DNA of 64,000 bases from Spirochaetales bacterium (lineage in GTDB: Bacteria > Spirochaetota > Spirochaetia > JABEVK01). Positions 1-64,000 of the stretch are shown piece by piece. Positions within the stretch are counted from its first letter, which is position 1; each line of letters opens with the position of its first letter. The notes below the pieces were generated by a model that saw nothing but the letters and a program-made list of their open reading frames with translations, was not told the origin of the DNA and searched no databases. The position numbers and the translations under genes were made by a program. Where the stretch lies: the NCBI GenBank assembly GCA_037142615.1, contig JBAXAI010000002.1, forward strand, positions 32,001-96,000. Reading direction: 5' to 3'.

Positions 1-887
1 AAGGCCATCACCTCGGCGACGAACGCCTCTCGGTAGCGCTCCAAGAAGAAGAAGAGCGGCTTCTCCGTCATGACGCCTTCTTCGGTGGAGACTCGGACCG
101 TGGAAGGAAGGTCGTTCTCGGCACTCGCGGACCCCTTAGATCCGAACACCTCGACACGTTGGTCGTAGCCGTAGACAGCCTTGCGGGAGTTGTCGATGAC
201 CGCAAGAGCTCCATTGGCAAACCGAAGAGTGACAACGGCCGTATCGATGTCGCCCGCCTTTCCAATCAGTGGATCAACCAGTACCGCACCCGCAGCATAG
301 ACTTCGGTTACCTCGCTACCAGCTTGAAAACGGGCCATGTCAAAGTCATGGATCGTCATGTCAAGAAACATCCCGCCGGAAACCGCAGCATACTCCGGCG
401 ACGGAGGTGATGGGTCCCGACTGGTGATCTTGATCAGGTGAGGTTGGCCGATCGTTCCCGCCAGTGTCGTCTCGCGGATCTTGCGGAAGTTGTGGTCGAA
501 CCGCCGGTTGAACCCAACCTGAAGCCTGACACCCGCAGTTTGGACGGCCTTGAGGGCCGCACGGACCTTTTCGACGGTGAGGTCAACCGGCTTCTCGCAG
601 AAGATGTGTTTGCCTGCTCGGGCCGCGCGGATGACCAGATCGGCATGGGTATCCGTAGAAGTACAGATGAAGACGGCCGAAATGGTGTTGTCTGACAAGA
701 TAACCTCAGGGTCTGTCGTGACGACCGGTACTCCGAGGTTATCCAGCCATGCCCTCGTCTCGTCGGGCATGACCACGTCTGCTACCGCGATGAGCTCGGC
801 GTCTGGAAGGAAGTTGACAATGTTTGACGCGTGGATCTTGCCGATTCGACCGCATCCAAGTATTCCTACCCTTATTCGCTTCGACAC
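1..887 (-). CDS. iolG: myo-inositol 2-dehydrogenase (Gfo/Idh/MocA family), 3' end runs off the window
   Basis: Not in the ORF track. Hand translation from GTG at 887 (RBS AAGGAG) gives VSKRIRVGILGCGRIGKIHASNI (Rossmann motif), later IFCEKP and FFFLERYREAF. Divergent from iolD. Confidence 0.85.
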   Translation of the reverse strand, partial: MSKRIRVGILGCGRIGKIHASNIVNFLPDAELIAVADVVMPDETRAWLDNLGVPVVTTDPEVILSDNTISAVFICTSTDTHADLVIRAARAGKHIFCEKPVDLTVEKVRAALKAVQTAGVRLQVGFNRRFDHNFRKIRETTLAGTIGQPHLIKITSRDPSPPSPEYAAVSGGMFLDMTIHDFDMARFQAGSEVTEVYAAGAVLVDPLIGKAGDIDTAVVTLRFANGALAVIDNSRKAVYGYDQRVEVFGSKGSASAENDLPSTVRVSTEEGVMTEKPLFFFLERYREAFVAEVMA

Positions 888-900
888 CTTTTGTCTCCTT

Positions 901-914
901 TGAAACCGTTCCCA
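901..914. promoter_or_regulatory. LacI-family operator, copy 1 (TGAAACCGTTCCCA)
   Basis: Pseudo-palindrome with central CG, typical of LacI/CcpA sites. Exact second copy at 954-967, in the iolG/iolD divergent spacer near a LacI gene. Confidence 0.7.
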
Positions 915-953
915 CAAGACACTACCAGACCAATTTCGTTTTGTCAAACACCT

Positions 954-967
954 TGAAACCGTTCCCA
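954..967. promoter_or_regulatory. LacI-family operator, copy 2 (TGAAACCGTTCCCA)
   Basis: Identical 14-mer 53 bp downstream of copy 1. Confidence 0.7.
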
Positions 968-1009
968 TGATCCAGTACAGTGACATGAAGGCATTCCAAG
1001 GAGGCAGAA

Positions 1010-2944
1010 TTGGCACGTATAAGGATGACAACCGCCCAAGCACTGGTGAGGTTCCTGAACCAACAGTATCTCGAAGTGGATGGAGTGCAGCACCCTTACG
1101 TTCGAGGAGTCATGGCCATCTTTGGCCACGGGAATGTCCTCGGTCTGGGGCAGGCGCTTCTTGAGCAACCCGGCCACCTGGTGGTCCACCAAGCCCGTAA
1201 TGAGCAAGGAATGGGCCATGCAGCCATAGGCTTCGCCAAGCAGAAGCGGCGCCGTCAGATCTACGCCTGCACTTCCTCGGTTGGACCCGGTGCGGCGAAC
1301 ATGGTAACGGCTGCCGCCACTGCCACGGCAAACCGTATTCCTGTCCTCTTTCTGCCCGGTGACGTCTACGCGACCCGGCAGCCGGACCCAGTTCTTCAAC
1401 AACTTGAGCACTTCCATGACCTCGGAATCTCGACGAACGATGCCTTTCGGTCGGTGAGCAAGTATTGGGACCGGATCAATCGTCCTGAGCAACTGATGAC
1501 GGCCCTCATCCACGGTTTCCGTGTCCTCACAAGCCCGTCAGACACCGGCGCCGTCACCATCGCGCTTCCCCAGGACGTCCAGGGAGAAGCCTGGGACTTC
1601 CCCGAAGAGTTCTTCGCGAAACGGGTCCACTACTTCGATCGGCGCCGCCCGAGTTCTGTCACTCTGCAGCAGGGTGTCGACCTCATCTCCCGCAAATCCC
1701 GACCACTCCTGATTTGCGGTGGCGGAGTGCCCTACTCTGACGCGGCGGCGGCTTTCCTTCGTCTTGCCGAGGAGTTTCAGATTCCCTTTGGCGAGACCCA
1801 GGCTGGTAAGGGGGTGATTGCCTGGGACCATCCCCTCAATCTCGGTGGTATCGGCACGACGGGTACTCTGGCCGCCAATACTCTGGCCCGAACCGCCGAT
1901 GTCGTGATCGGGGTCGGCACCCGATATACCGACTTTACCACGGCTTCCAAATCGCTCTTCCAGGATCCGAACGTCGAGTTCGTCAACATCAACATCGCTG
2001 AGTTCGACGCCGTCAAGCTTGATGGGGTCTCCTTGGTTGCCGACGCTCGGGCGGGGGTCGAAGCACTGGCCGAAGGTTTGCGAGGCCGTCAGTGGTCTGG
2101 CCTTCGATCGGAATCAGCGACACTGGCGAAACAGGGCTGGGTCAGAGAACTGGCCAGGCTCGACGAGGTGCGGTACTTCGGAAAAAGGTTCCGTCCGGAA
2201 GTCAAGTGTCCTTCAAACCAGTTGTTGCCCGAATACGGGACCCTCCACGGTTCTTGGCTCACCCAAACGAGGGTTCTGGGTCTTCTGAACCAGTTGCTCG
2301 CCGGTGACGCAATTGTCGTGGGCTCTTCTGGAAGCTTGCCAGGCGATCTTCAGAGGATGTGGCGACCCTCGGCTCCGGGTTCCTACCATGTGGAGTACGG
2401 TTTCTCGACCATGGGCTATGAGGTCAATGCTGCCTTGGGAGTCAAGCTTGCGTGCCCAGATCGGGAGGTCTACGCGATGGTCGGCGACGGGTCCTACCTG
2501 ATGTCTCATAGCGAGCTGCCGACCTCATTGCAGGAAGGTGCCAAGATCAATGTCCTTCTGTTCGACAACATGAGTTTCGGGTGCATCAACAACCTGCAGA
2601 TGAGCCATGGGATGGCCAGTTTCGGCACGGAGTTCCGATCTCGGAACGCGGCTACCGGGAGGCTCGACGGACGACTGATCCCTACCGATTTTGCTAAGTC
2701 TGCCGAGGCATACGGCTGCAAAAGCTACCGCGTCACGACTGAGGAAGAGCTGATCTTGGCGGTTAAGGACTCCCAGACGCAGACAAGGTCCACGCTTATC
2801 GACATCAAGGTCCTGCCGAAAACCATGACCGACGGCTACCTCGCTTGGTGGAGAACGGGAGACGCCCAGATCGCAAAGGATCCCAAGCTCGTGCGTTTGG
2901 CCAAGCAGAACGCAAAGGTGCTCAAACGTGCCCGCCAGTACTAG
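1010..2944 (+). CDS. iolD: 3D-(3,5/4)-trihydroxycyclohexane-1,2-dione acylhydrolase (TPP-dependent)
   Basis: 644 aa; [34 protein letters not shown] motif GDGSYLM...N; TTG start after AAGGAGG. Confidence 0.95.
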
Positions 2945-3959
2945 GGTCATTGGGACGGCGGCCGACGGGCCCCGTGGATTCACGGACGACCAGCTCTGGT
3001 GCGATGGTCACTTCACGTTCCTGGGGTTCCTTCGACTCGAGCAGGTCCTGCAGTACCGAAGTGGTTCGCAGGCCCAATTCCCCGATCGACTGGCTTACCG
3101 TGGACAGCGCGGGCCCCAAGAACGTCACAACGTCGATGTCGTCAAACCCGATGATCGAGACATCGGCAGGAACTCGAAGTCCATGTTCGAATGCGCAGCG
3201 CACGGCACCGATTGCCAGCTCGTCCGTGACTGCGAACACGGCGCTGTGGTCTCGACCACTATTGAGCAGGGCCTCCATACCCAGACGTCCAGCCTCCATA
3301 GAGTAGGACTTCATTCGCACCACATCGGCCGCGTCCAGGGTCACGCCCTGAGAGGCCAGTGCTTCCTCAAATCCTTGATGTCGAAGCCTGTCAAAACCGA
3401 AACCTGGGCCTCCGAGCAAAGCTGCACGCTGGTGCCCGAGTGCTACCAGGTGCCTCGCCGCCAGCGCAGCGCCCCGAACGTCATCGACGCTCACCGAGGC
3501 CAGGCCCACGTCGGGGAGCCGGAACGTGCACAGCACTGTGGGAAGTCGACGGCCCTGCAGGTACCTGTAGAAGGCGGGATGTGTCACCTCGTGGATGCAG
3601 ATCACACCGTCCAGTCTCTCAGCCTTCAAGCGCGGCAAGAAACTTGGTTCCCCTGTCGCCCCCCAAGCCTCAAAGAAGAAGTCCGTGCGGTACCCCAGGT
3701 GTTCCAGGTGGTGTTCGATGTGTGCGAACAGTTGCCGCTGGAACATGTTGAAGGCTTCTGGGATGACAATCCCGATGGTGAACGTCCGTTGTTGGGCCAT
3801 GCTTCGGGCCGCCCGGTTGGGCACGAAGCCAAGCGAATCGATAATGGTCAAAATGCGATCGCGCAGTTCAGGCGCGACCCGGGCGCTACCCGTCAGGACC
3901 CGAGAAACTGTCGATTTCGAGGTACCAGCAAGTCTGGCAATGTCGATGATGCTCACCAT
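2922..3959 (-). CDS. LacI-family transcriptional regulator (probable inositol repressor)
   Basis: [23 protein letters not shown]; C-terminal [12 protein letters not shown]...LSTV. Start moved to ATG 3959. The 3' end overlaps the iolD 3' end. Confidence 0.9.
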
Positions 3960-3997
3960 AGCTCGTTCTAGCATAGAGACGATACAAGGAGGAATCA

Positions 3998-4894
3998 ATG
4001 TTGAACAAGAATAGAGTCAGGCTCGGAATCGCTCCCATCGGCTGGACCAACGATGACCTGCCCGAACTCGGAGGCGCCAACACTTTTGAGCAATGCGTCA
4101 GCGAGATGGCGCTAGCGGGATTTTCCGGCAGCGAGGTCGGAAACAAGTACCCGCGAGATCCAGCTGTACTGAACAAGGCATTGGGTCTCAGAGGACTGAC
4201 GATTTGCAACGCCTGGTTCAGCAGTTACCTGACCACAAAGACACTCAAGGAGAACATCGGGGCGTTTCTCGAGCATCGAGACTTTCTGCACGCCGTAGGT
4301 GCCAGGGTCATCGGTGCCTCGGAGCAGGGACACAGCATTCAGGGGCAAATTGAGACTCCGATTCTCGGCCGCAAGCCGGTCTTCACAGACGACGAGTGGA
4401 AAAGGTTGGCCGACGGACTTGACGAACTGGGGAGTCTGGCTGCCGACAAGGGTATGATCCTGACCTACCATCACCATATGGGTACAGGGGTGCAGACTGT
4501 CGAGGAAATCGACCGCCTCATGTCTTCAACGGATGCGTCGAAGCTCTCCCTCTTGTTCGATTCAGGACACCTGACTTTTGCCGGAATCGACCCCGCTGAG
4601 GTTCTCAGAAAGTACATCCACCGTGTTCGCCACGTTCATCTCAAAGATGTCCGAACCGATGTTCTTAAACGGGTGAAGAAGGAGAACTGGAGCTTCCTGA
4701 GGGCCGTCAGGGAAGGGGTCTTCACGGTTCCTGGCGACGGTTCTGTCGACTACTTGCCGATTCTCAAGGTTCTGGAGACCACAGAGTACAACGGGTGGAT
4801 TGTCGTCGAGGCAGAGCAAGACCCAGCGATCGCTAACCCGCTGGAATACGCAATCAAGGCCAGGAAGTTCCTAAGGGAAACTACGGGCCTCTAG
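3998..4894 (+). CDS. iolE: myo-inosose-2 dehydratase
   Basis: [44 protein letters not shown]; RBS AAGGAGG. Confidence 0.95.
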
Positions 4895-4971
4895 TGGTCT
4901 GCCGGTGAGGAGAGGAGGAAGACCCTCGGCCACCAGCCCACAACGATCGAATGGGAAAAGAGGAACCAACC

Positions 4972-6285
4972 ATGAACTATCTTGACATCCGAGACTTCGG
5001 AGCCGTTGGCGACGGCAAAACGATGAACACCCAGGCTATCCAGAAGGCCCTCGACGCGGCCAACCAAAGCGGCGAAACCGTCCTCATCCCCGCCGGGGTG
5101 TTCGTCAGCGGTACCCTGAACCTGCACAGCGCCTCGCTCCACCTCGACGCGAACAGTATCCTCAGGGGCTCGGGCGACTTGAAGGACTACCCGGCGACAG
5201 GGTACCAACACAACGAGATGGGCCCGGTCACCAGCCTGCTTTACAGCCTCGGAGGGAAGAACATCCGGATCACGGGGTACGGAACCATCGACTTTAACGG
5301 CACGGTGTTCTTCGACCTCGGCAAGCCCAACGTCCCGGAGTGGTACAAGACTCCCCTGAACAACCTCCAACTCAGCGAGTGCAACACCGTCTTTGGTGAT
5401 CGGGTTAACCAACCAGCCTTCTTCGACAGCGTTGTCGGCTTGGTCATCGAAGGGGTCACATTTCGGGATTCTTCCTGTTGGACTCTGAGCTTCAATCACT
5501 GCCAGAACGTCTTGCTGAAGAATCTGATCGTCGATTCAGACAAGCGTCTCACCAACAACGACGGCATGCACTTCTGCGCCTGCAACGGCGTCGTGGTTCA
5601 GGGCTGCACGATTTCCACTGGCGACGACTGCATCGCCCTCACCTCGATCACGGACTGGGATACGCCCTGCGAGAACTTCGTCATCAGTGACTGCCTCTTG
5701 AGCTCGTGCTCCAAGGCTCTGGTCCTCGGTTACCAGTATAGCCATGTCCGCAACGTCACCATCAGCAACTGCGTGATTAGGGAGAGCAACCGCGGCTTTT
5801 GCATCATGTCGGGGGCAGGCGTCGGGCTCGTCGAGAACGTCACCGTGAACAACTTGGTTATCGATACCAAGATCCGGGCAGGCAACTGGTGGGGCAACGG
5901 CGAGCCCATCTTCCTGATGGGCATCGAGCACGACAATGGCATCGTAGTCCAGTTCAACGTTCAGAAGCCCAACCGAAAGGTGGAGTTCACCATCGACAAC
6001 GTGATCATCAACAACGTGGTGTGCCATGCAGAAAACGCCATCGGTATCGTCGGCAACGGCCACAGCATCCGCAACCTGTCTCTCTCGAACATCTTCTACA
6101 CCGCGAAGCCGACCAGTCTCAACATCGCACTGAAGGGAAGAACCCTCGACACCCTTCCGGCCCTCGACTTTGTCCCGGTACCTGAGGACTGCTTCCTGAG
6201 GATCTCCGGTGCTTCGGATGTTATCCTCAACAATGTTCACGGAGACAAGAGCAACGGGGTGAACCGCATAGTATCGACGGACTAG
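4972..6285 (+). CDS. GH28 / pectin-lyase-fold glycoside hydrolase
   Basis: DFGAVGDGKTMNTQAIQKALDA, NNDG, TGDDCIA, beta-helix-like N/V/I repeats. Start at ATG 4972. No obvious signal peptide. Confidence 0.8.
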   Translation: MNYLDIRDFGAVGDGKTMNTQAIQKALDAANQSGETVLIPAGVFVSGTLNLHSASLHLDANSILRGSGDLKDYPATGYQHNEMGPVTSLLYSLGGKNIRITGYGTIDFNGTVFFDLGKPNVPEWYKTPLNNLQLSECNTVFGDRVNQPAFFDSVVGLVIEGVTFRDSSCWTLSFNHCQNVLLKNLIVDSDKRLTNNDGMHFCACNGVVVQGCTISTGDDCIALTSITDWDTPCENFVISDCLLSSCSKALVLGYQYSHVRNVTISNCVIRESNRGFCIMSGAGVGLVENVTVNNLVIDTKIRAGNWWGNGEPIFLMGIEHDNGIVVQFNVQKPNRKVEFTIDNVIINNVVCHAENAIGIVGNGHSIRNLSLSNIFYTAKPTSLNIALKGRTLDTLPALDFVPVPEDCFLRISGASDVILNNVHGDKSNGVNRIVSTD

Positions 6286-6575
6286 AGGAGTGGCCCGCCT
6301 CTGAAAGACATCGGTCGAACCTGTGCGTTCCCCAGGGAGGGCCCGGTGACCTAGCTCCATGGGCTGAACTTCTGCATAGACTCGCGATTCTACCGGGCAT
6401 CTGTGGACTTGGGCGACGATCAAGTCGCCCGGGGTCGTCCTGCCGATTTGCAGGGGCAGCTATTTTCGCCTGCCGAAATAAAAAAAGACGAGTTGTCGGT
6501 ATTGTCCTTTGGTTCAATAATCGAACTTCCAGCTGGATTCATCCGGCTCTGATTGTAAGAAAGGGGTCTTGTGTC

Positions 6576-7778
6576 GTGAATCACATTGCGCTGTTAACTG
6601 CTTTCCTTGTCCTGTTTCTTCTGGATTCTCCAACGGCCGCCCAAGCCACCAAGGCTCCTGTAACCGTCGAGATCTACTACAGCGACGACTGCAACCACTG
6701 TAACGAAGCGCGGCGAGTCCTCGAGCAATTGGCACGCCAGGATTCGACGATCCACGTTCTTGAGTTCGAGGTCTGGAACGACGAAAAGAACCTGGCGCGC
6801 CTGGTTGCCAAGGCGGCTGTTTTCGGCTACACGCCGGACGCACTGCCGAACATTTTTGTGGGAAGCAAGTACTGGGTCGGCTATTCCGCTACCGTTGATA
6901 GGGAAGTTCGAGCGGCTCTTGGCGCCGAACCGGTTCGGGACCAAACTCAGCCTCCGCCGGTTTCCGCCCCGGCATCCGGCGGACCAGTCGCGGATCTTGA
7001 GTCAAAATCCTCCCCGAGCGACCAAGGCGTGGTACTGAACTTCCCCATAATTGGCGCGATTGACCTACGGGGTCAGTCGCTGCTGATCGCGACGCTGATC
7101 ATAGGCTTCGTTGACGGTATCAATCCCTGCAGCCTGTGGGTCCTCTCGATGCTGCTGACGCTGACGCTCCATACGGGATCTCGGCTCAGAGTCTTCTTGA
7201 TCGGCGCGCTTTTTATCCTGGCAACATCAATTGTCTATGCCGCTTTCATCACAGGCATGTTCGCCCTCACGACACTCGTAACTCTCAATGGATGGATGAG
7301 CGGCCTGGTCATTGCGACCGCAGGAGTATTTGGGTTAGTCAATATCAAGGATTATTTTTGGTACAAGAAAGGTCCGTCACTTAGTATACCTGACAAGTCC
7401 AAGCCGAAGATCTTCGAGCGCATCCGGGGCCTGATGGTACAAGATGTTTCGCTGTGGGCTTTGATCATCGGAACAGTTGTCCTCGCGGTTGGAGTTTCGT
7501 TTGTGGAACTGGGTTGCACAGCAGGACTCCCGATGCTCTGGACCCAGTTGCTCACCGAGTCACACGTCGACCCCGCAACGTATGCTTGGTTGCTTTTTGC
7601 TTACATGCTTGTCTATCAGGTGATTCCTATGGTGCTGTTTGTCGCAGCAGTCTGGTCGCTCCGCGCCAGCCGTATTGGAGAGCGCCACGGCCGAATGCTG
7701 AAGCTCATAACCGGTGTCATGATGCTACTTCTCGCGGCCGGCATCCTCGGCCAGTTGCTGAGCCACGGCGGGGTCTGA
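6576..7778 (+). CDS. Thioredoxin/glutaredoxin-like domain fused to a CcdA/DsbD-like membrane domain
   Basis: Signal peptide, CNHC redox motif, then multiple TM helices with DGINPCSLWVL and VELGCTAGLP cysteines. Confidence 0.75.
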   Translation: MNHIALLTAFLVLFLLDSPTAAQATKAPVTVEIYYSDDCNHCNEARRVLEQLARQDSTIHVLEFEVWNDEKNLARLVAKAAVFGYTPDALPNIFVGSKYWVGYSATVDREVRAALGAEPVRDQTQPPPVSAPASGGPVADLESKSSPSDQGVVLNFPIIGAIDLRGQSLLIATLIIGFVDGINPCSLWVLSMLLTLTLHTGSRLRVFLIGALFILATSIVYAAFITGMFALTTLVTLNGWMSGLVIATAGVFGLVNIKDYFWYKKGPSLSIPDKSKPKIFERIRGLMVQDVSLWALIIGTVVLAVGVSFVELGCTAGLPMLWTQLLTESHVDPATYAWLLFAYMLVYQVIPMVLFVAAVWSLRASRIGERHGRMLKLITGVMMLLLAAGILGQLLSHGGV

Positions 7779-7780
7779 AA

Positions 7781-10153
7781 ATGCCCAATCCGACACGATC
7801 GAACGAGGACACTTTGTGGTACACGCGCCCCGCTCAATTGTGGACAGAGGCGCTCCCGATCGGAAACGGGCGACTCGGGGGAATGGTATTTGGAGGGGTC
7901 GCTGAGGACCTCCTTCAGTTGAACGAAGACACTCTTTGGTCAGGCTATCCCGACGGTTGGACTAACGCCGAGGCGTTGGGGGTACTACCTGAGGTGCGGC
8001 AGTGCCTTCTGGATGGAAGAATCGGGCGGGCGCAAGAACTCGTCGAACGCCACATGGCGGGCAAATGGTCACAATCCTATCTGCCGCTAGGTGACCTCCG
8101 TGTCCGGCTACACGGGGTGGAGTCCTTCTCGGCCTATCGAAGGGAACTTCGATTGGATGAAGCTGCAGTGCTCAGTGAGTTTAGGACAAGCCAAGGCACC
8201 GTCAGCAGAAAGACCTTCGCTTCCTTTGCCCATGATGTCATTGTCTACGAAGTCGAAAGTGAGTTTCCAATGGATGCCAGCGTCATCCTCGGCAGTCAAC
8301 TGAGGTCGTCGATTTCCGGCGCCGGGAATGTGATTACGCTCTGGGGAGTGGCACCAGGTTGGGTCGCTCCTCACGACAAGGTGTATGAAAACCCCATCGT
8401 CTACGGAGAGGGCCCCGAGACCTCGGGAATGCGATTCTGTGCGATGGTGGCTGGCACGGCCGACTCGGAGCGGATGGATACCGACCAACTGGCACTCTGG
8501 TTTCGCGGTTTCACAAGACTTAGGCTTGTCTTGTCCGCAGCGACAAGTTTCCGAGATCGCGACAGCCATCCTTTTGTCAATGGACTCGATGAGCTGGCCC
8601 TGGCAAGGAGTAAACTTGACCGTGCGATGGGCGTGCCGGGAAACGAGCACCGAGAGAGCCACAGGCAACGCTACCAACTCCAGTACCAGAGGGTAGAGCT
8701 CGAAGTCGACTCGCCTACCGAAAAGCGGTTGCTGCCGACGGATCAACGGCTTCTGGAATCCAACCCAACCGCTGATCCGGCGCTGGCCGTCCTCGCGTTC
8801 AACTTCGGTCGCTACTTGATGATCTCTTGTTCTCAGCCGGGCTCCCAAGCGGCAAACCTGCAAGGCATTTGGAACAAGGACCTCCGGCCTTACTGGTGCT
8901 GCAACTACACGACCAACATCAACACCGAGATGAATTATTGGGGTGTTGAGATCGGCAACCTATCAGAGTGTCACGAGCCTCTGTTTGATCTGGTGAAGTC
9001 TGCGTCCCAGCACGGCGTACGAGTCGCGCGGGACCACTATGGAGCTCGCGGCTGGGTGGCCCACCACAATCTGGACATCTGGGCGAGTTGCGTTCCGGCC
9101 GGCTACGAGGGCCACGTGGACAAGGGCGCCGCTTGCTACGCGTTCTGGCCCATGGGAGGAGTGTGGCTGACGCGTCATCTTTGGGAGCACTTTCTTTTCA
9201 CAAGGGACAAAGCCTTCTTGGCCCTGGATGCCTGGCCCGTCATGAAGGAGTGCGCGAAGTTCTGCTTGGATTGGTTGATTTCCGACAAGGACGGATACCT
9301 CGTTACGGTGCCGGCGACTTCACCGGAGAACGGCTACTATTTGGAGACCGGTGCCCACTTCGCAATCGATGCTGGCACGACCTCAGACACCGAGAGCATT
9401 CGGGATCTGTTTCAGAATTGTCTGAGCGCTATTCTGGTGCTCGGTAACGATGAGGTCATTGCCGATGACCTTCGGAGGGCTTTAGGCCGCCTTCGCCCGC
9501 TGCGAATTGATGCCAAGGGCACGCTGGCCGAGTGGTCCCAGGACTTCCAACCTGCCGATCCCGGACATCGTCACCTTTCGCATCTTTACCCCTTGTTTCC
9601 GGCGACTTATGCCCAAGGATCAGGTGACAAGGAAGTGCTTGATGCCTGCAGAGCAACTCTCGCTTCCCGGTTGCAGCACGGAGGTGGGGGGACGGGGTGG
9701 TCACTCATTTGGCTTGTCTGCTGCTTCGCACGGCTTGGTGATCAACGTGCTGCGGAAACGGAACTGTACCGATGGGTGAGACACTCTACTTACCCCAACC
9801 TTCTTGATCTTCATCCCCCTCTTTCCGAGCGTGAGACCGACGCCTTCCAGATAGACGGAAACCTTGGGGTCGTCGCAGCAATTGGTGAGATGTTGCTCCA
9901 GAGTCACCTTGGGGTGATTCACCTTCTCCCTTGTCTGCCGACCGTTTGGAAAAATGGCTCATTTCATGGACTTCGTGCCCGAGGCGGTTTTGAGATCTCA
10001 GTCTCCTGGCACGATGGAGAGCTGGAAACAGCCACCATTTCAAGTTCTTTCGCGACGAGCATTGAGGTCCGTTATCGGTCAACGACTGTCAATCTGACTT
10101 TTGAGCGCCCGGGAGTACACCGGCTCGGAAGTGGGTTCTGGAGCCGACCCTAA
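7781..10153 (+). CDS. GH95 alpha-L-fucosidase-like hydrolase
   Basis: WTEALPIGNGRLGGMVFG, LQLNEDTLWSG, ANLQGIWN, YTTNINTEMNYW, HRHLSHLY, FQIDGNLG. Start moved to ATG 7781. Confidence 0.92.
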   Translation: MPNPTRSNEDTLWYTRPAQLWTEALPIGNGRLGGMVFGGVAEDLLQLNEDTLWSGYPDGWTNAEALGVLPEVRQCLLDGRIGRAQELVERHMAGKWSQSYLPLGDLRVRLHGVESFSAYRRELRLDEAAVLSEFRTSQGTVSRKTFASFAHDVIVYEVESEFPMDASVILGSQLRSSISGAGNVITLWGVAPGWVAPHDKVYENPIVYGEGPETSGMRFCAMVAGTADSERMDTDQLALWFRGFTRLRLVLSAATSFRDRDSHPFVNGLDELALARSKLDRAMGVPGNEHRESHRQRYQLQYQRVELEVDSPTEKRLLPTDQRLLESNPTADPALAVLAFNFGRYLMISCSQPGSQAANLQGIWNKDLRPYWCCNYTTNINTEMNYWGVEIGNLSECHEPLFDLVKSASQHGVRVARDHYGARGWVAHHNLDIWASCVPAGYEGHVDKGAACYAFWPMGGVWLTRHLWEHFLFTRDKAFLALDAWPVMKECAKFCLDWLISDKDGYLVTVPATSPENGYYLETGAHFAIDAGTTSDTESIRDLFQNCLSAILVLGNDEVIADDLRRALGRLRPLRIDAKGTLAEWSQDFQPADPGHRHLSHLYPLFPATYAQGSGDKEVLDACRATLASRLQHGGGGTGWSLIWLVCCFARLGDQRAAETELYRWVRHSTYPNLLDLHPPLSERETDAFQIDGNLGVVAAIGEMLLQSHLGVIHLLPCLPTVWKNGSFHGLRARGGFEISVSWHDGELETATISSSFATSIEVRYRSTTVNLTFERPGVHRLGSGFWSRP

Positions 10154-10275
10154 TGAATGTTGAGACGGAACACTTTTGTGGAGCGGAGTTCTAGCCGGAT
10201 GGGATCTCGGTGTTTCTTGACGTGTGAAACGAGATTATTCGCGACGCCCAGCAGTAGGCGGAGGAGGAGTAGACT

Positions 10276-12378
10276 ATGAACCAAGAATACGAGCCCGGCG
10301 AATTCGTCGATGTTTCTATTGTCACCGGCCGGCCGGGAAGAACCGATGGGAAGAATACCGATCGGTCGGCCAACCTGGTTTTGCCGGACGTCCTGAGCAA
10401 ACTGCCGGTGGGACAGGTCCTCCCTCTTGGATGGCTGAAGGAGTGTGTGGAGAGGCTCCGCACTGGGCTTGCCGGGCATCTGGGGCAGATTAGCGCCTGG
10501 CTGCAAAAGTCGAACAACGCGTGGCTTGACCCTTTGGGAACCGGTGAGTTCGGCTGGGAAGAAGTGCCCTACTGGTTGAAAGGTTACGCCCACATCGGGT
10601 ACCTCACCGGCGATCCAAAAATACTCCAGGAGGTCGGGGTTTGGTTCGACAGAGTCCTGGAGTATCAACGTGATGACGGGGACTTCGGACCAATTCACTA
10701 CGAAGAGGGTGGCGAAAAAAGAGACTATTGGGGCAACATGATCATGTTGACTTGCTTGAGTTCCTGGTACGAGTACACCGGCGACGCTCGGGTCATCCCT
10801 TTCTTTCAGCGCTACTTCAAATATCAGTTGAACTGCTCCGACGGCGAACTCCTGGCAGGATATTGGCAGAGGTTGAGAGGTGGCGACAACCTCAAGAGCG
10901 TCATCTGGCTCTATAGGCTGACGGGCGAAAACTGGCTGGTTGATCTCGCCGAGAAGATCCACCGTGTTACCGCCGACTGGACTCGTCGAGACTACGATCT
11001 TTCTGAGATTCGGGGGGTGAAAGCGAGTCGGGATGGATCATTTCCTCAGTGGTTCTTTTCGTTGCCCGATTGGCATAATGTCAATATTGCCCAGGGTTTC
11101 AGGGAACCGGCACAGTACTATCAGGTCTCTCGGGACAGAAAGCATCTTGCGGCAAGTTACGAAGTCTTTGAAATCGTTCACAGCCATTTTGGGGGCGTCC
11201 CGGGAGGGATGTTTGCAGGGGACGAGAACTGTCGGGTTGGCTATTCTGATCCTCGGCAGGCCGTCGAGACGTGCGGGATTGTGGAGCAGATGAACTCCGA
11301 TCAGCACATGTTCCGGATTACGGGCGATCCCAAGTGGGCCGACCACTGCGAAGAGGTCGCACTCAACAGTCTTCCAGCAACCATGATGCCCGACTTTCGG
11401 TCCCTCCGATACCTTACGGCTCCCAATCTCGTCACGGGTGACAGTCGGAATCACCATCCCGGTATCGCCAATGATGGGCCCTTCCTCTTGATGAATCCTT
11501 TCAGTTCACGGTGCTGCCAACACAATCACGCTCAAGGTTGGACCTACCTCGCAGAGAACTCGTGGATGAGGACTGACGATGATGGCTATTGCATGGCTTT
11601 CCCCTTCCCCTGTGAGGTCAATACGACCGACGGCTCAGGGCATCCTCTGAGAATCGAAGTGGAAACTCGTTACCCCTTTGAAGAGACTGTTCAGATTCGG
11701 GTCCATTCGACAGCGAGTTCCTCGATTCCTCTTTACCTGCGAGTTCCCGACTGGTGTAGCGAAGCTAAGGTATCCGTCAACGGTTACCAGGTTAAGGTCA
11801 AAGCCCTACCTGGCGCATACCTCCGTCTGGTAAGAACCTGGGTAACAGGCGATCTTGTGACCTTAACTCTTCCGATGTCGCTTCGCTGGGTCCAATTTGA
11901 GAGACTTGGACCCGCCGCGAGCCTGTACTATGGGCCCACAGCGTTCTCACTCGGCATCCGGCAAGAGGTGCTTGAACGGAACAGTATCGAAACCGCCATC
12001 TTCGACTCGAAATGGCAAGCGTCAGTGGATGGCAGTGCTTGGCCTTCGTACGAACTTCTGCCGGCTTCGGCGTGGAACTTTGGCCTGCCGGTGTCAGCTC
12101 AGTCAGAACTGGGCAAGATGGTGCTTCGGCGGCGGCCCTGGCCAAAAGACAACTTCCCGTTCGAGTTCGGGTCTACACCACTGACGCTCCAACTGGAGGG
12201 TGTCCGCCTTCCTACCTGGACCCTCGATGAGTACGGACTATGCGGGGAGCTCTCCTCGATCGACCGGGAGCAACTGGGTGTCCTTGAAGAACTGGAACTC
12301 ATACCTATGGGAGCTGCCAGACTCAGAGTTTCCGTCTTTCCTGTTGTTGGTGGGAGCAACGAGCAAGATTCATTCTAG
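10276..12378 (+). CDS. GH127/GH146-type beta-L-arabinofuranosidase-like protein
   Basis: GWEEVPYWL, ETCGIVE, CCQHN (Zn/Cys motifs), LYLRVPDW, LIPMGAARLRVSVFP; RBS GGAGGAGG. Confidence 0.85.
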   Translation: MNQEYEPGEFVDVSIVTGRPGRTDGKNTDRSANLVLPDVLSKLPVGQVLPLGWLKECVERLRTGLAGHLGQISAWLQKSNNAWLDPLGTGEFGWEEVPYWLKGYAHIGYLTGDPKILQEVGVWFDRVLEYQRDDGDFGPIHYEEGGEKRDYWGNMIMLTCLSSWYEYTGDARVIPFFQRYFKYQLNCSDGELLAGYWQRLRGGDNLKSVIWLYRLTGENWLVDLAEKIHRVTADWTRRDYDLSEIRGVKASRDGSFPQWFFSLPDWHNVNIAQGFREPAQYYQVSRDRKHLAASYEVFEIVHSHFGGVPGGMFAGDENCRVGYSDPRQAVETCGIVEQMNSDQHMFRITGDPKWADHCEEVALNSLPATMMPDFRSLRYLTAPNLVTGDSRNHHPGIANDGPFLLMNPFSSRCCQHNHAQGWTYLAENSWMRTDDDGYCMAFPFPCEVNTTDGSGHPLRIEVETRYPFEETVQIRVHSTASSSIPLYLRVPDWCSEAKVSVNGYQVKVKALPGAYLRLVRTWVTGDLVTLTLPMSLRWVQFERLGPAASLYYGPTAFSLGIRQEVLERNSIETAIFDSKWQASVDGSAWPSYELLPASAWNFGLPVSAQSELGKMVLRRRPWPKDNFPFEFGSTPLTLQLEGVRLPTWTLDEYGLCGELSSIDREQLGVLEELELIPMGAARLRVSVFPVVGGSNEQDSF

Positions 12379-12428
12379 GTTCACTCGTTCTGAAGTGTCT
12401 GTACCAGTTTACAGAGGAAGGAATTGAA

Positions 12429-14684
12429 ATGGAGCCAAAACGTCGAGTCATTTCTCATCGAAGACGCCCCGGTAAGTACGACAGAACTAGTATATCGCGA
12501 GCACCGGTCGGAGCCAACCTCGCCGGAGACCGCTTCTACCTCCGCTTCCTTCGGCCTTCACTTGCCCTGCTGATCATCGCGTTCGGAGCGGCGGTCGTTG
12601 TGACTCAGATTTCCTTGGGCTTCTTGCAGGAAGAAGTGCGCCAGTCATCGCGGCTCGCTCTTGAGCAGACTCGCGACATGGTCGACTTGCGGATTCGCGA
12701 GATCGACTTAATCGCTACGGAACTCTCTCTTGATCCTCAGGTCAACGCCTTCCTTCTTTCTCCAGCAACCCCGAGCAACACCTCCGCCACGTTTGACCTG
12801 TGGGCATTCTCGAAAAGCCTGCCCGACCTCAAGCTTTTCAACTCCCTCGTTGATGCTTATTTCGTCTATTCGAGCCGCTCAAACCTGATTGTGACCCCGG
12901 GGCAAGTTCTCTTCGATGTAGAACGAGACTTTGAACGAATGTTCAAGTTCGACGAACTGACACTCGACGCTTGGAAGCAGAGCTTTCTTCTGAGTTCACA
13001 TAGCCACGAGTTCTTTCCCAATGCCCAACTCAGGACGGGGCAGTCTTTCGTCAAGGGGTTCTACTACCTGCAATCTTTGCCGATCGGATCGAAGACGAAT
13101 CCGCCACTGGGCCAAGTGATGTTCTTCATCAGCGATACGGCGCTCGCGTACTATCTGGCCAAGCTCAACTTCGGCAGTGATGGCGTCGTCATGGTCATGG
13201 ACTCGAGCGGTGCGATTCTCGCCAGTCAGTCGGCCTCGCCGGACGCCAGCCGCGAGAAGCTGTTGAGCCATCGATTCACCGACCAAAGGGGTGTGGAACA
13301 GAACCTTCCGGGCTATTTGGTTTCCCACGCCTCGTCATCGTTCACTGGCTGGACATTTTGGTCAGTACAGAAGGAAGACCTGGTTCAGCAACGAGTCCTC
13401 TGGTTGAGGAACCTCGTACTCGTCCTGTTGCTCGCCTCCATTGGTTTGGCCCTTGCCGTTGCCTTTTTCCTCGCCCGGAGATCGGCGCTCCCTATCGAAG
13501 CCGCGTTCCTGCAGCTTGAAGTACAACAAAGTGCTCTTCATGCCATTGTGGAGGCCCAACGTTCGGCGGTGCGTTCTGAGTTAGTCCGGCGCCTGCTTCT
13601 GGGGTCGGTCAGCGACCCGGAGGAAGTCGCCGTTCTTGCCAAGGGTGCGGAAATGGACTTTCACGGTGGCCCATTCGGTTCTGTCACAATCAGGATTGAA
13701 GGGTACGCAGAACGCCTTGACCTCGATGTCGTCAGGGAGACGAACCTTGTGAAGGCCTACATTCGCGAGTATGCCGGCAAAGCCACTGCACTGAGCATCT
13801 ACTTCTACGAGGCCGACTCGATGCAACTTGAAGGAGTCGCTGTGTCGCGCGCTGAACTCGAATCAACGTTCAAGGCAACCCTCTCTGGTTTCATCGAAGC
13901 CTTGGTTGGTTCGGTCAGGGAGAAGTTCAAGCTGATTTGCCTTACTGCGGTCGCTGAGCCCTCGGCCTCCCTAGACCAAATCCCCTCCCATCATCGTGAG
14001 AGCAAGAGGGCGCTGGACTTTGCTCAAGAGGTCTACTGGGATCGTCCTGCCGATGAGTTTGTCTTCGCTCTTGAGACCGAGTTGCAGCTTTCTTCCTGGA
14101 TCCGCAGCGGAAACGCAGACGGCGTACGGCGGGTTGTGAAGCGGATACGCGATGACAACCTGACAAAGATCGATGCTACCCGGAACGCTCTAGCCACCCT
14201 TGCATCCCTTATTTCGGCCGTGCTCACACGACACGGATTGGCTAAGGCTACGGCAGGTTTTCCCCATCCCACCGCGACATCGAGCATGAGTGACTGGTTC
14301 AGCAAACTTGAGGATCATCTGGTACAAGTCTGTGCTTCAGCCCAGGACGAACGAACGACGAGAACAAGTGAGCGCATCCAAGCAATCAACGGCTACATTT
14401 CCGCCAACTTGTCTGACAGAAACTTCAGCATGGAAATGGCCGCCGACCACTTCGGAATGTCTCCCACTTCCTTCTACCACTTCTACAGAGACAACGCGAA
14501 AGAGTCCTTTGCCGACCGGCTTGAACGGGCAAGAATTGCCGAGGCATGCAAAATCTTGGGCGATGGAGATCTGCAAATCAAGCAACTGATATCGATGGTC
14601 GGGTTCGCAAACGACTCGACGTTTCGGCGCGCGTTCCGCCGCGTGATGGGAATGTCACCTCACGAGTACCGTCCAGCCCAATGA
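12429..14684 (+). CDS. Membrane-anchored AraC-family regulator with extracytoplasmic sensor domain (YesS-like)
   Basis: Two TM segments flank a large sensor region; C-terminal AraC double HTH (VGFANDSTFRRAFRRVMGMSPHEYR). Confidence 0.85.
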   Translation: MEPKRRVISHRRRPGKYDRTSISRAPVGANLAGDRFYLRFLRPSLALLIIAFGAAVVVTQISLGFLQEEVRQSSRLALEQTRDMVDLRIREIDLIATELSLDPQVNAFLLSPATPSNTSATFDLWAFSKSLPDLKLFNSLVDAYFVYSSRSNLIVTPGQVLFDVERDFERMFKFDELTLDAWKQSFLLSSHSHEFFPNAQLRTGQSFVKGFYYLQSLPIGSKTNPPLGQVMFFISDTALAYYLAKLNFGSDGVVMVMDSSGAILASQSASPDASREKLLSHRFTDQRGVEQNLPGYLVSHASSSFTGWTFWSVQKEDLVQQRVLWLRNLVLVLLLASIGLALAVAFFLARRSALPIEAAFLQLEVQQSALHAIVEAQRSAVRSELVRRLLLGSVSDPEEVAVLAKGAEMDFHGGPFGSVTIRIEGYAERLDLDVVRETNLVKAYIREYAGKATALSIYFYEADSMQLEGVAVSRAELESTFKATLSGFIEALVGSVREKFKLICLTAVAEPSASLDQIPSHHRESKRALDFAQEVYWDRPADEFVFALETELQLSSWIRSGNADGVRRVVKRIRDDNLTKIDATRNALATLASLISAVLTRHGLAKATAGFPHPTATSSMSDWFSKLEDHLVQVCASAQDERTTRTSERIQAINGYISANLSDRNFSMEMAADHFGMSPTSFYHFYRDNAKESFADRLERARIAEACKILGDGDLQIKQLISMVGFANDSTFRRAFRRVMGMSPHEYRPAQ

Positions 14685-14821
14685 AAGAGGAGCTCGCAGG
14701 CCAGTTCTTTCGGCTTTTCGGCCACTGAAAACTGCTCGCTGCCAAAAAAACTGGCAGGTTGCGCAAACCTCTAGCAGGGTAGAACATTCTTTCAAGCTGG
14801 ATGCCTTTGGAGGAAGAAAGC

Positions 14822-15754
14822 ATGTCAAGAGAGTTGCCCCTGAGTCCTAGAGGGACCTTACTGAGGCGAATAACAAGGTACTGGCAACTCTATCTCATTG
14901 TGGCACTACCAGTGCTCTGGTTACTCGTCTTCAGCTATCTACCGATGTACGGAGTGCAACTTGCCTTCAAGAGGTATTCGATCTCAAAGGGTATCGTCGA
15001 TAGCCCTTGGGTTGGACTCAAGTACTTTGAGATTCTGGCGACGACACCGTCGAGCCTGCGAGTTCTTGTCAACACATTGGTTCTCAGTTTTTACGGATTG
15101 GTGGCCTCGTTTCCGCTACCTATACTGCTGGCAATTGCCCTCAACGAGACACGAAGACGGTTTGTCAAGAAGAGTGTGCAGCTCATCTCCTATGCACCCT
15201 ATTTCATTTCGACCGTCGTTGCCGTCGGGATGTTGCTGCAACTTCTTGATAGTCGTTCGGGGATCATAAACAGGATCATTGTGCTGGCCGGTGGGCAACC
15301 GGTCAATTTCATGGCAGACCCTGGTTTGTTCTCGAGCGTGTATGTCTGGTCCGGAATCTGGCAAACAATGGGATACTCGGCTGTTATCTATCTGGCGGCA
15401 CTTTCCTCGGTAAGCACTGAGCTTCAAGACGCAGCCAACATCGACGGTTGCACGCGACTGCAAAGAATCCGGCACGTTGACATTCCCTCTATCATGCCTA
15501 CCGTGACAACGTTGCTCGTCCTGAACTTTGGTTCCGTAATGAGCATAGGGTTCGAAAAGGTCTACCTCATGCAAAACGCCCTCAATCTCGACACTTCGGA
15601 AATCATTGCAACCTACGTCTACAAAGTGGGGCTCATCAATTCAGACTATGGGCTCTCGACGGCGATTGGGTTGCTGAACTCAGTTATCAACGTCATTCTC
15701 CTGCTAGCGGCGAACCGGATCGCTCGGCGGTTGAGCGGAAATGGATTGTGGTGA
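14822..15754 (+). CDS. Carbohydrate ABC transporter permease (LplB-like)
   Basis: YWQLYL, YLPMYGVQLAFK, PWVGLKYF, EAA-like DAANIDGCTRLQRI, GFEKVYLMQN. Confidence 0.92.
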   Translation: MSRELPLSPRGTLLRRITRYWQLYLIVALPVLWLLVFSYLPMYGVQLAFKRYSISKGIVDSPWVGLKYFEILATTPSSLRVLVNTLVLSFYGLVASFPLPILLAIALNETRRRFVKKSVQLISYAPYFISTVVAVGMLLQLLDSRSGIINRIIVLAGGQPVNFMADPGLFSSVYVWSGIWQTMGYSAVIYLAALSSVSTELQDAANIDGCTRLQRIRHVDIPSIMPTVTTLLVLNFGSVMSIGFEKVYLMQNALNLDTSEIIATYVYKVGLINSDYGLSTAIGLLNSVINVILLLAANRIARRLSGNGLW

Positions 15755-16659
15755 GGTCGACGGTGAAAGTTAAGAAAGGCATGCGACGGGCCCGTGGCGA
15801 TCTCTTCTTCGAGCTTGTCATGGGCAGCTTCTTGCTGGTCGTGGCGCTCGTTACGCTCTTTCCGATTCTCTTTGTTGTGGCAGCCTCGCTTTCGTCGCCG
15901 CAAGCGGTTATTGCAGGCCAAGTATGGATTTGGCCGGTTGATCCGACACTCAAAGCCTACGAGAATATCCTCTCGAATCCTAAGTTGTCGCTCGGCTTCC
16001 TGAACTCCGCTATTTACACGATTCTAGGGACGATAACGAGCATCGCGTTGACCCTGATGATGGCGTATCCGCTCTCGAAACTGCGCCTTCCGGGGCGGAA
16101 GCTGCTGACTTGGATGCTGGTCTTTACGATGCTTTTCTCGGGTGGCCTGATCCCGACCTACATGGTTGTCAGGCAGTTGGGCCTGCTCGACACCTGGTGG
16201 GCGGTTGTCCTCACGTCGGCACTCTCTCCCTGGAATGTGTTTATTGCTCGGACGTACTTTCGCTCGCTGCCTGATGAGCTTTATGAGTCGGCTACGATCG
16301 ATGGCTCCGGAGAACTTGGTCAGTTTTTTCGAATTGCTATTCCTCTTTCCTCACCGATCATCGCCGTTGTCGGTCTCTTTTCCGCTATCGCCTACTGGAA
16401 CTCCTACTTCACCGCTTTGATCTACCTCTCGGATGAAGCTCTCTTCCCCCTTCAAATTGTTCTGAGAGACATCTTGATCCTTGGCAATCTTGACCTGACA
16501 CGGGTCTTTGACTTCGACGCAATGGTGCGAAGGCAAGGACTCAGCGATCTGCTGAAGTACGCGGTTATAGTTGTTGCTAGCGCTCCTCTTCTCGTTTTGT
16601 ACCCTCTCGTTCAGAAGTACTTTGTTCGAGGGCTCTTGATAGGTTCAATAAAAGGTTAG
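15748..16659 (+). CDS. Carbohydrate ABC transporter permease (LplC-like)
   Basis: FTMLFSGGLIPTY, ESATIDG, YPLVQKYFVRGLLIGSIKG. Exact start uncertain. Confidence 0.92.
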   Translation: MVRSTVKVKKGMRRARGDLFFELVMGSFLLVVALVTLFPILFVVAASLSSPQAVIAGQVWIWPVDPTLKAYENILSNPKLSLGFLNSAIYTILGTITSIALTLMMAYPLSKLRLPGRKLLTWMLVFTMLFSGGLIPTYMVVRQLGLLDTWWAVVLTSALSPWNVFIARTYFRSLPDELYESATIDGSGELGQFFRIAIPLSSPIIAVVGLFSAIAYWNSYFTALIYLSDEALFPLQIVLRDILILGNLDLTRVFDFDAMVRRQGLSDLLKYAVIVVASAPLLVLYPLVQKYFVRGLLIGSIKG

Positions 16660-16727
16660 CCTTCTTGCGGTTGGGCCCGGCCTGCAAGATGCGACCTGTA
16701 GAAAGATTAGTCTAAAGGAGTTTTCAA

Positions 16728-18377
16728 GTGAAGCGATTACCTCTAGTGCTCACCTTTATGGTGGCTATGTCCTGGTTGGTTTTTTCTCAAGTTCCGAAGC
16801 CAGAATGGTTAGTGACAAAGAATCTGCCGCTTAGCAGTCAAAAGACAACTTTCAAGATGCTGATTCAGGCTGTTCCTGAAGTTGCGGATTTCAAGACGAA
16901 CTGGTTCACGACTTGGCTTGAGGCGAAGACGAACGTTGCCATCGACTGGATTGTGGCGCCCAATGACTCCGATGCGGCGAAGCAGAAGATGAACCTCCTG
17001 ATCGCATCGGGTGATTTTCCCGAGATCATCAATTCGATGCCCTTTGACGCCGCCTTGGAAGCCAAGTATGGAACCGATGAGAAGATCCTGCTTCCTTTAG
17101 AGAAGTTCATTGATGACCCTGCAGTGATGCCGAACCTGAACGCGTGGCTTCGCAAGAACCCCTCGTTCCGGGGACAGATCACGGCCGTCGATGGTCACAT
17201 CTATGGATTCCCGAACATCAATGTCTGCTACCATTGTACCCTGCAGCAGAAGATGTGGATCAATCAGGACTGGCTCAAGAAGGTGGGACTCAAGATGCCC
17301 ACCACGACGGACGAGCTGTACAACGTGTTGAAGGCTTTTGCGACCAAGGACCCCAACGGGAATGGCAAGGCTGATGAGATTCCGCTCATTGGTGCGACTG
17401 ATGGCTGGAACAGCCAAGTGGATCCCTTCCTGATGTCTTCCTTCGTGTTGGACCCAGGCATGAACCAGAAGCTGAAGCTGTTGGTAGATACCAAGTCTGG
17501 AAAGGTCATGTCCGCGCTCAATCAGGCTGGCTACAAAGACGGTCTCAAGTACATTGCGAAGCTCTATCGAGAGAAGCTTTACTATGGAAACTCCATCATT
17601 CAGAAGAATGATCAGGGGCGGCAACTTCTTGCCAGCGGCGTTGTGGGCGCCTTCATGGGCGGCTATCCTGGCGTGATGATTGATGGTGCGGATAAGGCTC
17701 TTTGGCGTGCTTTCGTGAATGTACCGCCTCTCAAGTCACCCAGCGGATACTCATCGACGCCCTTCTACGTCAATGACGGTGTCAGGCCTGACAGAGTTCT
17801 GTTTACCACGGCTCTCAAAGATCCGAAGTTGGCGGCAAGATGGGTCGATCTCTTCTACACCTACGAGATGGGACTACACAAAACTAACGGCGAACCGGTA
17901 GTAAGATGGCATTGGGCCAGTTCGACAGAAACTGGTCTGGACGGGAAACCTGCCATTTGGGTGCCTGGTGGCACTGCGAAAGTTGCCGACCCGAACGGAT
18001 CGTGGCAGCAACAGGGCATTGAGTTCGCTACTGCTGAGTTCCGAAATGGTCAGGTCTCGCCTCCCGGTGTCGATATAGGGTCACCTGACAGCTTGGAGCC
18101 AATGCTCATTTTGGCCAGCAAGGCCAACGAGCGAGCCGTGAGGACGGACGTGGTGATCATGCCCAACGTGAGTTTTACGAGCCAAGAGTCGGAAGATCTG
18201 CAGATTCAAAGGGTGGAACTGGAGCGTTACGCCGAGTCGCAGCGAATCGCCTTCATCACCGGTGCTACCGATGTTGATGCCGGCTGGGCAGCTTATCTCA
18301 AGAAGCTTGGCGAACTGGGTCTTGCGAAGGTGACCTCAACCTACCAGAGCGCGCTGGACCGCCAGAATAAGCGATAG
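16728..18377 (+). CDS. Oligosaccharide ABC transporter substrate-binding protein (LplA-like)
   Basis: Signal peptide; WLKKVGLKMPTTTDELYNVLKAF...DPNGNGKADEIP; RBS AAGGAG. Confidence 0.9.
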   Translation: MKRLPLVLTFMVAMSWLVFSQVPKPEWLVTKNLPLSSQKTTFKMLIQAVPEVADFKTNWFTTWLEAKTNVAIDWIVAPNDSDAAKQKMNLLIASGDFPEIINSMPFDAALEAKYGTDEKILLPLEKFIDDPAVMPNLNAWLRKNPSFRGQITAVDGHIYGFPNINVCYHCTLQQKMWINQDWLKKVGLKMPTTTDELYNVLKAFATKDPNGNGKADEIPLIGATDGWNSQVDPFLMSSFVLDPGMNQKLKLLVDTKSGKVMSALNQAGYKDGLKYIAKLYREKLYYGNSIIQKNDQGRQLLASGVVGAFMGGYPGVMIDGADKALWRAFVNVPPLKSPSGYSSTPFYVNDGVRPDRVLFTTALKDPKLAARWVDLFYTYEMGLHKTNGEPVVRWHWASSTETGLDGKPAIWVPGGTAKVADPNGSWQQQGIEFATAEFRNGQVSPPGVDIGSPDSLEPMLILASKANERAVRTDVVIMPNVSFTSQESEDLQIQRVELERYAESQRIAFITGATDVDAGWAAYLKKLGELGLAKVTSTYQSALDRQNKR

Positions 18378-18404
18378 CCCAATTTCGAAGGCCCACCGCT
18401 AGAC

Positions 18405-18436
18405 GTGCCGCCGTAGCCGAGAGGGTGCGGCGGCAC
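18405..18436 (+). terminator. GC-rich stem-loop after the substrate-binding protein gene (terminator or mRNA stabiliser)
   Basis: GTGCCGCCGTA...TGCGGCGGCAC inverted repeat; no clear U-tract. Confidence 0.55.
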
Positions 18437-18531
18437 AATTACTCCTTCACCAGAGTCTTTGCGCCTTCCCCTCAACTCATTGAACTGCCCTGAGCGATCA
18501 GGGCCAAAATTGACACTCGAGGAGTGACACC

Positions 18532-20430
18532 ATGACGATCAAGAATGCGATTTCTGAGCTGGATTCTCTCGCCAGAAAGGCGTTTCCTGCCTTGCCGCGA
18601 CCAGAGTATCCGAGACCCCAATGGGTGCGGTCACGGTGGCTCAACCTGAACGGAGACTGGAACTTCGAGCTGGATCCGGGTGATTCTGGGTTTTCAAGGG
18701 GCCTATCGGGCATGTCGGCTTCTTCCGGCGAGTCGGATGGCAACGGAAGACGTGACGAGCCCAGGGACCTCAAGAACCGTATCGTCGTTCCCTTCTGCCC
18801 GGAGTCCCGACTATCTGGAGTTGACAACCAGGATTTCCACAACGCCGTTTGGTACCGAAAGGAAATCACAATTCCCTCGGACTGGGTGGACTGCCACACA
18901 ATCCTGCACTTCCAGGCCGTCGACTACGATGCCACCGTTTGGGTCAACGGAGTCGAAGTCGGCCGACATCGGGGAGGGTTCACGCCGTTCGAGTTGGATC
19001 TTGATGGTGTCGTGTCCCCAGGTGCCAAGGCAACCATCGTGGTTCGCGCCCGTGACGACCACCGCTTGCCAACACCGAAAGGGAAACAAACTCGGACGTA
19101 CGAGAACCGCGGTTGTGACTACACCAGGACGACTGGGATTTGGCAAACGGTTTGGCTTGAGCCGGTGAGTCCGACGTACCTACGCCGCCCGAGAATTGCG
19201 CCCGACTTGGCAGCCTCGGCTTTCAGGATCACCGTCCCCGTGGTGGGCCCTCGTGTCGGCATGACCCTTGCCGTCGAGGTTCACGCCGATGGGGTGAGCG
19301 TTGCGACCTGCTCGGTGCCAATTGACGTCGATTTTCAACCAACGATCGATGCCGTCATCCCAAGGGATAGGCTTCATCTGTGGAGCCCCCAGGACCCCTT
19401 CCTCTACGATTTGACCTTTGAGCTTCTTGATGACCAGGGCAACTGTCTTGATAGGGTGATGAGCTACGCGGGGATGCGCAGCGTGACAATTCGGGGAAAA
19501 GCGATCTTGATCAATGGACAACCCGAGTTTCAGCGCTTGGTCTTGGATCAAGGCTACTACCCCGATGGTATCATGACGGCGCCTACCGACGCAGCTTTGC
19601 TCCGGGACATTGAGCTCGCCAAAGAAGCGGGATTCAATGGAGCCAGACTTCATCAAAAGGTTTTCGAAGAGAGGTTCCTGTTTCATGCGGATGTGACCGG
19701 ATACCTGCTTTGGGGGGAGTTCGCAGACTGGGGTTGCGGCGGCTTTGGTCCACCCGAGGACCATCAGCAACCGAGTGCCACCTACATCACGCAGTGGCTG
19801 GAGGTGTTGGAGCGGGACTTTTCTCACCCTGCTATCGTTGGATGGTGCCCACTGAATGAGACTTGGCAAGGTATAACGGACAAAGTTCGTGTCTTGGACG
19901 ATGTTACCCTCGGGCTGTTTCTCGCAACAAAAGCGTTTGACCTGACGCGCCCCGTGCTGGACACCTCCGGCTATTCCCATCGCGTACCCGAGACGGATGT
20001 CTATGACAGTCACAGCTATGAGCAAGATGTGCCTAAGTTCGCAGAGATGATGTCCGGCCTGTCTTCGGGAAGGCCCCATGTCAATGTGGGCGATCGCGCG
20101 GTAGCATTTTCTACACCCTACCGAGGCCAACCCTACTTCTGTAGCGAGTTTGGCGGAATCTGGTGGAGTCCAGGGGCGAGGCCCGGGGAAGTCACTTGGG
20201 GATACGGCGATCGCCCGCAATCGGAAGAGGAGTACTATGAACGCTTTGCCGCCCTCTGCCATGTGCTGCTTTCAAATCCCGACATGTTTGGGTACTGCTA
20301 CACCCAGTTGACTGATGTGTTTCAGGAGCAGAATGGAGTAGTTGCGTTTGACCGTAGCTACAAACTCGACCTCCGGCGCCTCAAGAAGGCACAGGCTAGG
20401 GTAGCGGCCATGGAAATGGGGACAAGATAG
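18532..20430 (+). CDS. GH2 glycoside hydrolase (beta-galactosidase/glucuronidase-like)
   Basis: PRPEYPRPQ, WLNLNGDWNF, TGIWQTVWLE, LDQGYYPDG, WCPLNE, SEFGG, YTQLTDVFQE. Confidence 0.9.
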   Translation: MTIKNAISELDSLARKAFPALPRPEYPRPQWVRSRWLNLNGDWNFELDPGDSGFSRGLSGMSASSGESDGNGRRDEPRDLKNRIVVPFCPESRLSGVDNQDFHNAVWYRKEITIPSDWVDCHTILHFQAVDYDATVWVNGVEVGRHRGGFTPFELDLDGVVSPGAKATIVVRARDDHRLPTPKGKQTRTYENRGCDYTRTTGIWQTVWLEPVSPTYLRRPRIAPDLAASAFRITVPVVGPRVGMTLAVEVHADGVSVATCSVPIDVDFQPTIDAVIPRDRLHLWSPQDPFLYDLTFELLDDQGNCLDRVMSYAGMRSVTIRGKAILINGQPEFQRLVLDQGYYPDGIMTAPTDAALLRDIELAKEAGFNGARLHQKVFEERFLFHADVTGYLLWGEFADWGCGGFGPPEDHQQPSATYITQWLEVLERDFSHPAIVGWCPLNETWQGITDKVRVLDDVTLGLFLATKAFDLTRPVLDTSGYSHRVPETDVYDSHSYEQDVPKFAEMMSGLSSGRPHVNVGDRAVAFSTPYRGQPYFCSEFGGIWWSPGARPGEVTWGYGDRPQSEEEYYERFAALCHVLLSNPDMFGYCYTQLTDVFQEQNGVVAFDRSYKLDLRRLKKAQARVAAMEMGTR

Positions 20431-20461
20431 CCGCGGCCAAAAGCCCGCTAGGAAGGAACCG

Positions 20462-23095
20462 ATGAAAATCCAACCGCGTTTTCAATACGAGGGTGAGCGG
20501 ACCCGTACCATTTCCTTTCCCCTTGGGGGACTCGGAACCGGCAGTCTCGGGTTGGCGGGAAACGGGGCGCTCGTCGACTGGGATATCTTCAACCGGCCAT
20601 CCAAGGGGTCCCACAACGGATTTTCCCACTTTGCCGTCTCGGTAATCGACGGAGAACAGACCATCGATGCCCGCGTCCTTAACGGCGACCACGAAGGTCC
20701 CTACGAGGGGCAGCACGGGAGCGAGAACTTCTACTCTGGCTTCGGCTGGGGCCCACACCGGGAAACCATGGTGGGGATGCCCCACTTCCGGGATACTCGG
20801 TTCACGGGTACCTTTCCCATTGCCCAGCTCGAGTTCCTCGATTCTGATTTCCCCGGAGCCATCAGCCTGACGGCATCCAACCCCTTCATCCCGTACGATG
20901 ACCGGGCCAGCGGGATGCCTGCAGCCTTCTTCGAGTTTCAAGTCACCAATTCGACCCACCGCCCGTTGTCCTACCAATTCTCGTGCGCTCTCACCAATCC
21001 CTTCCCTGTTGATCCCGTGAACCACTTCACGGAGTCCGAGGGAATCAGTTCTCTGGTCCTGGCTGGAGAAGGCACGAGTCTGGAAGGATCCGGGCAGCTC
21101 TGCGTCGCCGTGGAGTCGGGCTCCGTCTCATACCAGGAGCACTGGTATGAGGGGGGATGGTTCGATGAATTGGAGGTCTACTGGCGCGACTTGGGTGACC
21201 CTGCAGGCTTTCGGAACCGCCGTCATCCGGAGAAGAAGAACGCCTCGACCATGACGGGGGTCCTGGCGACGAGGATCGAGTGCCTCCCCGGGGAGACCAA
21301 GACGGTTCGCTTCGTCCTCGGTTGGTACATCCCCCAGTGCCGACGATTTTGGGACCGCCAGCCCCTGGGCCCGGGAGAAACCTTCACCGACGAAGAAAAA
21401 CTCGCGATGGCCAAGCCTTGGAAGAACTGGTATTCGGTCGTCTGGCCGTCCGTCACTGCCGTCGTTCAAGAAGCCTTGGACAGGTGGGACACGCTATGGC
21501 AGCGGACCAAGGAGTTCCGAGACGTCCTCTTCTCGTCATCGCTCCCCGACTCATCGTTGGATGCTGTCTCGGCTACCCTTTCGGTCCTGAAAAGTGCAAC
21601 CGTCCTTCGTCTGGAAGACGGCAGTTTTTACGGATGGGAAGGCGCAGGGGCCAAGTTGGGCTCGTGTGAGGGAACCTGCACCCACGTTTGGAGCTATGCC
21701 CAAAGTCTGGCGTTTCTCTTTCCTCACCTCGAACAAGGCATGAGGAGTGTTGAGTACCGGTACAACCTGGGACCGGAGGGCGGCATGAGCTTCCGAACCA
21801 TGCTTCCGCTCGGGTCGCCTGCCTGGCGATTCCGGGCCTGTGTCGACGGCCAATTTGGAACCGTGTTACGAGTTTACCGCGAGTGGAAAGTCATGGGAAA
21901 CCGGGAATGGCTCACCTCAATCTGGCCCGCCGTGAAGAGCTCGGTGGCCTTCGCGTGGCATCCGGGCAATCCCGACGCCTGGGATCCCGATCGGTCCGGG
22001 GTGATCGTAGGGCGGCAGCACCACACTCTCGACATGGAGTTGTTTGGACCAAACTCGTGGCTGACAGGAATGTACCTCGCCGGTCTCAAGGCCTCGGCAG
22101 AACTCGCCACCATCCTCGGTGACTCGACCTTTGCCGCCGAGTGCCAGGAGGTCTTCCAGCGGGGAAAGGTCCGCCTCGACACCGAACTGTTCAACGGCTC
22201 GTACTATGGCCAAGTGCTCGACCTGACCTCCCCGTCGACGATAGCCGCCTACGACAGTGACGTTGGCGACATGTTCGGCAATTCCCTGCTGAAGTCCTAC
22301 TGGAGCCAGGAGCACCGCCAGATCAAGTACCAAGTCGGTGGTGGACTTCTTATCGACCATGCCCTGGCTCAGTGGCATGCGGGACTTTACGGTCTGGGCG
22401 AGATCTTCGATCCCGACCAGTTGAGGGTTTCCCTGAAAGCCCTCTGGACCAACAACAGAAAGCGATCGATGCGCCGCGAGGCTAACCCTTGCCGGGTGTT
22501 TTCGTTGAACGACGAAGAAGGGATGGTGATCTGCACCTGGCCCGAAGGCAGCCAGAGGCCCGGGATTCCCATTCCCTATGCTCAGGAAACGATGACGGGA
22601 TTTGAATATGCCGCCGCCGCGCTCTTGGTCCAGTCAAGTATGGTCGACGAAGGTCTCTCCCTCGTCGAGGCCATCCGGAGCCGTTATGACGGGAAGAAGC
22701 GCAACCCGTGGAACGAGCTGGAATGCGGTTCGAACTACGCTCGAGCCCTTTCGGCGTACTCAGTCCTCTTGGCCGTGAGCGGTTTTGTCTTCGATGCGGA
22801 CAGGGGGATCCTCGGCTTTCGGCCAGCCATCGAGAAACCTTGGAGTTTCTTTTGGAGTGCCCTTGGGGGCTGGGGCTCTGCGACCATGACTGAAAATCGC
22901 TTCGACCTTGTCCTCAAGGGCGGTAGCATCGCGTTGGAGCAACTCGTCCTGCCCGAGTTGACCGCGGGGATGGACCTTCTGGTCAAGGTGGACGAGGAGC
23001 CCGTGCCCATCAAGGTCGACACCGGGGGAATCCAGTTGGGGTCCAAGGTTGTGGTTCACCACAAGATTGAAGTGGAGTTTTCCCGGTCATTTTGA
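20462..23095 (+). CDS. GH116 glycoside hydrolase (GBA2/glucosylceramidase family)
   Basis: FPLGGLGTGS, WDIFNRP, GSCEGTCTHVWSY, HHTLDME, RNPWNELECGSNYARAL. Confidence 0.88.
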   Translation: MKIQPRFQYEGERTRTISFPLGGLGTGSLGLAGNGALVDWDIFNRPSKGSHNGFSHFAVSVIDGEQTIDARVLNGDHEGPYEGQHGSENFYSGFGWGPHRETMVGMPHFRDTRFTGTFPIAQLEFLDSDFPGAISLTASNPFIPYDDRASGMPAAFFEFQVTNSTHRPLSYQFSCALTNPFPVDPVNHFTESEGISSLVLAGEGTSLEGSGQLCVAVESGSVSYQEHWYEGGWFDELEVYWRDLGDPAGFRNRRHPEKKNASTMTGVLATRIECLPGETKTVRFVLGWYIPQCRRFWDRQPLGPGETFTDEEKLAMAKPWKNWYSVVWPSVTAVVQEALDRWDTLWQRTKEFRDVLFSSSLPDSSLDAVSATLSVLKSATVLRLEDGSFYGWEGAGAKLGSCEGTCTHVWSYAQSLAFLFPHLEQGMRSVEYRYNLGPEGGMSFRTMLPLGSPAWRFRACVDGQFGTVLRVYREWKVMGNREWLTSIWPAVKSSVAFAWHPGNPDAWDPDRSGVIVGRQHHTLDMELFGPNSWLTGMYLAGLKASAELATILGDSTFAAECQEVFQRGKVRLDTELFNGSYYGQVLDLTSPSTIAAYDSDVGDMFGNSLLKSYWSQEHRQIKYQVGGGLLIDHALAQWHAGLYGLGEIFDPDQLRVSLKALWTNNRKRSMRREANPCRVFSLNDEEGMVICTWPEGSQRPGIPIPYAQETMTGFEYAAAALLVQSSMVDEGLSLVEAIRSRYDGKKRNPWNELECGSNYARALSAYSVLLAVSGFVFDADRGILGFRPAIEKPWSFFWSALGGWGSATMTENRFDLVLKGGSIALEQLVLPELTAGMDLLVKVDEEPVPIKVDTGGIQLGSKVVVHHKIEVEFSRSF

Positions 23096-23200
23096 AGTGC
23101 CCTTCCTGAACTTACGTGCAATAGACTTATGGGTTGCTCAAAGCTCGGGAGGGCGGCGGAATCAACCAAGAGAGAAACCGGTGCATCTTAAAGGAACCAT

Positions 23201-23334
23201 GACTCAAGGCGGCCAAAAGCACAACCATGCAAGTTTTCGTGGGCAATCCCTTCCCGATGGCCAACTATTCGGAAAAAGATTGCCCACCTTCCAGGTCTGT
23301 GACCCCCTGCGACCAGAAGTCGAGGTGGACACGC
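23201..23334. repeat. Degenerate, internally deleted direct copy of 41294-41819 (tolC 5' end + inverted repeat + 37-mer)
   Basis: 23201-23228 is identical to 41294-41321; inverted repeat 23239-23287 resembles 41441-41488; 23298-23334 is identical to 41783-41819. Confidence 0.9.
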
Positions 23335-23527
23335 ACGGAACCTCGCCACTGGCAGCGTACTCGGCGAGTGCAATCAAGAGCACAAAGCGGTCGCCTCCAT
23401 TGCTCTCTTGAAGAAGCTCGACGGGGCGACATGCTCGCCAAACACCTACATTTGTATGGGAAAATGGGTATCAGTGTCGGTTTCGAGGTCGCTCCCTCTG
23501 CTATAGCATTTCCGCAAGAGGTGAGGA

Positions 23528-24412
23528 ATGAAGGCCCACAGCGGTACCCGAAAGGCCTATTGGCTGCGACAACTGACGTTTCTGGCCCCATCGCTGCTCT
23601 TCTTCACCGTCTTCACGGTGTTTTCCTTTGTCGCGGGGCTCTACTACTCCTCCACCAAATGGAACGGGCTGTCGTCGGCGGTTGAGTGGGTTGGACTTCA
23701 GAACTACCTCACACTGGGCACCGATGAGCTATTCCTTCAGTCGTTCCTCTTCTCCGCGAAGTTCACGCTGGTCAGTGTCATCGTCACCAACCTCCTGGCC
23801 TTCTTTCTTGCCTTGGTCCTTTCTGAGGCTGTGAAGGGACGCGGACTACTCAGGGCCGGCTTCGTTCTACCCAATGTGATCTCGGGATTGGTGCTCGGCT
23901 TTATCTGGCAGTTCATCTTTGTAAGGGGTTTCGACGCCTTCGGCAGGGCGCTGGGGGTGGAGTTTCTCTCGGGCTGGCTCGGCGATGAGACGACAGCATT
24001 TTGGGGAATGGCCATTGTTTTTGTGTGGCAAAACGCCGGCTACATGATGGTGATCTACATCGCTGGCCTGAGCAACATTCCCCAGGACCTCCGCGAAGCG
24101 GCGGCCATCGACGGTGCCGGCGCTTGGAAGCGCTTCACGGCGGTCACCTTTCCGCTGGTCATGCCGGCCATCACGGTCTGCCTCTTCATGAGCCTCGCGG
24201 CCGGCTTCAAGCTTTTTGAGGTGCCGTTTGCCATGACTCGCGGAGGGCCCTACAGCTCGACCCGCTCCATCACCATGGACATCTACTTCGAGGCGTTCAC
24301 CAACGGAAACTACGGTCTGGGCGGCGCCAAGGCCGTGGTGTTCTTTGCCGTGGTGGCGCTGGTGACTCTGATTCAAGTGAGTCTGACGAAACGAAAGGAA
24401 GTGCAATTGTGA
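23528..24412 (+). CDS. Sugar ABC transporter permease (MsmF-like)
   Basis: WVGLQNY, LPNVISGLVLGFIWQFIF, EAAAIDGAG. Confidence 0.92.
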   Translation: MKAHSGTRKAYWLRQLTFLAPSLLFFTVFTVFSFVAGLYYSSTKWNGLSSAVEWVGLQNYLTLGTDELFLQSFLFSAKFTLVSVIVTNLLAFFLALVLSEAVKGRGLLRAGFVLPNVISGLVLGFIWQFIFVRGFDAFGRALGVEFLSGWLGDETTAFWGMAIVFVWQNAGYMMVIYIAGLSNIPQDLREAAAIDGAGAWKRFTAVTFPLVMPAITVCLFMSLAAGFKLFEVPFAMTRGGPYSSTRSITMDIYFEAFTNGNYGLGGAKAVVFFAVVALVTLIQVSLTKRKEVQL

Positions 24413-25245
24413 AAAGCTCCGCCTCGGCCCGCGTCGTCTTGAGATTGGGGCATCTGGTCACCGTCGTATTGGTCGTCGTCTTTTTGGTGCCGTTCTACTT
24501 TGTGTTCGTCAACAGCTTCAAACCCCTGGGTGAGATCCTGACCAACACCGCCGGCCTGCCGGCTCACTGGGACTTCCAGAACTTTCCCCGGACCTTCCAG
24601 ATTCTGAGCTTCGGCCAGGTGCTGCTGAGCTCGTTCATTGTCACGGCTCTGACGGTGCTGGGGCTGGTCTTTTTCAGCGCAACGGCAGCGTATCAGTTGC
24701 TTCGTCAGGCCACACGGACCAATCGGGTGCTCTTCAGCGTCTTGGTTGCTTCGATGATTATCCCCTTTCCGAGCCTGATGATTCCCTTGGTGACGACGGC
24801 GGGCAAGTTGGGTATTCAGAACTCCTACGCCGGACTCGTCTTGACCTACCTGGGTCTTGGACTCCCCTTTGCGATTTTCCTGTACCACGGCTTCATCAAG
24901 TCAATCCCGGTCGAGATCGAGGAAGCCGCCATCATCGACGGCTGCGGACCTCACTCCGTATTCTGGCGGGTGGTCTTTCCGTTATTGCAGCCTATCACCG
25001 TCACCGTAGCCTTGCTCAACGGACTGCAAGTCTGGAACGACTTTCTGTTGCCTTCACTCATCCTGTCCCGCAAGGCGCTGTGGACCATTCCGCTTTCGAT
25101 CAACTCACTGTTCAGCCAGTACAACCAGCAGTGGGACAAAGCCTTGCCCGGGTTGGCCATGAGCATCTTGCCAGTTCTGGCCATGTTCCTGTTTGCCCAA
25201 AAGCACATCATCACCGGAATCAGCCAAGGTGCCATTAAGGGCTGA
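24409..25245 (+). CDS. Sugar ABC transporter permease (MsmG-like)
   Basis: FLYHGFIKSIPVEIEEAAIIDG, WNDFLLP, QKHIITGISQGAIKG; GTGA overlap with the previous gene. Confidence 0.92.
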   Translation: MKSSASARVVLRLGHLVTVVLVVVFLVPFYFVFVNSFKPLGEILTNTAGLPAHWDFQNFPRTFQILSFGQVLLSSFIVTALTVLGLVFFSATAAYQLLRQATRTNRVLFSVLVASMIIPFPSLMIPLVTTAGKLGIQNSYAGLVLTYLGLGLPFAIFLYHGFIKSIPVEIEEAAIIDGCGPHSVFWRVVFPLLQPITVTVALLNGLQVWNDFLLPSLILSRKALWTIPLSINSLFSQYNQQWDKALPGLAMSILPVLAMFLFAQKHIITGISQGAIKG

Positions 25246-25327
25246 GCCAAACTATCAAAGAAGGAGGGCAGAACGTTTGACAATGCGCCGCGCGTGCCGT
25301 GGTGAATACCTTTCTAGGAGTATTTCT

Positions 25328-26545
25328 TTGAAAAAGATCCTGTGGACCTTGCTTGCACTGACCCTTTTGATCCCGGTCGCCACTGCCGAACAGGCTGTGA
25401 CGGTCAAAATCTTCCCGCTCAAGAATGACCTTACGGACGGCCTGACGGCAGCCGGTCTGGCGTACACCAAGCTGCACCCCAACGTGACCATCAGCGTGGA
25501 AAACGGTCAGGGAGCTGACTACACCGCAAGCCTGAAGGCCAAGTTCGCCTCGGGCGACGAGCCCGATATTTTTAATTTCCAAGGTGAGACCGAACGCCAG
25601 ACTTTCCTTGAAAAACTCGAAGACCTCAGCAACGTGCCCATGCTGAAGAATGTGGTCAAAGGCGTCGACACGAGCGGCGCGGTGGACGGAGGCAAGATTT
25701 ATGGTCTGCCCCAGAACATTGAAGGTTATGGCTTCATTTACAACAAAGACCAGTTCAAGAAGGCTGGGATCACGAGCTTGCCAACGACCCTCGCCGAGTT
25801 GGAGGCCGCCTGCAAGAAACTTCAGGCCATAGGCGTGACCCCGTTCACAAACGCCTACGGCGAGTGGTGGGTTCTGGGTGTGCACAACTTCAACATCGTG
25901 CTGGCCAACCAGGCCAATCCCAAACAGTTTGTCGCCGACCTCGCAGCCGGAAAGGCTAAGCTGGTAGGCAACGACGTGGCCAGGCGCTACCTCGACCTGA
26001 TTGACCTGACCATCAAATACGGTCCCAAATCGGGCACCTTGACGGTCAACTACGCCGGGGCCCTCACCGAACTAGCCACCGGAAAGGCTGCCATGAACCA
26101 GCAGGGGCAGTGGGCACAGAGCACCATCGACCCGATCACCCCCAACATGAACCTGGGCTTTTTGCCCATGCCGGTCACGGCCAAGAGCACCAAGCTGTAT
26201 GCGGGAGTACCCGGGTTCTGGGCGGTCAACAAGAACTCTCCCGCCAAAGAGGCTGCCAAGGACTTTCTGAACTGGCTGTACACCAACAAGGATGCTGGCT
26301 CGTACATCGTCGCCCAGATGAAGTTCATTCCACCGGTGACCAACATCACGACCCAGGGAACCTCGGCGCTCAACAACGCCCTGTCGGAATACTCGTCCCG
26401 CGGCGAGGTGCTCGGTTGGCCCATGATGAGCCTGCCAGAAGGCGCGACCACCCTGATCGCGCCGGACCTTCAGGCCTACATCGGCGGCAAGGTGACCAAA
26501 GACGCCTTGCTGGCCAAGCTGGAGAAGGACTGCCTCAAGAAGTAA
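25328..26545 (+). CDS. Sugar ABC transporter substrate-binding protein (MsmE-like)
   Basis: TTG start after TAGGAG; signal peptide; LKAKFASGDEPDIF, EGYGFIYNKDQFKKAGI. Confidence 0.9.
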   Translation: MKKILWTLLALTLLIPVATAEQAVTVKIFPLKNDLTDGLTAAGLAYTKLHPNVTISVENGQGADYTASLKAKFASGDEPDIFNFQGETERQTFLEKLEDLSNVPMLKNVVKGVDTSGAVDGGKIYGLPQNIEGYGFIYNKDQFKKAGITSLPTTLAELEAACKKLQAIGVTPFTNAYGEWWVLGVHNFNIVLANQANPKQFVADLAAGKAKLVGNDVARRYLDLIDLTIKYGPKSGTLTVNYAGALTELATGKAAMNQQGQWAQSTIDPITPNMNLGFLPMPVTAKSTKLYAGVPGFWAVNKNSPAKEAAKDFLNWLYTNKDAGSYIVAQMKFIPPVTNITTQGTSALNNALSEYSSRGEVLGWPMMSLPEGATTLIAPDLQAYIGGKVTKDALLAKLEKDCLKK

Positions 26546-26550
26546 CGACC

Positions 26551-26587
26551 GGGTTGCCGCTTGCGCTGGCGTGGCGGCAACCCTTTT
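26551..26587 (+). terminator. Rho-independent terminator-like hairpin
   Basis: GGGTTGCCGC...GCGGCAACCC followed by TTTT, directly after the substrate-binding protein stop and before the GH127 RBS. Confidence 0.65.
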
Positions 26588-26596
26588 GGAGGATCA

Positions 26597-28489
26597 ATGC
26601 CCCTGCAGCACTTTCACAAGCTCAAGATCACGTCACTAAGTCCCCAGGGTTGGGTCCTCGAGTTCCTCAAGCGTCAGGAGTCCGGCCTCACCGGCCACAT
26701 CGAGGTCGCCGGCTACCCCTTCAACACCTGCCTGTGGGCTGGCGAACGAATGGAGGGCTCGCCCACGGCGTGGTGGCCCTACGAGCAGACTGCCTACTAC
26801 CTCGACGGTGCCCTTCGTCTAGGTTACTTGCTGCGCAGCCGCCGGTTGCTCGACAAGGTGCACGAGAACTTGGACTACGTGCGCGATCACGTGACCGCCG
26901 AAGGTCGTTTTGCAACCCCTCTGAGTGAGCGCTGGCGTCATTGGCCGTACGCCAGTTTCAACCGCGCGTTTATGTGCGAATGGGAAACGACGGGTGACCC
27001 GGTCGTTGTCGAACTGCTGCGGCGGCACTACCTGAGCTTTTCGGCGGCTGACTTCGCCGACGTTCTCGAGCTGGCCAACGTAGAGCACCTGTGTTGGGTA
27101 TATGGTGAAACCGGTGACCAGCGACTGCTCAATCTGGCCCAAGAGGCCTACGCCCTTTTTCAGCAACACTACCACTACCGCAATTGGGAAGACTGCGACA
27201 TCCAGTTTGACACCGACAGCCCCCCGACCACCCATGCGGTCGTGTATCTGGAACTCGTCAAGGTTCCCCTGATTCTGTATAGCCACACGGGCGAACTTCG
27301 CTACCGTCTTGAGGCCGAGCGTGGCCTGCGGTCGATGCTCAAGCACCATATGCTGGCTTCCGGCTTGCCCAGTTCCACCGAACATTTTGAAGGTAGTGCC
27401 GAGGATTGCGGTTCTGAGACCTGCAACGCCGCAACAATGCCCTACACGCTGGGGTACTTCCTTCGCATTACTGGCGTGGCCACCTATGGTGATGCGATCG
27501 AAAAGGCCGTCTTCAACGGTGGCTTGGGGGCCATCACCAAGGACTTCCGATCACACCAGTACTTCTCGGCTCCCAATCAGGTGGTCGCGGCCCTAGACTC
27601 CAACCCCTACGGACACCATGCGGCGCGCATGGCCTATTTGCCCGGCCACGATGTCGAGTGCTGCACCGGCAACGTCAACCGCTTCATGCCCTACTACGTG
27701 GAACAGATGTGGCTGGGCACGGAAGACGGGGGGCTCGCCGCTGCCTTGCTGGGCCCCTGCTCCGTAACGGCCGAGGTGGGTCAGGACAAGGTGCCCGTCA
27801 CCATCCAGGAACTGACAGAATATCCGCACACTTCCGGGATTGACTTTCGCTTCTCGATGCCACGGTCGGCCCACTTTCCCCTGCAGGTTCGCATCCCGGA
27901 CTGGTGCAAGGCGCCTGTCATGGCTCTCAACGGTGGGGCGCTGGCCGGAGTCGTTCCGGGCGAGTTCTTCCGCCTCGACAGGGAGTTCCACGACGGCGAC
28001 CTGTTGCGGCTTGAGCTCCCAATGGAGGTCACGCTCAGCCACTGGCCCAATGGCGGCATCGCGGTCGAGAGGGGTCCGCTGGTGTACAGCGCACCGATTG
28101 TCGCCGAGGAAACGGCGGTCGAGTACGGCAAGTCCTCGACAGAGTTCCCTGCGCTCGAGCGTAGGGCTGCTGGCCCCTGGAACTTTGGGGTTGGAACCGA
28201 GGGTTTGGACACCAGTCAGATCGCCGTAACGACCCGTTCGCCAGGAGGCTACCCCTGGGACGCCCAGAATGCGCCCATCTCGCTCCGGCTGCCTGTCCGG
28301 CCCGTTCGCAACTGGCGACTGCGGACCAGGTCGGACCTGCGGGTGAAAACGAAGATCACCCGGACAACGGCATTTCCCCGGAAACCCGAATACCTCGCAC
28401 AGGGGACAACGCTCGAACTGATTCCTTACGGGTGTACCCTTCTGCGAATCACGGTCTTTCCCACGGTCAGTGATCACTCTTCTTGTTAA
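26597..28489 (+). CDS. Second GH127-type beta-L-arabinofuranosidase-like protein
   Basis: WWPYEQTAYYLDG, ETCNAA, ECCTGNVNR, LQVRIPDW, LIPYGCTLLRITVFP. Start ATG 26597 after GGAGG. Confidence 0.85.
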   Translation: MPLQHFHKLKITSLSPQGWVLEFLKRQESGLTGHIEVAGYPFNTCLWAGERMEGSPTAWWPYEQTAYYLDGALRLGYLLRSRRLLDKVHENLDYVRDHVTAEGRFATPLSERWRHWPYASFNRAFMCEWETTGDPVVVELLRRHYLSFSAADFADVLELANVEHLCWVYGETGDQRLLNLAQEAYALFQQHYHYRNWEDCDIQFDTDSPPTTHAVVYLELVKVPLILYSHTGELRYRLEAERGLRSMLKHHMLASGLPSSTEHFEGSAEDCGSETCNAATMPYTLGYFLRITGVATYGDAIEKAVFNGGLGAITKDFRSHQYFSAPNQVVAALDSNPYGHHAARMAYLPGHDVECCTGNVNRFMPYYVEQMWLGTEDGGLAAALLGPCSVTAEVGQDKVPVTIQELTEYPHTSGIDFRFSMPRSAHFPLQVRIPDWCKAPVMALNGGALAGVVPGEFFRLDREFHDGDLLRLELPMEVTLSHWPNGGIAVERGPLVYSAPIVAEETAVEYGKSSTEFPALERRAAGPWNFGVGTEGLDTSQIAVTTRSPGGYPWDAQNAPISLRLPVRPVRNWRLRTRSDLRVKTKITRTTAFPRKPEYLAQGTTLELIPYGCTLLRITVFPTVSDHSSC

Positions 28490-29123
28490 CCATCAAAAGG
28501 AGTTCGAGTCTGTCATGCACTCCGATCTTCGCGTACAGCCGGCTGACATGGTTGCGAACGGTTTGTTCCTCAATGAACAGCAGGTCAGCGATCTTCTGAT
28601 TGCTCAGGCCTTCGGAAAGGTGAAGCAGAACTTCCCTTTCACGGCGGGTGAGAGAGTCCAGCCACTTCTCTGTGCCGGCTTGTTGCGATAGCCCAGCCCC
28701 CGAGCCTAGTTGCTTGACAAGTTTGCGAGCGATTTCCGGTGAAATCATGACGGAGCCCTCGTTCACCGCCTGCAGGCACATGATCAGGTTGGATGGATGG
28801 GTTTCCTTCAGCAGATACCCCACCGCACCGAGCGACAGCGCCTGGTGAACGAATACCTCATCGTCGTAGGTGGTCAGGATAACGACTTGGGTTTGGGGGT
28901 TGGCCTTTCGGATTCGGGCGGTAGCCTCCACGCCGTCCATAAGGGGCATCTTGATGTCTAGCAAAATGATATCCGGCTTCAGTCTCGCGACGGCCGCCAC
29001 CGCCTCGAGTCCATTGGCGGCCGTGCCCACTACCTCGATGAAGTCACTGCGCGACTCAATGACCGATTTCAGGCTCTCCACAAACAGCATCTGGTCATCG
29101 GCGATCACAATTCTCGTCTTCAC
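28467..29123 (-). CDS. NarL/LuxR-family response regulator
   Basis: IVIADDQ, LLDIKMP, LTTYDD; HTH LTRREREVL...TVRNHVSRLYAK. Confidence 0.93.
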   Translation of the reverse strand: MKTRIVIADDQMLFVESLKSVIESRSDFIEVVGTAANGLEAVAAVARLKPDIILLDIKMPLMDGVEATARIRKANPQTQVVILTTYDDEVFVHQALSLGAVGYLLKETHPSNLIMCLQAVNEGSVMISPEIARKLVKQLGSGAGLSQQAGTEKWLDSLTRREREVLLHLSEGLSNQKIADLLFIEEQTVRNHVSRLYAKIGVHDRLELLLMVNKKSDH

Positions 29124-30376
29124 AGGCGACTCCCACTGGTTTGGCGGATGGGAATCACAACACTGACCGAAAAGCCGCCTTCGACGTTGCCTGCCTCGAC
29201 CCTCCCCTCCCAGGGCAACAGGCGTTCTTCCATGCCCTGCAAACCGATTCCTTTTGTGATCGAAGGCGTGCCTTTTCCGTTATCAAAGACATGCACCACC
29301 AGTTCCCTGTCATCGGCAAGTTCCCGGATCCAGAACGAGATGGCAATCTTCGAGGCTTTGCCGTGCCGGAAGGCGTTGGACAAGCTCTCCTGGACGATTC
29401 GATAGACGGCCCTGTCCATTTCGTCTTCCAGTTCCCAGGGAAGGTTTCCGTAGCTGATGTTGATTTCGAGCCCCGTCGCCTCGGCAAAGACCGAAACCAA
29501 ATGCTGTAGCGCCTTGACCCCGCGCCGGGTTGGGTCGTCGAACAGGCGAAGCTCCCGTAGCGACTCGCGGGTATCACGGATGGCTTCCTTACCCTCGAGG
29601 ATGATCAGGTCCAGGCAGCGGCTTGCCTTCGTCTGGGCAGGACTCAGATTGTCGTGAACTGACTCAGCCAGCATCAAGATATTCGTCATCGTGTGGATGG
29701 CGGTGTCGTGAATGTCTCTGGAAATCCGTTTTCGCTCGAGCAGCACCGACCGCTCGGCGGCCGAGGTTGCGTACGCCTGAAAGCCAATGTTGGCATCGAT
29801 TAGCTGGGCCACGGCGGTCTCGAGCCGCAATCGTTGCCTGTCGAGGGCCTCAATTCTGAGCACGAGCCAGCGCACGAGGAGCGAGAGGAGCGTGACCACC
29901 AAGAGCACAAGACCAGCCGGCGCCAGAACTTGCCACGTGATCTGAGGGAAGCCCGTGTCGAGGGAGCTGGTGTACAGGGCGATCCCTGCGGTCAGCGCTC
30001 CGAGCACGAGGCTAAGGACCAACGCCACTCGAGCCGGAACAAAGAGTGCGAACTCCGCCGCCTGGGCAGCGAAAAAAACCGACTCTAGACCCCAGAACTG
30101 GCCGACCGTAAGGCTGACCACTGCCGCTGTATTGGAAAAGAAGACGGCGAACAACAGCTTAGGAAGAAACAGTAGTCGGGCGTAGGGCCTGCTCTCGAAG
30201 AACACCATCGCCAGCGTCAAAGAAGCACATAGCCCCAGGAGCACGTGAAACTGGAGTCCCCACTGTGCAGGCCCACCCCTGCGAGGCTCGATATTCCAGT
30301 AGAGGACCGACAGCAAGGCGTACAGGAACAACAGCAAGGCGAGCGTCAGGTTCTTCGCGATTCGAAGGATGTTCAC
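29120..30376 (-). CDS. Membrane sensor histidine kinase (HisKA_3)
   Basis: Several N-terminal TM helices; ERKRISRDIHD, RIVQESLSNAFRHG, DNGKG, GIGLQGMEER. Confidence 0.92.
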   Translation of the reverse strand: MNILRIAKNLTLALLLFLYALLSVLYWNIEPRRGGPAQWGLQFHVLLGLCASLTLAMVFFESRPYARLLFLPKLLFAVFFSNTAAVVSLTVGQFWGLESVFFAAQAAEFALFVPARVALVLSLVLGALTAGIALYTSSLDTGFPQITWQVLAPAGLVLLVVTLLSLLVRWLVLRIEALDRQRLRLETAVAQLIDANIGFQAYATSAAERSVLLERKRISRDIHDTAIHTMTNILMLAESVHDNLSPAQTKASRCLDLIILEGKEAIRDTRESLRELRLFDDPTRRGVKALQHLVSVFAEATGLEINISYGNLPWELEDEMDRAVYRIVQESLSNAFRHGKASKIAISFWIRELADDRELVVHVFDNGKGTPSITKGIGLQGMEERLLPWEGRVEAGNVEGGFSVSVVIPIRQTSGSRL

Positions 30377-30398
30377 CCGTCGCCTCGCCCAGCCATCG

Positions 30399-31184
30399 TC
30401 ATGGCGTGAAGTCCTTCCAGACTTCGGCCTTCAGCCCGGGTTGGGATACAAACTGAAACAACTCAGGGTTGCGCTCAAATTGCCGGTAAATCGGAACCGC
30501 GGTTTGGATTCCGAGCCGAGAGTAGTCGGCTGGCGCCTTGCGGACTACTTCGCTGGCGCGGTAGGCGGGATTGGCCTCGAAGACGACCTCGTCCGAGAGT
30601 ACCGAGGTGAACACCGGAAACCAAGCCAGACCTCCGTGAGCCCGAACCGCCTCGTACTCGAAGCCGTACTCGCGGTCGCACCAGGCTCCAAAGGCCAGCG
30701 GGCTAGTCGGTGAGGCGCTGATGGTCATGTGAGCCCAGTTGGGCGGCACGACGACCACATCGCCTGGACCGGCTTCCACCGCGAAACACCGCCCGGGGTC
30801 GTCGTCGGCGGTTTCCTGCAGGTAGATCAATGCCTTTCCCGTCCAGATTTCATAGATCTCGGGAGGCGACCAACCGCTGTGGGCCGACACGCTGTGGATA
30901 TGGCCCTGGCTTCGCACCGGCTCGCGACCAAGCCGGCCTGCGGCATAGGTGACGGCACCATAGAGCAACATCTGTTTCTGCAACAAGGGTTTATGCACCG
31001 CCTTCCCGATATCCATCGAGATGGCGTACACCACTTCTGGTCCGTTGCAACTTGGGTCCTTCAGGCTTTTCCGGATGGCATCGAGGCCGCGCAACTCGGG
31101 CGTGGGGCCGAACACGCCAGGGCCGTAGTCAAAGCCCAAGGGTGAGAACGTGGGGCGGATGGCAAAGCCAGGGTCAAATGGCAT
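30399..31184 (-). CDS. Cupin-type glucose-6-phosphate isomerase family protein (long form)
   Basis: EPVRSQGHIH, PEIYEIWTG, VPPNWAH cupin metal motifs. Confidence 0.8.
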   Translation of the reverse strand: MPFDPGFAIRPTFSPLGFDYGPGVFGPTPELRGLDAIRKSLKDPSCNGPEVVYAISMDIGKAVHKPLLQKQMLLYGAVTYAAGRLGREPVRSQGHIHSVSAHSGWSPPEIYEIWTGKALIYLQETADDDPGRCFAVEAGPGDVVVVPPNWAHMTISASPTSPLAFGAWCDREYGFEYEAVRAHGGLAWFPVFTSVLSDEVVFEANPAYRASEVVRKAPADYSRLGIQTAVPIYRQFERNPELFQFVSQPGLKAEVWKDFTP

Positions 31185-31195
31185 AGGAGGCTCCT

Positions 31196-32941
31196 TTAGG
31201 TGCGGACGTAGGCCTTCAAGGTCGCAAGAGTCCCGGTCACCCCATCTGCCGGGCGGATCAGGTAGACCCCGACAGCGGCGGGCACGACGAAGGTTTCGGC
31301 GTAATGCACCTCAAAGGGCTCGAAGGCCCCGCTTGGGCTTTCCACCACCGCCGCCGAGCCCTCGACCAGGTTGAGCACGTTGACCCCGCCTTGGGTGTCG
31401 TGCAACACCGGGCCCTCGAACCAGGTGCGCCGGGTTTCGATGAACTCGCGCTCGTGCAGGCCCGTGCGCTCTTCTTTCCAGCCGGGACCGGAACCGGTAG
31501 GCTCCACGCGGTTGACGAGGTTCTGCCGCACCCATTGTGTGTCACGGTCCCACTGGATGTTCTTGACCCCGTGCTCCAAGTGGATGGGGCGGGGCTTGCC
31601 GTCAAGGCCCAAACGACCCCAGTCCCACAGCTTGAAGGTGAAGATGAACGGGGTAGCGCTGATTTCGAGCACCACGGAGTCCTTGCCCGAGCAGTGCACC
31701 GTTCCGGCCGGGATCAGGAAGTGATCGTGTTTTTTGGCTGGCCACTGGTTGGTGTGCTTGTCCGCGGGGAACTCCACCTCGCCACGTTGCGCCCGCTCCA
31801 GATCGGTCAAGAAACTCCCGCGGTCGGTACCCGTCTTGACCCCGAGGTAGACCGTCGCGTCGGCGCCGGCCTCGAGCAGGTAGTAGCTTTCGTCCTGAGT
31901 GTAGTGCATGCCGAACTCTTGCTGGATGTACTCGGTAAGCGGGTGCACCTGCAGGCTCAGGTTGCCACCGCCCATGGTGTCAAGAAAGTCGAAGCGGATC
32001 GGAAACTCTGTTCCGAACCGCGCATGCACCTTTTCGCCCAGGAGTCTCTGAGGCTCCTGAAACACCAGGTTGATCGAGGGGATCTCAAGTCGTACCCCAT
32101 CGAAGTTCAGGATCAGGCTGTTTTCTTCAGGGACGCAGTCGAACCCCCAGGCATAATTTGCCGGCTCCGGGTCAAGCCCAACGACCTCGCGCATCCACTG
32201 GCCGCCCCAAGGTCCCGGATCAAAGAACGGTACCAGCCGGAAGGGACGCTCCGCGGTTTGGCGAAGTGCCTCGAGGTGAGCGCTCCCTGTCATCATCGCC
32301 GGAGCGTTCTTTCGGTTCGTGTCCAGTAGATAGTCCAGCGAAGGAAACAGGGTGATTTTGTGTCGGTCGAGCACCCGCCATTCGACAAAAAACGACCGCT
32401 TGTACTTGCGCAGTACGTCTTGGTCGTAATTGCTGGATCCCCAGTTGCAGGCCTCTTTCCGGCGGTAGCGCAGCTGAATCTCCCAACGGGCCATATCGGC
32501 GTACACCAAAAGGTCGCCCCGCGTCACCAAACTCGCTCCGATGCCATGAACCAACACGAGTCCTGAGGCAGCTTCAACCTGGTCCCTCAGGCCCCGCAGC
32601 TTTTCGGCAACGAAGAAGTCGTCGATCCGCAAGTTCGTCATGACCCCAAACACGCGGTCGGAGGTAAGGTTGCGACCGATGAGGGCCTCAAACTCGGGCT
32701 CTGGAAGCAAGCTTGCGGCCACGTCGATGACCAGTGCAGGCTTAAGACGCGAGCCGAGGGCGTCCAGGATTTCGCGGCTATCGACGGCCGAATACTGTTC
32801 GAGCACCAGGACCTTTCGGTTGGATTTGACTCCGCTCAACTTCGTGCTCCACTCCTGCACGATGGAGTCCCACCCAGACCATGCCCGCTTGGCGCCCCCG
32901 CGCACGTGGACTTCCGGGAACCGATCGTAGTTACGTTTCAT
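31196..32941 (-). CDS. Class I mannose-6-phosphate isomerase with long N-terminal extension
   Basis: FDPGPWGGQW, RFDFLDTMGGGNLSLQVHP, QDESYY, IPAGTVH, LEISAT. Start ATG 32941 overlaps the ROK stop. Confidence 0.85.
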   Translation of the reverse strand: MKRNYDRFPEVHVRGGAKRAWSGWDSIVQEWSTKLSGVKSNRKVLVLEQYSAVDSREILDALGSRLKPALVIDVAASLLPEPEFEALIGRNLTSDRVFGVMTNLRIDDFFVAEKLRGLRDQVEAASGLVLVHGIGASLVTRGDLLVYADMARWEIQLRYRRKEACNWGSSNYDQDVLRKYKRSFFVEWRVLDRHKITLFPSLDYLLDTNRKNAPAMMTGSAHLEALRQTAERPFRLVPFFDPGPWGGQWMREVVGLDPEPANYAWGFDCVPEENSLILNFDGVRLEIPSINLVFQEPQRLLGEKVHARFGTEFPIRFDFLDTMGGGNLSLQVHPLTEYIQQEFGMHYTQDESYYLLEAGADATVYLGVKTGTDRGSFLTDLERAQRGEVEFPADKHTNQWPAKKHDHFLIPAGTVHCSGKDSVVLEISATPFIFTFKLWDWGRLGLDGKPRPIHLEHGVKNIQWDRDTQWVRQNLVNRVEPTGSGPGWKEERTGLHEREFIETRRTWFEGPVLHDTQGGVNVLNLVEGSAAVVESPSGAFEPFEVHYAETFVVPAAVGVYLIRPADGVTGTLATLKAYVRT

Positions 32942-33843
32942 GTCAACTTCTCCTCCATCAGGGCGTGTAGGCCTAGCAGCACGGATTGGTCGGGCGTCGC
33001 AGACACCCGGAACTCCAACTGTCCCCAGGGCGTCCAGCACAAATGACGAACCTGCTGTTCAAGAGAATCCAGAAACTGGTCACGGCCCTTCAACACTCCT
33101 CCGCTGAACACCACCACTTCGGGGTCGTAGGCATGAACCAAGGTTGCCAGCCCTCGGGCCCACTGCCGAGTGATCTGGTCCAACAGCCTCCTGGCCTCTG
33201 CATCGCCGGCGCGACTGGCCGTGGTCAGCGACTCAAAGCCATCAAACTGGCCGCCGGAGAGCCGGTCAAGGCACCAACTGCCCACCTGAGCCTCCAGGCA
33301 GCCCCGTTTGCCGCAAGAGCAAGGAGTGTCACCGCCACCGGTCTTGAAGTGCCCGCCGAGCACCCCCGCCTGATAGTGCACGCCGCGAACGAGTCGGCCG
33401 TTCATGAGCGCCGCGGTTCCGACCCCCGTCCCAAGAATGAACAGAGCCGTATTGTCGCAGCCCTGACAACAACCTCTGCGGTACTCGCCGAACAGTGCGG
33501 CATTGCTATCGTTCTCCAGGAGAAACGGAACCCCGAAGGTGTCGCGGGACCACGTAGCAAGATCAAGCTCGGTGGCATCGAGGAACTTCCCGCTGGCCGA
33601 AAGAACCCGGTTCTGCTTGACATCAACCAGGCCCGGGTAGGCCATGGCCACACCGTCCAGCCGTCCGTGACTTGCCGAAAGGCCGCGCAGCGTCGTTTCA
33701 ACGATGCCGAGTTTTGCCGCGAGCGTGCCTTTGGCCTGGGCAGGCAACTGCCGTGTTCCGAGCACCCGATTTCCCTGAAAAAGGCCAACCTTGATCGTCG
33801 TCCCCCCCAGATCCACGGCCCCCGTCAGGATATCCGAGTTCAC
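32938..33843 (-). CDS. ROK-family sugar kinase
   Basis: VDLGGTTIK, ENDSNAALFGE, LGTGVG, CSCGKRGCLE; no HTH. Confidence 0.9.
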   Translation of the reverse strand: MNSDILTGAVDLGGTTIKVGLFQGNRVLGTRQLPAQAKGTLAAKLGIVETTLRGLSASHGRLDGVAMAYPGLVDVKQNRVLSASGKFLDATELDLATWSRDTFGVPFLLENDSNAALFGEYRRGCCQGCDNTALFILGTGVGTAALMNGRLVRGVHYQAGVLGGHFKTGGGDTPCSCGKRGCLEAQVGSWCLDRLSGGQFDGFESLTTASRAGDAEARRLLDQITRQWARGLATLVHAYDPEVVVFSGGVLKGRDQFLDSLEQQVRHLCWTPWGQLEFRVSATPDQSVLLGLHALMEEKLT

Positions 33844-34382
33844 GGTTGGTCCCGGAACTCGGGCCCGTTCGGTCCTTGAACGACCCTAACGCTGAAACCC
33901 TGCTCGGATATGGTGGCGTAGTCGTGACCGGCATCCGAGGGCCAACAGGCCCCTACCGCCAGTACGTCACGGCCTGTATTGACAAGGCGGTGGGCGACAT
34001 GCCCGGCAATGTAGTGAACCGAGCCGGGCTTCAGGACTTCGAGGCTCCAGCGGCGCGCGCCGTCCATCAGAAGAAGCACGCCCTGACCGGCATAGCACCA
34101 GTAGTACTCGGCGCGGTCACGCTGAGCGTGGAAGTGTCCACGGGTCATGAAGTACTCGCCGTCGATAACTCCAGGTTGAACAAAGGAAGTACCGAAGAAC
34201 AACCCCCCGGGGGTACCTTCGGGAACAACAGCGTGCATTTGCACGCTGTAGGCCGTGATCGACTGGTCGAGGGCCGCCCGGGCACTTTCGTTGGCAAAAA
34301 CGTTTTTCAACTCTGCAAGGGTCTTCACACTTTCGGTGATCTCTCCGGAAAGTCGCCCGGTGTGATAGTTTGCTTCAATCAT
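33840..34382 (-). CDS. Cupin-type glucose-6-phosphate isomerase (short, archaeal-type)
   Basis: EYFMTRGHFH, AEYY, AHRLVNTG, DAGHDYATI. Confidence 0.85.
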   Translation of the reverse strand: MIEANYHTGRLSGEITESVKTLAELKNVFANESARAALDQSITAYSVQMHAVVPEGTPGGLFFGTSFVQPGVIDGEYFMTRGHFHAQRDRAEYYWCYAGQGVLLLMDGARRWSLEVLKPGSVHYIAGHVAHRLVNTGRDVLAVGACWPSDAGHDYATISEQGFSVRVVQGPNGPEFRDQP

Positions 34383-35134
34383 GGTCCATCTCCTTGCTGG
34401 CTGAAACCGTCACGCGTAATGCGGATCGAATATTCGAAACGGTCAGACCTGTAGTGGGCCACACCAAACTCGAACGGGCGTCCGGCGACGTCTGAAACCG
34501 TCCGCTTTCGGTACAGCATTGGTAGGTCTTCGGGCATCTGCAGGCGGGCACGGTCGGGAGCCCCCGCACCCAAGGCTCCTATGCACTCTTCTGAGATCGC
34601 GGGCACAACCTGATAGCGATTTTCGATCAGCTCATAGAGGGGGCCATCAAAGGCCTCCGTCTCGGGAATGGAAAGACGGGGATGAAACCAGCTACGGAAC
34701 AGGACTACCGGCTGGCCTTCTTCCCCCTTCAGGCGCTCTAGCACGATCACTTTGGTTCCCGGGGCAATTCCGAGCCCTGCTGCGGCCGCCTCAGGAGCGG
34801 GCTCGACCCAGACTCTCTTTTCGAGAGTGACGAGTTCACGCCCTAGCCGCCCCATCTCGCGGCTAAAGCTAGTCCACTCGGTCAGACGCGTCTGGATCGG
34901 ACTGCGGTTCACTACCGTTCCGACACCCTTTTTGCGAAGAATCAGCCCCTCACGAACCAGGGAATCCATTGCAACCCGGATGGTATGACGGCTGACGCCC
35001 AACCGCATGGCCAAATCGGTCTCACGAGGGAGCAGTTGACCGGCCTGGTGTCCCACTTCGCGAACCAGGGCCCGCAAGGCGACTTCGGCTTGGGCGTAGA
35101 GGGGGAGTGCAGCCAGCGGGTTGAGCGGTTTCAT
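34379..35134 (-). CDS. GntR/HutC-family regulator with UTRA domain
   Basis: PLYAQ, LPRETDLAMRLGVSRHTIRVA, GVGTVV, YRSDRFEY. Start moved to ATG 35134 (RBS GGAG). Confidence 0.9.
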   Translation of the reverse strand: MKPLNPLAALPLYAQAEVALRALVREVGHQAGQLLPRETDLAMRLGVSRHTIRVAMDSLVREGLILRKKGVGTVVNRSPIQTRLTEWTSFSREMGRLGRELVTLEKRVWVEPAPEAAAAGLGIAPGTKVIVLERLKGEEGQPVVLFRSWFHPRLSIPETEAFDGPLYELIENRYQVVPAISEECIGALGAGAPDRARLQMPEDLPMLYRKRTVSDVAGRPFEFGVAHYRSDRFEYSIRITRDGFSQQGDGP

Positions 35135-35479
35135 GGTTCTCCATGTCCGTTTGTCCGGACATATACGTGATACCATGAGCCGGAGTTCTTGGCAAGCGGC
35201 AACAGTACTTTCGAACTCGTCTATGGACGGTAGGTCCACGGCCTCCACCGCCCAGATGATCGAGGGCAAGAGCAACGTCCCCATCACCCAGCGTGACTTC
35301 GCCGTCATCGAGACCGGCTTCGGTCCCGTCAAGAAGTCCCGTCCCAAACCTCCGCTGCCAACCCTAGGTTGGCCGTTGGTTCAGCCTAGTGAGAGCAGCA
35401 GCTTCAAGCCTGCACGACTCGTCTGTCCATCTGAGCCGCATACTGCAGGCATGCCAGTATGTCTTCGTGACCGGAACCG

Positions 35480-36091
35480 TCAGTAGAAACCGATCTCGCG
35501 AACGTCAATCCTCGCTGAGAACTCCCGCTTGTAGGCGACTACCGCCACGCTGGCCAACTCGGCCAAATCCAGGGAAAAGAAGGCGCCGAAATCACCCTTG
35601 GTAAACTGGCTGAAAGGCACGTGCACTTCCTGCCATTCCCCGGTGACCGGCAGGGGCGCCATATAGAAAGACCACGGAAACAGATTCCGGGATGTCCGCA
35701 GGAACAGGTAGTAGCCTTCGCTGTTGACGCGCGCCAACAGGCGGACCCCCGTGTAGCGTCGGGCGTCAAAGACGGGCTTCCCGTCGTGCGCCAGCAGAAG
35801 CTGGGCCTGGATGAAACCTCCGTTGTTCTTCAGACTGACTTGACCCGAGATGACGAGGTGCGGAATCCCCCCTTCCGACTCGGTTCCGACCTTCATGTCT
35901 GACAAACCACCCATGACTCGGTCGGTGAATCCTTGCCACGAGGTTCCCAGTCGCGAACTTGAAGAGCTGAAATCGTCCAGAAGAAAGGGGGACACGGGAA
36001 CCTCCGAGACGGGTGTGGTAGTGACGCAGGCGGTGCCAAGGATTGCCACCGCAACCAGACTGACATTCCAGAGTTTCGGACGGATCAACAT
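35480..36091 (-). CDS. CIA30/CBM11-like carbohydrate-binding lipoprotein
   Basis: Lipobox-like LGTAC; FTDRVMGGLS and VSLKNNGGFIQ motifs. Confidence 0.75.
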   Translation of the reverse strand: MLIRPKLWNVSLVAVAILGTACVTTTPVSEVPVSPFLLDDFSSSSSRLGTSWQGFTDRVMGGLSDMKVGTESEGGIPHLVISGQVSLKNNGGFIQAQLLLAHDGKPVFDARRYTGVRLLARVNSEGYYLFLRTSRNLFPWSFYMAPLPVTGEWQEVHVPFSQFTKGDFGAFFSLDLAELASVAVVAYKREFSARIDVREIGFY

Positions 36092-36395
36092 GTCGGAAAG
36101 TTAGTGTTTCTCTCGGGCAAAGTCCACTTTCACCAAATTGACCGGGAGTTTCCTTGGGGTTGATCTTGGTCTTCGAGGGCAAGGTCACCCCTCCAGACAC
36201 CTTCAATGGTGGCATGCTCCCATGCCTTTGTGGCCAGCTTTCCCCCAGAATAGTGAGCGGCCTAACGTCTGCGGCAGCATTTTCCAGTGCGCCCACACCA
36301 AGCGACTCACTGACGGCGCTGCGCGTTGCAGCACCAATCAGCGCTGGGTTGACGCCTCCGGCGCGGACCGGGCGCTTTGATGTTTCTTCGAAAAG

Positions 36396-36902
36396 CTACC
36401 ACTTCTTGGCTTTGAGGTAGTCCACGGCCGCCTTGTAGTCTTTACCCAGGGTTTTGGTCACATCGAGCATAGGGTTGAACGCACCGCCATTTAGGTAGGT
36501 CTGGATAGGGCTTACCCCGCCGGTGTTACCCGCACCCGTCCCGGCCGTGGTACGTTCGCTGAGGCGTGCGATGGCCAGATCGTCCACGAAGGTCAGTTGG
36601 GCCCCGGTCAGAATCTTGAGTTCAATTTCCGTAAGCAGGGCTTCGGCAGGTTTGGGTTCGAGGCGAGGCGTGGTGCGGATTTTTTCGGCGATCAGCATCA
36701 GGCTTTTCACCTGCGTTGCGGTCAAGGCAAGCTTTTTCTGCTCCTTGTCCATGGTGTGCAGATAGCCGAACACCCGCCCCAGATCGTAAACGACCTCGAG
36801 TTTTTCCTTGGCAACGGCCAAAGCGGGATCCTGGGTGGTTTGAGCTGCCAGCGTAGCCGTCAGTAGCAGGGCGATACCTGCCCGTGCAATGAGCTTATTC
36901 AT
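36396..36902 (-). CDS. Secreted helical hypothetical protein, last gene of the exporter operon
   Basis: Signal peptide, RBS AAGGAG, LALTATQ...LTGAQ pattern, Gly/Thr linker. Confidence 0.75.
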   Translation of the reverse strand: MNKLIARAGIALLLTATLAAQTTQDPALAVAKEKLEVVYDLGRVFGYLHTMDKEQKKLALTATQVKSLMLIAEKIRTTPRLEPKPAEALLTEIELKILTGAQLTFVDDLAIARLSERTTAGTGAGNTGGVSPIQTYLNGGAFNPMLDVTKTLGKDYKAAVDYLKAKKW

Positions 36903-36929
36903 TCTTGTCTCCTTGGCCTTTTGGCCGGT

Positions 36930-38152
<1,223 letters not shown>

Positions 38153-38156
<4 letters not shown>

Positions 38157-38842
38157 GGCACCCACTCCGACGCCGCGACATCGGCAAGAATTTTCCCGTC
38201 TTCCACTTGGATTACCCGGTGCGCCTGGCGGGCCACCTTGGGGTCATGCGTCACGAGGATCAAGGTGGCCCCGTCGCGGTGCAGGATGTGGAACAGTTCC
38301 ATGATTTCGACACCTGTCTTGGTGTCGAGGGCTCCCGTGGGTTCGTCGGCCAGCAATATGGAAGGCACCCCGGCCAGCGCGCGGGCGATCGCGACGCGCT
38401 GGCGCTGACCGCCGGAAAGCTCAGAGGGAAGGTGCCCCTCACGGCCGTCGAGCCCGACTTTCTGTAGCATGGCCAGCGCGCGCTCGCGTCGGTTTTTGCG
38501 GCTGACACCCTGGTAGATCATGGGTAGCTCGACGTTTTCGAGGGCGGACTCGCGGGGCAGCAGGTTGAAGCTTTGGAAGACAAAGCCGATGCGGCGGCTT
38601 CGGATTTCGGCGAGCTGGTCCTTTTTTAGCTTCGAGGTCTCGTCGCCCGCCAACCGGTAGCTGCCGGCCGAAGGGGAATCGAGGCAACCGAGGATGTTCA
38701 TAAGGCTGGTCTTGCCTGAGCCGCTGGGGCCGACAATGGCCACAAACTCGCCCGACTGAATGGTGAAACTGACGTCGTCGACGGCTTTGACCGTCGTCGG
38801 GCCCATGGTGTAGTGGCGGCTGAGGCCGCTGACCTCGATCAT
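38153..38842 (-). CDS. ABC transporter ATP-binding protein (MacB/LolD-like)
   Basis: GPSGSGKT, IGFVFQSFNLL, LSGGQRQR, ADEPTGALD. Confidence 0.95.
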
Positions 38843-40008
38843 TTGGTGCCACCCGAGCCGGGAATGGTGATGGGGAGCACCGACTTTTCGCCAGCCGCAG
38901 CGGTGGGGGCCGGGGCAGAGGGCTTCACGGCGCCGGGCAACACCACTTCGGTGCCCTCGTCGAGCCCCGAGAGAATGACGGCGTTGAGGCCATCGTCGGC
39001 GCCCTTTTCGACGCGCTTTTTGACCACCTCGCCGTTTTCGAGCACCTCGACATAGCTGCGGCTACGCACGGTCGAGACCGCCTTGGACGGCACCACCACG
39101 CCCTTGTCGGACGCAATGCGGATGGAAAAGTCGGCGCTCATGCCGGGGCGGAGGCGGCCTTCGGTGTTATCGACCAGCGCGGTCACCTTGAAAATCGAAA
39201 TGTTGTTGACCACTTCGGCCATGGGGCTGATGGCTTCGACCTTGGCGACGAGCGACTCTTCGCCCATGGCCTCGCCGCTGATGGCCACCGTTTGGCCCAG
39301 AACCACCTTGCCGATATCGTTCTCGTCGACTTCGGCGCTCAGCCTCACGCGGGACAGGTCGCCAAACAGCACTACCGCGGTGTTGGGCGAGACCAGGTCA
39401 CCGGCGGCCAAATAAGCTTTGAGGACGGTGCCGTCGAAAGGGGCCCTGAGGGAAAGCGAGGCGAGGTCGTTGCGGGACTTGTCGAGCGACAAGCGCGATT
39501 GCCCCACCTTGAGCTCGGCGGTTTCCCCAGCCAACTGGGCGTTGGTGACGGCTTCCTCGGCGGTGGCGTAGTCGCCGGGACTCAGGGCTTTTCCGTCGAG
39601 CAGAGCCTTTTTGTCGGCTTTGTCTTTCACAGCGCGGTCGAGGACCAGCTGAGCTTTTTTGAGGTCCACCTGCGCCTGCGACAGCACAAACTCGGCCTGC
39701 CCCAGCGCGTTGCGGAACTGGGTGTCGTCGAGCGTGGCGACCACGGCGCCGGCCGCAACCCGGGAACCCTCGCGCACCAGACTTTTGACCAGCGACGCTG
39801 CGGTGGACCGCAAGGTGACCTGAGCTGCCGGTTCGACGAGGGAGACACCTTCGACATCGATCGAGACCACGCCGTTCTTGGCCGTGACGGTGACCGGCCC
39901 CGACGAGACGGTGGCCTGCTCGGGCTGCTGCCGGGCGAAGAAATACCACGCTCCACCGGCGACAAGGATGGTGCCGACAGCGAGCAGAAGGATCGAGGAC
40001 TTTTTCAT
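38839..40008 (-). CDS. Periplasmic adaptor / membrane fusion protein (MacA/HlyD-like)
   Basis: N-terminal TM anchor, coiled coil, LRAPFDGTV, LRPGMSA, SGLDEG. Confidence 0.9.
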   Translation of the reverse strand: MKKSSILLLAVGTILVAGGAWYFFARQQPEQATVSSGPVTVTAKNGVVSIDVEGVSLVEPAAQVTLRSTAASLVKSLVREGSRVAAGAVVATLDDTQFRNALGQAEFVLSQAQVDLKKAQLVLDRAVKDKADKKALLDGKALSPGDYATAEEAVTNAQLAGETAELKVGQSRLSLDKSRNDLASLSLRAPFDGTVLKAYLAAGDLVSPNTAVVLFGDLSRVRLSAEVDENDIGKVVLGQTVAISGEAMGEESLVAKVEAISPMAEVVNNISIFKVTALVDNTEGRLRPGMSADFSIRIASDKGVVVPSKAVSTVRSRSYVEVLENGEVVKKRVEKGADDGLNAVILSGLDEGTEVVLPGAVKPSAPAPTAAAGEKSVLPITIPGSGGTK

Positions 40009-41333
40009 GGGATCTCCCAAGCCGAAGCGGCTTCACGTAATTCCAAGGTGGCCAAGGTCAGATTGACCTGGGCTTTGTCGTGGGCAAAAGTGGCGCGGAC
40101 CAAGACGGCGGCGTTGGCGGCTTCTTCTTCGGGACTCACCTGGCCGATCAGCTTTTTCGACGCGAACGACTGGGCGGCCGCACCGGTGGATTCCTGCGCA
40201 CGGAGACTGGCGGCCAGACTTTCTTGGGCCTTGAGGAAGGCGGCATATTTTGAACGCACGCCAAGCTCAAGCGAAGCCTCGAGGTACCCTAGGCGGCGGC
40301 GTTCCAGTTCGACGGCGTCTTCCAGGGCTTGGCGGCGTAGGGCAGTGTCGCCAGAAAACTCCCAAGTCAGCAGAACCGAGGCTGACAGCACGGGATCGAC
40401 GGTTTTTATCACCGACTCGGGTGCCCGGTAGAGGGACACGTCACCACCCAGCCCGAGGGAGCCTGAAACGCTACTGTAACTGAGGACGACCGAGCCCTGG
40501 GGCGCCACATAGCTCAGCTGGGGAGCAAACGTCAATGGCAGGGCCGACGCTGCCACCAGGGCGCGCCGGGCTTTTTCCAGGCGCTGGCGCTGGGCCAAGG
40601 CCGTGGACGCGTTCTGCTTGGCCATGGCGATCAGGGCGACCGGCAATCCAGGCGACACCAAAGGGCCGAAGTCGGGTTTTGCCAGCAGCGGCACCAACCC
40701 GAGCGGATCCTGCGAACCCGGTTGATGATCAGGACGAGGGGTTTCCAGGGTGGCCTTGAACGCCAGCGCAAACCAGGCCAGCCGGAGATCGAGCCGGGCT
40801 TGGGCCACTTCGGCTTCGGAATCCTGTAGGCCGGCCTCGGCCAAAGCCCCGGCGGTCGCCGTCAGGGTTCCCTGCTTGACCCGTTGTTTTACCGCTTCCA
40901 ACCTGGACTTTTGCTCGTCGCGGGCTGCTTCGGCTACCCCGACTGACTGTTGGGCGAGGTAGGACGCGTTGTAGGCCCGCAGCAGGTCGACGGTGGCACG
41001 GCCAACGGCTTCGTCGGCTTCGCGTTGGCGCAGCGCCAGAGTTTCGACAAGTGCTGTTGCTTTTTCGCGGTCGGCAGCGGTGCTCCCCAAGAGGAACCAC
41101 AGGTCGATGCCAAGATCAGCCTTGGTCAGTTCGGCTACCGGGCGAGTGCTGACTTTGAGACCTTTCCAAGCCGACTCGGCGTCTACCTCGGCTTGGGCCA
41201 AGCTCAACAGACGCGAAGCCAACTGTACGCTTTCATGCTGAGGAATCTGATAGGCAACGTCGTTCCAGGTCAGCGTCTGCGAGAAGGCCGGGGGACTCAA
41301 GGCGGCCAAAAGCACAACCATCCAGGTTTTCAT
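40005..41333 (-). CDS. TolC-like outer membrane efflux protein
   Basis: Signal peptide, two long Ala/Leu/Glu helical halves with intervening beta-rich stretches; first gene of the exporter operon. Confidence 0.7.
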   Translation of the reverse strand: MKTWMVVLLAALSPPAFSQTLTWNDVAYQIPQHESVQLASRLLSLAQAEVDAESAWKGLKVSTRPVAELTKADLGIDLWFLLGSTAADREKATALVETLALRQREADEAVGRATVDLLRAYNASYLAQQSVGVAEAARDEQKSRLEAVKQRVKQGTLTATAGALAEAGLQDSEAEVAQARLDLRLAWFALAFKATLETPRPDHQPGSQDPLGLVPLLAKPDFGPLVSPGLPVALIAMAKQNASTALAQRQRLEKARRALVAASALPLTFAPQLSYVAPQGSVVLSYSSVSGSLGLGGDVSLYRAPESVIKTVDPVLSASVLLTWEFSGDTALRRQALEDAVELERRRLGYLEASLELGVRSKYAAFLKAQESLAASLRAQESTGAAAQSFASKKLIGQVSPEEEAANAAVLVRATFAHDKAQVNLTLATLELREAASAWEIP

Positions 41334-41357
41334 AGGGACTTCCTTAGTTAATGCGCA

Positions 41358-41372
41358 TCAAGAAGCGTGCCA
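41358..41372 (-). promoter_or_regulatory. sigma54-type -24/-12 promoter (TGGCACG-CTTC-TTGA)
   Basis: Perfect -24 element and correct spacing; -12 is TTGA rather than TTGC; 25 bp upstream of the tolC start with an AT-rich tract further upstream. Confidence 0.6.
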
Positions 41373-41439
41373 AAAATAAGGGAGATTCAATATATAGTTT
41401 TGTGAATATTCTCAGGAAATGGTCTTTCTGGCTCAACTA

Positions 41440-41489
41440 CGTGAGCAATCCTTTCCGGAGAGCTGCTTTTTGGGAAAAGATTGCCCACG
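41440..41489. repeat. Imperfect inverted repeat (CGTGAGCAATC...GATTGCCCACG)
   Basis: Read directly; paralogous to 23239-23287. Confidence 0.75.
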
Positions 41490-41822
41490 TTCAGACTTGA
41501 GCGGTGTGCACGCCTTGGTGGCTTTGGTTGACGCCCATGGTCCACCACTTGGATGTCGAGGTTTCAGCCGATGTGTTCGGACAATGGTAGGCTGCTTGGA
41601 GCTGTAGAGGTAGCGTAGACATCTTTGGTGATTCTGGGGGGCATACCCAACCGAAGGAGCCCCGCGTCGCGTGAGGTGCCTGGAGGGCGGGGGGCGTCGC
41701 CCGCCGGTTCTCTGCGGGACTTTGGCTGAAAAGCCTAAGCCCCGCAGAAACGGAACCCCGGAAGGTGCCGGCCACCTCGAAGTGTGACCCCCTGCGACCA
41801 GAAGTCGAGGTGGACACGCCCT

Positions 41823-43169
41823 TCAGCAGGGATGCTTGGCGTTCTTGCGACTGTACAGCCACCAGTTGAGCACTGTATTGAGCCCAAAGAACACCGCCGA
41901 ACCGATGAACACAACGTTTGGACTCTTGAACGTGGCGAACGCAAAAGCGAAAAGCAGGCCGTAGATGAACGGTCCAAAGGCCGCGATGGCCGCGGTGAAG
42001 CCGACGACACCCGAACCCTGTCGCGGCGCAAAGAGCATGGGCATCTGCTTGAAGGTCGACGCGTTGCCCATACCGGCGAAGAAGAAGATGCCCAGCATCG
42101 AAGCCACGAAGGGTACAAACAGTTCGGCGGTGGGGTTGGCGGTGAAAAACAGCACCAGCACCGAGCAGACGGTCATGCCGACACCGGCCAGCGTGGTGAT
42201 TTTGGCGCCGCCCCATTTGTCGGCAAACGGACCGGTGGCTACCCGCACCACGGCGCCCACGAGCGGGCCGAGGAAGGCGAACGCCAACGGATCGGGAGCG
42301 TTTGGGATGCCACCAAAGGTCTGCTTGATGAGCAGGGGGAAGGTACCCGACAGGCCCGAGAACGCACCGAAAGTCATCAAATACAGGCTAGTGAGGGCCC
42401 AGGTATGGCCACTCTTGAAGATGTCAAACTGTTCCTTGAAGTTGGCCTTGATGGGCACCGATTTGAGCATCAACCACGCCAAGCCGCCAAAAACGACCAC
42501 GAGAGGAATGTAGATCGTCAGCGCGTTCTGCAGGTAAACGGGCACCTGTGCCGTGCCTTTTGTCAGCGTCTGGGGAGCGCCGAAGAGGCTTCCTGCCAAT
42601 GCGAAGCCGATGATCCACGGCGTGAGGAACTGCACCACCGAGACCCCGAGGTTGCCAATACCGGCCTGAATGGCCAGCGCGGTGCCGAGCTTCTTCTTGG
42701 GGAAGAACAGCGTCGTGGAAGGCATGAACGAGCTGAAGTTACCGCCACCCATGCCGGCGCAGAAGGCCAGGAACATCAGCACCCAGAACGGGGTGGTGGG
42801 GTCCTGCACGGCCACGTACCAGCCTACCAGGGGGATGAGCAGCAACAGCGTGGACACCGAGACGACGAGCCTGGTGCCCAGCATGGGGGTCAGGAACATA
42901 TGGACCAGTCGCCAGGTACCCGCCGCGAGGCCCGGCATGGCGGTCAGCCAGAACAGCTCGGCCGTGGTCAGCTTGAAGCCGATCTGCGGCAGCTTGACCA
43001 CGAGGGCCGACACGACAAACCAAGTGATAAAGGCCAAAAAGAGGTTGGCCGTAGTAATGACCAGTGCGGCGTTGGCGACCTTCTTGCCGGTGGCGTTCCA
43101 GAACTCATCGTTCTCCGGTTCCCACTTTGTCAGCCAACTTTTGCCTCTTGGCGCCGTTGAATTGCTCAT
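41823..43169 (-). CDS. narK: NarK2-type nitrate/nitrite antiporter (MFS)
   Basis: WEPENDEFW, GMGGGNFSSFM, AGIGNLGVSVVQF, GMGNASTFKQ. Confidence 0.9.
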   Translation of the reverse strand: MSNSTAPRGKSWLTKWEPENDEFWNATGKKVANAALVITTANLFLAFITWFVVSALVVKLPQIGFKLTTAELFWLTAMPGLAAGTWRLVHMFLTPMLGTRLVVSVSTLLLLIPLVGWYVAVQDPTTPFWVLMFLAFCAGMGGGNFSSFMPSTTLFFPKKKLGTALAIQAGIGNLGVSVVQFLTPWIIGFALAGSLFGAPQTLTKGTAQVPVYLQNALTIYIPLVVVFGGLAWLMLKSVPIKANFKEQFDIFKSGHTWALTSLYLMTFGAFSGLSGTFPLLIKQTFGGIPNAPDPLAFAFLGPLVGAVVRVATGPFADKWGGAKITTLAGVGMTVCSVLVLFFTANPTAELFVPFVASMLGIFFFAGMGNASTFKQMPMLFAPRQGSGVVGFTAAIAAFGPFIYGLLFAFAFATFKSPNVVFIGSAVFFGLNTVLNWWLYSRKNAKHPC

Positions 43170-43187
43170 AGTAACTCCTTTTGCTCG

Positions 43188-44567
43188 TTAATCTTGGGTA
43201 CGTCGTGAGGGGGCGACACCGAGGATGCGCGCGCCCAGGGAGGCAGTTCCCGCCGGGTGTGCCACAGCGGCCAGTTCTGGAAGATCGGCCCCGGCACCAA
43301 GGCCTGGATTGGCGAGCTTCTCGCTGGCACGGATGGCCAGATGCATCCACAGCAGGCTCAGTCCGGCGATGGCAAACAGCAGCATGAAACAACTGGTCCA
43401 GACCCCCGTCAGGTCGTTCAGGAGCCCGAAGAGGATGGGAAACAACCAGCCGCCCAAGCCTCCCATCAGTCCGACGACGCCGCCAACAGGGCCCACATGC
43501 TCGGGGTAGTAGACGGGAATATGCTTGTAGACGGCAGCCTTGCCCAGGCTCATAAAGAAGCCCAGCACGAAAATCAGCACGGTGAACGACACGAAGTCGA
43601 GGGCCAGCTTGAAGTCGATGGGGCCGTGAATGCCGTCGATGTGGTAGCTCATGGCGGGATAAGCGAGAAAGAACAGGCTCGCGAGGGCGCCAAAGAACAT
43701 CCAGTACATCACCCGGCGGGCCCCAAGCTTGTCGCTCAGGTAGCCACCGAGAACGCGGAACAGCGAGCCCGGAATCGAGTAGGCGGCGCCCAACATGCCC
43801 GCGACGATGATGGGAAGACCGTACACGGCGTTGAAGTAGTGGGGGAGCCAGAGGGCCAGCGCGACGAAGCCGCCGAAGGCGAAGAAGTAGTAAAGGCTGA
43901 AGCGCCACACCTGCAGATTCTTGAGGGGCTCCAGGAGGCTGGCCGTCTTGTTGGCCTTGCGGCCCTCTGCGCGGCGCTGAACAAGATGGGGGTCGTCGGT
44001 GGTTCCAAACCAGAACACAATGGCCATGACAACCAGGGCTCCTGCCCAGATCAACGCCACGGACTTCCAGCCGAAGGCAACCATCACCACAGGGGCCAGC
44101 AACTTGGTGACGGCCGAGCCGACGTTGCCGGCGCCGAAAATGCCCAGCGGAAGACCCTGTTTGGCCTTGGGGTACCACTGCGACACGTAGGTAATGCCCA
44201 CGGCAAACGAGCCGCCGGCGATACCGACACCCAGCGCTGCGATCAGAAAGCTGGTGTAGTCGGTTGCGAAGGTGAGCAGCCAGGTGGCGACCGCACCGGC
44301 CAGCATCACGCCGACGTACACGATGCGTCCGCCCACCTGGTCGGCCCAGATACCGAGGACAAGTCGTATGAGCGACCCCGTGAGGATAGGTGTTCCTACC
44401 AGAAGGCCGAACTGGAACTCGCTGAGGCCGAGGTCTTTTTTGACCTGCACGCCGATGACGGAAAAGATAGTCCACACCGCAAAGCAGGTGGTAAACGCGA
44501 TCGTCGAAAGCCACAGCGCGCGTGAGCGCTGCGTTGACGGCACTGCCAAAAGGTCGGGATCAGGCAT
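43188..44567 (-). CDS. narK: NarK1-type nitrate/proton symporter (MFS)
   Basis: STIAFTTCFAVWTIF, GIAGGSFAVG, GIFGAGNVG, LGKAAVYKHIP. Start ATG 44567 after AGGAGG. Confidence 0.9.
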   Translation of the reverse strand: MPDPDLLAVPSTQRSRALWLSTIAFTTCFAVWTIFSVIGVQVKKDLGLSEFQFGLLVGTPILTGSLIRLVLGIWADQVGGRIVYVGVMLAGAVATWLLTFATDYTSFLIAALGVGIAGGSFAVGITYVSQWYPKAKQGLPLGIFGAGNVGSAVTKLLAPVVMVAFGWKSVALIWAGALVVMAIVFWFGTTDDPHLVQRRAEGRKANKTASLLEPLKNLQVWRFSLYYFFAFGGFVALALWLPHYFNAVYGLPIIVAGMLGAAYSIPGSLFRVLGGYLSDKLGARRVMYWMFFGALASLFFLAYPAMSYHIDGIHGPIDFKLALDFVSFTVLIFVLGFFMSLGKAAVYKHIPVYYPEHVGPVGGVVGLMGGLGGWLFPILFGLLNDLTGVWTSCFMLLFAIAGLSLLWMHLAIRASEKLANPGLGAGADLPELAAVAHPAGTASLGARILGVAPSRRTQD

Positions 44568-44614
44568 TCGAGTCCTCCTGCGAACTACCATAATCCGCAT
44601 GAAACCAGCCTTAG

Positions 44615-44628
44615 TTGCTTTATCGCAA
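44615..44628. promoter_or_regulatory. Crp/Fnr-type box TTG-N8-CAA upstream of narK1 and the regulator
   Basis: TTGCTTTATCGCAA; its reverse complement shares TAATTGCGA with the narG site. Confidence 0.65.
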
Positions 44629-44679
44629 TTAGCCGGTCCGGTTCTAGAGATTTCTGTCTGCCTATGTCATACTAAGGGA

Positions 44680-45441
44680 ATGTTAGCAGAGACTTACCAT
44701 CAGGTGCTGAACCCGAAGGCGTGCTCTTGCACTCCGGAAATCCGCAAAAGCATCATCCGCCGTCTGCCGTTCCTCAAGCAGGCCTCGCCCGCCACCCTCG
44801 ACCTGCTTGAGCGGCACCTGCACTCCCGCAACTTCTCCGAGGGCGTCGAAATCTCACCCTTGCAGTTCCGCACGGGCATGTTCGGCGTCGTTGCTTCGGG
44901 CGCCTTCAAGGTGTTCCGGCCTGTGCACGACGAGCAGGTGGTCGTCTTCGAGATCCTGACCGCCGGGGACTTTTTTCTGTACTCGGCCGAAGACCTCGAA
45001 GGGCTGCGGATGTACGTTTACCCCGACGTGGTCCAGACCATGACCACCAGCTGCCTGCTGACCATGGACCAGAGCAAGTTGATTCCCCTGCTCATGCAGG
45101 ATGCCCACCTGGCGCCCACCTTTTTTGGCCACCTGACCGAGAGGCTGAGGCAGACGAACGAACGGTTCATCCGCTTCTCGGCGTTTCAGGCCGAGCACCG
45201 TTTGGCCTACCTGTTGCTGTTCCTGCACGCCAAGGGCCCCAAACGGCCTGGCTACCCGGCGCTGATTCCGTTCAATTTGCCGCGCAAGGACTTGGCCGCC
45301 ATGGCAGGCCTGACCATGGAGACCACGAGCCGCATTTTGTCGGCCATGGAGCGCGAGGGTCTGATCCGGTCGGGCCGTGGCTGGGTTGAGGTGGCCGACG
45401 TGGCCGGCCTGGACCGAATCTGCCAGCTCGAAACGCTCTAG
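44680..45441 (+). CDS. Crp/Fnr-family regulator (DNR/NnrR/HcpR-like)
   Basis: cNMP-like domain, AEHRLAYLLL, HTH RKDLAAMAGLTMETTSRIL (ExxSR). Start moved to ATG 44680. Confidence 0.88.
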   Translation: MLAETYHQVLNPKACSCTPEIRKSIIRRLPFLKQASPATLDLLERHLHSRNFSEGVEISPLQFRTGMFGVVASGAFKVFRPVHDEQVVVFEILTAGDFFLYSAEDLEGLRMYVYPDVVQTMTTSCLLTMDQSKLIPLLMQDAHLAPTFFGHLTERLRQTNERFIRFSAFQAEHRLAYLLLFLHAKGPKRPGYPALIPFNLPRKDLAAMAGLTMETTSRILSAMEREGLIRSGRGWVEVADVAGLDRICQLETL

Positions 45442-45455
45442 TTGACATAGAACAA
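45442..45455. promoter_or_regulatory. Crp/Fnr-type box TTG-N8-CAA upstream of moaA
   Basis: TTGACATAGAACAA; it also contains TTGACA, so it could instead be a -35 element. Confidence 0.5.
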
Positions 45456-45489
45456 GCAACGAGGGGTTATGCGGGTAAATACTGGGAGC

Positions 45490-46527
45490 ATGGTTGATCT
45501 CTTGGGCCGTCCACTCCGCGATCTCCGCATCTCTGTTACTGACAGTTGCAACTTCCGTTGCACGTACTGCCTGCCGGCGCACGCCTTTCCAGCCGACTAC
45601 CCCTTCTTGTCGGGCTCCCAACTCCTGACTTTCGACGAGATTCTGCGCGTGGTCGAGGCTGCGCTCCCCTTGGGTCTCAAAAAGGTCAAATTGACCGGTG
45701 GAGAGCCGTTGCTGAGGTCGCTGCTGCCCGAGTTGGTGCGCTCCTTGTCGAAGTTTCCGGGGCTCGAGACGGGACTGATCACCAACGGTTTGCACCTGGA
45801 AGCTTTGCTGCCGCGCTTGGTGGATGCCGGGTTGGGCTCGGTGACGGTGAGTCTCGATGCCCTTGACCCCGAGGTCTTTTCGAGGATGACGGGGAACGGC
45901 CACTCGGTAGAGGCTATTCTCAAGGCCATCGACGCCGTTCACCGGGCGTACGGCACCGTCAAAATCAACACAGTCCTGTTGCGCGGAGAGAACGACGACC
46001 AGGTGGAAAGCCTGGCCCGCCACTTCCGGCGTCCTGGGTTCGACCTGCGCTTCGTCGAGTTCATGGACGTGGGCACGCTCAACCGCTGGTCGCGCGAGCG
46101 GGTGGTTCCTGGCGACGAGGTGCTCGCGCGGCTGCAGTTGCTGGGCACCCTGACGCCGTTGCCCAAAAAGCACGCTGGCGAGACCAGCGAACGGTGGGCA
46201 TGGTCCGACGTTCCGTCGGCCCCGTCCGACGAAACGTCGGCCCCGTCCGCCGGGCAGGGGAGCGTGGGCTTCATCAATTCGGTGACCCGTCCGTTCTGCG
46301 GGGACTGCAGCCGGGTAAGGCTTGGGGCCGACGGAAGGCTCTACACCTGCCTGTTCTCGGCCAAGGGCTTCGACCTTCGCGCCCCTTTGCGGCGGGGCGA
46401 GTCTGCGGACGCTCTCGGCGCACGGCTGGCTGCGATCTGGTCGGGACGCTCCGACCGTTACTCGGAACTCCGTGGCGTTACGCCGGCCGCCGCGGATCGC
46501 ATCGAAATGTTCGCGGTAGGAGGCTGA
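45490..46527 (+). CDS. moaA: GTP 3',8-cyclase (radical SAM)
   Basis: LRISVTDSCNFRCTYC, LTGGEPLLR, FCGDCSRVRL...LYTCLF, C-terminal GG. Confidence 0.95.
   Translation: MVDLLGRPLRDLRISVTDSCNFRCTYCLPAHAFPADYPFLSGSQLLTFDEILRVVEAALPLGLKKVKLTGGEPLLRSLLPELVRSLSKFPGLETGLITNGLHLEALLPRLVDAGLGSVTVSLDALDPEVFSRMTGNGHSVEAILKAIDAVHRAYGTVKINTVLLRGENDDQVESLARHFRRPGFDLRFVEFMDVGTLNRWSRERVVPGDEVLARLQLLGTLTPLPKKHAGETSERWAWSDVPSAPSDETSAPSAGQGSVGFINSVTRPFCGDCSRVRLGADGRLYTCLFSAKGFDLRAPLRRGESADALGARLAAIWSGRSDRYSELRGVTPAAADRIEMFAVGG
46203..46249. repeat. 21-bp palindromic tandem repeat inside moaA
   Basis: GTCCGACG-TTC-CGTCGGCCCC, GTCCGACG-AAA-CGTCGGCCCC, then partial GTCCG. Confidence 0.85.
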
Positions 46528-47010
46528 ATGCTCACTCATCTGGACGACAAGGGGCTTCCCACCATGGTCGATGTCGGCGACAAGGCCATCACCCGGCGCA
46601 GTGCTACGGCCCGCGCGGTGGTGGACTTTCCGCCTGAAGTGCTGGCCCAGTTGGTCGCCGGCCAACCGGGAGCCTCAGACCTGGTCGGCCCCAAGGGACC
46701 GATTTTTGCGACCGCCGTGGTGGCCGGCATTCAGGGCGCCAAACGGACCAGTGACCTTATCCCCATGTGCCATCCACTTCCGCTCGACGGCCTTTCGGTC
46801 ACCTGCCAGGTGCTCAACGCTCACGAAGTCGAGGTGCTGTGCACGGCCAAGACCACCCACAAGACCGGTGTCGAGATGGAGGCCCTGACCGGGGCCACGT
46901 TGGCGGCGCTGACCCTTTACGATATGACCAAGGCCCTGAGCCACGCCATCGTGATCCGGGAGGTCAAACTGCTGAGCAAGACCGGGGGCAAGAGCGACCA
47001 TCATGGCTGA
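46528..47010 (+). CDS. moaC: Cyclic pyranopterin monophosphate synthase
   Basis: LTHLD...MVDVGDK, LIPMCHPL, TGVEMEALT, LYDMTKA, KTGGKS. Confidence 0.95.
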   Translation: MLTHLDDKGLPTMVDVGDKAITRRSATARAVVDFPPEVLAQLVAGQPGASDLVGPKGPIFATAVVAGIQGAKRTSDLIPMCHPLPLDGLSVTCQVLNAHEVEVLCTAKTTHKTGVEMEALTGATLAALTLYDMTKALSHAIVIREVKLLSKTGGKSDHHG

Positions 47011-48082
47011 CTGGACCTTTCACCCCTACGAGGTGGCCCTGGTCGGCTACCAGAACTCCGGCAAGACCACCCTGGCCGCCAAGCTGATCCCGTTGCTGGG
47101 CCTCAACTTGGCCTACCTCAAGCGCGACGCGCACCGGTTCGATCTCGACAAGCCCGGCAAGGACACTCACACGCTCGCTGCTGCCGGTGCCCGCACGGTG
47201 TTCATCAGCGACGCGAGCCACAAAGCCCTGATCAGGCAGTCTCCGCTCGACCCTTTGCTTGGCCGCCTGGACTTTCTCGAGGACGACGCCGCCCTGATCG
47301 AAGGGCACAAGCAGAGTCCGGTGCCCAAGATCGTGGTTCTCGACGAAGAGCTGTCGATCTTGCACGACCCCGCGTTTGACACCGCCAGGCCTCTTGCCGC
47401 CACCGGACCGTGGACCGAGGCTCCGAAGCTCCCGTGGAACGTGCCGTACTTCTGCCGCGACGACGCGGTGGGCCTCGCCGCGTTCCTGCGGGGCCATTGG
47501 GAAGCGCTCACCGCTGCGCGTCCCCTCTTCGGCCTGGTTCTCACCGGTGGCAGGAGCACGCGCATGGGCACTGACAAGGCCTCGTTGGTGTATCGGGGGC
47601 TGCCCGAGGCGGCCCGGATGTACCACCTGCTGGAGGAGTTCTGCTCGCAGGTGTTCCTCAGTTGCCGCGCCGACCAGTCCGGCGACGAGGGCCGAGTCGG
47701 CTTTCCGCAGCTTCACGACGCCCTTTTGGGCAAAGGCCCCCTTTCGGGAATCCTGGCCGCGATGGAGGCCCACCCCGACGCTTCGTGGTTGGTCGTGGCT
47801 TGTGACTTGCCGCGTGTCGACCGCGAGGTGCTCGCTAAACTGCTGGCGGGCAGGGCTCCTTTCCGGTTTGCGACGGCCTTCCGGGGCTTCGAAGACCGGC
47901 CTGAACCCTTGTGCGCGATCTACGAACCCAAGGCCCGACCCCGGTTCTACCAGTTTCTGGCGGCCGGGTACGACTGCCCGCGCAAGATGCTTTTGAACTC
48001 GCCGATCGCCCTGCTCGAGCCGCCAGGGGAAGGGAAACTCGTCAACGCCAACACTCCTGCCGATCGCGAGGCCCTCAAGTGA
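47003..48082 (+). CDS. mobA: MobB-MobA fusion (Moco guanylyltransferase)
   Basis: N-terminal P-loop GYQNSGKTTL and DKPGKDT (MobB); C-terminal LTGGRSTRMGTDKA, GPLSGI, ACDLP, NANTP (MobA). Confidence 0.9.
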   Translation: MADWTFHPYEVALVGYQNSGKTTLAAKLIPLLGLNLAYLKRDAHRFDLDKPGKDTHTLAAAGARTVFISDASHKALIRQSPLDPLLGRLDFLEDDAALIEGHKQSPVPKIVVLDEELSILHDPAFDTARPLAATGPWTEAPKLPWNVPYFCRDDAVGLAAFLRGHWEALTAARPLFGLVLTGGRSTRMGTDKASLVYRGLPEAARMYHLLEEFCSQVFLSCRADQSGDEGRVGFPQLHDALLGKGPLSGILAAMEAHPDASWLVVACDLPRVDREVLAKLLAGRAPFRFATAFRGFEDRPEPLCAIYEPKARPRFYQFLAAGYDCPRKMLLNSPIALLEPPGEGKLVNANTPADREALK

Positions 48083-49281
48083 TCTCGGTGGCCGAGGTGG
48101 ACCGCCTGTTGAGCGCACAACTCGGCGGCACAGACACCGAACTGGTCGCGTTGGCCCAGTGCGTCGGCCGCTGCCTGGCTGTACCTGCCGTTGCCGACCG
48201 CGACGGCCCACCTTTTCACCGCGTGGCCATGGACGGCTATGCCGTGCGCGCACAGTCCGGGCAGCGCGCACAGTCCGGGCAGCGCGCCTGGCGGGTCGCG
48301 GGCCTTCAAGTGGCGGGAAAACCACCGCAGACGCTCACTGACCCTCAAACTGCGCTCGAAGTCGCCACGGGAGCCGTTTTGCCTCTCGGCTGTGACACGG
48401 TGGTGCCCTACGAAGCAACCCTCAGGTCGGGCGACCAGGTGGACCTCCTGGCCGATGCACCGCCGGTGGCAAAGGGGAACCACGTTCATCCTCAGGGCAC
48501 CGACTACCGCTCCGAGCAGGTTCTCGTTCCGGCGGGCACGGTTCTGAGGTCGCCGCACCTGCACTCGCTGGCAAGTGTCGGTCTTGACCCCGTTCCCGTC
48601 CGCAGGCGGGCCGTGTGGTCGCTCGCTTCCACCGGCGACGAACTTGTCGCCGTCCACCGAACGCCGTTGGCTTGGCAGATCCGGCAGAGTAACCTCGCTG
48701 CGCTGGAAGGCGAAGCCCGCGCCTGGGGGCTGGCACCCCGGGAAGCGCAGACGTTGCCCGACAACCGGCCTCTGTTGCTCGAGGGCCTGAAGTCGCAGCT
48801 AGGAGTCGTCGACGCTCTGGTGCTTACCGGCGGCGTGTCGGCGGGGGTCCTCGACCTGGTACCGGGGGTGCTCGAGGAACTCGGCGTGCAGACGCTGTTC
48901 CACCGGGTGGCTCAGCGCCCGGGCAAGCCGTTCTGGTGCGGCCGCCTTCCTGCCAACGCGCTGGGTCGCGCCACCCTTGTGTTCGGACTGCCCGGAAACC
49001 CCGTGTCGAGTCTGTTCGCCTTTCGGCGCTACGTGTTGCCTTGGCTTCTGGCCTTCGAGGGGAGGCCAGCGGGACCTCGCCGGGTGGAGGTCCATGGTCT
49101 TCGTGCCCGCGACGATGACCAGACAGTTTTTCTGCCCTGGTCAGAAGAAACGGGGGTGATGGAATGGAAGGGGTCGGGCGATTATCTTGCGCTGGCCGGC
49201 TCGACGGGCTTTGTTGAAATCGATCGTGATCCGCGCTCGGGAGTCGAGCCTTGGATGTACTGCTGGGGAGGAAGGGAATGA
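48079..49281 (+). CDS. moeA: Molybdopterin molybdotransferase
   Basis: PPFHRVAMDGYAV, STGDELV, TGGVSAG, QRPGKP, GLPGNPVS. GTG start overlaps the mobA stop. Confidence 0.93.
   Translation: MISVAEVDRLLSAQLGGTDTELVALAQCVGRCLAVPAVADRDGPPFHRVAMDGYAVRAQSGQRAQSGQRAWRVAGLQVAGKPPQTLTDPQTALEVATGAVLPLGCDTVVPYEATLRSGDQVDLLADAPPVAKGNHVHPQGTDYRSEQVLVPAGTVLRSPHLHSLASVGLDPVPVRRRAVWSLASTGDELVAVHRTPLAWQIRQSNLAALEGEARAWGLAPREAQTLPDNRPLLLEGLKSQLGVVDALVLTGGVSAGVLDLVPGVLEELGVQTLFHRVAQRPGKPFWCGRLPANALGRATLVFGLPGNPVSSLFAFRRYVLPWLLAFEGRPAGPRRVEVHGLRARDDDQTVFLPWSEETGVMEWKGSGDYLALAGSTGFVEIDRDPRSGVEPWMYCWGGRE
48246..48287. repeat. 18-bp perfect tandem duplication inside moeA
   Basis: GCGCGCACAGTCCGGGCA twice plus partial GCGCGC, encoding RAQSGQRAQSGQRA. 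Confidence 0.9.
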
Positions 49282-49517
49282 CAGTAACCGTGCGCTACTA
49301 TGGCCGCCTTCAGGAAGAGGCCGGTCTTGCCCAGGAGACTTTGGAGACCTCGGCCACAACCTTGGAGGGCCTCTGGTCCGATGTTGCCGAGCGTCACCCC
49401 TTTACCCTTGATATCAAACTCATCAAGGCCGCCCAAGCCGATGAGTTCTGCCCCTGGAAGGCCAAACTGGTTCCCGGAGCGCTGGTGGTCTTCATGCCCC
49501 CGGTCGCGGGGGGCTGA
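49278..49517 (+). CDS. moaD: Molybdopterin synthase sulfur carrier
   Basis: ~79 aa ubiquitin-like protein, VRYYGRLQE, C-terminal PPVAGG. Confidence 0.92.
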   Translation: MTVTVRYYGRLQEEAGLAQETLETSATTLEGLWSDVAERHPFTLDIKLIKAAQADEFCPWKAKLVPGALVVFMPPVAGG

Positions 49518-49519
49518 TC

Positions 49520-49954
49520 ATGACGCTCTTTTCGCTCACGGACCTGCCCCTGGAATTGTTGCCACGTTTGTCGGTGCCGCTGGAGAGCGGTTCGGTTGTC
49601 GTGTTCTGGGGCCGGGTGCGCCGCCACAACGAAGGACGCGAGGTCAGTGGTCTGGAATACTCCGCCTACCCCGAACTGGCGCAGAAGGAAGGCGAGCGCA
49701 TTGTCGCTGAGGCCCTGGTTCACTTTGGCCTCGACAAGGCCCGCGCGGCCCACCGCCTGGGAAGCCTGAGCCTCGGCGCTGCCGCCGTAATCGTCGAAGT
49801 CGCCTCGGGCCACCGCGGGGAAGGCTTTGACGCCTGTCGGTGGATCATCGACGAGATCAAGAGCCGGGTACCCATTTGGAAGCGCGAACACTACGTCGAA
49901 GGGGGCACCGAATGGGTGATGTGTCACCACGAACCTACTACGACCGACAGCTGA
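49520..49954 (+). CDS. moaE: Molybdopterin synthase catalytic subunit
   Basis: GRVRRHNEG, LEYSAYPELA, HRLGSL, KSRVPIWKREH. Confidence 0.93.
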   Translation: MTLFSLTDLPLELLPRLSVPLESGSVVVFWGRVRRHNEGREVSGLEYSAYPELAQKEGERIVAEALVHFGLDKARAAHRLGSLSLGAAAVIVEVASGHRGEGFDACRWIIDEIKSRVPIWKREHYVEGGTEWVMCHHEPTTTDS

Positions 49955-51006
49955 GAGTTCCCGGTTGGGGACTTGGTGGCCAGGAGGTTCTGGGCAAGTC
50001 GTCGGTGTTGGTGGTGGGTGTTGGCGGGCTCGGGTGCCCAGCGCTGGCCTCCTTGGCCCGCAGCGGGGTGGGCTCTCTAGTATTCTGCGACCCAGATGTC
50101 GTCGAGGCCTCGAACCTGCCACGGCAGACGCTGTTTCGCGTCACCGATGTGGGCCGTTCCAAGGTCGAGGCCGCTGCCGAAGCCCTGAGCGGTGCCAACC
50201 CGTGGATCTCCCTGAAACCGTACCCTTGGCGGGTCGACGCCACCAACGTCCGCGCGCTGGTGGAGGCCGCCGACCTCGTGCTCGATGGGTCCGACAACTT
50301 CGCCACCAAGTTCTTGTTGCACGACGCCTGCCGGGCGGCGGGAAAGCCGCTGGTGATGGCTTCGCTGTACCAATGGGAGGCCCAGCTCACCGTGTTCGAC
50401 TTCCGGCGTACCGACGACGGGTGCTGGCGTTGCCTGTACCCCGAGGCGCCCGAGGACGGCTGCGTGGGCGTTTGCGCCGACGTGGGGGTCGCCGGGGCGT
50501 TGGCAGGCCTCGCGGGGAATTACCAGGCCCTGTTCGCGACCCGGTTGCTGCTGGGTTTGGAAGTCCTGGCGCCTCGCACGACGCTCGTTCTCGAGGCCTC
50601 GGGCGCGACCCGCGAGCTGCGCTGGAACCCGGCTCCGGCGTGCGCCTGCGCCAGCGCACGGGGCGACTGGGCGTGGCTGGCGGGCCAGGGACCGCTTCGC
50701 GAGGCCTTGTGGGACGACCTCGTGCCGGCCGACCGGCAGGTTGTGATCGACCTGCGCGAGCCGCACGAGATCCTTGTTGCCGAGTGGGACTGGTTCCGGT
50801 CGCAAGGCTGCGAGGTGATCGCGTCCCGGTGGACGCAGTGGCCTGCTACGCAGCCGGACTGGCAGCCCGCGACAAGCTACCTTGTTGTCTGTGCCCACGG
50901 CATTCGTTCTCTGGCGGCGCTCGCAATCCTTCCGACAGGAGTTCGTGCGCAGTCGCTGCGCGGCGGAGTCGCCGGGCTTCCCGTTGTTGCGCTCGACCAG
51001 CCATGA
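49912..51006 (+). CDS. moeB: MoeB/ThiF adenylyltransferase with C-terminal rhodanese domain
   Basis: YDRQL, VVGVGGLGCP, SNLPRQ, DGSDNFAT, CWRC; rhodanese IDLREPHE...CAHGIRS. Start approximate. Confidence 0.9.
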   Translation: MGDVSPRTYYDRQLRVPGWGLGGQEVLGKSSVLVVGVGGLGCPALASLARSGVGSLVFCDPDVVEASNLPRQTLFRVTDVGRSKVEAAAEALSGANPWISLKPYPWRVDATNVRALVEAADLVLDGSDNFATKFLLHDACRAAGKPLVMASLYQWEAQLTVFDFRRTDDGCWRCLYPEAPEDGCVGVCADVGVAGALAGLAGNYQALFATRLLLGLEVLAPRTTLVLEASGATRELRWNPAPACACASARGDWAWLAGQGPLREALWDDLVPADRQVVIDLREPHEILVAEWDWFRSQGCEVIASRWTQWPATQPDWQPATSYLVVCAHGIRSLAALAILPTGVRAQSLRGGVAGLPVVALDQP

Positions 51007-51773
51007 AGTTGAGGCTGGCGGCCTTTGGGCTCGCCCTGTTGTGGTACGCCAGCTCCGGAGCGCCGCTGGTCGGCCAAGCCAAGCTTACGGTGGCGGCCGC
51101 TTCAAACCTGGCGCCGATCACGGCGGCTCTGGCAGAGGCCTTCACCCGGCAGACGGGCGACACCGTCGAGTTCATTCTCGGTGCCTCGGGAACTCTCGCG
51201 ACCCAGTTGCGCTACGGTGCGCCGTTTGATGTGTTGCTTTCGGCCGACGTCGAAACGCCTCAGCGGTTGGCGACCGAAGGCCTCTCTACGGCGCCTCGGG
51301 TGTACGCGTTGGGCAAACTGCTCCTCTTTTCGTTGGAACCCCGGGACTTCTCGCAGGGGCTGAGTCTGCTGTTGAAGCCGACCGTGACCCAGGTAGCCCT
51401 GGCCAACCCGCAGTTGGCACCCTACGGTCGGGCCGCTGTCGAGGCTCTTTCCACGCAAGGGCTCTGGGCGGCGGTGCAGCCGAAAGTCGTCACGGCGCAG
51501 AACGTCACGCAGGCGCTCCAGTTCACCGTTTCGGGGACGGGTCTGGGTTTCATCGCCAAGTCGTCGCTTTTCACCCCCGACCTGGTGGCCTTTCGCCGAC
51601 AACAGGGGGTTCACTGGTTCGAGGTCGACCAGCGAGCGTACGCTCCTATCGAGCAGGCCTTCGTGGTGCGCAAGGCTTCGCTGGGCAAGGTCGGTGTCGT
51701 CGCCTTTGTGCAGTTTCTCGGCTCGCAATCCGCCCGTGCCATCTTTGAGGAGGCCGGCTATTCTGTACCCTGA
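51003..51773 (+). CDS. modA: Molybdate ABC transporter substrate-binding protein
   Basis: Signal peptide, VAAASNL, GASGTL, GAPFDVLLSAD, ANPQLAPYGRAA. Confidence 0.92.
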   Translation: MKLRLAAFGLALLWYASSGAPLVGQAKLTVAAASNLAPITAALAEAFTRQTGDTVEFILGASGTLATQLRYGAPFDVLLSADVETPQRLATEGLSTAPRVYALGKLLLFSLEPRDFSQGLSLLLKPTVTQVALANPQLAPYGRAAVEALSTQGLWAAVQPKVVTAQNVTQALQFTVSGTGLGFIAKSSLFTPDLVAFRRQQGVHWFEVDQRAYAPIEQAFVVRKASLGKVGVVAFVQFLGSQSARAIFEEAGYSVP

Positions 51774-52437
51774 CTGGGCTCCTCTGGTGTTGTCTTTGGA
51801 ACTCGGGCTGTGGGTGACTGCTCTTCTGGCCGTCATCGGCCTGCCCCTCGCGTGGTGGTTCGCCCGCTCGAGGCGCCGCTGGACGGTTTGGGTCGAAAGC
51901 CTGTTCTCCCTCACCCTGGTGCTGCCACCGACCGTCGTCGGGTTCTACCTTCTGGTGCTGTTCTCGCCCTTTTCGCCCGTCGGGAATTTCCTCGAGACCG
52001 TCTTCGGTTGGAAGCTGGTGTTCACGTTTTCCGGCTTGGTTGTCGCCTCGTGCGTGGCAGGGTTGCCGTTCATGCTCACGGCGTTGCGCACGGGGTTTGT
52101 CGCCCTTCCCGAGTCGCTGCTCGAGGCCTCGTGGACGCTGGGCAAGGGTCGTTTGTCGACCTACTTTCTGGTGGTGTTGCCCAACCTCAAGTCGGCGCTG
52201 CTTGCCGGTGCCGTGACTACGTTTGCCCACACCTTGGGCGAGTTTGGCGTGGTGCTGATGCTCGGCGGTAGCATCCCGGGGGTCACCAAAGTGGTCTCGA
52301 TCGCGCTCTACGAGCAAGTCGAGGCGGGGAACTTCGCCCAGGCGCACGTCTACGCTGTCGTTTTGCTGGTGCTCAGCTACGCGGGAATCTTCCTTCTGAA
52401 CTCACTTGAGCGGCGTTCGCGGACGGTGCGGCGATGA
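51760..52437 (+). CDS. modB: Molybdate ABC transporter permease
   Basis: LVLPPTVVGFYLL, FAHTLGEFGVVLMLGGSIPGVT. Start uncertain (ATT 51760 or CTG 51763 behind GAGGAGG). Confidence 0.9.
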   Translation: MLYPDWAPLVLSLELGLWVTALLAVIGLPLAWWFARSRRRWTVWVESLFSLTLVLPPTVVGFYLLVLFSPFSPVGNFLETVFGWKLVFTFSGLVVASCVAGLPFMLTALRTGFVALPESLLEASWTLGKGRLSTYFLVVLPNLKSALLAGAVTTFAHTLGEFGVVLMLGGSIPGVTKVVSIALYEQVEAGNFAQAHVYAVVLLVLSYAGIFLLNSLERRSRTVRR

Positions 52438-53084
52438 CCCATTTCTACCTGCGAAAGGGCCGGGCCAATCTCGATCCGGGGTTCACGCTCGAGGTCGAGT
52501 TCGCCCTGCTGGCGGGTTCTTTCACCGGGGTGGTGGGGCCCTCGGGCAGCGGCAAGTCGACCCTGCTGCGGTGCCTAGCCGGTTTGGAGACCCCCGACGA
52601 CGGGTTCGTCGAGGTGCAGGGCCAGCGGTGGTACCACGCCCAGCAGCGGTTGAGTCTGCCGCCCCAGCATCGCTCGGTCGGTTTCGTGTTTCAGGATTAT
52701 GCGCTGTTCCCCCACCTGACGGCTCTCGGAAACGTGCAGTTTGCCCAGAAGGACCGCGCCAAGGCGCTGGCTTGGCTTGACCTCGTGGGACTTTCCAACC
52801 TGGCGGACCGGTTTCCCCACCAGCTCTCGGGGGGCCAGAAGCAAAGGGTGGCTTTGGTGCGTGCCTTGGCCCGCGAGCCCAAACTCTGGCTGCTCGACGA
52901 GCCCTTGAGCGCCCTCGACGAGGACCTTCGTGCCGAACTGGGCGACCAAATCCTCTTGCTGCAAAAACAGACCGGTGTCACGGCGTTGCTGGTGAGCCAC
53001 TCGCTTGCCGAAGTCAGCCGCCTGTGCACCGAAGTGCTCGAACTCCGCGCCGGACACCTCGTTGCCGACCGCTACCCGGTCTAG
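52434..53084 (+). CDS. modC: Molybdate ABC transporter ATP-binding protein (no TOBE tail)
   Basis: GPSGSGKSTLL, LPPQHRSVGFVFQDYALFPHL, LSGGQKQR, LLDEPLSALD. Confidence 0.9.
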   Translation: MTHFYLRKGRANLDPGFTLEVEFALLAGSFTGVVGPSGSGKSTLLRCLAGLETPDDGFVEVQGQRWYHAQQRLSLPPQHRSVGFVFQDYALFPHLTALGNVQFAQKDRAKALAWLDLVGLSNLADRFPHQLSGGQKQRVALVRALAREPKLWLLDEPLSALDEDLRAELGDQILLLQKQTGVTALLVSHSLAEVSRLCTEVLELRAGHLVADRYPV

Positions 53085-53096
53085 CCGGCCTTCTGG

Positions 53097-53306
53097 TTAA
53101 TCCACCCCGACCAGGACGTTGCTGGCTTTGATGATGGCGTAGGCGGTGGCGCCCACCTGGAGGCCCAACGATTCGACCGAGCTTTTGGTGATAACCGAGG
53201 TGATCACCGCTCCACCTGGCAACTCGATCTCGACCTCGGAGTTCACGGCACCCGAGGTGATCGACTTCACAGTTCCCTTCAACTGGTTCTTTGCGCTGAT
53301 TTTCAT
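53097..53306 (-). CDS. mop: Molybdenum-binding Mop/TOBE (molbindin) protein
   Basis: MKISAKNQLKGTV...SVITKSSVESLGL...IKASNV; last gene behind narI. Confidence 0.9.
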   Translation of the reverse strand: MKISAKNQLKGTVKSITSGAVNSEVEIELPGGAVITSVITKSSVESLGLQVGATAYAIIKASNVLVGVD

Positions 53307-53325
53307 GGCCCGAGTTTACTTCGGT

Positions 53326-54021
53326 TTAGCGGCGCCGCACCAGCTGCAGGGCTCGCCCCAGGTAGCTCACCACCGACCCGAAGCCGCTGAAGATGTGAAC
53401 CAGCCGCGTGTAGGGGAAGATCAGGAAGAACGTGAAGGTCATGAACATGTGCGCGCGGTACACCCACGGCGTGTCGAGAATGTAGCTCAGAGCGTCGGGT
53501 TGGAAGGTCAGGATGCCCTGCACGTAGTGCATGAACTTGACGATGAGCTCTCCGTCCCGGTGCGCCTCCGACGACGAAATCGTGATGCTGTAGAGACCAA
53601 GACACAGGATTCCAAAGAGCCAGAACAGCAAAACGATGTCCATGACGTTACTGGTCCTGCGCACGCGCGCGTTCAGCAGGCGGCGCAGAATCAGGATGGT
53701 GACGCCGAGGATGGCCGAGGTTCCCGCTACCAGCCCCAGGCTCCAAGCGAGGAACTGCTTGAGAGGCGGCGTGATGCCGATCGCATGCAACAGCGGTAGC
53801 GGCGTCAGAAAGCCGACAAAGTGGCCGGCAAACAGGAACAGCACGCCCACGTGGAACAGATTATTGCCCCATTGCAGCCAGCCGTGCGCCAGCAGTTGTG
53901 AACTGTCGCTCTTCCAGCCCAATTGGGACCGGTTGTAGCGGAAGATGCTCCCAAAAATGAACGACAGCACGGTCACATAGGGGTAGAGGACAAACAGCAG
54001 GTATTGGAAGAAGTCGTCCAT
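53326..54021 (-). CDS. narI: Respiratory nitrate reductase gamma subunit (cytochrome b)
   Basis: YPY, WKSDSSQLL, LFHVG...GHFVG, FPYTRLVHIFS. Start ATG 54021. Confidence 0.95.
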   Translation of the reverse strand: MDDFFQYLLFVLYPYVTVLSFIFGSIFRYNRSQLGWKSDSSQLLAHGWLQWGNNLFHVGVLFLFAGHFVGFLTPLPLLHAIGITPPLKQFLAWSLGLVAGTSAILGVTILILRRLLNARVRRTSNVMDIVLLFWLFGILCLGLYSITISSSEAHRDGELIVKFMHYVQGILTFQPDALSYILDTPWVYRAHMFMTFTFFLIFPYTRLVHIFSGFGSVVSYLGRALQLVRRR

Positions 54022-54635
54022 CAGCAAACTCCTTGAACGGGGTGACCAAACGCCGGTTCTTCGGCCCATTCGGTATCGAGGTCGCTTTCGGGGCGCACGG
54101 CCGGAAGCTTGTCCTCCAGCGTCGGATGAGCATAGATCTGCACCACGGGAAACACGGCGGCCCACGGGCTGTCCTTCTTGGCCAAGCGCTCACCGATGGC
54201 CTGCAGAATGGGCTGGCAGTCGCCCAGAAACTCGCCGGCCACCGACGGCTCCACAACACTGCAAAACTCCAGGAAGGCCGGGATGAAGTCGGGCAACTCT
54301 TCGGGCACCAGGTTGAGGCCGGCCTGCTCATAGTGGGTTTTGAGGTCGACCATGGCCTGCCCCCGGTCCTTGGACTCCCCGTGGACGTGCTCAAACAGGT
54401 GCAAACTCGTCGAACGTCCGGTGTCAAACTGGGACACGTAGGCCTCTTCGAGCTCGAACGGGTCGGTGGCCTGGAGGTAGTCCAGCAGTGACCTCAGGCG
54501 CGGCTTGAGCACCGAAGGAATCTCGGGATCGTTTTCGAGCGCCTGGCGCAGCTCCGGCACCGCCGCCACCAGCGTTGGGTCCGGGTAGGTCAGAAGCGCC
54601 CCTAGGGCTTTAAGTGAGATGTTGACCACGGTCAT
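54021..54635 (-). CDS. narJ: Nitrate reductase Moco-assembly chaperone
   Basis: LLTYP, YVSQFD, SLHLFEHVHGESKDRGQAMVDL, ELPDFIP. Start ATG 54635. Confidence 0.95.
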   Translation of the reverse strand: MTVVNISLKALGALLTYPDPTLVAAVPELRQALENDPEIPSVLKPRLRSLLDYLQATDPFELEEAYVSQFDTGRSTSLHLFEHVHGESKDRGQAMVDLKTHYEQAGLNLVPEELPDFIPAFLEFCSVVEPSVAGEFLGDCQPILQAIGERLAKKDSPWAAVFPVVQIYAHPTLEDKLPAVRPESDLDTEWAEEPAFGHPVQGVC

Positions 54636-56203
54636 TCGGGCTTCCCTCCCTGTTTCATCGGGGCACGCGGCGGGGGGATGCGCATCGGATCGGGTACCAC
54701 CGTGGAGCGACTGCCGAACAGGTTGGCCCGCTTGGGAATGCCGGTGGTGGGGGTACAGCCTTCGCCGTCGCTGAAACCGCAGCCGCCCTTGAGGTCGTAG
54801 GCGTTTTCGGCGTATTCGCGGTGGGTGGTGGGGATGACAAACCGGTCCTCGTAGTTGGCCAGCGCCAGGATCCGGTACATCTCGCCGGCCTGGGCCTCGG
54901 TCAGCCCCGCCGCTTCGAGAACCTTGGGCACGTTCTGCTTGTTGACGCTCTTGAGGCGCATCCATGCCCGCATCGAAAGCAGGCGTTCGAGCGCCAGCTT
55001 GATGGGAGCCTCATCGCCGGCCGTGAGCAGGTTGGCCAAGTACTGCAAGGGAATGCGCAGCTGGCTCACGTCGGGAATCGCGCCGTTCATGCCGATGTCG
55101 CCGGCCTGGGCTGCCCCCTGAATGGGCGACAGCGGCGGCACGTACCAAACCATGGGCAAGGTGCGGTACTCGGGGTGCAGCGGGAAGGCGATCTTCCACT
55201 CCATGGCCATTTTGTACACCGGTGAGTTCTGGGCCGAGTCGATCCAGTTCTGGGCGATTCCGTCGGCCAAGGCCTGGGCCTGCACCTTGGGGTCGTGTGG
55301 GTCCAGGAAAATATCGAGCTGGCTCTGATACAGGTCGGTCTCTTTTTCAACGCTGGCGGCTTCCTGAATCTTGTCGGCGTCGTAGAGCAAAACCCCGAGG
55401 TAGCGGATGCGTCCCACGCAGGTTTCACTGCAAACGGTGGGCAGGCCGCTTTCGATGCGCGGGTAGCAGAACAGGCACTTCTCGGCTTTGCCCAGAGCCC
55501 AGTTGTAGTAGATCTTCTTGTACGGGCAGGCCGTGACGCACATGCGCCAGCCACGGCACTTGTCCTGGTCGATGAGCACGATGCCGTCTTCTTCGCGCTT
55601 GTAGATCGAGCCCGAGGGGCAGGCGGCCACGCAGGCGGGGTTGAGGCAGTGTTCGCACAACCGTGGCAGGTACATCATGAAAGTCTGTTCAAACTGGCCG
55701 TAGATGTCTTTCTGAACCTTGTCGAAGTTCTGGTCCTGGCTGCGCTTGGAAAACTCGCCGCCCAGGATTTCTTCCCAGTTGGGGCCGCCGACGATCTTTT
55801 CCATGCGCTCGCCGGTGAGGGCGCTCACGGGGCGTGCGGTCGGTGGATGTTGCATTTCGGGGGCACTTTGCAGGTGAGCGTAGTCAAAGTCAAAGGGCTC
55901 GTAGTAGTCGTCGATTTGCGGCAAGTGCGGGTTGGCAAAGATCTTCGACAACAGCAGAGGTCTGTCCCCCATGCGCGGCACGAGCTTGCCCTTGCGGTTT
56001 TTCATCCAGCCGCCCTTCCACTTTTCCTGGTTTTCCCAGTCCTTGGGGTAGCCGATGCCGGGTTTGGTCTCGACGTTGTTGAACCAGGCGTATTCCATCC
56101 CGGGGCGGTTGGTCCACACCTGCTTGCAGGTCACCGAGCAGGTATGGCAACCGATGCACTTGTCCAGGTTGAGGACCATGCCGATTTGTGCGCGGATCTT
56201 CAT
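54632..56203 (-). CDS. narH: Respiratory nitrate reductase beta subunit (Fe-S)
   Basis: MKIRAQIGMVLNLDKCIGCHTCSVTCK, CEHCLNPAC, CRGWRMC, HPEYRTLPMVWYVPPLSP. Confidence 0.97.
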   Translation of the reverse strand: MKIRAQIGMVLNLDKCIGCHTCSVTCKQVWTNRPGMEYAWFNNVETKPGIGYPKDWENQEKWKGGWMKNRKGKLVPRMGDRPLLLSKIFANPHLPQIDDYYEPFDFDYAHLQSAPEMQHPPTARPVSALTGERMEKIVGGPNWEEILGGEFSKRSQDQNFDKVQKDIYGQFEQTFMMYLPRLCEHCLNPACVAACPSGSIYKREEDGIVLIDQDKCRGWRMCVTACPYKKIYYNWALGKAEKCLFCYPRIESGLPTVCSETCVGRIRYLGVLLYDADKIQEAASVEKETDLYQSQLDIFLDPHDPKVQAQALADGIAQNWIDSAQNSPVYKMAMEWKIAFPLHPEYRTLPMVWYVPPLSPIQGAAQAGDIGMNGAIPDVSQLRIPLQYLANLLTAGDEAPIKLALERLLSMRAWMRLKSVNKQNVPKVLEAAGLTEAQAGEMYRILALANYEDRFVIPTTHREYAENAYDLKGGCGFSDGEGCTPTTGIPKRANLFGSRSTVVPDPMRIPPPRAPMKQGGKPE

Positions 56204-59200
56204 ACTTGGGCTCCTTTTTTGGCCGGGGCAGTGCCCCGGGCTAGGGGCTCGTCCATCCAGTCCACCTTGTCCATTTTGCGCACCAAGACGAACTCGTCGC
56301 GGTTGGTGCCGATGGTTCCGTAGTAGTTGAACCCATAGCTCTGTTGGGCGTAGCCACCGATCATGTGGGTGGGTTTGAGCACAATGCGCGTGACGCTGTT
56401 GTGAATGCCGCCGCGGGTGCCGGTGATGGCGTTTCCGGGCGTGTTCACGATCTTTTCCTGAGCGTGGTACATCATGCACATGCCCTCGTTGACCCGCTGG
56501 CTCACCACCGCCCGGGCACTGATGGCCCCGTTGACGTTGAACAGTTCGATCCAGTCGTTGTCGACGATGCCGGCCTTCCGGGCGTCGGTCTCGCTGATCC
56601 ACACGCAGGGCCCGCCGCGGCTGAGGGTCAGCATCAGCAGGTTGTCGGTGTAGGTGGAGTGGATGCCCCACTTCTGGTGCGGCGTGATGAAGTTCAAGGC
56701 GATCTCTTTGTGGCCGTTGGGTTTAGCCCCCAACATTTGGGCCACCGTCTTGAGGTCAACCGGCGGACGGTAGGCGCACAGGCCCTCGCCAAAATCGAGC
56801 ATCCACGGGTGGTCCTGGTAGAACTGCTGGCGGCCTGTGAGCGTTCGCCACGGAATCAGTTCGTGCACGTTGGTGTAGCCGGCGTTGTAGCTCACGTGCT
56901 CGCTCTCGATGCCGCTCCACGTGGGGCTGCTGATAATCTTTCGCGGTTGGGCCACCAGGTCGCGGAAGCGGAGCTTCTCGTCCTGCTTGGCGCGTGCCAG
57001 GTGCGCGTGTTCGCGGCCGGTGAGCTTGCTCAGGGCTTCCCAAGCCTTGACCGCCACCTCACCGTTGGTTTCGGGCGCCAGGCTCAGAATCACTTCCGAG
57101 GCGTCGATGTCGGTCTCGATGCGCGGGCGGCCCTTGGACACGCCTTCGTCGGTGACCAGGCGGTTGAGCTCACCCAGAAAGTGGACTTCGTCTTCTGTGT
57201 TCCAGCCGATTCCCTTGCCGCCGTTGCCCAGCTTTTCCAGCAGGGGCCCGACCGAGGTGAACTTCTTGTACACGTTGGGGTAGTCACGTTCTACCACCGT
57301 GATGCTCGGAGCGGTCTTGCCGGGGATCAGCTCGACTTCGCCCTTCTTCCAGTCCTTGACCCCCAACGCTTGCGCCAGTTCGGCAGGCGTGTCGTGCATC
57401 AGCGGGTTCATCACGACGTCTTTTTCCACGCCAAGGTGGCCGGGAGCCATGGCGCTGAAGGCCTTGGCGATGCCTTTGTAGATGTCCCAGTCGGAGCGGC
57501 TTTCCCAGTTCGGGTCGACCGCGGCGGTGAGCGGGTGGATGAAGGGGTGCATGTCGCTGGTGTTGAGGTCGTTCTTTTCGTACCAGGTGGCCGTGGGAAG
57601 CACGATGTCGCTGTAAAGGCAGGTGGTGCTCATGCGGAAGTCGAGGGTGACCAGCAGGTCGAGTTTGCCTTGGGGGGCCTCGGCGTGCCATTTGACTTCG
57701 TGTGGGTGTAGCCCTTCCGAGCCCAAATCCTTGCCCTGCACGCCGTTTTTCGTGCCCAGCAGGTGCTTGAGGAAGTACTCGTGGCCCTTGCCCGAGGAAC
57801 CGAGCAGGTTGGAGCGCCACACGAACAGCACGCGGGGGAAGTTGGCCGGGTCGTCCGGGTCTTCGCAGCTGAGTTGCAGCGAACCGTCCTTGAGACCGTT
57901 CACCACGTAGTCCTTGGGCTCAATACCGGCTTTGGCAGCAGCCTTGGCTACTTCGAGCGGGTTGGTCTTGAGCTGAGGTGCGGACGGCAACCAGCCCATG
58001 CGCTCGGACTTCACGTTGTAGTCGATGAAGCTCTGTTCCTTGCCGGAACCAGCGGCCACCAGCGGCGAGCGGATTTCCTCGACGCCCAGCTTTTCGTAAC
58101 GCCACTGGTCGGTGTGGGCGTAGAAGAAGCTGGTGGAGTTCTGCTGGCGGGGAGGGCGGCTCCAGTCGGTGGCAAAGGCCAAGGGCAACCAGCCCGTCTG
58201 CGGACGGAGTTTTTCTTGCCCCACGTAATGCGCCCAACCACCGCCGGACTGCCCCACGCAACCGCAGAGCATCAGCAGGTTCATGATGCCGCGGTAGTTC
58301 ATATCGCTGTGGTACCAGTGGTTCATGGCCGCGCCGATGATCACCATCGACTTGCCGTGGGTGTCGTGGGCATTCTGGGCAAACTCACGGGCCAGTGTGA
58401 GGGCCTGGTGTGCGGGTACCCCGGTGATTTTTTCCTGCCAGGCCGGGGTATAGGGCACATCGTCCTCGTAGTTCTTGGCCACCGAACCACCCAGGCCGCG
58501 GTCGACGCCGTAGTGGGCCGTCATCAGGTCGAACACGGTGGCGACCTTGGTTTCGCCCTCGAGGGTCTTCAGGGTCTTGACGGGAATGTTGCGTACCAAC
58601 ACGTCGCCGCCCTGGTCGTTGGCGGTAAAGGCGTCGGGGGCTGTTCCAGCAAAATAGGGGAAGGCCGCCGGGACCACCTCATCGCGACGGGTGAGCAAGC
58701 TGAGCGCCAAGGTTACCTCGCTGCCAGTCTTGCCGTCTTTTTGTTCCAGGTTCCACTTGCCGGCGTCCTCGCCGGGTTTCTGGTTCCAACGGAAGCCGAT
58801 CGAACCGTTGGGTACGGTCAAAGTGTCCCCGGTTTCGTCCCACGCCACGGTCTTCCAGTCGGGGTTGTTGGCCTGCCCCAGTCCGGCGTCAAAATCACTG
58901 GCGCGCAGGTAGCGGTCGGGCACCCAGGCCTTGCGCCCCCGGTCGAAGCGGAGTTTGACCAGCAGGGGCAAGTCGGTGGTCTTGCGGGCGTAATCGGTGA
59001 AGTAGTCCGAAGGTTCTTCGACGAAGAACTCCTTGAGCACAACGTGGCCCAAGGCCATGGCAAGCGCGGCGTCGGTGCCCTGTTGGGGATGAAGCCACAC
59101 GTCGGCCAGCTTGGCCACTTCGGAATAGTCGGGGGTGATGGCCACCGCCTTGGCGCCCTTGTAGCGCACTTCGGTGAAAAAGTGGGCATCCGGCGTGCGG

Positions 59201-59979
59201 GTTTGAGGCACGTTGCTTCCCCACGCAATGATATAGGTGGAGTTGTACCAGTCGGCGCTCTCGGGCACGTCGGTCTGCTCGCCCCACACCTGCGGGCTCG
59301 CGGGGGGCAGGTCGCAGTACCAGTCGTAAAAGCTCATGCACACGCCGCCAATCAGGCTCAGGTAGCGGCTGCCGGCAGCGTAGCTCACCATGCTCATGGC
59401 GGGAATCGGGCTGAAGCCAATGATGCGGTCGGGGCCGTAGTTCTGGATGGTGCCGATGTTGCTGGCAGCGATGATCTCGTTCACTTCGGCCCAGGTGGAG
59501 CGCACGAAGCCACCCAACCCGCGGCGTTGCTGGTAATCACTGCGGCGTGAGGAATCGGCCTGCAGGGCCTTCCAGGCGGCCACCGGTTCCATCGTGGCGC
59601 GAAGTTCTCGCCAGTGTTTGAGCAGGCGGCCGCGCACCAGCGGGTGCTTGAGCCGGTTGGCGCTGTACATGTACCAGCTGTAGCTCGCTCCCCGGGCGCA
59701 ACCGCGGGGTTCGTGGTTGGGCAAATCCGGGCGGGTACGGGGGTAGTCGGTCTGTTGGGTTTCCCAGGTGACGATGCCGCCCTTGACGTAGATCTTCCAG
59801 CTGCAACTGCCGGTGCAGTTCACCCCGTGGGTGGAGCGGACGATTTTGTCGTGCTGCCAGCGACTGCGGTAGCGTTCTTCCCACGTGCGGTCTTCCTGCA
59901 CGACGTTGCCGTGCTTGCCCGAGAAGGCCTCTTTCGGTTTGAGGAAAAAGCTCAGGCGATCGAGAAACGGTTGCGACAT
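56200..59979 (-). CDS. narG: Respiratory nitrate reductase alpha subunit (cytoplasm-facing, no Tat signal)
   Basis: RSTHGVNCTGSCSW, HEPRGCARG, DWYCDLPPASPQ, TPHQKWGIHST. Start ATG 59979. Confidence 0.97.
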   Translation of the reverse strand: MSQPFLDRLSFFLKPKEAFSGKHGNVVQEDRTWEERYRSRWQHDKIVRSTHGVNCTGSCSWKIYVKGGIVTWETQQTDYPRTRPDLPNHEPRGCARGASYSWYMYSANRLKHPLVRGRLLKHWRELRATMEPVAAWKALQADSSRRSDYQQRRGLGGFVRSTWAEVNEIIAASNIGTIQNYGPDRIIGFSPIPAMSMVSYAAGSRYLSLIGGVCMSFYDWYCDLPPASPQVWGEQTDVPESADWYNSTYIIAWGSNVPQTRTPDAHFFTEVRYKGAKAVAITPDYSEVAKLADVWLHPQQGTDAALAMALGHVVLKEFFVEEPSDYFTDYARKTTDLPLLVKLRFDRGRKAWVPDRYLRASDFDAGLGQANNPDWKTVAWDETGDTLTVPNGSIGFRWNQKPGEDAGKWNLEQKDGKTGSEVTLALSLLTRRDEVVPAAFPYFAGTAPDAFTANDQGGDVLVRNIPVKTLKTLEGETKVATVFDLMTAHYGVDRGLGGSVAKNYEDDVPYTPAWQEKITGVPAHQALTLAREFAQNAHDTHGKSMVIIGAAMNHWYHSDMNYRGIMNLLMLCGCVGQSGGGWAHYVGQEKLRPQTGWLPLAFATDWSRPPRQQNSTSFFYAHTDQWRYEKLGVEEIRSPLVAAGSGKEQSFIDYNVKSERMGWLPSAPQLKTNPLEVAKAAAKAGIEPKDYVVNGLKDGSLQLSCEDPDDPANFPRVLFVWRSNLLGSSGKGHEYFLKHLLGTKNGVQGKDLGSEGLHPHEVKWHAEAPQGKLDLLVTLDFRMSTTCLYSDIVLPTATWYEKNDLNTSDMHPFIHPLTAAVDPNWESRSDWDIYKGIAKAFSAMAPGHLGVEKDVVMNPLMHDTPAELAQALGVKDWKKGEVELIPGKTAPSITVVERDYPNVYKKFTSVGPLLEKLGNGGKGIGWNTEDEVHFLGELNRLVTDEGVSKGRPRIETDIDASEVILSLAPETNGEVAVKAWEALSKLTGREHAHLARAKQDEKLRFRDLVAQPRKIISSPTWSGIESEHVSYNAGYTNVHELIPWRTLTGRQQFYQDHPWMLDFGEGLCAYRPPVDLKTVAQMLGAKPNGHKEIALNFITPHQKWGIHSTYTDNLLMLTLSRGGPCVWISETDARKAGIVDNDWIELFNVNGAISARAVVSQRVNEGMCMMYHAQEKIVNTPGNAITGTRGGIHNSVTRIVLKPTHMIGGYAQQSYGFNYYGTIGTNRDEFVLVRKMDKVDWMDEPLARGTAPAKKGAQV

Positions 59980-60033
59980 CGGCAAGCCCCCTTAATGCAC
60001 ATGAACTGAGTTTGGGGGGTGCGAGGCCGGACT

Positions 60034-60053
60034 TAATTGCGACAGGTCAATTA
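60034..60053. promoter_or_regulatory. Crp/Fnr-type box upstream of narG (TAATTG-N8-CAATTA)
   Basis: TAATTGCGACAGGTCAATTA, palindromic arms, ~55 bp upstream of narG. Confidence 0.75.
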
Positions 60054-60112
60054 GGGACCAGGAATGTTGGGCGAGGTTAGGCAACCCGAAGTTAAGCGGG
60101 GCCAGGGCCGTG

Positions 60113-61858
60113 CTAACCCAGTGGCATCTCGATCGGGTTGGCCTTTTTGTTGGCAAGCCAGTCCCCGTTCTCGGCGAGGGCTTCCTTGCCCAAGGCAAAC
60201 AAAAGCCCCTCGACCGTGGCCCCGTTCGTGCCAGCCGCCAGGATCTTCTTTTTTCCAAGACCAAACAGGCGGGCCATCCGGCGGTACTGCCGTTCTTCCT
60301 CTTCCTTCCCGGTCACCTCGGCAAAGGTAGCCAGCGCCGTACCGATACCCAGCAGCGTGTCGAAGGCGAACATCAGCCAGGGGAAGGCGAGCTTTTCCTT
60401 GATCTCAGACAGGTTCTGCCAATCCAATTCCGGGTTCTCGAGCACCTGGAAGATTTGCAAACCCACGACCCCCACAAGCGCCGCCAGCGAGAGGACAAAG
60501 AGGGTGCCGGTTCGCAAGCGCTGTCGGCTCTGCTGCTTTTCGCGGGTCTCGCTGGTGCGTCCGAAGTACTTCTCCTGATCGGCGACCCAGGCTTTCGTGG
60601 CGATTTCGAGACCTTCCTTCGTCACCCCCGAAAGGGCTTCGTTTTCGGCCTCGAGGTCGACGGCACGGAGCGCCATCAGGATCCAGGCCATGCTGCCCCG
60701 GTATTTCTGCAGGTAGTGGTCTCCCACGTGCTCCCCAACCCCGGCGATGCGCCAGTACAACTGAACCCGCAGGCCTTCGGCCAGGGCTCGGCAGTCCACG
60801 TAGTCGTTATCCCAACCCCTCCGGTTGGCGATCAACGTGACCAAAAGCCCAAAGGCGAGAAGGCCGAGGGCCAAAGCGAGAGTTCCCGTAAAAGGGGCCA
60901 GTTCGACAAACAACGACAGGAGAGAGAACGCCGAGGCCGCCATGACGAAGAGCAGGATCAAGGTTTTTACAACCCGCTTTTGCAGCCGCTGGGCCAGCAC
61001 GTCGGCCACCGCAGCCCAATGCAGCACCGACTTCGTTCCGGCGTTGAGGGTTTCTGCGGTCTTCTCGTCCAGCAGGTAGCTCTTGGTGAGCTTGAGGGCC
61101 GCCTGGTCCAGACTTGCAGCCGAAAGCCGGTTGAAGTGATCCAGCGACGACAAGCCCTGCATAAAGACGTCGCCCAGCCTTTCTTCCTTGTCTTGCGACC
61201 ACGACTGGGGGAGCAATACCGAGTAATCTTGGCCTTCGTCAGGGCAGTAGCAGGCAATTTCGCGCTGACCGGGTTGGAGCGTTTCAGGGTCATGCGACAC
61301 CCTCGCCGCGAACAGATGAAAAACCGTCCCGAAGTCGGGGGTTTCCAGTGGGCTGTGCTTTCCTCCGAACTCTGCGGGAACACCGTTGAGCTTGAACTCG
61401 ACGCACTGGGCGGTTCCCCCCGGCTCGTGGTGGTTCTTCCCGTTCCATAACGCAACCAGCAGGTGGGTGTGCTCGGCGAGGTACCGGGCCAGTTGAAGGT
61501 AACGGTGGTCAGGCTGCGCTGAAACCGGCAACTCAACCACCAGTTTGGCTCGCGACAGCAGGCGTTGGAAGGTCTCGAGGCTGAGCCCTGAAAAGTCTTT
61601 TTCATAGTCGGCCACCGGCACCGGCAAGACCGCGACCAGTTCGAAGCCCAGATCCAGGGCTACCTCGGCCACCAGACGGTCGGCCCCTTCGGCCAGGCCC
61701 GAGAGCAAGCGGAAAGGGCTCGATGGGAACTTGGAACGGAGTTCACTCAGCGTCCGGCGGACCTGCTGCGTGAGCTGCACGAGGTCTTGGGGTCTCAAAT
61801 CCCGGTGGCCGGTGACTCCCAAGGTAATGGGGAGGCCTGAATGGGTGGGTGGCGTCAT
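60113..61858 (-). CDS. SLOG-domain protein with two SLATT/DUF4231-like 2TM modules (predicted nucleotide-gated membrane effector)
   Basis: SLOG motifs LGVTGHR, SGLAEGAD, LVALWNG, GGTAQCV; C-terminal TM pairs with W...RALAEGLR, WVADQEKYF, YRRM and ENGDW motifs. Confidence 0.75.
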   Translation of the reverse strand: MTPPTHSGLPITLGVTGHRDLRPQDLVQLTQQVRRTLSELRSKFPSSPFRLLSGLAEGADRLVAEVALDLGFELVAVLPVPVADYEKDFSGLSLETFQRLLSRAKLVVELPVSAQPDHRYLQLARYLAEHTHLLVALWNGKNHHEPGGTAQCVEFKLNGVPAEFGGKHSPLETPDFGTVFHLFAARVSHDPETLQPGQREIACYCPDEGQDYSVLLPQSWSQDKEERLGDVFMQGLSSLDHFNRLSAASLDQAALKLTKSYLLDEKTAETLNAGTKSVLHWAAVADVLAQRLQKRVVKTLILLFVMAASAFSLLSLFVELAPFTGTLALALGLLAFGLLVTLIANRRGWDNDYVDCRALAEGLRVQLYWRIAGVGEHVGDHYLQKYRGSMAWILMALRAVDLEAENEALSGVTKEGLEIATKAWVADQEKYFGRTSETREKQQSRQRLRTGTLFVLSLAALVGVVGLQIFQVLENPELDWQNLSEIKEKLAFPWLMFAFDTLLGIGTALATFAEVTGKEEEERQYRRMARLFGLGKKKILAAGTNGATVEGLLFALGKEALAENGDWLANKKANPIEMPLG

Positions 61859-61880
61859 AGTTTCCTCACTGGCAACCAGT

Positions 61881-63419
61881 CTACTTCATTTTCGAGACGA
61901 TTTTGCGTACCCCTTCCTCGAAGTACTCGTGGCGTAGATGCACGCCGTCAAAGCGAAGGGCCTGGTGGATTTCGGGCGGCAAGGAATCGCTCGCGGGTTG
62001 CACAAAGTCGGGCTTGAACACGGGAATGATGTTCATCTTGGTGCGGATGGCCTCGCGGATTTCGTTGGCAACCCAGTCGTCGGCTTGCTGGCACCGGTCC
62101 AGCGCACCGGCAGAGAGCAGAAGAACGAAGTTTTTCGAACTTCGGATGCTCCCCATGATCTGGTCGTCAAACGCTCCGGCCTGCATGGACTTCACGTCGA
62201 GGAACACGTTTTTGCCTTCGCCGGCCAGCCTCGCGTACAGCGCCCAGACCGCGTCGGCGCCCCCGTTTCTGCGGTAGCTGATAAAGGCATCCAGCGGACC
62301 TGTCTTGGCAACCATTTTCAGCGGCGAGCCGTAGAGCTCGGCCATGCCTTGCAGAACCTCGGCGCGCCCGAGCACGGTGCCTGCCCGGGGCGAGTCCACA
62401 ATCGTGAAGTCGTGCCCGCGCCCGTCGTACCAAGGGTCCTCGTTGTCGCAATACCCGTCGTAGCGGGGCGAGCCGCCGCGCTGCTGCCCCAGTTCGGCTC
62501 GTTTCTGGGTTTCGCGCCGCTCGAGCTCGTACCCCAACTGCGGCAGGTGGTAGGCACCCGACGGATCGACCGAAATCACAAAGCGGTAGGGTTGCCCGTC
62601 TTTCTCGTAGGGGTACACCAAAACAGCCTGATCGGGCAGGGTTTCCCTCACCCAATACTTGGCGAGCACGCTGCGCGGCTGCCGCGAAAAGGCGAACGCC
62701 TTGACCTTCTCTGAAAGAGCATCTCGTTTGGGCAGAAAGAGTTCCAGCGTGGTCGAGTCGAGTTTGTCGCCTTCAAAGAGGGCTTGATCGGCCATGAGGC
62801 GGTCGGCGACCTCCTGGAAGTCTGCCGTAGGCTCGCAGGGCTCCAGAAAGTCGGCAGCCGTCAAGTTGCGGCCCCGAGTCTCGATGATCTGCGCGACCAG
62901 GTTTCGGCCCTGAATCAGGCACTGCTCGTGGCCGCGAAGTGTATTCATCAGCATGAGGTACAAAAGGAAGGGGCGAACGGGTTTGCCTTCGACACGGGCC
63001 AGGCCCTGGTCGATGCGGTTGGTGGCCTCAACCAGCGCCCGCGTAACACCGTCGTCGGGCAGGCGGCCGTTTTGCAGCAGATAATCGACCAGGTAGTACC
63101 CACACACCCCATCCCAGTCGGGCGCCTGGTGCGTCGTGAACTGGAACTTCAGCTCGCTGCCCTCGAGCTTGCCTCCCGAGTAGTAGGTTCGGTTGAGCGG
63201 CGCCAGCAGGTGGTCGAGCACGAACTGCGGATTGCGGGCAATGGCCTCGGTCGAGCTCTCGGGCCCATCCAAAAGGTGATGGTGGTCCAAAATGCCGGGC
63301 TCAAGCCGGTTGCCCACATCGACAAACACGCGCCCGGGCTCGGGCGACACCGTCGAACCGTGGCCTAGGAACTCGTACCTCCATTGACGGGAGACGCCCA
63401 AATCGATCGTACCTAACAT
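61881..63419 (-). CDS. Permuted DHH-like phosphoesterase domain fused to a C-terminal SARM1-like TIR domain
   Basis: ATG 63419 after AAGGAG (512 aa). N-terminal VDVGN, LDHHH, THQAPDWDG; C-terminal DAFISYRR...VFLD...FVLLLS...DWVANEI with a Glu at the TIR catalytic position. Confidence 0.8.
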   Translation of the reverse strand: MLGTIDLGVSRQWRYEFLGHGSTVSPEPGRVFVDVGNRLEPGILDHHHLLDGPESSTEAIARNPQFVLDHLLAPLNRTYYSGGKLEGSELKFQFTTHQAPDWDGVCGYYLVDYLLQNGRLPDDGVTRALVEATNRIDQGLARVEGKPVRPFLLYLMLMNTLRGHEQCLIQGRNLVAQIIETRGRNLTAADFLEPCEPTADFQEVADRLMADQALFEGDKLDSTTLELFLPKRDALSEKVKAFAFSRQPRSVLAKYWVRETLPDQAVLVYPYEKDGQPYRFVISVDPSGAYHLPQLGYELERRETQKRAELGQQRGGSPRYDGYCDNEDPWYDGRGHDFTIVDSPRAGTVLGRAEVLQGMAELYGSPLKMVAKTGPLDAFISYRRNGGADAVWALYARLAGEGKNVFLDVKSMQAGAFDDQIMGSIRSSKNFVLLLSAGALDRCQQADDWVANEIREAIRTKMNIIPVFKPDFVQPASDSLPPEIHQALRFDGVHLRHEYFEEGVRKIVSKMK

Positions 63420-63540
63420 TGGTTGCTCCTTGCGTGGTCCAAACGTTCCATTAGTATTGTTCCGAGGGTGCCCTGGGTGCAAGGTGGGGCGGGAACAAAG
63501 AAGTCGTTCGACAGAGGACTCGTCATGGAGTTTCTCTGCC

Positions 63541-63570
63541 TTGACCCCCCTCCTGAGTGTGCCCTAGACT
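63541..63570 (+). promoter_or_regulatory. Possible sigma70 promoter for lysA (TTGACC-N18-TAGACT)
   Basis: Near-consensus -35/-10 about 65 bp upstream of the lysA start. Confidence 0.4.
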
Positions 63571-63635
63571 TAGCCACGAGAGTGATGACTGCTCGCGGCC
63601 AACAAGTGTTTCCCTGCCGAAGATCGGAGGTTGAA

Positions 63636-64000
63636 ATGAGTAACTGGCAAGTTCCTGGCTATCTTCAGCAGGTTGATGGACGCCTTCACATGGATGGAAT
63701 CGACGTTTCGTCCTTGGCGAAGCGATATGGTACTCCTCTTTTTGTGTTTTCTGAGAAGCGAATCCGTCACAATGTTGCCCAAGTGCAGGAAGCCTTTCAT
63801 AACAGCCACGTGCAAACTCGGATCTTTTACGCCAGCAAGGCAAACTCCAACTTGGCCGTGCTCCAAATTTTAAGGAGTACCGGAATCGACATCGAAGTTA
63901 ACAGTGGCGGCGAACTCTACAAAGCACTCCAAGCCGGCTTCCAACCCGACCAGATCATTTTCAATGGAGTAGCCAAGACAGAGGACGAAATAGCAGAAGC
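63636..64000 (+). CDS. lysA: Diaminopimelate decarboxylase, 5' part (runs off the window)
   Basis: Not in the ORF track. Hand translation from ATG 63636 (RBS GGAGG): ...RYGTPLFVFSE...FYASKANSNLAVL...EVNSGGELYKA...IIFNGVAKT (PLP lysine motif). Confidence 0.85.
   Translation, partial: MSNWQVPGYLQQVDGRLHMDGIDVSSLAKRYGTPLFVFSEKRIRHNVAQVQEAFHNSHVQTRIFYASKANSNLAVLQILRSTGIDIEVNSGGELYKALQAGFQPDQIIFNGVAKTEDEIAE

Follow-up and report, generated by a model that had tools for sequence, protein, structure and literature searches.

The locus raises the question of what a TIR domain closely resembling that of animal SARM1 does in a spirochaete, and with which partner proteins it acts. The window, meaning the whole stretch of 64,000 nucleotides analysed from a contig of a Spirochaetales bacterium, carries this domain in a gene that we call gene A. 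The best start of gene A was the ATG at position 63419, which gives a protein of 512 aa in which residue 377 begins at 62291. This start was preferred because it has a good Shine-Dalgarno sequence and matches the N-termini of the family, and a reading from the TTG at 63482 (533 aa) was rejected on the same grounds. The AF2 model of the whole protein A had a pLDDT of 93.8 and a pTM of 0.88, and no hydrophobic segment was found in it by a hydropathy scan. A promoter and terminator scan gave no signal above shuffled expectation. Ten full-length relatives were found, giving a family of 11 members with the window protein included, while a metagenome scan for further contexts of the family returned one 100%-identical 2.3-kb fragment, two relatives of the N-domain and nothing else. 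The features of gene A and of gene B, its neighbour, are collected in Table 1.

Table 1. Features of the A-B locus, in positions of the window.
Feature	Position	Strand	Basis
Gene A, 512-aa protein with putative DHH/DHHA1-like N-domain and SARM1-like TIR	61881..63419	minus	ORF and translation; stop codon 61881-61883
Shine-Dalgarno AAGGAG of gene A, 6 nt upstream of its ATG	63426..63431 (reads 63431-63426)	minus	direct sequence reading
N-domain, residues 1-372 of protein A, predicted divergent DHH/DHHA1 phosphoesterase fold	62304..63419	minus	domain model, PDB structural search, conserved columns
SARM1-like TIR domain, residues 377-512 of protein A	61884..62291	minus	Pfam, PDB sequence search, structure, profile, BLASTP
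E453 codon, aligned with SARM1 catalytic Glu642	62061..62063	minus	alignment; invariant in 11/11 full-length family members
Gene B, 581-aa putative SLOG + SLATT membrane protein	60113..61858	minus	ORF; weak Pfam, NCBIfam and PADLOC matches; family-wide matches
SLOG-like, putative nucleotide-binding domain in about the first 200 residues of B; loops GVTGHRD and SGLAEGAD	61259..61858	minus	sub-cut-off matches, conserved loops
Membrane region of B (about residues 285-520), two hairpins comprising four hydrophobic helices	60299..61006	minus	hydropathy; SLATT_3/DUF4231 matches

An earlier note, made from the letters of the window, had placed a SARM1-like TIR at residues 377-512, and the searches bore this out. 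Pfam TIR_2 (PF13676) scored 40.5 bits on protein A, above its cut-off of 28, over residues 400-506 in the 533-aa numbering. When the window TIR was compared by phmmer with all PDB chain sequences, 19 distinct sequences were found at E<=1, all of them SARM1 or C. elegans TIR-1, with a best match of E 1.5e-26 (96 bits); no other TIR was found at that threshold. BLASTP of the window protein with full-length Bos mutus SARM1 (P0188) gave 41% identity over 171 columns (E 4e-33). The two TIR domains are about 40% identical and colinear across the entire domain, and the alignment reproduced every motif quoted in the note (DAFISYRRNGG for DVFISYRRNSG in SARM1, and the others). E453 fell on SARM1 E642 in the PDB alignment, again as the note had claimed. 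The further pairs, in the numbering of 7knq, were Y382/Y568, R383/R569, R384/R570, D408/D594, G415/G601, W449/W638 and H497/H685. Protein A thus keeps the catalytic Glu, FISYRR, the BB-loop Gly, WxxxE and HEY of the SARM1/TIR-1 TIR, an NAD+ hydrolase and cyclase. W449, Y382, R383, R384, D408 and G415 were, like E453, invariant in the 11 full-length members, and position 497 was His in nine and Tyr in two (P0010 and P0012). The TIR model superposed on the SARM1 TIR with Z 21.5 and an rmsd of 1.6-2.0 A over 137-138 residues, whereas other TIRs reached Z values of at most 15.7. A profile of the gene A family matched SARM1 at 7.7e-34, followed by 4lzp (3.7e-3), TLR15 (5.7e-3) and AbTir (8.4e-3). 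The likeness to SARM1 is far beyond chance, and both sequence and structure support a grouping of the window TIR with SARM1, apart from other solved TIRs.

This likeness is a property of a very large and mostly bacterial TIR clade, not one special to gene A. An exhaustive search with the TIR region, needed after a word-based search had scored 299 candidates with SARM1 absent, found 8050 cluster representatives at E<=1e-3, of which 3751 reached E<=1e-10, and among 192 sampled domains the window TIR ranked 82nd for its score against SARM1. In a quick tree of 75 rows and 142 columns, in which every fifth of the other matches was sampled and ThsB, AbTir and TcpC were not among the sequences, the window family and the top matches sampled fell together with SARM1 in a clade of 50 rows (SH-aLRT 97). 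The other 25 TIRs, taken from loci near SLOG-SLATT genes of the B family, fell outside it. The window TIR therefore lies inside a clade containing SARM1, as expected in the note. The 75-row tree also made the window family sister to SARM1 (SH-aLRT 85), a result that was dropped because it was not upheld with all 192 domains, where SARM1 paired with another bacterial TIR, P0127 (SH-aLRT 95). Protein A was likewise rejected as an orthologue of SARM1: the ARM-SAM-SAM-TIR architecture is absent and a DHH-like N-domain stands in its place. Pfam found no ARM or SAM domain in protein A, while bovine P0188 shows SAM_2, SAM_1 and TIR_2; nor is protein A the nearest bacterial relative of SARM1 in the 192-domain tree. 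The note had also seen a bearing on the bacterial origin of the SARM1 TIR. Gene A adds little here, since it has already been published that SARM1 lies within a mainly bacterial TIR clade and arose by transfer (PMC13142454, which cites Zhang et al. 2011). A SARM1-like TIR is thus not news in itself, and gene A is an average member of its clade.

Further information came from the neighbour of gene A. The ATG of gene B lies 22 nt past the stop codon of gene A on the same strand, with its own Shine-Dalgarno sequence, GAGGA, at 61863-61867. Protein B scored below the curated cut-offs for SLOG-clan Pfam models (YAcAr, 17.6 bits vs 28.2; DNA_processg_A, 16.6 vs 29.6) and for SLATT models (SLATT_3, 18.8 vs 26.3; DUF4231, 24.2 vs 24.7; NCBIfam SLATT_3, 27.6 vs 45), and matched PADLOC ShosA at 4e-5. 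Among 38 relatives, YAcAr was matched by 14, and at E<=0.01 DUF4231 was matched by 16, SLATT_3 by 15 and SLATT_1 by 8. The TGH and EGAD loops of the SLOG region are conserved; A56, G58, A59 and D60 were invariant in the family, and T16, G17, H18, D20 and E57 were at least 90% conserved. Hydropathy gave segments at residues 295-323, 320-346, 448-474 and 495-513, the first hairpin falling within the SLATT/DUF4231 matches. A profile of the B family had no match at E<=1 among PDB sequences. The model matches, the hydropathy segments and the atlas neighbours suggest that protein B probably has a SLOG-type domain joined to membrane hairpins of the SLATT type. The family is large (at least 999 matches, with 437 confirmed stretches in genome contigs), and the same genome holds a second B paralogue with 52% identity on contig C21, next to a more distant B-like gene, in a locus without a TIR.

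The B family is statistically linked to TIR genes. Of 80 B loci, 25 had a TIR ORF no more than 5 kb away and 55 had none by the model used, and TIR_2 was the upstream neighbour on the same strand in 8 of the 65 B loci that have such an ORF. Starting from the other side, a B homologue adjoined the TIR gene in 3 of 26 loci found through the SARM1-like TIR (L005, L012 and L021); these belong to three phyla, and their TIR proteins differ in architecture from protein A. The only other full-length relative of protein A with visible context, in a KSB1 MAG (L001), has no B gene within 9.9 kb, so that the A-B pairing was seen in one of the two contexts of the A family. Matches of an N-domain HMM in B loci were rejected, as all fell in TIR columns carried over from full-length rows, and no DHH-like neighbour was found among the 80 B loci. 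The pairing in one of two contexts, the TIR-less paralogue on C21, the 55 B loci without a TIR, the metabolic genes flanking the pair, and the sub-cut-off SLOG and SLATT matches of the window protein B were counted against a two-gene module.

These data bear on a reading in which protein A would be a self-contained sensor and effector NADase, like SARM1, TIR-SAVED, TIR-STING or Cat1. Its DHH-like domain would bind, and perhaps slowly hydrolyse, a nucleotide and so switch on the TIR, the drain of NAD+ would kill or arrest the cell, and B would be an independent or merely co-located membrane effector. The A gene without B in L001, the B paralogues without a TIR and the lack of DHH-like neighbours in all 80 B loci are consistent with it, as is the N-domain, which occurs with alternative outputs (two-helix tails, a kinase and a different TIR); NAD+ depletion by the CARF-TIR protein Cat1 has been reported (PMC12162218). 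We consider this possible but rather improbable. It leaves the tight A-B spacing and the link of the B family to TIR genes unexplained, no gene for a signal-making cyclase lies beside gene A, and the metal-site residues of the N-domain are conserved as in an enzyme and not only as in a binding pocket. The gene neighbour suggests a signalling role for protein A rather than pure NAD+ depletion.

The surroundings of the pair could also speak for a role other than defence, in housekeeping or stress physiology (for example membrane permeability controlled by NAD+ or nucleotides, or dormancy), or for a TIR that serves as a non-catalytic scaffold. The flanking genes are metabolic (narG and a PLP decarboxylase) with no obvious defence island, the GC content stays at 0.60-0.63 across 52-63.5 kb without an island-like break, and the regions read showed no genes of mobile elements adjoining the pair. 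Against such a role, the catalytic residues are invariant, all related architectures are typical parts of conflict systems (FGE-sulfatase, Sel1, LRR, STAND and BrxC-like), and the A family is rare and patchy across phyla, the usual pattern of defence genes. We regard it as very unlikely.

The N-terminal domain of protein A is the less familiar part of the locus. Its model (pLDDT 95) has a predicted two-lobe DHH + DHHA1 fold. In a structural search of all PDB entries the first 21 rows were chains of the DHH superfamily (Z 10.8-6.6), the best match aligning up to 245 residues across model residues 2-368, and Foldseek matched 2qb6, 5cet and 4ls9. The predicted two-lobe fold is shared with the DHH/DHHA1 phosphoesterases NrnA, PggH, GdpP, RecJ, NrN and PPX1 (Z 7-10.8), and the domain has the DHH triad and the HxxPDxD motif of these enzymes, with GRGH where DHHA1 has its GGGH motif. 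Its conserved motifs are D34, D45-H46-H47, H97xxPD101xD103, D137-Q-G and DPWYDGRGH (328-336), each of which we take to correspond to a canonical DHH motif. Across 55 sequences, D45 and H97 were invariant and D34, H47, D101, D103, D137 and H336 were at least 90% conserved, while H46 was not among the conserved columns. The domain differs from the known enzymes in its motif order, with DxG...DHH before HxxPDxD, in its fusion to a TIR, and in the Pfam search: the window sequence had no match to DHH (PF01368) at E<=1, although 36 of the 55 relatives did, the best at 1e-5.

Relatives of the N-domain mostly occur without a nearby TIR and are found next to ATPases, STAND-like AAA_16 in 7 loci and BrxC-like in 4. 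Some carry other outputs, namely a long C-terminal extension with two membrane helices at its end (P0014, P0015, P0021 and P0026), a protein kinase (P0024) or a different TIR (P0025). A variant of the signalling reading was also weighed, in which the DHH-like domain would be a working phosphoesterase on the product of its own TIR. It would either tailor this product, for example by cutting a pyrophosphate or phosphate of ADPR/cADPR to give the true SLOG ligand, or destroy it as a built-in off-switch. The conservation of the putative metal-site residues in the 55 relatives fits such an enzyme, as do the structural matches to DHH enzymes whose substrates are pGpG, pAp, nanoRNA, c-di-AMP, polyphosphate and pyrophosphate and to NrN (9lq9, Z 7.5), the DHH enzyme by which SAM-AMP, the signal of CorA-type type III CRISPR systems, is degraded. 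However, the substrate cannot be inferred from sequence, and the domain, its relatives being mostly away from TIRs, looks more like a general sensor or effector module than an enzyme of the TIR product. The variant therefore seems quite unlikely to us. A broader and still speculative proposal, which we hold to be unlikely as a whole, is that the N-domain represents a so far undescribed module, for input or as an enzyme, in prokaryotic conflict systems, occurring by itself next to ATPases of the STAND-like or BrxC-like kind or as a fusion with a TIR, a kinase or a membrane tail of two helices. In protein A it would be catalytically active on a nucleotide, either sensing and consuming a trigger nucleotide to fire the SARM1-type TIR or reshaping ADPR/cADPR into a new messenger for SLOG. 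Among the entries listed by literature searches for DHH together with TIR or SLOG/SLATT there was none on a DHH-TIR fusion, although the supplementary tables of two bioRxiv preprints may list one.

Known TIR systems were compared with the pair. As in Thoeris systems in general, a TIR gene lies in an operon with an effector bearing a putative ligand-sensing domain, here one with SLOG and SLATT features. The earlier note had considered the TIR SARM1-like rather than of the ThsB type; this stands for the sequence but fails for the role, because the gene context supplies the SLOG-SLATT partner expected of a Thoeris-like signal generator. The closest counterpart is probably type VII Thoeris, in which a ThsB TIR is encoded next to a SLATT membrane effector (ThsH), as gene A lies next to the putatively SLATT-type gene B. 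There the signal of the TIR + SLATT operons is reported as canonical cADPR, which is also a product of SARM1 (bioRxiv 10.64898/2025.12.03.692087; 10.64898/2026.04.20.719644). In contrast to type VII, effector B adds a putative N-terminal SLOG domain and four membrane helices and protein A adds the 372-residue DHH-like domain; the term DHH is absent from the main text of the type VII paper (bioRxiv 10.64898/2025.12.03.692087). Type I Thoeris (ThsB with the SIR2-SLOG protein ThsA) shares the TIR and, putatively, the SLOG-bearing effector, the SLOG of type I serving as receptor of a cyclic ADPR isomer, 3'cADPR according to the same preprint (bioRxiv 10.64898/2025.12.03.692087). Here, however, no SIR2 match was found in protein B or any neighbour read, the output would be a membrane module, and the PADLOC ThsB match was weak (29 bits). 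Type III Thoeris would share the combination of TIR and SLOG but has several TIR proteins, whereas the genome has a single TIR_2 match in total and NCBIfam ThcB4 gave 37.9 bits against a cut-off of 220. Membership in types I and III was rejected, since a SIR2-SLOG ThsA is missing for the former and ThcB4 is sub-cut-off, with one TIR_2 in the genome, for the latter. Sensor-TIR fusions (TIR-SAVED, TIR-STING and the CARF-TIR protein Cat1) also join a regulatory or ligand-binding domain to a catalytic TIR. The partner in protein A has instead a predicted DHH/DHHA1 fold, not SAVED, STING or CARF, and a PADLOC SAVED_TIR match on protein A covered the TIR part only.

Taken as a pair, genes A and B are, in our judgement by a modest balance of probability, a Thoeris-like module of two genes for nucleotide signalling, which among the reported types comes closest to type VII and is most likely a defence by abortive infection. 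Protein A would be kept inactive through its DHH/DHHA1-like N-domain until a trigger, either a phage cue or a small nucleotide at the metal site, acted on that domain. The SARM1-like TIR domains would then associate and cleave NAD+ at E453 to nicotinamide and ADP-ribose-type products. The most likely product would be canonical cADPR, a prediction made from the likeness to SARM1, whose major products are ADPR and cADPR (10.64898/2026.04.20.719644), and from the preprint on type VII. The SLOG domain of protein B would bind this product, and its SLATT hairpins would assemble within the membrane to open a breach, so that the cell was halted before the phage multiplied, with the loss of NAD+ adding to the arrest. 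No direct contact between A and B would be required.

The locus offers a compact and testable case in which a TIR of the SARM1 clade appears wired to a SLOG-SLATT membrane effector. It would link the cADPR-making enzyme type of animal axons to a bacterial immunity, reported in 2025, that is based on cADPR. The greater originality of the locus lies in its rare DHH-like N-domain. If the broader, speculative proposal on this domain were true, the locus would encode a bacterial signal factory of two enzymes, resting on the TIR clade from which animals also took SARM1. Should the N-domain gate the TIR or edit its product, TIR signalling would gain a new step, regulatory or chemical, and the domain would be a bacterial counterpart of the metabolite-sensing ARM domain of SARM1.

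The ORF carrying the TIR domain lies on the minus strand and begins at a TTG at 63482 in the mechanical ORF list. For this gene (gene A), the ATG at 63419, with AAGGAG 6 bases upstream, was chosen as the start, giving a 512-aa protein numbered as in the earlier note, with an N-domain (residues 1-372) followed by the TIR domain (residues 377-512). Protein A matched Pfam TIR_2 with 40.5 bits, above the cut-off of 28. When it was compared with all PDB chain sequences using phmmer, 19 distinct sequences were found at E<=1, all of which were SARM1 or C. elegans TIR-1, with a top E-value of 1.5e-26. The alignment to SARM1 was colinear across the entire TIR domain, confirming the series of SARM1-like motifs that the earlier note had described, and E453 was aligned with SARM1 E642 (7knq numbering) as proposed there. 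In the same numbering, Y382, R383, R384, D408, G415, W449 and H497 of protein A corresponded to SARM1 Y568, R569, R570, D594, G601, W638 and H685; according to PDB entry titles, E642, G601 and H685 are sites mutated by the depositors. In a BLASTP comparison with full-length bovine SARM1 (P0188), which contains two SAM domains and one TIR domain, the two proteins were 41% identical across 171 columns (E 4e-33). A profile of the window family, i.e. protein A and its full-length relatives, matched SARM1 at 7.7e-34, the next TIRs being 4lzp (3.7e-3), TLR15 (5.7e-3) and AbTir (8.4e-3). The resemblance of this TIR to SARM1 is far beyond chance.

Coordinates of the genes and sites discussed, in the window and in related loci
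Feature	Sequence	Coordinates	Strand	Remark
Gene A	window	61881-63419	-	512 aa
TIR residue 377 of protein A	window	begins 62291	-	translation of gene A
Stop codon of gene A	window	61881-61883	-	ORF reading
Gene B	window	60113-61858	-	start 22 nt past gene A stop; own GAGGA
narG-like respiratory nitrate reductase alpha subunit	window	56200-59985	-	1261 aa; immediately downstream of gene B; assigned from translation alone
FGE-sulfatase protein	L168 (same contig, ~1.2 kb past window end)	1750-3285	+	511 aa; C-terminal FGE-sulfatase domain; 270-residue N-terminus without assignment
B paralogue	L087 (contig C21, same genome)	9576-11333	+	585 aa; 52% identity
B-like protein	L087	7856-9565	+	569 aa; directly before the 585-aa paralogue
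TPR-S plus adenylate/guanylate cyclase protein	L089	1683-3575	+	directly upstream of B-family gene
DUF4062-NACHT-TPR protein	L130	1051-4977	+	1309 aa; directly upstream of B-family gene
Upstream protein and downstream ORF of gammaproteobacterial B genes	L126, L129, L136, L139, L141, L143 and similar	~2370-4900 and 6720-8950		~820-860 aa and ~535-740 aa
Five tandem paralogous genes	L033 (MAG labelled UBP7)	3156-11532	+	489-569 aa

An AlphaFold2 model of protein A (82-row alignment) had a mean pLDDT of 93.8 and a pTM of 0.88. With Foldseek, the modelled TIR matched human SARM1 TIR crystal structures with a target-normalised TM of 0.85-0.90, an rmsd of 2.0-2.4 A and 39-40% identity, a structural match to be read with the caveat that the training data of the predictor probably included SARM1 structures, of which the sequence evidence is independent. 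VIA-align gave Z scores of 21.5-16.2 for 22 SARM1/TIR-1 entries, followed by IL-18R beta as the top non-SARM1 TIR (15.7); AbTir scored 13.6.

In an exhaustive search with residues 374-512, the number of cluster representatives matched was 8050 at E<=1e-3, falling to 3751 at E<=1e-10 and to 10 at E<=1e-30. Bovine SARM1 appeared with 45% identity and 100.8 bits at about rank 147 among the 150 matches listed. Domains were scanned in 48 of these 150, and the remaining scanned matches were bacterial-looking multidomain proteins in which the TIR was joined to Sel1, LRR/DUF285, FGE-sulfatase, kinases, WD40, PEGA or further TIRs. When 192 collected TIR domains were ranked by their score against the SARM1 TIR, the TIR of protein A came 82nd (104.6 bits), and several bacterial TIRs scored 115-130 bits. 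The likeness of protein A to SARM1 is not special among bacterial TIRs. Two quick trees of about 140 columns, with many forks lacking resolution, were built. The first held 75 rows, sampled as every fifth of the other matches plus TIRs found near gene B homologues. As the earlier note had expected, SARM1 and the window family fell into one clade (50 rows, SH-aLRT 97), apart from the 25 other TIRs. A sister pairing of SARM1 with the window family (SH-aLRT 85) in this tree was gone in the tree of all 192 domains, where SARM1 and a 362-aa protein (P0183) grouped with the bacterial protein P0127 (SH-aLRT 95) and the window family formed a separate 16-row clade (SH-aLRT 98). Sequence, structure and tree all assign the TIR of protein A to the SARM1-like clade. 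According to PMC13142454, which cites Zhang et al. 2011, published trees already place SARM1 within a mainly bacterial clade and attribute this to horizontal transfer. Because of the search ranks, the trees and this published placement, gene A adds one more member to a clade already known, without being particularly close to SARM1; it contributes little to the question of a bacterial origin of the SARM1 TIR, on which the earlier note had suggested it would bear. In one MAG locus (L033), all five tandem paralogous genes encode proteins with a SARM1-like TIR domain at the C-terminal end.

Residues 1-372 gave no match to Pfam. Among 8000 scored candidates of a 5.8-billion-protein collection, only 10 full-length relatives of protein A (42-57% identity) and an identical record were found, and 185,579 species genomes held one full-length locus, L001. 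The N-domain alone was commoner, with 42 stretches at E<1e-15 in the genome scan. It occurred as a stand-alone protein of ~380-430 aa, with a C-terminal extension of 330-450 residues that ended in one or two hydrophobic segments in all four proteins checked (P0014, P0015, P0021, P0026), C-terminal to a protein kinase (P0024) and N-terminal to a different TIR (P0025). The tail of P0026 carries a terminal hydrophobic pair with a LFMPLGITASFFSG stretch just before it, which presumably recalls the GMN region of CorA. A model of the N-domain only (55-row alignment, pLDDT 95, pTM 0.91) was aligned to 48,161 PDB representatives. The top 21 rows were all of the DHH superfamily and covered model residues 2-368; they included the PF0399 DHH domain (Z 10.8, 245 residues aligned), PggH (10.2), RecJ-Cdc45 (9.4), PAP phosphatase (9.2), NrN (7.5) and GdpP (6.6) in addition to RecJ, TM1595, NrnA and Cdc45. 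DHH/DHHA1 clusters, of which some are viral, likewise appear among the structural neighbours in the ESM Atlas. When 55 N-domain relatives were scanned singly, Pfam DHH was found in 36 at E<=1 (best 1e-5), but not in protein A itself. G36, D45, H97, E303 and P329-W-Y-D-G333 were invariant in the 55 sequences, and D34, H47, P100, D101, D103, D137, G139, R334 and H336 were conserved in at least 90%. HxxPDxD resembles DHH motif I, DHH resembles motif III and GRGH the GGGH of DHHA1; the order, with DxG...DHH before HxxPDxD, is presumably unusual for the DHH family. We regard the N-domain as a divergent DHH/DHHA1 domain with a probable capacity to bind metal.

To analyze the context of N-domain relatives, 43 N-domain ORFs were taken and 68 of their neighbours on the same strand were scanned. 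An AAA_16 (STAND-like) protein of 1100-1470 aa adjoined the gene in seven loci (L048, L049, L061, L065, L069, L070, L076), whereas in four (L051, L053, L059, L063) the neighbour was a protein of 850 aa carrying a BrxC helical domain. In L054 the N-domain gene was followed by a TIR-FGE-sulfatase gene and, further along, a SLOG-only ORF, and in one locus a kinase-FGE-sulfatase protein was found just before it. These neighbours are parts typical of conflict systems, suggesting that the N-domain is a recurring component of several unrelated ones.

Gene B, downstream of gene A, encodes a 581-aa protein whose matches were all under curated cut-offs and mutually consistent: residues 30-84 matched YAcAr and DNA_processg_A, both of the SLOG clan, and residues 285-371 matched DUF4231 and SLATT_3. 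NCBIfam SLATT_3 (2.4e-6) and PADLOC ShosA (4e-5) were likewise matched under their cut-offs. Among 38 aligned relatives, DUF4231 was found in 16, SLATT_3 in 15, YAcAr in 14 and SLATT_1 in 8, and SLATT families were among the Atlas neighbours. Hydropathy showed four membrane-length segments arranged as two hairpins, and the loops T16-G17-H18 and E57-G58-A59-D60 were conserved. The family is large: at least 999 matches were obtained, most of them covering the full length at 28-36% identity, and 437 stretches were confirmed in the genomes of species. In the same genome as gene B, the B paralogue on contig C21 is preceded by a more distant B-like protein with a degenerate-looking SLOG part and by genes for an AAA_14/DUF4143 ATPase, an alpha/beta hydrolase and an AAA protein.

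As a family, B is linked to TIR genes. When 80 B loci were searched with an HMM of SARM1-like TIRs, 25 had a TIR ORF within 5 kb. An upstream neighbour on the same strand as the B gene was present in 65 loci, and Pfam identified it as TIR_2 in 8 of them. Conversely, of 26 loci found via a SARM1-like TIR alone, 3 carried a homologue of B adjacent to the TIR gene, namely L005 (Phycisphaeraceae), L012 (Lentimicrobiaceae) and L021 (Solibacteraceae), the TIR protein of L005 and L012 being a TIR-FGE-sulfatase fusion. A strict dependence of A and B on each other is counted against by four results: L001, the sole other full-length A relative with context, had no B in the 9.9 kb examined; the C21 paralogue had no TIR nearby, the whole genome giving a single TIR_2 match; 55 of the 80 B loci had no TIR with the SARM1-like HMM; and a DHH-like neighbour was absent from all 80. 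Other upstream partners were also seen. The cyclase protein directly before a B-family gene in L089 raises the possibility that certain SLOG-SLATT proteins respond to a cyclase and not to a TIR. In L130 this position is taken by a DUF4062-NACHT-TPR protein; DUF4062 was recently reported to be a TIR-like NADase. In many loci of Woeseiaceae and other Gammaproteobacteria, the upstream protein gave no Pfam match and the downstream ORF begins 4 nt past B, and the three together look like a conserved three-gene unit.

A 2025 preprint (10.64898/2025.12.03.692087) describes type VII Thoeris as TIR genes adjoining SLATT-domain genes, where the TIRs produce canonical cADPR only when infection occurs; cADPR in the medium led to arrest of type VII-bearing cells. 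It also gives SLOG as the 3'cADPR receptor of type I, and several TIRs plus a SLOG effector for type III. For SARM1, the major products are ADPR and cADPR, according to 10.64898/2026.04.20.719644. Since the ARM and SAM domains of SARM1 are absent, protein A is not a SARM1 orthologue. Nor does its TIR belong to Thoeris of type I or type III, because the SIR2 expected for type I is absent at the A-B locus and the type III ThcB4 model gave 37.9 bits against a cut-off of 220. Going by the published description, A-B would be most like type VII in its working. We lean towards a type VII-like system in which A would act as sensor and signal generator and B as signal receptor and effector, the signal by analogy being likeliest cADPR or a close derivative. 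The DHH-like domain might gate the TIR as the ARM domain gates SARM1; product editing and signal termination are further candidate roles. A rival reading, in which sensing proper falls to the DHH-like domain and the TIR works chiefly by depleting NAD+, we consider less likely. A small probability is kept for a non-defence role of the pair, because the flanks are unlike a defence island (narG, a PLP decarboxylase, then, just beyond the window, the FGE-sulfatase protein of 511 aa and a GNAT) and GC content shows no break at the locus. The FGE-sulfatase domain of that 511-aa protein is the one fused to SARM1-like TIRs adjoining B homologues in L005, L012 and L054.

In the literature searched, as listings and passages, neither a DHH-like N-domain fused to a TIR nor, beside a SARM1-clade TIR, a four-helix SLATT-type effector combined with a SLOG was found. 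The A-B locus is of moderate interest, as a variant built on an already described type of TIR system.

Follow-up and report, generated by a model that had tools for sequence, protein, structure and literature searches.

The first 370 residues of a 512-aa protein from a Spirochaetales bacterium are very likely a DHH-DHHA1 phosphoesterase module with rearranged catalytic segments, joined to a C-terminal TIR domain. Conserved residues and a predicted structure suggest that the module is probably complete, dependent on divalent metal and active, and that its probable role in a two-gene anti-phage system is to degrade or sense the small nucleotide signal. From these features we infer catalytic activity, a substrate and, tentatively, a role as an off-switch. 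The two genes lie in a 64-kb stretch of DNA (the window):

61881..63419, minus strand: TIR-fused DHH gene, 512 aa, an ORF whose translation holds a rearranged DHH subdomain, a helical linker, a DHHA1-like subdomain and a TIR domain
60113..61858, minus strand: downstream gene, 581 aa, SLOG-like N-terminus and SLATT-like 2TM effector, 22 nt past the TIR stop

An AAGGAG ribosome-binding site is found 6 nt upstream of the ATG at 63419, and a public collection holds a protein identical to the DHH-TIR gene product (P0002). Besides the SLOG-SLATT gene, the flanking genes in the window are a large gene read as NarG and a decarboxylase-like gene, both named by reading the ORF translations without a domain search.

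Fold of the N-terminal module

Residues 1-370 matched no Pfam, NCBIfam or PADLOC family, and a sequence profile run against PDB chains returned no relative (best E 0.08, on an unrelated coiled-coil part). The AlphaFold2 model of the same residues (pLDDT 95.9) has the two-lobe DHH plus DHHA1 architecture, which is also seen in its structural matches. Foldseek retrieved PPX1 (E 5.7e-5) and NrnA (probability 0.99), as well as Rv2837c and GdpP, while VIA gave PggH as the best match (Z 10.8 over 233 aligned residues) and nothing but proteins of the DHH fold (DHH/DHHA1) from rank 1 to rank 45. The modelling and Foldseek search called for by the sequence-only reading returned DHH/DHHA1 enzymes, NrnA among them, as the relatives of the module. 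Its assignment to the DHH superfamily is supported by a fold that matches these enzymes only and by Pfam DHH matches below cut-off in 27 of 57 family members (best E 2.5e-5). The top Pfam DHH score of any member was 26.4 bits against a gathering score of 28.1; neither PF01368 nor PF02272 reached its gathering score, the 512-aa protein itself had no match to them at E<=1, and of the 41 families matched by the 57 members, the 25 that were listed did not include DHHA1.

A closer likeness to MYG1, proposed at the same time, was not upheld. Pfam MYG1_exonuc had no match at E<=1 and the Atlas structural TM to a MYG1 cluster was only 0.31; PF03690 was likewise missing from the 25 listed families (of 41) that the 57 members matched, and neither 61 genomes of the phylum nor 14 control genomes yielded a match to it. 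MYG1 (UPF0160) is a member of the DHH superfamily, as is the DHH-TIR module, and it has a close-set DVGG...DHHQ pair, which resembles the VDVGN...DHH(Q) of the module's own family.

Motif order and residue conservation

The catalytic features of the first lobe are as follows:

62940..63419, minus strand: DHH-type catalytic subdomain, about residues 1-160, order II-III-I-IV (AlphaFold2 model, Foldseek and VIA, hhalign to the NrnA profile)
63276..63329, minus strand: motif II (VDVGN, D34) and motif III (D45-H46-H47), residues 31-48, aligned to NrnA motifs II and III
63108..63137, minus strand: motif I (H97-x3-D101-x-D103), residues 95-104, aligned to NrnA motif I (P 94.3%)
63003..63017, minus strand: motif IV-like RIDQG (D137), residues 135-139, from conservation and a low-probability hhalign onto the NrnA DTG motif

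The stretches first picked out by eye, VDVGN with D34, LDHHH at 44-48, THQAPDWDG at 96-104 and RIDQG at 135-139, are all present in the translation. In the model, one beta strand precedes D34 and another precedes D45-H47, H97 sits at a strand end, and D101/D103 and D137 are placed at helix ends. Aligned segment by segment with hhalign, segment 1-84 (aligned 11-64) fell on NrnA 54-143 with motifs II and III (P 51.8%, E 1.5e-4), and segment 85-210 (aligned 87-155) on NrnA 11-87 with motif I (P 94.3%, E 1e-7), with reversed controls at P 0.1% and 1.0%. Pfam DHH positions 2-40 match the same motif I stretch in homologues. Because the genome's own canonical NrnA-like protein carries motifs I, II, III and IV, followed by GGGGH, the II-III-I-IV order of the DHH-TIR protein is a departure from the canonical one. 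The earlier suggestion of a circular permutation is thus retained in part: the order is non-canonical, but motif IV and the DHHA1 part still follow motif I, which indicates a swap of two adjacent segments and not a circular permutation of the whole domain. The strand-helix unit with motif I would have been relocated behind the unit that carries motifs II and III. A mean-field co-variation analysis of strand pairing and site geometry (210 sequences) was discarded, its top pairs being gap artefacts.

The second lobe holds two further features:

62316..62792, minus strand: DHHA1-like subdomain, residues 210-368, from VIA structural matches
62376..62450, minus strand: family signature N-x-DPWYDGRGH-x2-TIVDSP-x2-GT, residues 324-348, the most conserved block of the family

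While hhalign of this part against NrnA gave no signal (P 0.4%), VIA aligned the model of residues 208-368 to the DHHA1 domains of NrnA, PPX1, family II PPase and AlaRS C-Ala with Z 5.3-7.9 and rmsd about 3 A, over about 100-119 residues. The C-terminal segment that had looked conserved in the single sequence, CDNEDPWYDGRGHDFTIVDSPRAGT (residues 324-348), is the signature block itself and lies in this DHHA1-like subdomain (Z about 7). By its position in the subdomain, as opposed to a residue-level alignment, we infer that G333-R334-G335-H336 is the counterpart of the GGGH of DHHA1 enzymes.

Compared with NrnA, PggH and GdpP, the module shares the fold of two lobes, DHH and DHHA1 (Z up to 10.8), all four DHH motifs and a Gly/His motif in the second lobe. 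It differs in motif order (II-III-I-IV against I-II-III-IV), in a first lobe with fewer strands, in a long helical linker, and in the DPWYDGRGH that its family has instead of GGGH.

Conservation was assessed in 189 non-identical homologous domains with at least 250 aligned residues each. Loss of the motifs among homologues had been named as a finding that would speak against the module; they are kept, with the main ligands present in 178-186 of 189 domains except for H46 (122), and a pattern retained across so many non-identical domains is not due to chance. The counts are 178 for D34, 184 for D45 and 180 for H47 in motifs II and III, where H46 is replaced by Q in 31 and T in 15 domains; 180 for H97, 182 for P100, 179 for D101 and 186 for D103 in motif I; and 181 for D137 and 176 for G139 in motif IV. 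At position 48, Q is the commonest residue (63/189). The signature block is almost as well preserved (D328 179, W330 182, G333 182, R334 173, H336 154, D342 166). In the TIR-fused class, 17-18 of the 18 members retain each catalytic position, and so do most or all members of the other architecture classes, with exceptions at H46 (T in 5/5 giant forms, H in 40/86 X-fused forms), at D332/R334 (kept in 5/12 of the cyclase class) and at H336 (replaced by F or A in giant forms).

The TIR domain and its downstream partner

61965..62285, minus strand: TIR domain, residues 379-485 (Pfam TIR_2 with E 4.3e-10 and 40.6 bits, cut-off 28; PADLOC ThsB 1.1e-7)

The predicted fusion to a TIR was borne out by this TIR_2 match over cut-off, C-terminal to the DHH module and about 10 residues from it on the same chain. 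E453, the probable catalytic Glu by comparison with TIR NADases, is invariant in 16/16 TIR-fused homologues. The 581-aa product of the downstream gene has only matches below cut-off: in Pfam DUF4231 (24.2 bits, cut-off 24.7), SLATT_3 (E 0.002), YAcAr (E 0.0035) and DprA (E 0.0047), and elsewhere NCBIfam SLATT_3 (2.4e-6) and PADLOC ShosA (4e-5). These sub-cut-off matches agree with each other.

A TIR with a conserved Glu beside an effector that bears a nucleotide sensor is a Thoeris-like arrangement, here with SLOG and SLATT matches below curated cut-offs. TIR plus SLATT systems are described in a preprint as signalling by cADPR, and Thoeris types VII and III, like the pair described here, are operons of two genes, one for a TIR protein and one for a membrane effector of the SLATT type (bioRxiv 10.64898/2025.12.03.692087). 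The available main text of that preprint mentions no phosphoesterase domain on the TIR protein, whereas the DHH-TIR protein carries one, and the downstream gene differs from the Thoeris SLATT effector in its extra SLOG-like N-terminus. The multi-TIR plus SLOG layout of Thoeris is seen at a related locus (L101), where a full-length homologue of the SLOG-SLATT gene (31% identity, E 1.9e-71) stands between two TIR genes. As this nearest TIR with the same partner lacks a DHH module, the module is an addition to a TIR to SLOG-SLATT core.

In such a core, the TIR domain would make an NAD-derived nucleotide signal, which the SLOG-like domain of the downstream membrane protein would read. The fused DHH module would then most likely hydrolyse the signal, keeping its basal level below threshold and resetting the system, in the way that NrN acts on SAM-AMP, the ligand of CorA, in type III CRISPR. 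By this analogy, the module could be an off-switch or timer that degrades the signal passing from TIR to SLOG-SLATT, a reading that we put forward tentatively and rate a little short of an even chance. Alternatively, the module could mature the signal, turning the primary TIR product into the molecule read by SLOG through the breaking of, for instance, a pyrophosphate or a phosphodiester bond. Generator and phosphoesterase on one chain, about 10 residues apart, would suit such a role, as would the ability of DHH enzymes to cleave both kinds of bond (PPX1, family II PPase, PggH and GdpP are among the matches). However, the related TIR and SLOG-SLATT system of L101 manages without a DHH module, and the module is far more often joined to proteins that are not generators; maturation is therefore very unlikely.

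The off-switch reading also meets difficulties within the TIR-fused class. At the two other DHH-TIR loci whose flanks could be used, no SLATT or SLOG gene lies nearby: in one the DHH-TIR gene follows a STAND-WD40 gene (L080), and in the other it faces a TPR gene (L001). An eraser would have no obvious receptor to protect there, while a module that senses would make these proteins self-contained combinations of sensor and NADase.

A large family with variable partners

The module belongs to a large, undescribed and uncharacterised family of 646 representative clusters at 50% identity, spread over many phyla and found on one contig labelled as an archaeal MAG. The family has no Pfam, NCBIfam or PADLOC model in profile searches, which for Pfam covered 57 members. 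Searches of phage, plasmid and viral contigs for relatives gave no match, and Atlas look-alike clusters labelled viral were for this reason left unconfirmed as relatives. Gene neighbourhoods were surveyed at 159 loci, against the 646 clusters of the whole family. A passage in Kaur et al. 2020 (PMC7159879) describes inactive kinase and cyclase domains to which a 'highly derived HAD domain' is linked; this HAD domain may or may not be the same module, and the folds found here are DHH and not HAD.

Fused partners of the module are X, TIR, Pkinase, Guanylate_cyc, TCAD9 and caspase. X is a C-terminal extension that forms a single BLAST cluster, with 142 of the 214 extensions and neighbouring proteins compared; at 9 loci, the gene immediately upstream of a stand-alone module falls in this cluster too. 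The model of X (pLDDT 86) combines a head of alpha/beta type with a long helical stalk and, at the end, a helical hairpin. The six best Foldseek matches of this model were CorA or CmaX at a weak E of 0.03-0.19, and over its whole length X reached Z 4.5-5.4, never more, against the CorA family; an unbiased VIA search returned only generic helical hairpins, with no CorA in the top 50. The usual partner of the module, fused or adjacent, would hence be a membrane domain of weak CorA likeness. In the tree, TIR-fused forms make up one clade (support 0.986), nested in a larger one of 30 (support 1.0) to which 10 X-fused and 3 solo forms also belong; this indicates that TIR replaced the membrane part X once in this lineage, in the same C-terminal slot.

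This distribution bears on a different role, in which the module would be a catalytic sensor. It would bind a nucleotide or short oligonucleotide derived from infection and turn it over slowly; closure of the lobes would switch on the fused output, which is TIR in the DHH-TIR protein and a pore, kinase, cyclase or caspase elsewhere, and hydrolysis would act as a built-in timer. Some CARF or SAVED sensors cleave their own ligands in a comparable manner. Sensor-output proteins usually pair an unchanging module with outputs that vary, as is seen here, and the TIR took over the C-terminal slot of the X membrane domain. The ligand-facing block, which hardly varies in most classes and is degraded in the cyclase and giant ones, suggests that a single ligand is shared. 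The same near-invariance of the DHHA1 signature fits a common ligand better than it fits the differing products of several generators, and so weakens the off-switch reading. Most DHH-X fusions also lack a conserved neighbour that could generate a signal; no neighbour of the family proved conserved other than repeat, kinase and STAND proteins, which make up the largest neighbour cluster of DHH-X loci (29/142). This again speaks against an off-switch, as does the weakness of the CorA likeness of X.

The sensor reading in turn has to account for the neighbouring genes. Classic sensors are already next door at many loci in the form of STAND NTPases with WD40 or TPR repeats (L080, L028, L148, L005, L051, L052, L071), and a pure sensor would not need the full retention of catalytic residues. 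With these points on both sides, a catalytic sensor is somewhat unlikely.

Stand-alone modules directly follow STAND or BrxC-like NTPases at three of these loci (L051, L052, L071), and the upstream genes at L055 and L060 are homologous to these by BLAST clustering. As this is the usual place of an effector, the module might instead be an effector or co-effector that is deployed by neighbouring sensors and harms the cell or the phage. Its targets could be nucleic acid ends, nanoRNA, nucleotides, or ADP-ribose, so that NAD+ destroyed by the TIR cannot be rebuilt. TIR, caspase and the pore-like X are typical effectors, and the nucleases RecJ and NrnA are among the DHH relatives. Yet the SLOG-SLATT partner in the window is a receptor-effector, which points to signalling and not to direct killing, nuclease-type extra domains are absent, and the best structural match is PggH, a dinucleotide phosphodiesterase, and not RecJ. 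An effector role is for these reasons quite improbable.

Comparison with NrN

NrN, the sole studied DHH enzyme of defence signalling in the literature searched, is described as a phosphodiesterase adjacent or fused to CRISPR CorA that degrades SAM-AMP and is required for immunity, with PggH and GdpP as its closest structures (PMC10600005). Both proteins would be DHH/DHHA1-fold phosphodiesterases in an immune signalling context, and PggH and GdpP are among the best structural relatives of both. A membrane protein, adjacent or fused, would be the usual partner in either case: CorA for NrN and the weakly CorA-like X for the wider family of the DHH module. One family member is placed beside CRISPR genes, an X and DHH pair in a row with an RT-Cas1 gene (L029), the only such case among the examined loci. 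NrN is an eraser and CorA itself binds the ligand (PMC10600005), which argues for an off-switch and against a sensor. The likeness to NrN already noted from the sequence gains weight, by analogy, from the partner X.

There are also differences. The DHH-TIR protein is fused to TIR and adjoins SLOG-SLATT, and the 64-kb window contains no CorA-like gene and no type III or other CRISPR locus. In B. fragilis NrN, the DHH residues are given at 85-87 (PMC10600005), which suggests a canonical order, while those of the DHH-TIR protein are at 45-47, in front of motif I.

Implications

The DHH-TIR module is a clean natural case of a segment-swapped DHH core, and its family is wired to hallmark immune domains. 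As the literature searched describes no host-encoded enzyme that degrades TIR-made signals, the off-switch role, if true, may be the first of its kind. Should the module be a sensor instead, it defines a new input domain. It might then represent a new class of catalytic nucleotide receptor, in which ligand binding closes the lobes and turns on the output (TIR, CorA-like pore, kinase, cyclase or caspase) until hydrolysis times the response, and which would serve STAND-associated bacterial immunity as an input domain that is widespread and has no name; we consider this broader proposal unlikely. The family carries the theme of NrN and CorA well beyond CRISPR.

The gene pair and its surroundings

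The DHH-TIR gene, which likely starts at the ATG at 63419 with AAGGAG 6 bases upstream, is followed 22 nt downstream by a SLOG-SLATT gene, and the pair is flanked by two ORFs whose putative identities were read from translation alone.

Genes of the window around DHH-TIR, and motifs of its product
61881-63419, minus strand: DHH-TIR ORF, product of 512 aa
60113-61858, minus strand: SLOG-SLATT gene, 581 aa
56200-59985, minus strand: putative NarG-type nitrate reductase ORF, 1,261 aa, 127 nt downstream of the SLOG-SLATT gene
from 63423, running off the window end: putative decarboxylase-like ORF on the other side of the gene pair
D34 (numbered as in the sequence-only reading): VDVGN
residues 44-48: LDHHH
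residues 96-104: THQAPDWDG
residues 135-139: RIDQG
residues 324-348: CDNEDPWYDGRGHDFTIVDSPRAGT, conserved C-terminal block of the module

All five motifs of the sequence-only reading were found at these residues in the translation, and a Pfam TIR_2 match over cut-off lies on the same chain (residues 379-485, E 4.3e-10). Weak matches of the TIR part were to ThsB in PADLOC and to a Thoeris TIR model in NCBIfam. Known-family matches were confined to this C-terminus, and residues 1-370 (the module) matched no family at E<=1 in Pfam, NCBIfam or PADLOC. In the SLOG-SLATT protein, the N-terminus resembles SLOG (YAcAr, DprA, ShosA) and the middle a SLATT or DUF4231 two-helix membrane domain, through matches that are sub-threshold and mutually consistent. 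The DHH-TIR gene is single-copy in its genome and was not found in any of the 30 relatives searched, including 4 same-genus and 7 other same-family genomes, some only 76-90% complete. Such patchy spread is typical of accessory defence genes.

A complete DHH plus DHHA1 module

Residues 1-370 were modelled by AlphaFold2 from 57 homologues with very high confidence (mean pLDDT 95.9, pTM 0.91). Foldseek returned five PDB matches at E<=0.001, every one DHH/DHHA1; matches included yeast PPX1 (5.7e-5), Rv2837c, GdpP and mycobacterial NrnA (probability 0.99). When VIA-align was run on Foldseek's list, PggH gave a Z of 10.8 over 233 residues (rmsd 4.7 A). VIA ranks 1-45 were exclusively DHH-fold (DHH/DHHA1) proteins, among them PAP phosphatase, RecJ, TM1595, Cdc45, NrnA, DhhP, family II pyrophosphatase and the AlaRS C-Ala domain. 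Residues 208-368 on their own aligned to DHHA1 domains in many VIA rows (Z ~7, rmsd ~3 A, ~100-119 residues). The matches to DHH enzymes, together with the separate DHHA1 matches, therefore identify residues 1-370 as a whole DHH plus DHHA1 module, in agreement with the earlier assignment to DHH-type enzymes. The segment that had looked conserved, CDNEDPWYDGRGHDFTIVDSPRAGT, is the signature of the DHHA1-like lobe. Within it, judging from position rather than from a residue-level structural alignment, G333-R334-G335-H336 appears to occupy the GGGH place of DHHA1 enzymes. The model places D34, D45-H47 and H97 each at a strand end and D101/D103 and D137 where helices end, matching canonical DHH enzymes.

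Rearranged order of the metal-ligand motifs

Canonical DHH proteins carry motifs I (H-x3-D-x-D), II (D), III (DHH) and IV (D) in that order, as does the genome's own NrnA-like protein, with HADPDGD (I), LLDTSD (II), IIDHH (III), YDTGSF (IV) and then GGGGH. With hhalign, a family profile was compared to one for NrnA that drew on 30 of the phylum's genomes. Over the whole domain, motif I of NrnA paired with residues 85-117 (P 83.8%, E 7.9e-6), and an alternative, non-colinear alignment placed residues 30-47 on motifs II and III. Of the segments aligned alone, 1-84 matched through residues 11-64 to NrnA 54-143, a stretch with motifs II and III plus the Ser/Thr-rich helix behind them (P 51.8%, E 1.5e-4; reversed control P 0.1%), 85-210 matched through 87-155 to NrnA 11-87 (P 94.3%, E 1e-7; reversed control P 1.0%), and 211-365 gave no signal against this profile (P 0.4%). 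Positions 2-40 of Pfam DHH, which hold motif I, matched the H-x2-PD-x-D stretch sub-threshold in 8 of 42, 6 of 65 and 27 of 57 proteins, the best score being 26.4 bits against a cut-off of 28.1; at the level of sequence, these matches argue independently for the swapped order. From the segment alignments and the Pfam matches it follows that the order is II-III-I-IV. The permuted, non-canonical order suggested by the sequence-only reading thus stands, but not as a circular permutation of the whole domain, which is ruled out because motif IV and the DHHA1 lobe remain behind motif I. Instead, two adjacent segments have traded places: the strand-helix unit with motif I and the strand units with motifs II-III.

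Family size and conservation

The module family is large: 45 relatives came from a word-indexed search, and when HMMER was run exhaustively over 1.84 billion cluster representatives, 646 passed E<=0.001, 432 of them at <=1e-10 and 93 at <=1e-30. Database proteins and genome loci together yielded 304 domain hits; 198 of these spanned 250 aligned residues or more, with 189 distinct sequences among them.

Residues kept among the 189 domains
DHH lobe: D34 in 178, G36 in 183, D45 in 184, H46 in 122 (Q in 31, T in 15), H47 in 180, H97 in 180, P100 in 182, D101 in 179, D103 in 186, D137 in 181
DHHA1-like lobe: D328 in 179, W330 in 182, Y331 in 180, G333 in 182, R334 in 173, H336 in 154, D342 in 166

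In the TIR-fused class every catalytic position is kept in 17-18 of 18 members. In the remaining architecture classes most, if not all, members retain these positions, except at H46 (T in 5/5 giant forms, H in 40/86 X-fused forms, X being the family's commonest partner), at D332/R334 (kept in 5/12 of the cyclase class) and at H336 (giant class: F or A). The residue counts and their split by architecture show the motifs to be conserved among homologues, and an objection on that ground therefore does not refute the DHH reading.

Fusion partners and genomic neighbourhoods

Partners were surveyed by Pfam scans of 42 database proteins picked for varied length and of 65 of 66 host ORFs from 79 loci (a 3,249-aa ORF was excluded), and by BLAST clustering of 214 flanking extensions and neighbour proteins.

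Partners of the module
X, ~340-450 aa with hydrophobic helices at the end: 142 members
Ser/Thr kinase: 21 members
TIR of the window's type: 20 members
TIR of a second type: 4 members, 3 in proteins also bearing a kinase domain
Class III cyclase, often with TPR: 13 members
TCAD9/APH-like: 7 members
C-terminus of ~1,000 aa: 5 members
Caspase: 1 member (L075)

The caspase case is a 748-aa ORF (L075:906-3149) with a partial module match (~residues 280-357) and a C-terminal Peptidase_C14 domain. The ORF excluded for its size (at least 3,249 aa; L043:3460-13206) contains the module, and its contig bears the label of a Woesearchaeota archaeon MAG.

The X cluster also holds the gene directly upstream of stand-alone modules in 9 loci, and DHH plus X, fused or split, is therefore the main pairing. 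X matched no Pfam family. Its model (pLDDT 86.2) combines an alpha/beta head with a ~59-residue helix and a terminal helical hairpin; the best six Foldseek matches were CorA or CmaX (E 0.03-0.19, probability 0.5-0.77), VIA gave many whole-length CorA, ZntB and MRS2 rows (Z 4.5-5.4), and an unbiased VIA search with the model retrieved helical hairpins only. This consistent but weak evidence hints that X may be CorA-like.

In L029:907-9202 four genes share one direction: an X-family member, a rearranged DHH gene that stands alone, an unknown gene of 627 aa and an RT-Cas1 fusion. This row is a possible link to type III CRISPR; the 9.2 kb examined showed no repeat array. STAND NTPases with WD40 or TPR repeats are frequent neighbours (L080, L028, L148, L005, L051, L052, L071). 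No single neighbour family is conserved across 142 loci, the biggest cluster covering 29 of them and being joined through repeats. In two Parabeggiatoa genomes (L018:2212-3906, L037:1998-3806) a PP2C phosphatase-Ser/Thr kinase fusion, its kinase also similar to the MADS6 and PglW defence kinases, lies ~400-500 nt upstream of X and a stand-alone DHH gene. There, in loci unrelated to the window, a NarK transporter gene precedes the PP2C-kinase gene; NarK here and the putative NarG near the window's pair are probably a coincidence.

Origin of the TIR fusion and possible function

In a midpoint-rooted tree of the 189 domains (FastTree, LG+gamma), 17 modules joined to the window-type TIR form one clade (support 0.986), nested in a larger clade (30 members, support 1.0) that adds 10 X-fused and 3 solo forms and itself lies within a 103-member, mostly X-fused group (75). 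Such nesting of a single clade points to one replacement of X by TIR, at an unchanged C-terminal position.

DHH-TIR occurred in three of the 159 loci examined, none with a SLOG-SLATT homologue. In L080:251-6536 a full-length form (49% identity to the window's) comes right after a 1,571-aa STAND NACHT/APAF1_C-WD40 gene ending 35 nt before it, with no SLATT gene near; in L001 it faces a TPR gene, and in L081 it is a fragment. The one SLOG-SLATT homologue that was found (604 aa, full length, 31% identity, E 1.9e-71) lies in the metagenomic operon L101:803-4293, between a 363-aa TIR protein gene, whose product is 44% identical to the window's TIR domain, and a second TIR gene. Neither TIR has a DHH module, and L101 is thus a multi-TIR plus SLOG layout lacking it. 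The core pair is therefore TIR plus SLOG-SLATT, with the DHH module as an add-on.

The main alternative for the role of the module, a catalytic sensor that drives interchangeable outputs as one constant unit, is somewhat doubtful. It is favoured by the takeover of X's slot by the TIR, by DHH-TIR proteins that have no receptor gene nearby, and by a ligand-facing block that is near-invariant in most partner classes, though degraded in the cyclase and giant classes. A direct effector is improbable, and a role in signal maturation would be more surprising still.

The closest studied precedent is NrN. In passages of Chi et al. 2023 (PMC10600005), this DHH phosphodiesterase is encoded beside or fused to the CRISPR-associated CorA membrane effector and specifically degrades the SAM-AMP signal; its DHH motif is required for immunity, and it lowers CorA toxicity. 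PggH and GdpP, reported there as its nearest structures, are shared with the window's module. TIR plus SLATT systems signalling with cADPR are reported in a Thoeris-diversity preprint (10.64898/2025.12.03.692087), whose main text mentions no phosphoesterase, phosphodiesterase or sensor. A full-text literature search found no paper on a DHH-TIR fusion or on a DHH core with swapped motifs. A "highly derived HAD domain", described in passages of Kaur et al. 2020 (PMC7159879) as joined to kinase and cyclase domains that are inactive, might be the module under another name. We see the module as belonging to the DHH superfamily, with a logic like that of NrN and, as new features, its rearranged core and TIR fusion. 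By analogy, our preferred though tentative reading is that it may hydrolyse a TIR-made nucleotide, which would set the threshold of the TIR to SLOG-SLATT pathway and reset it.
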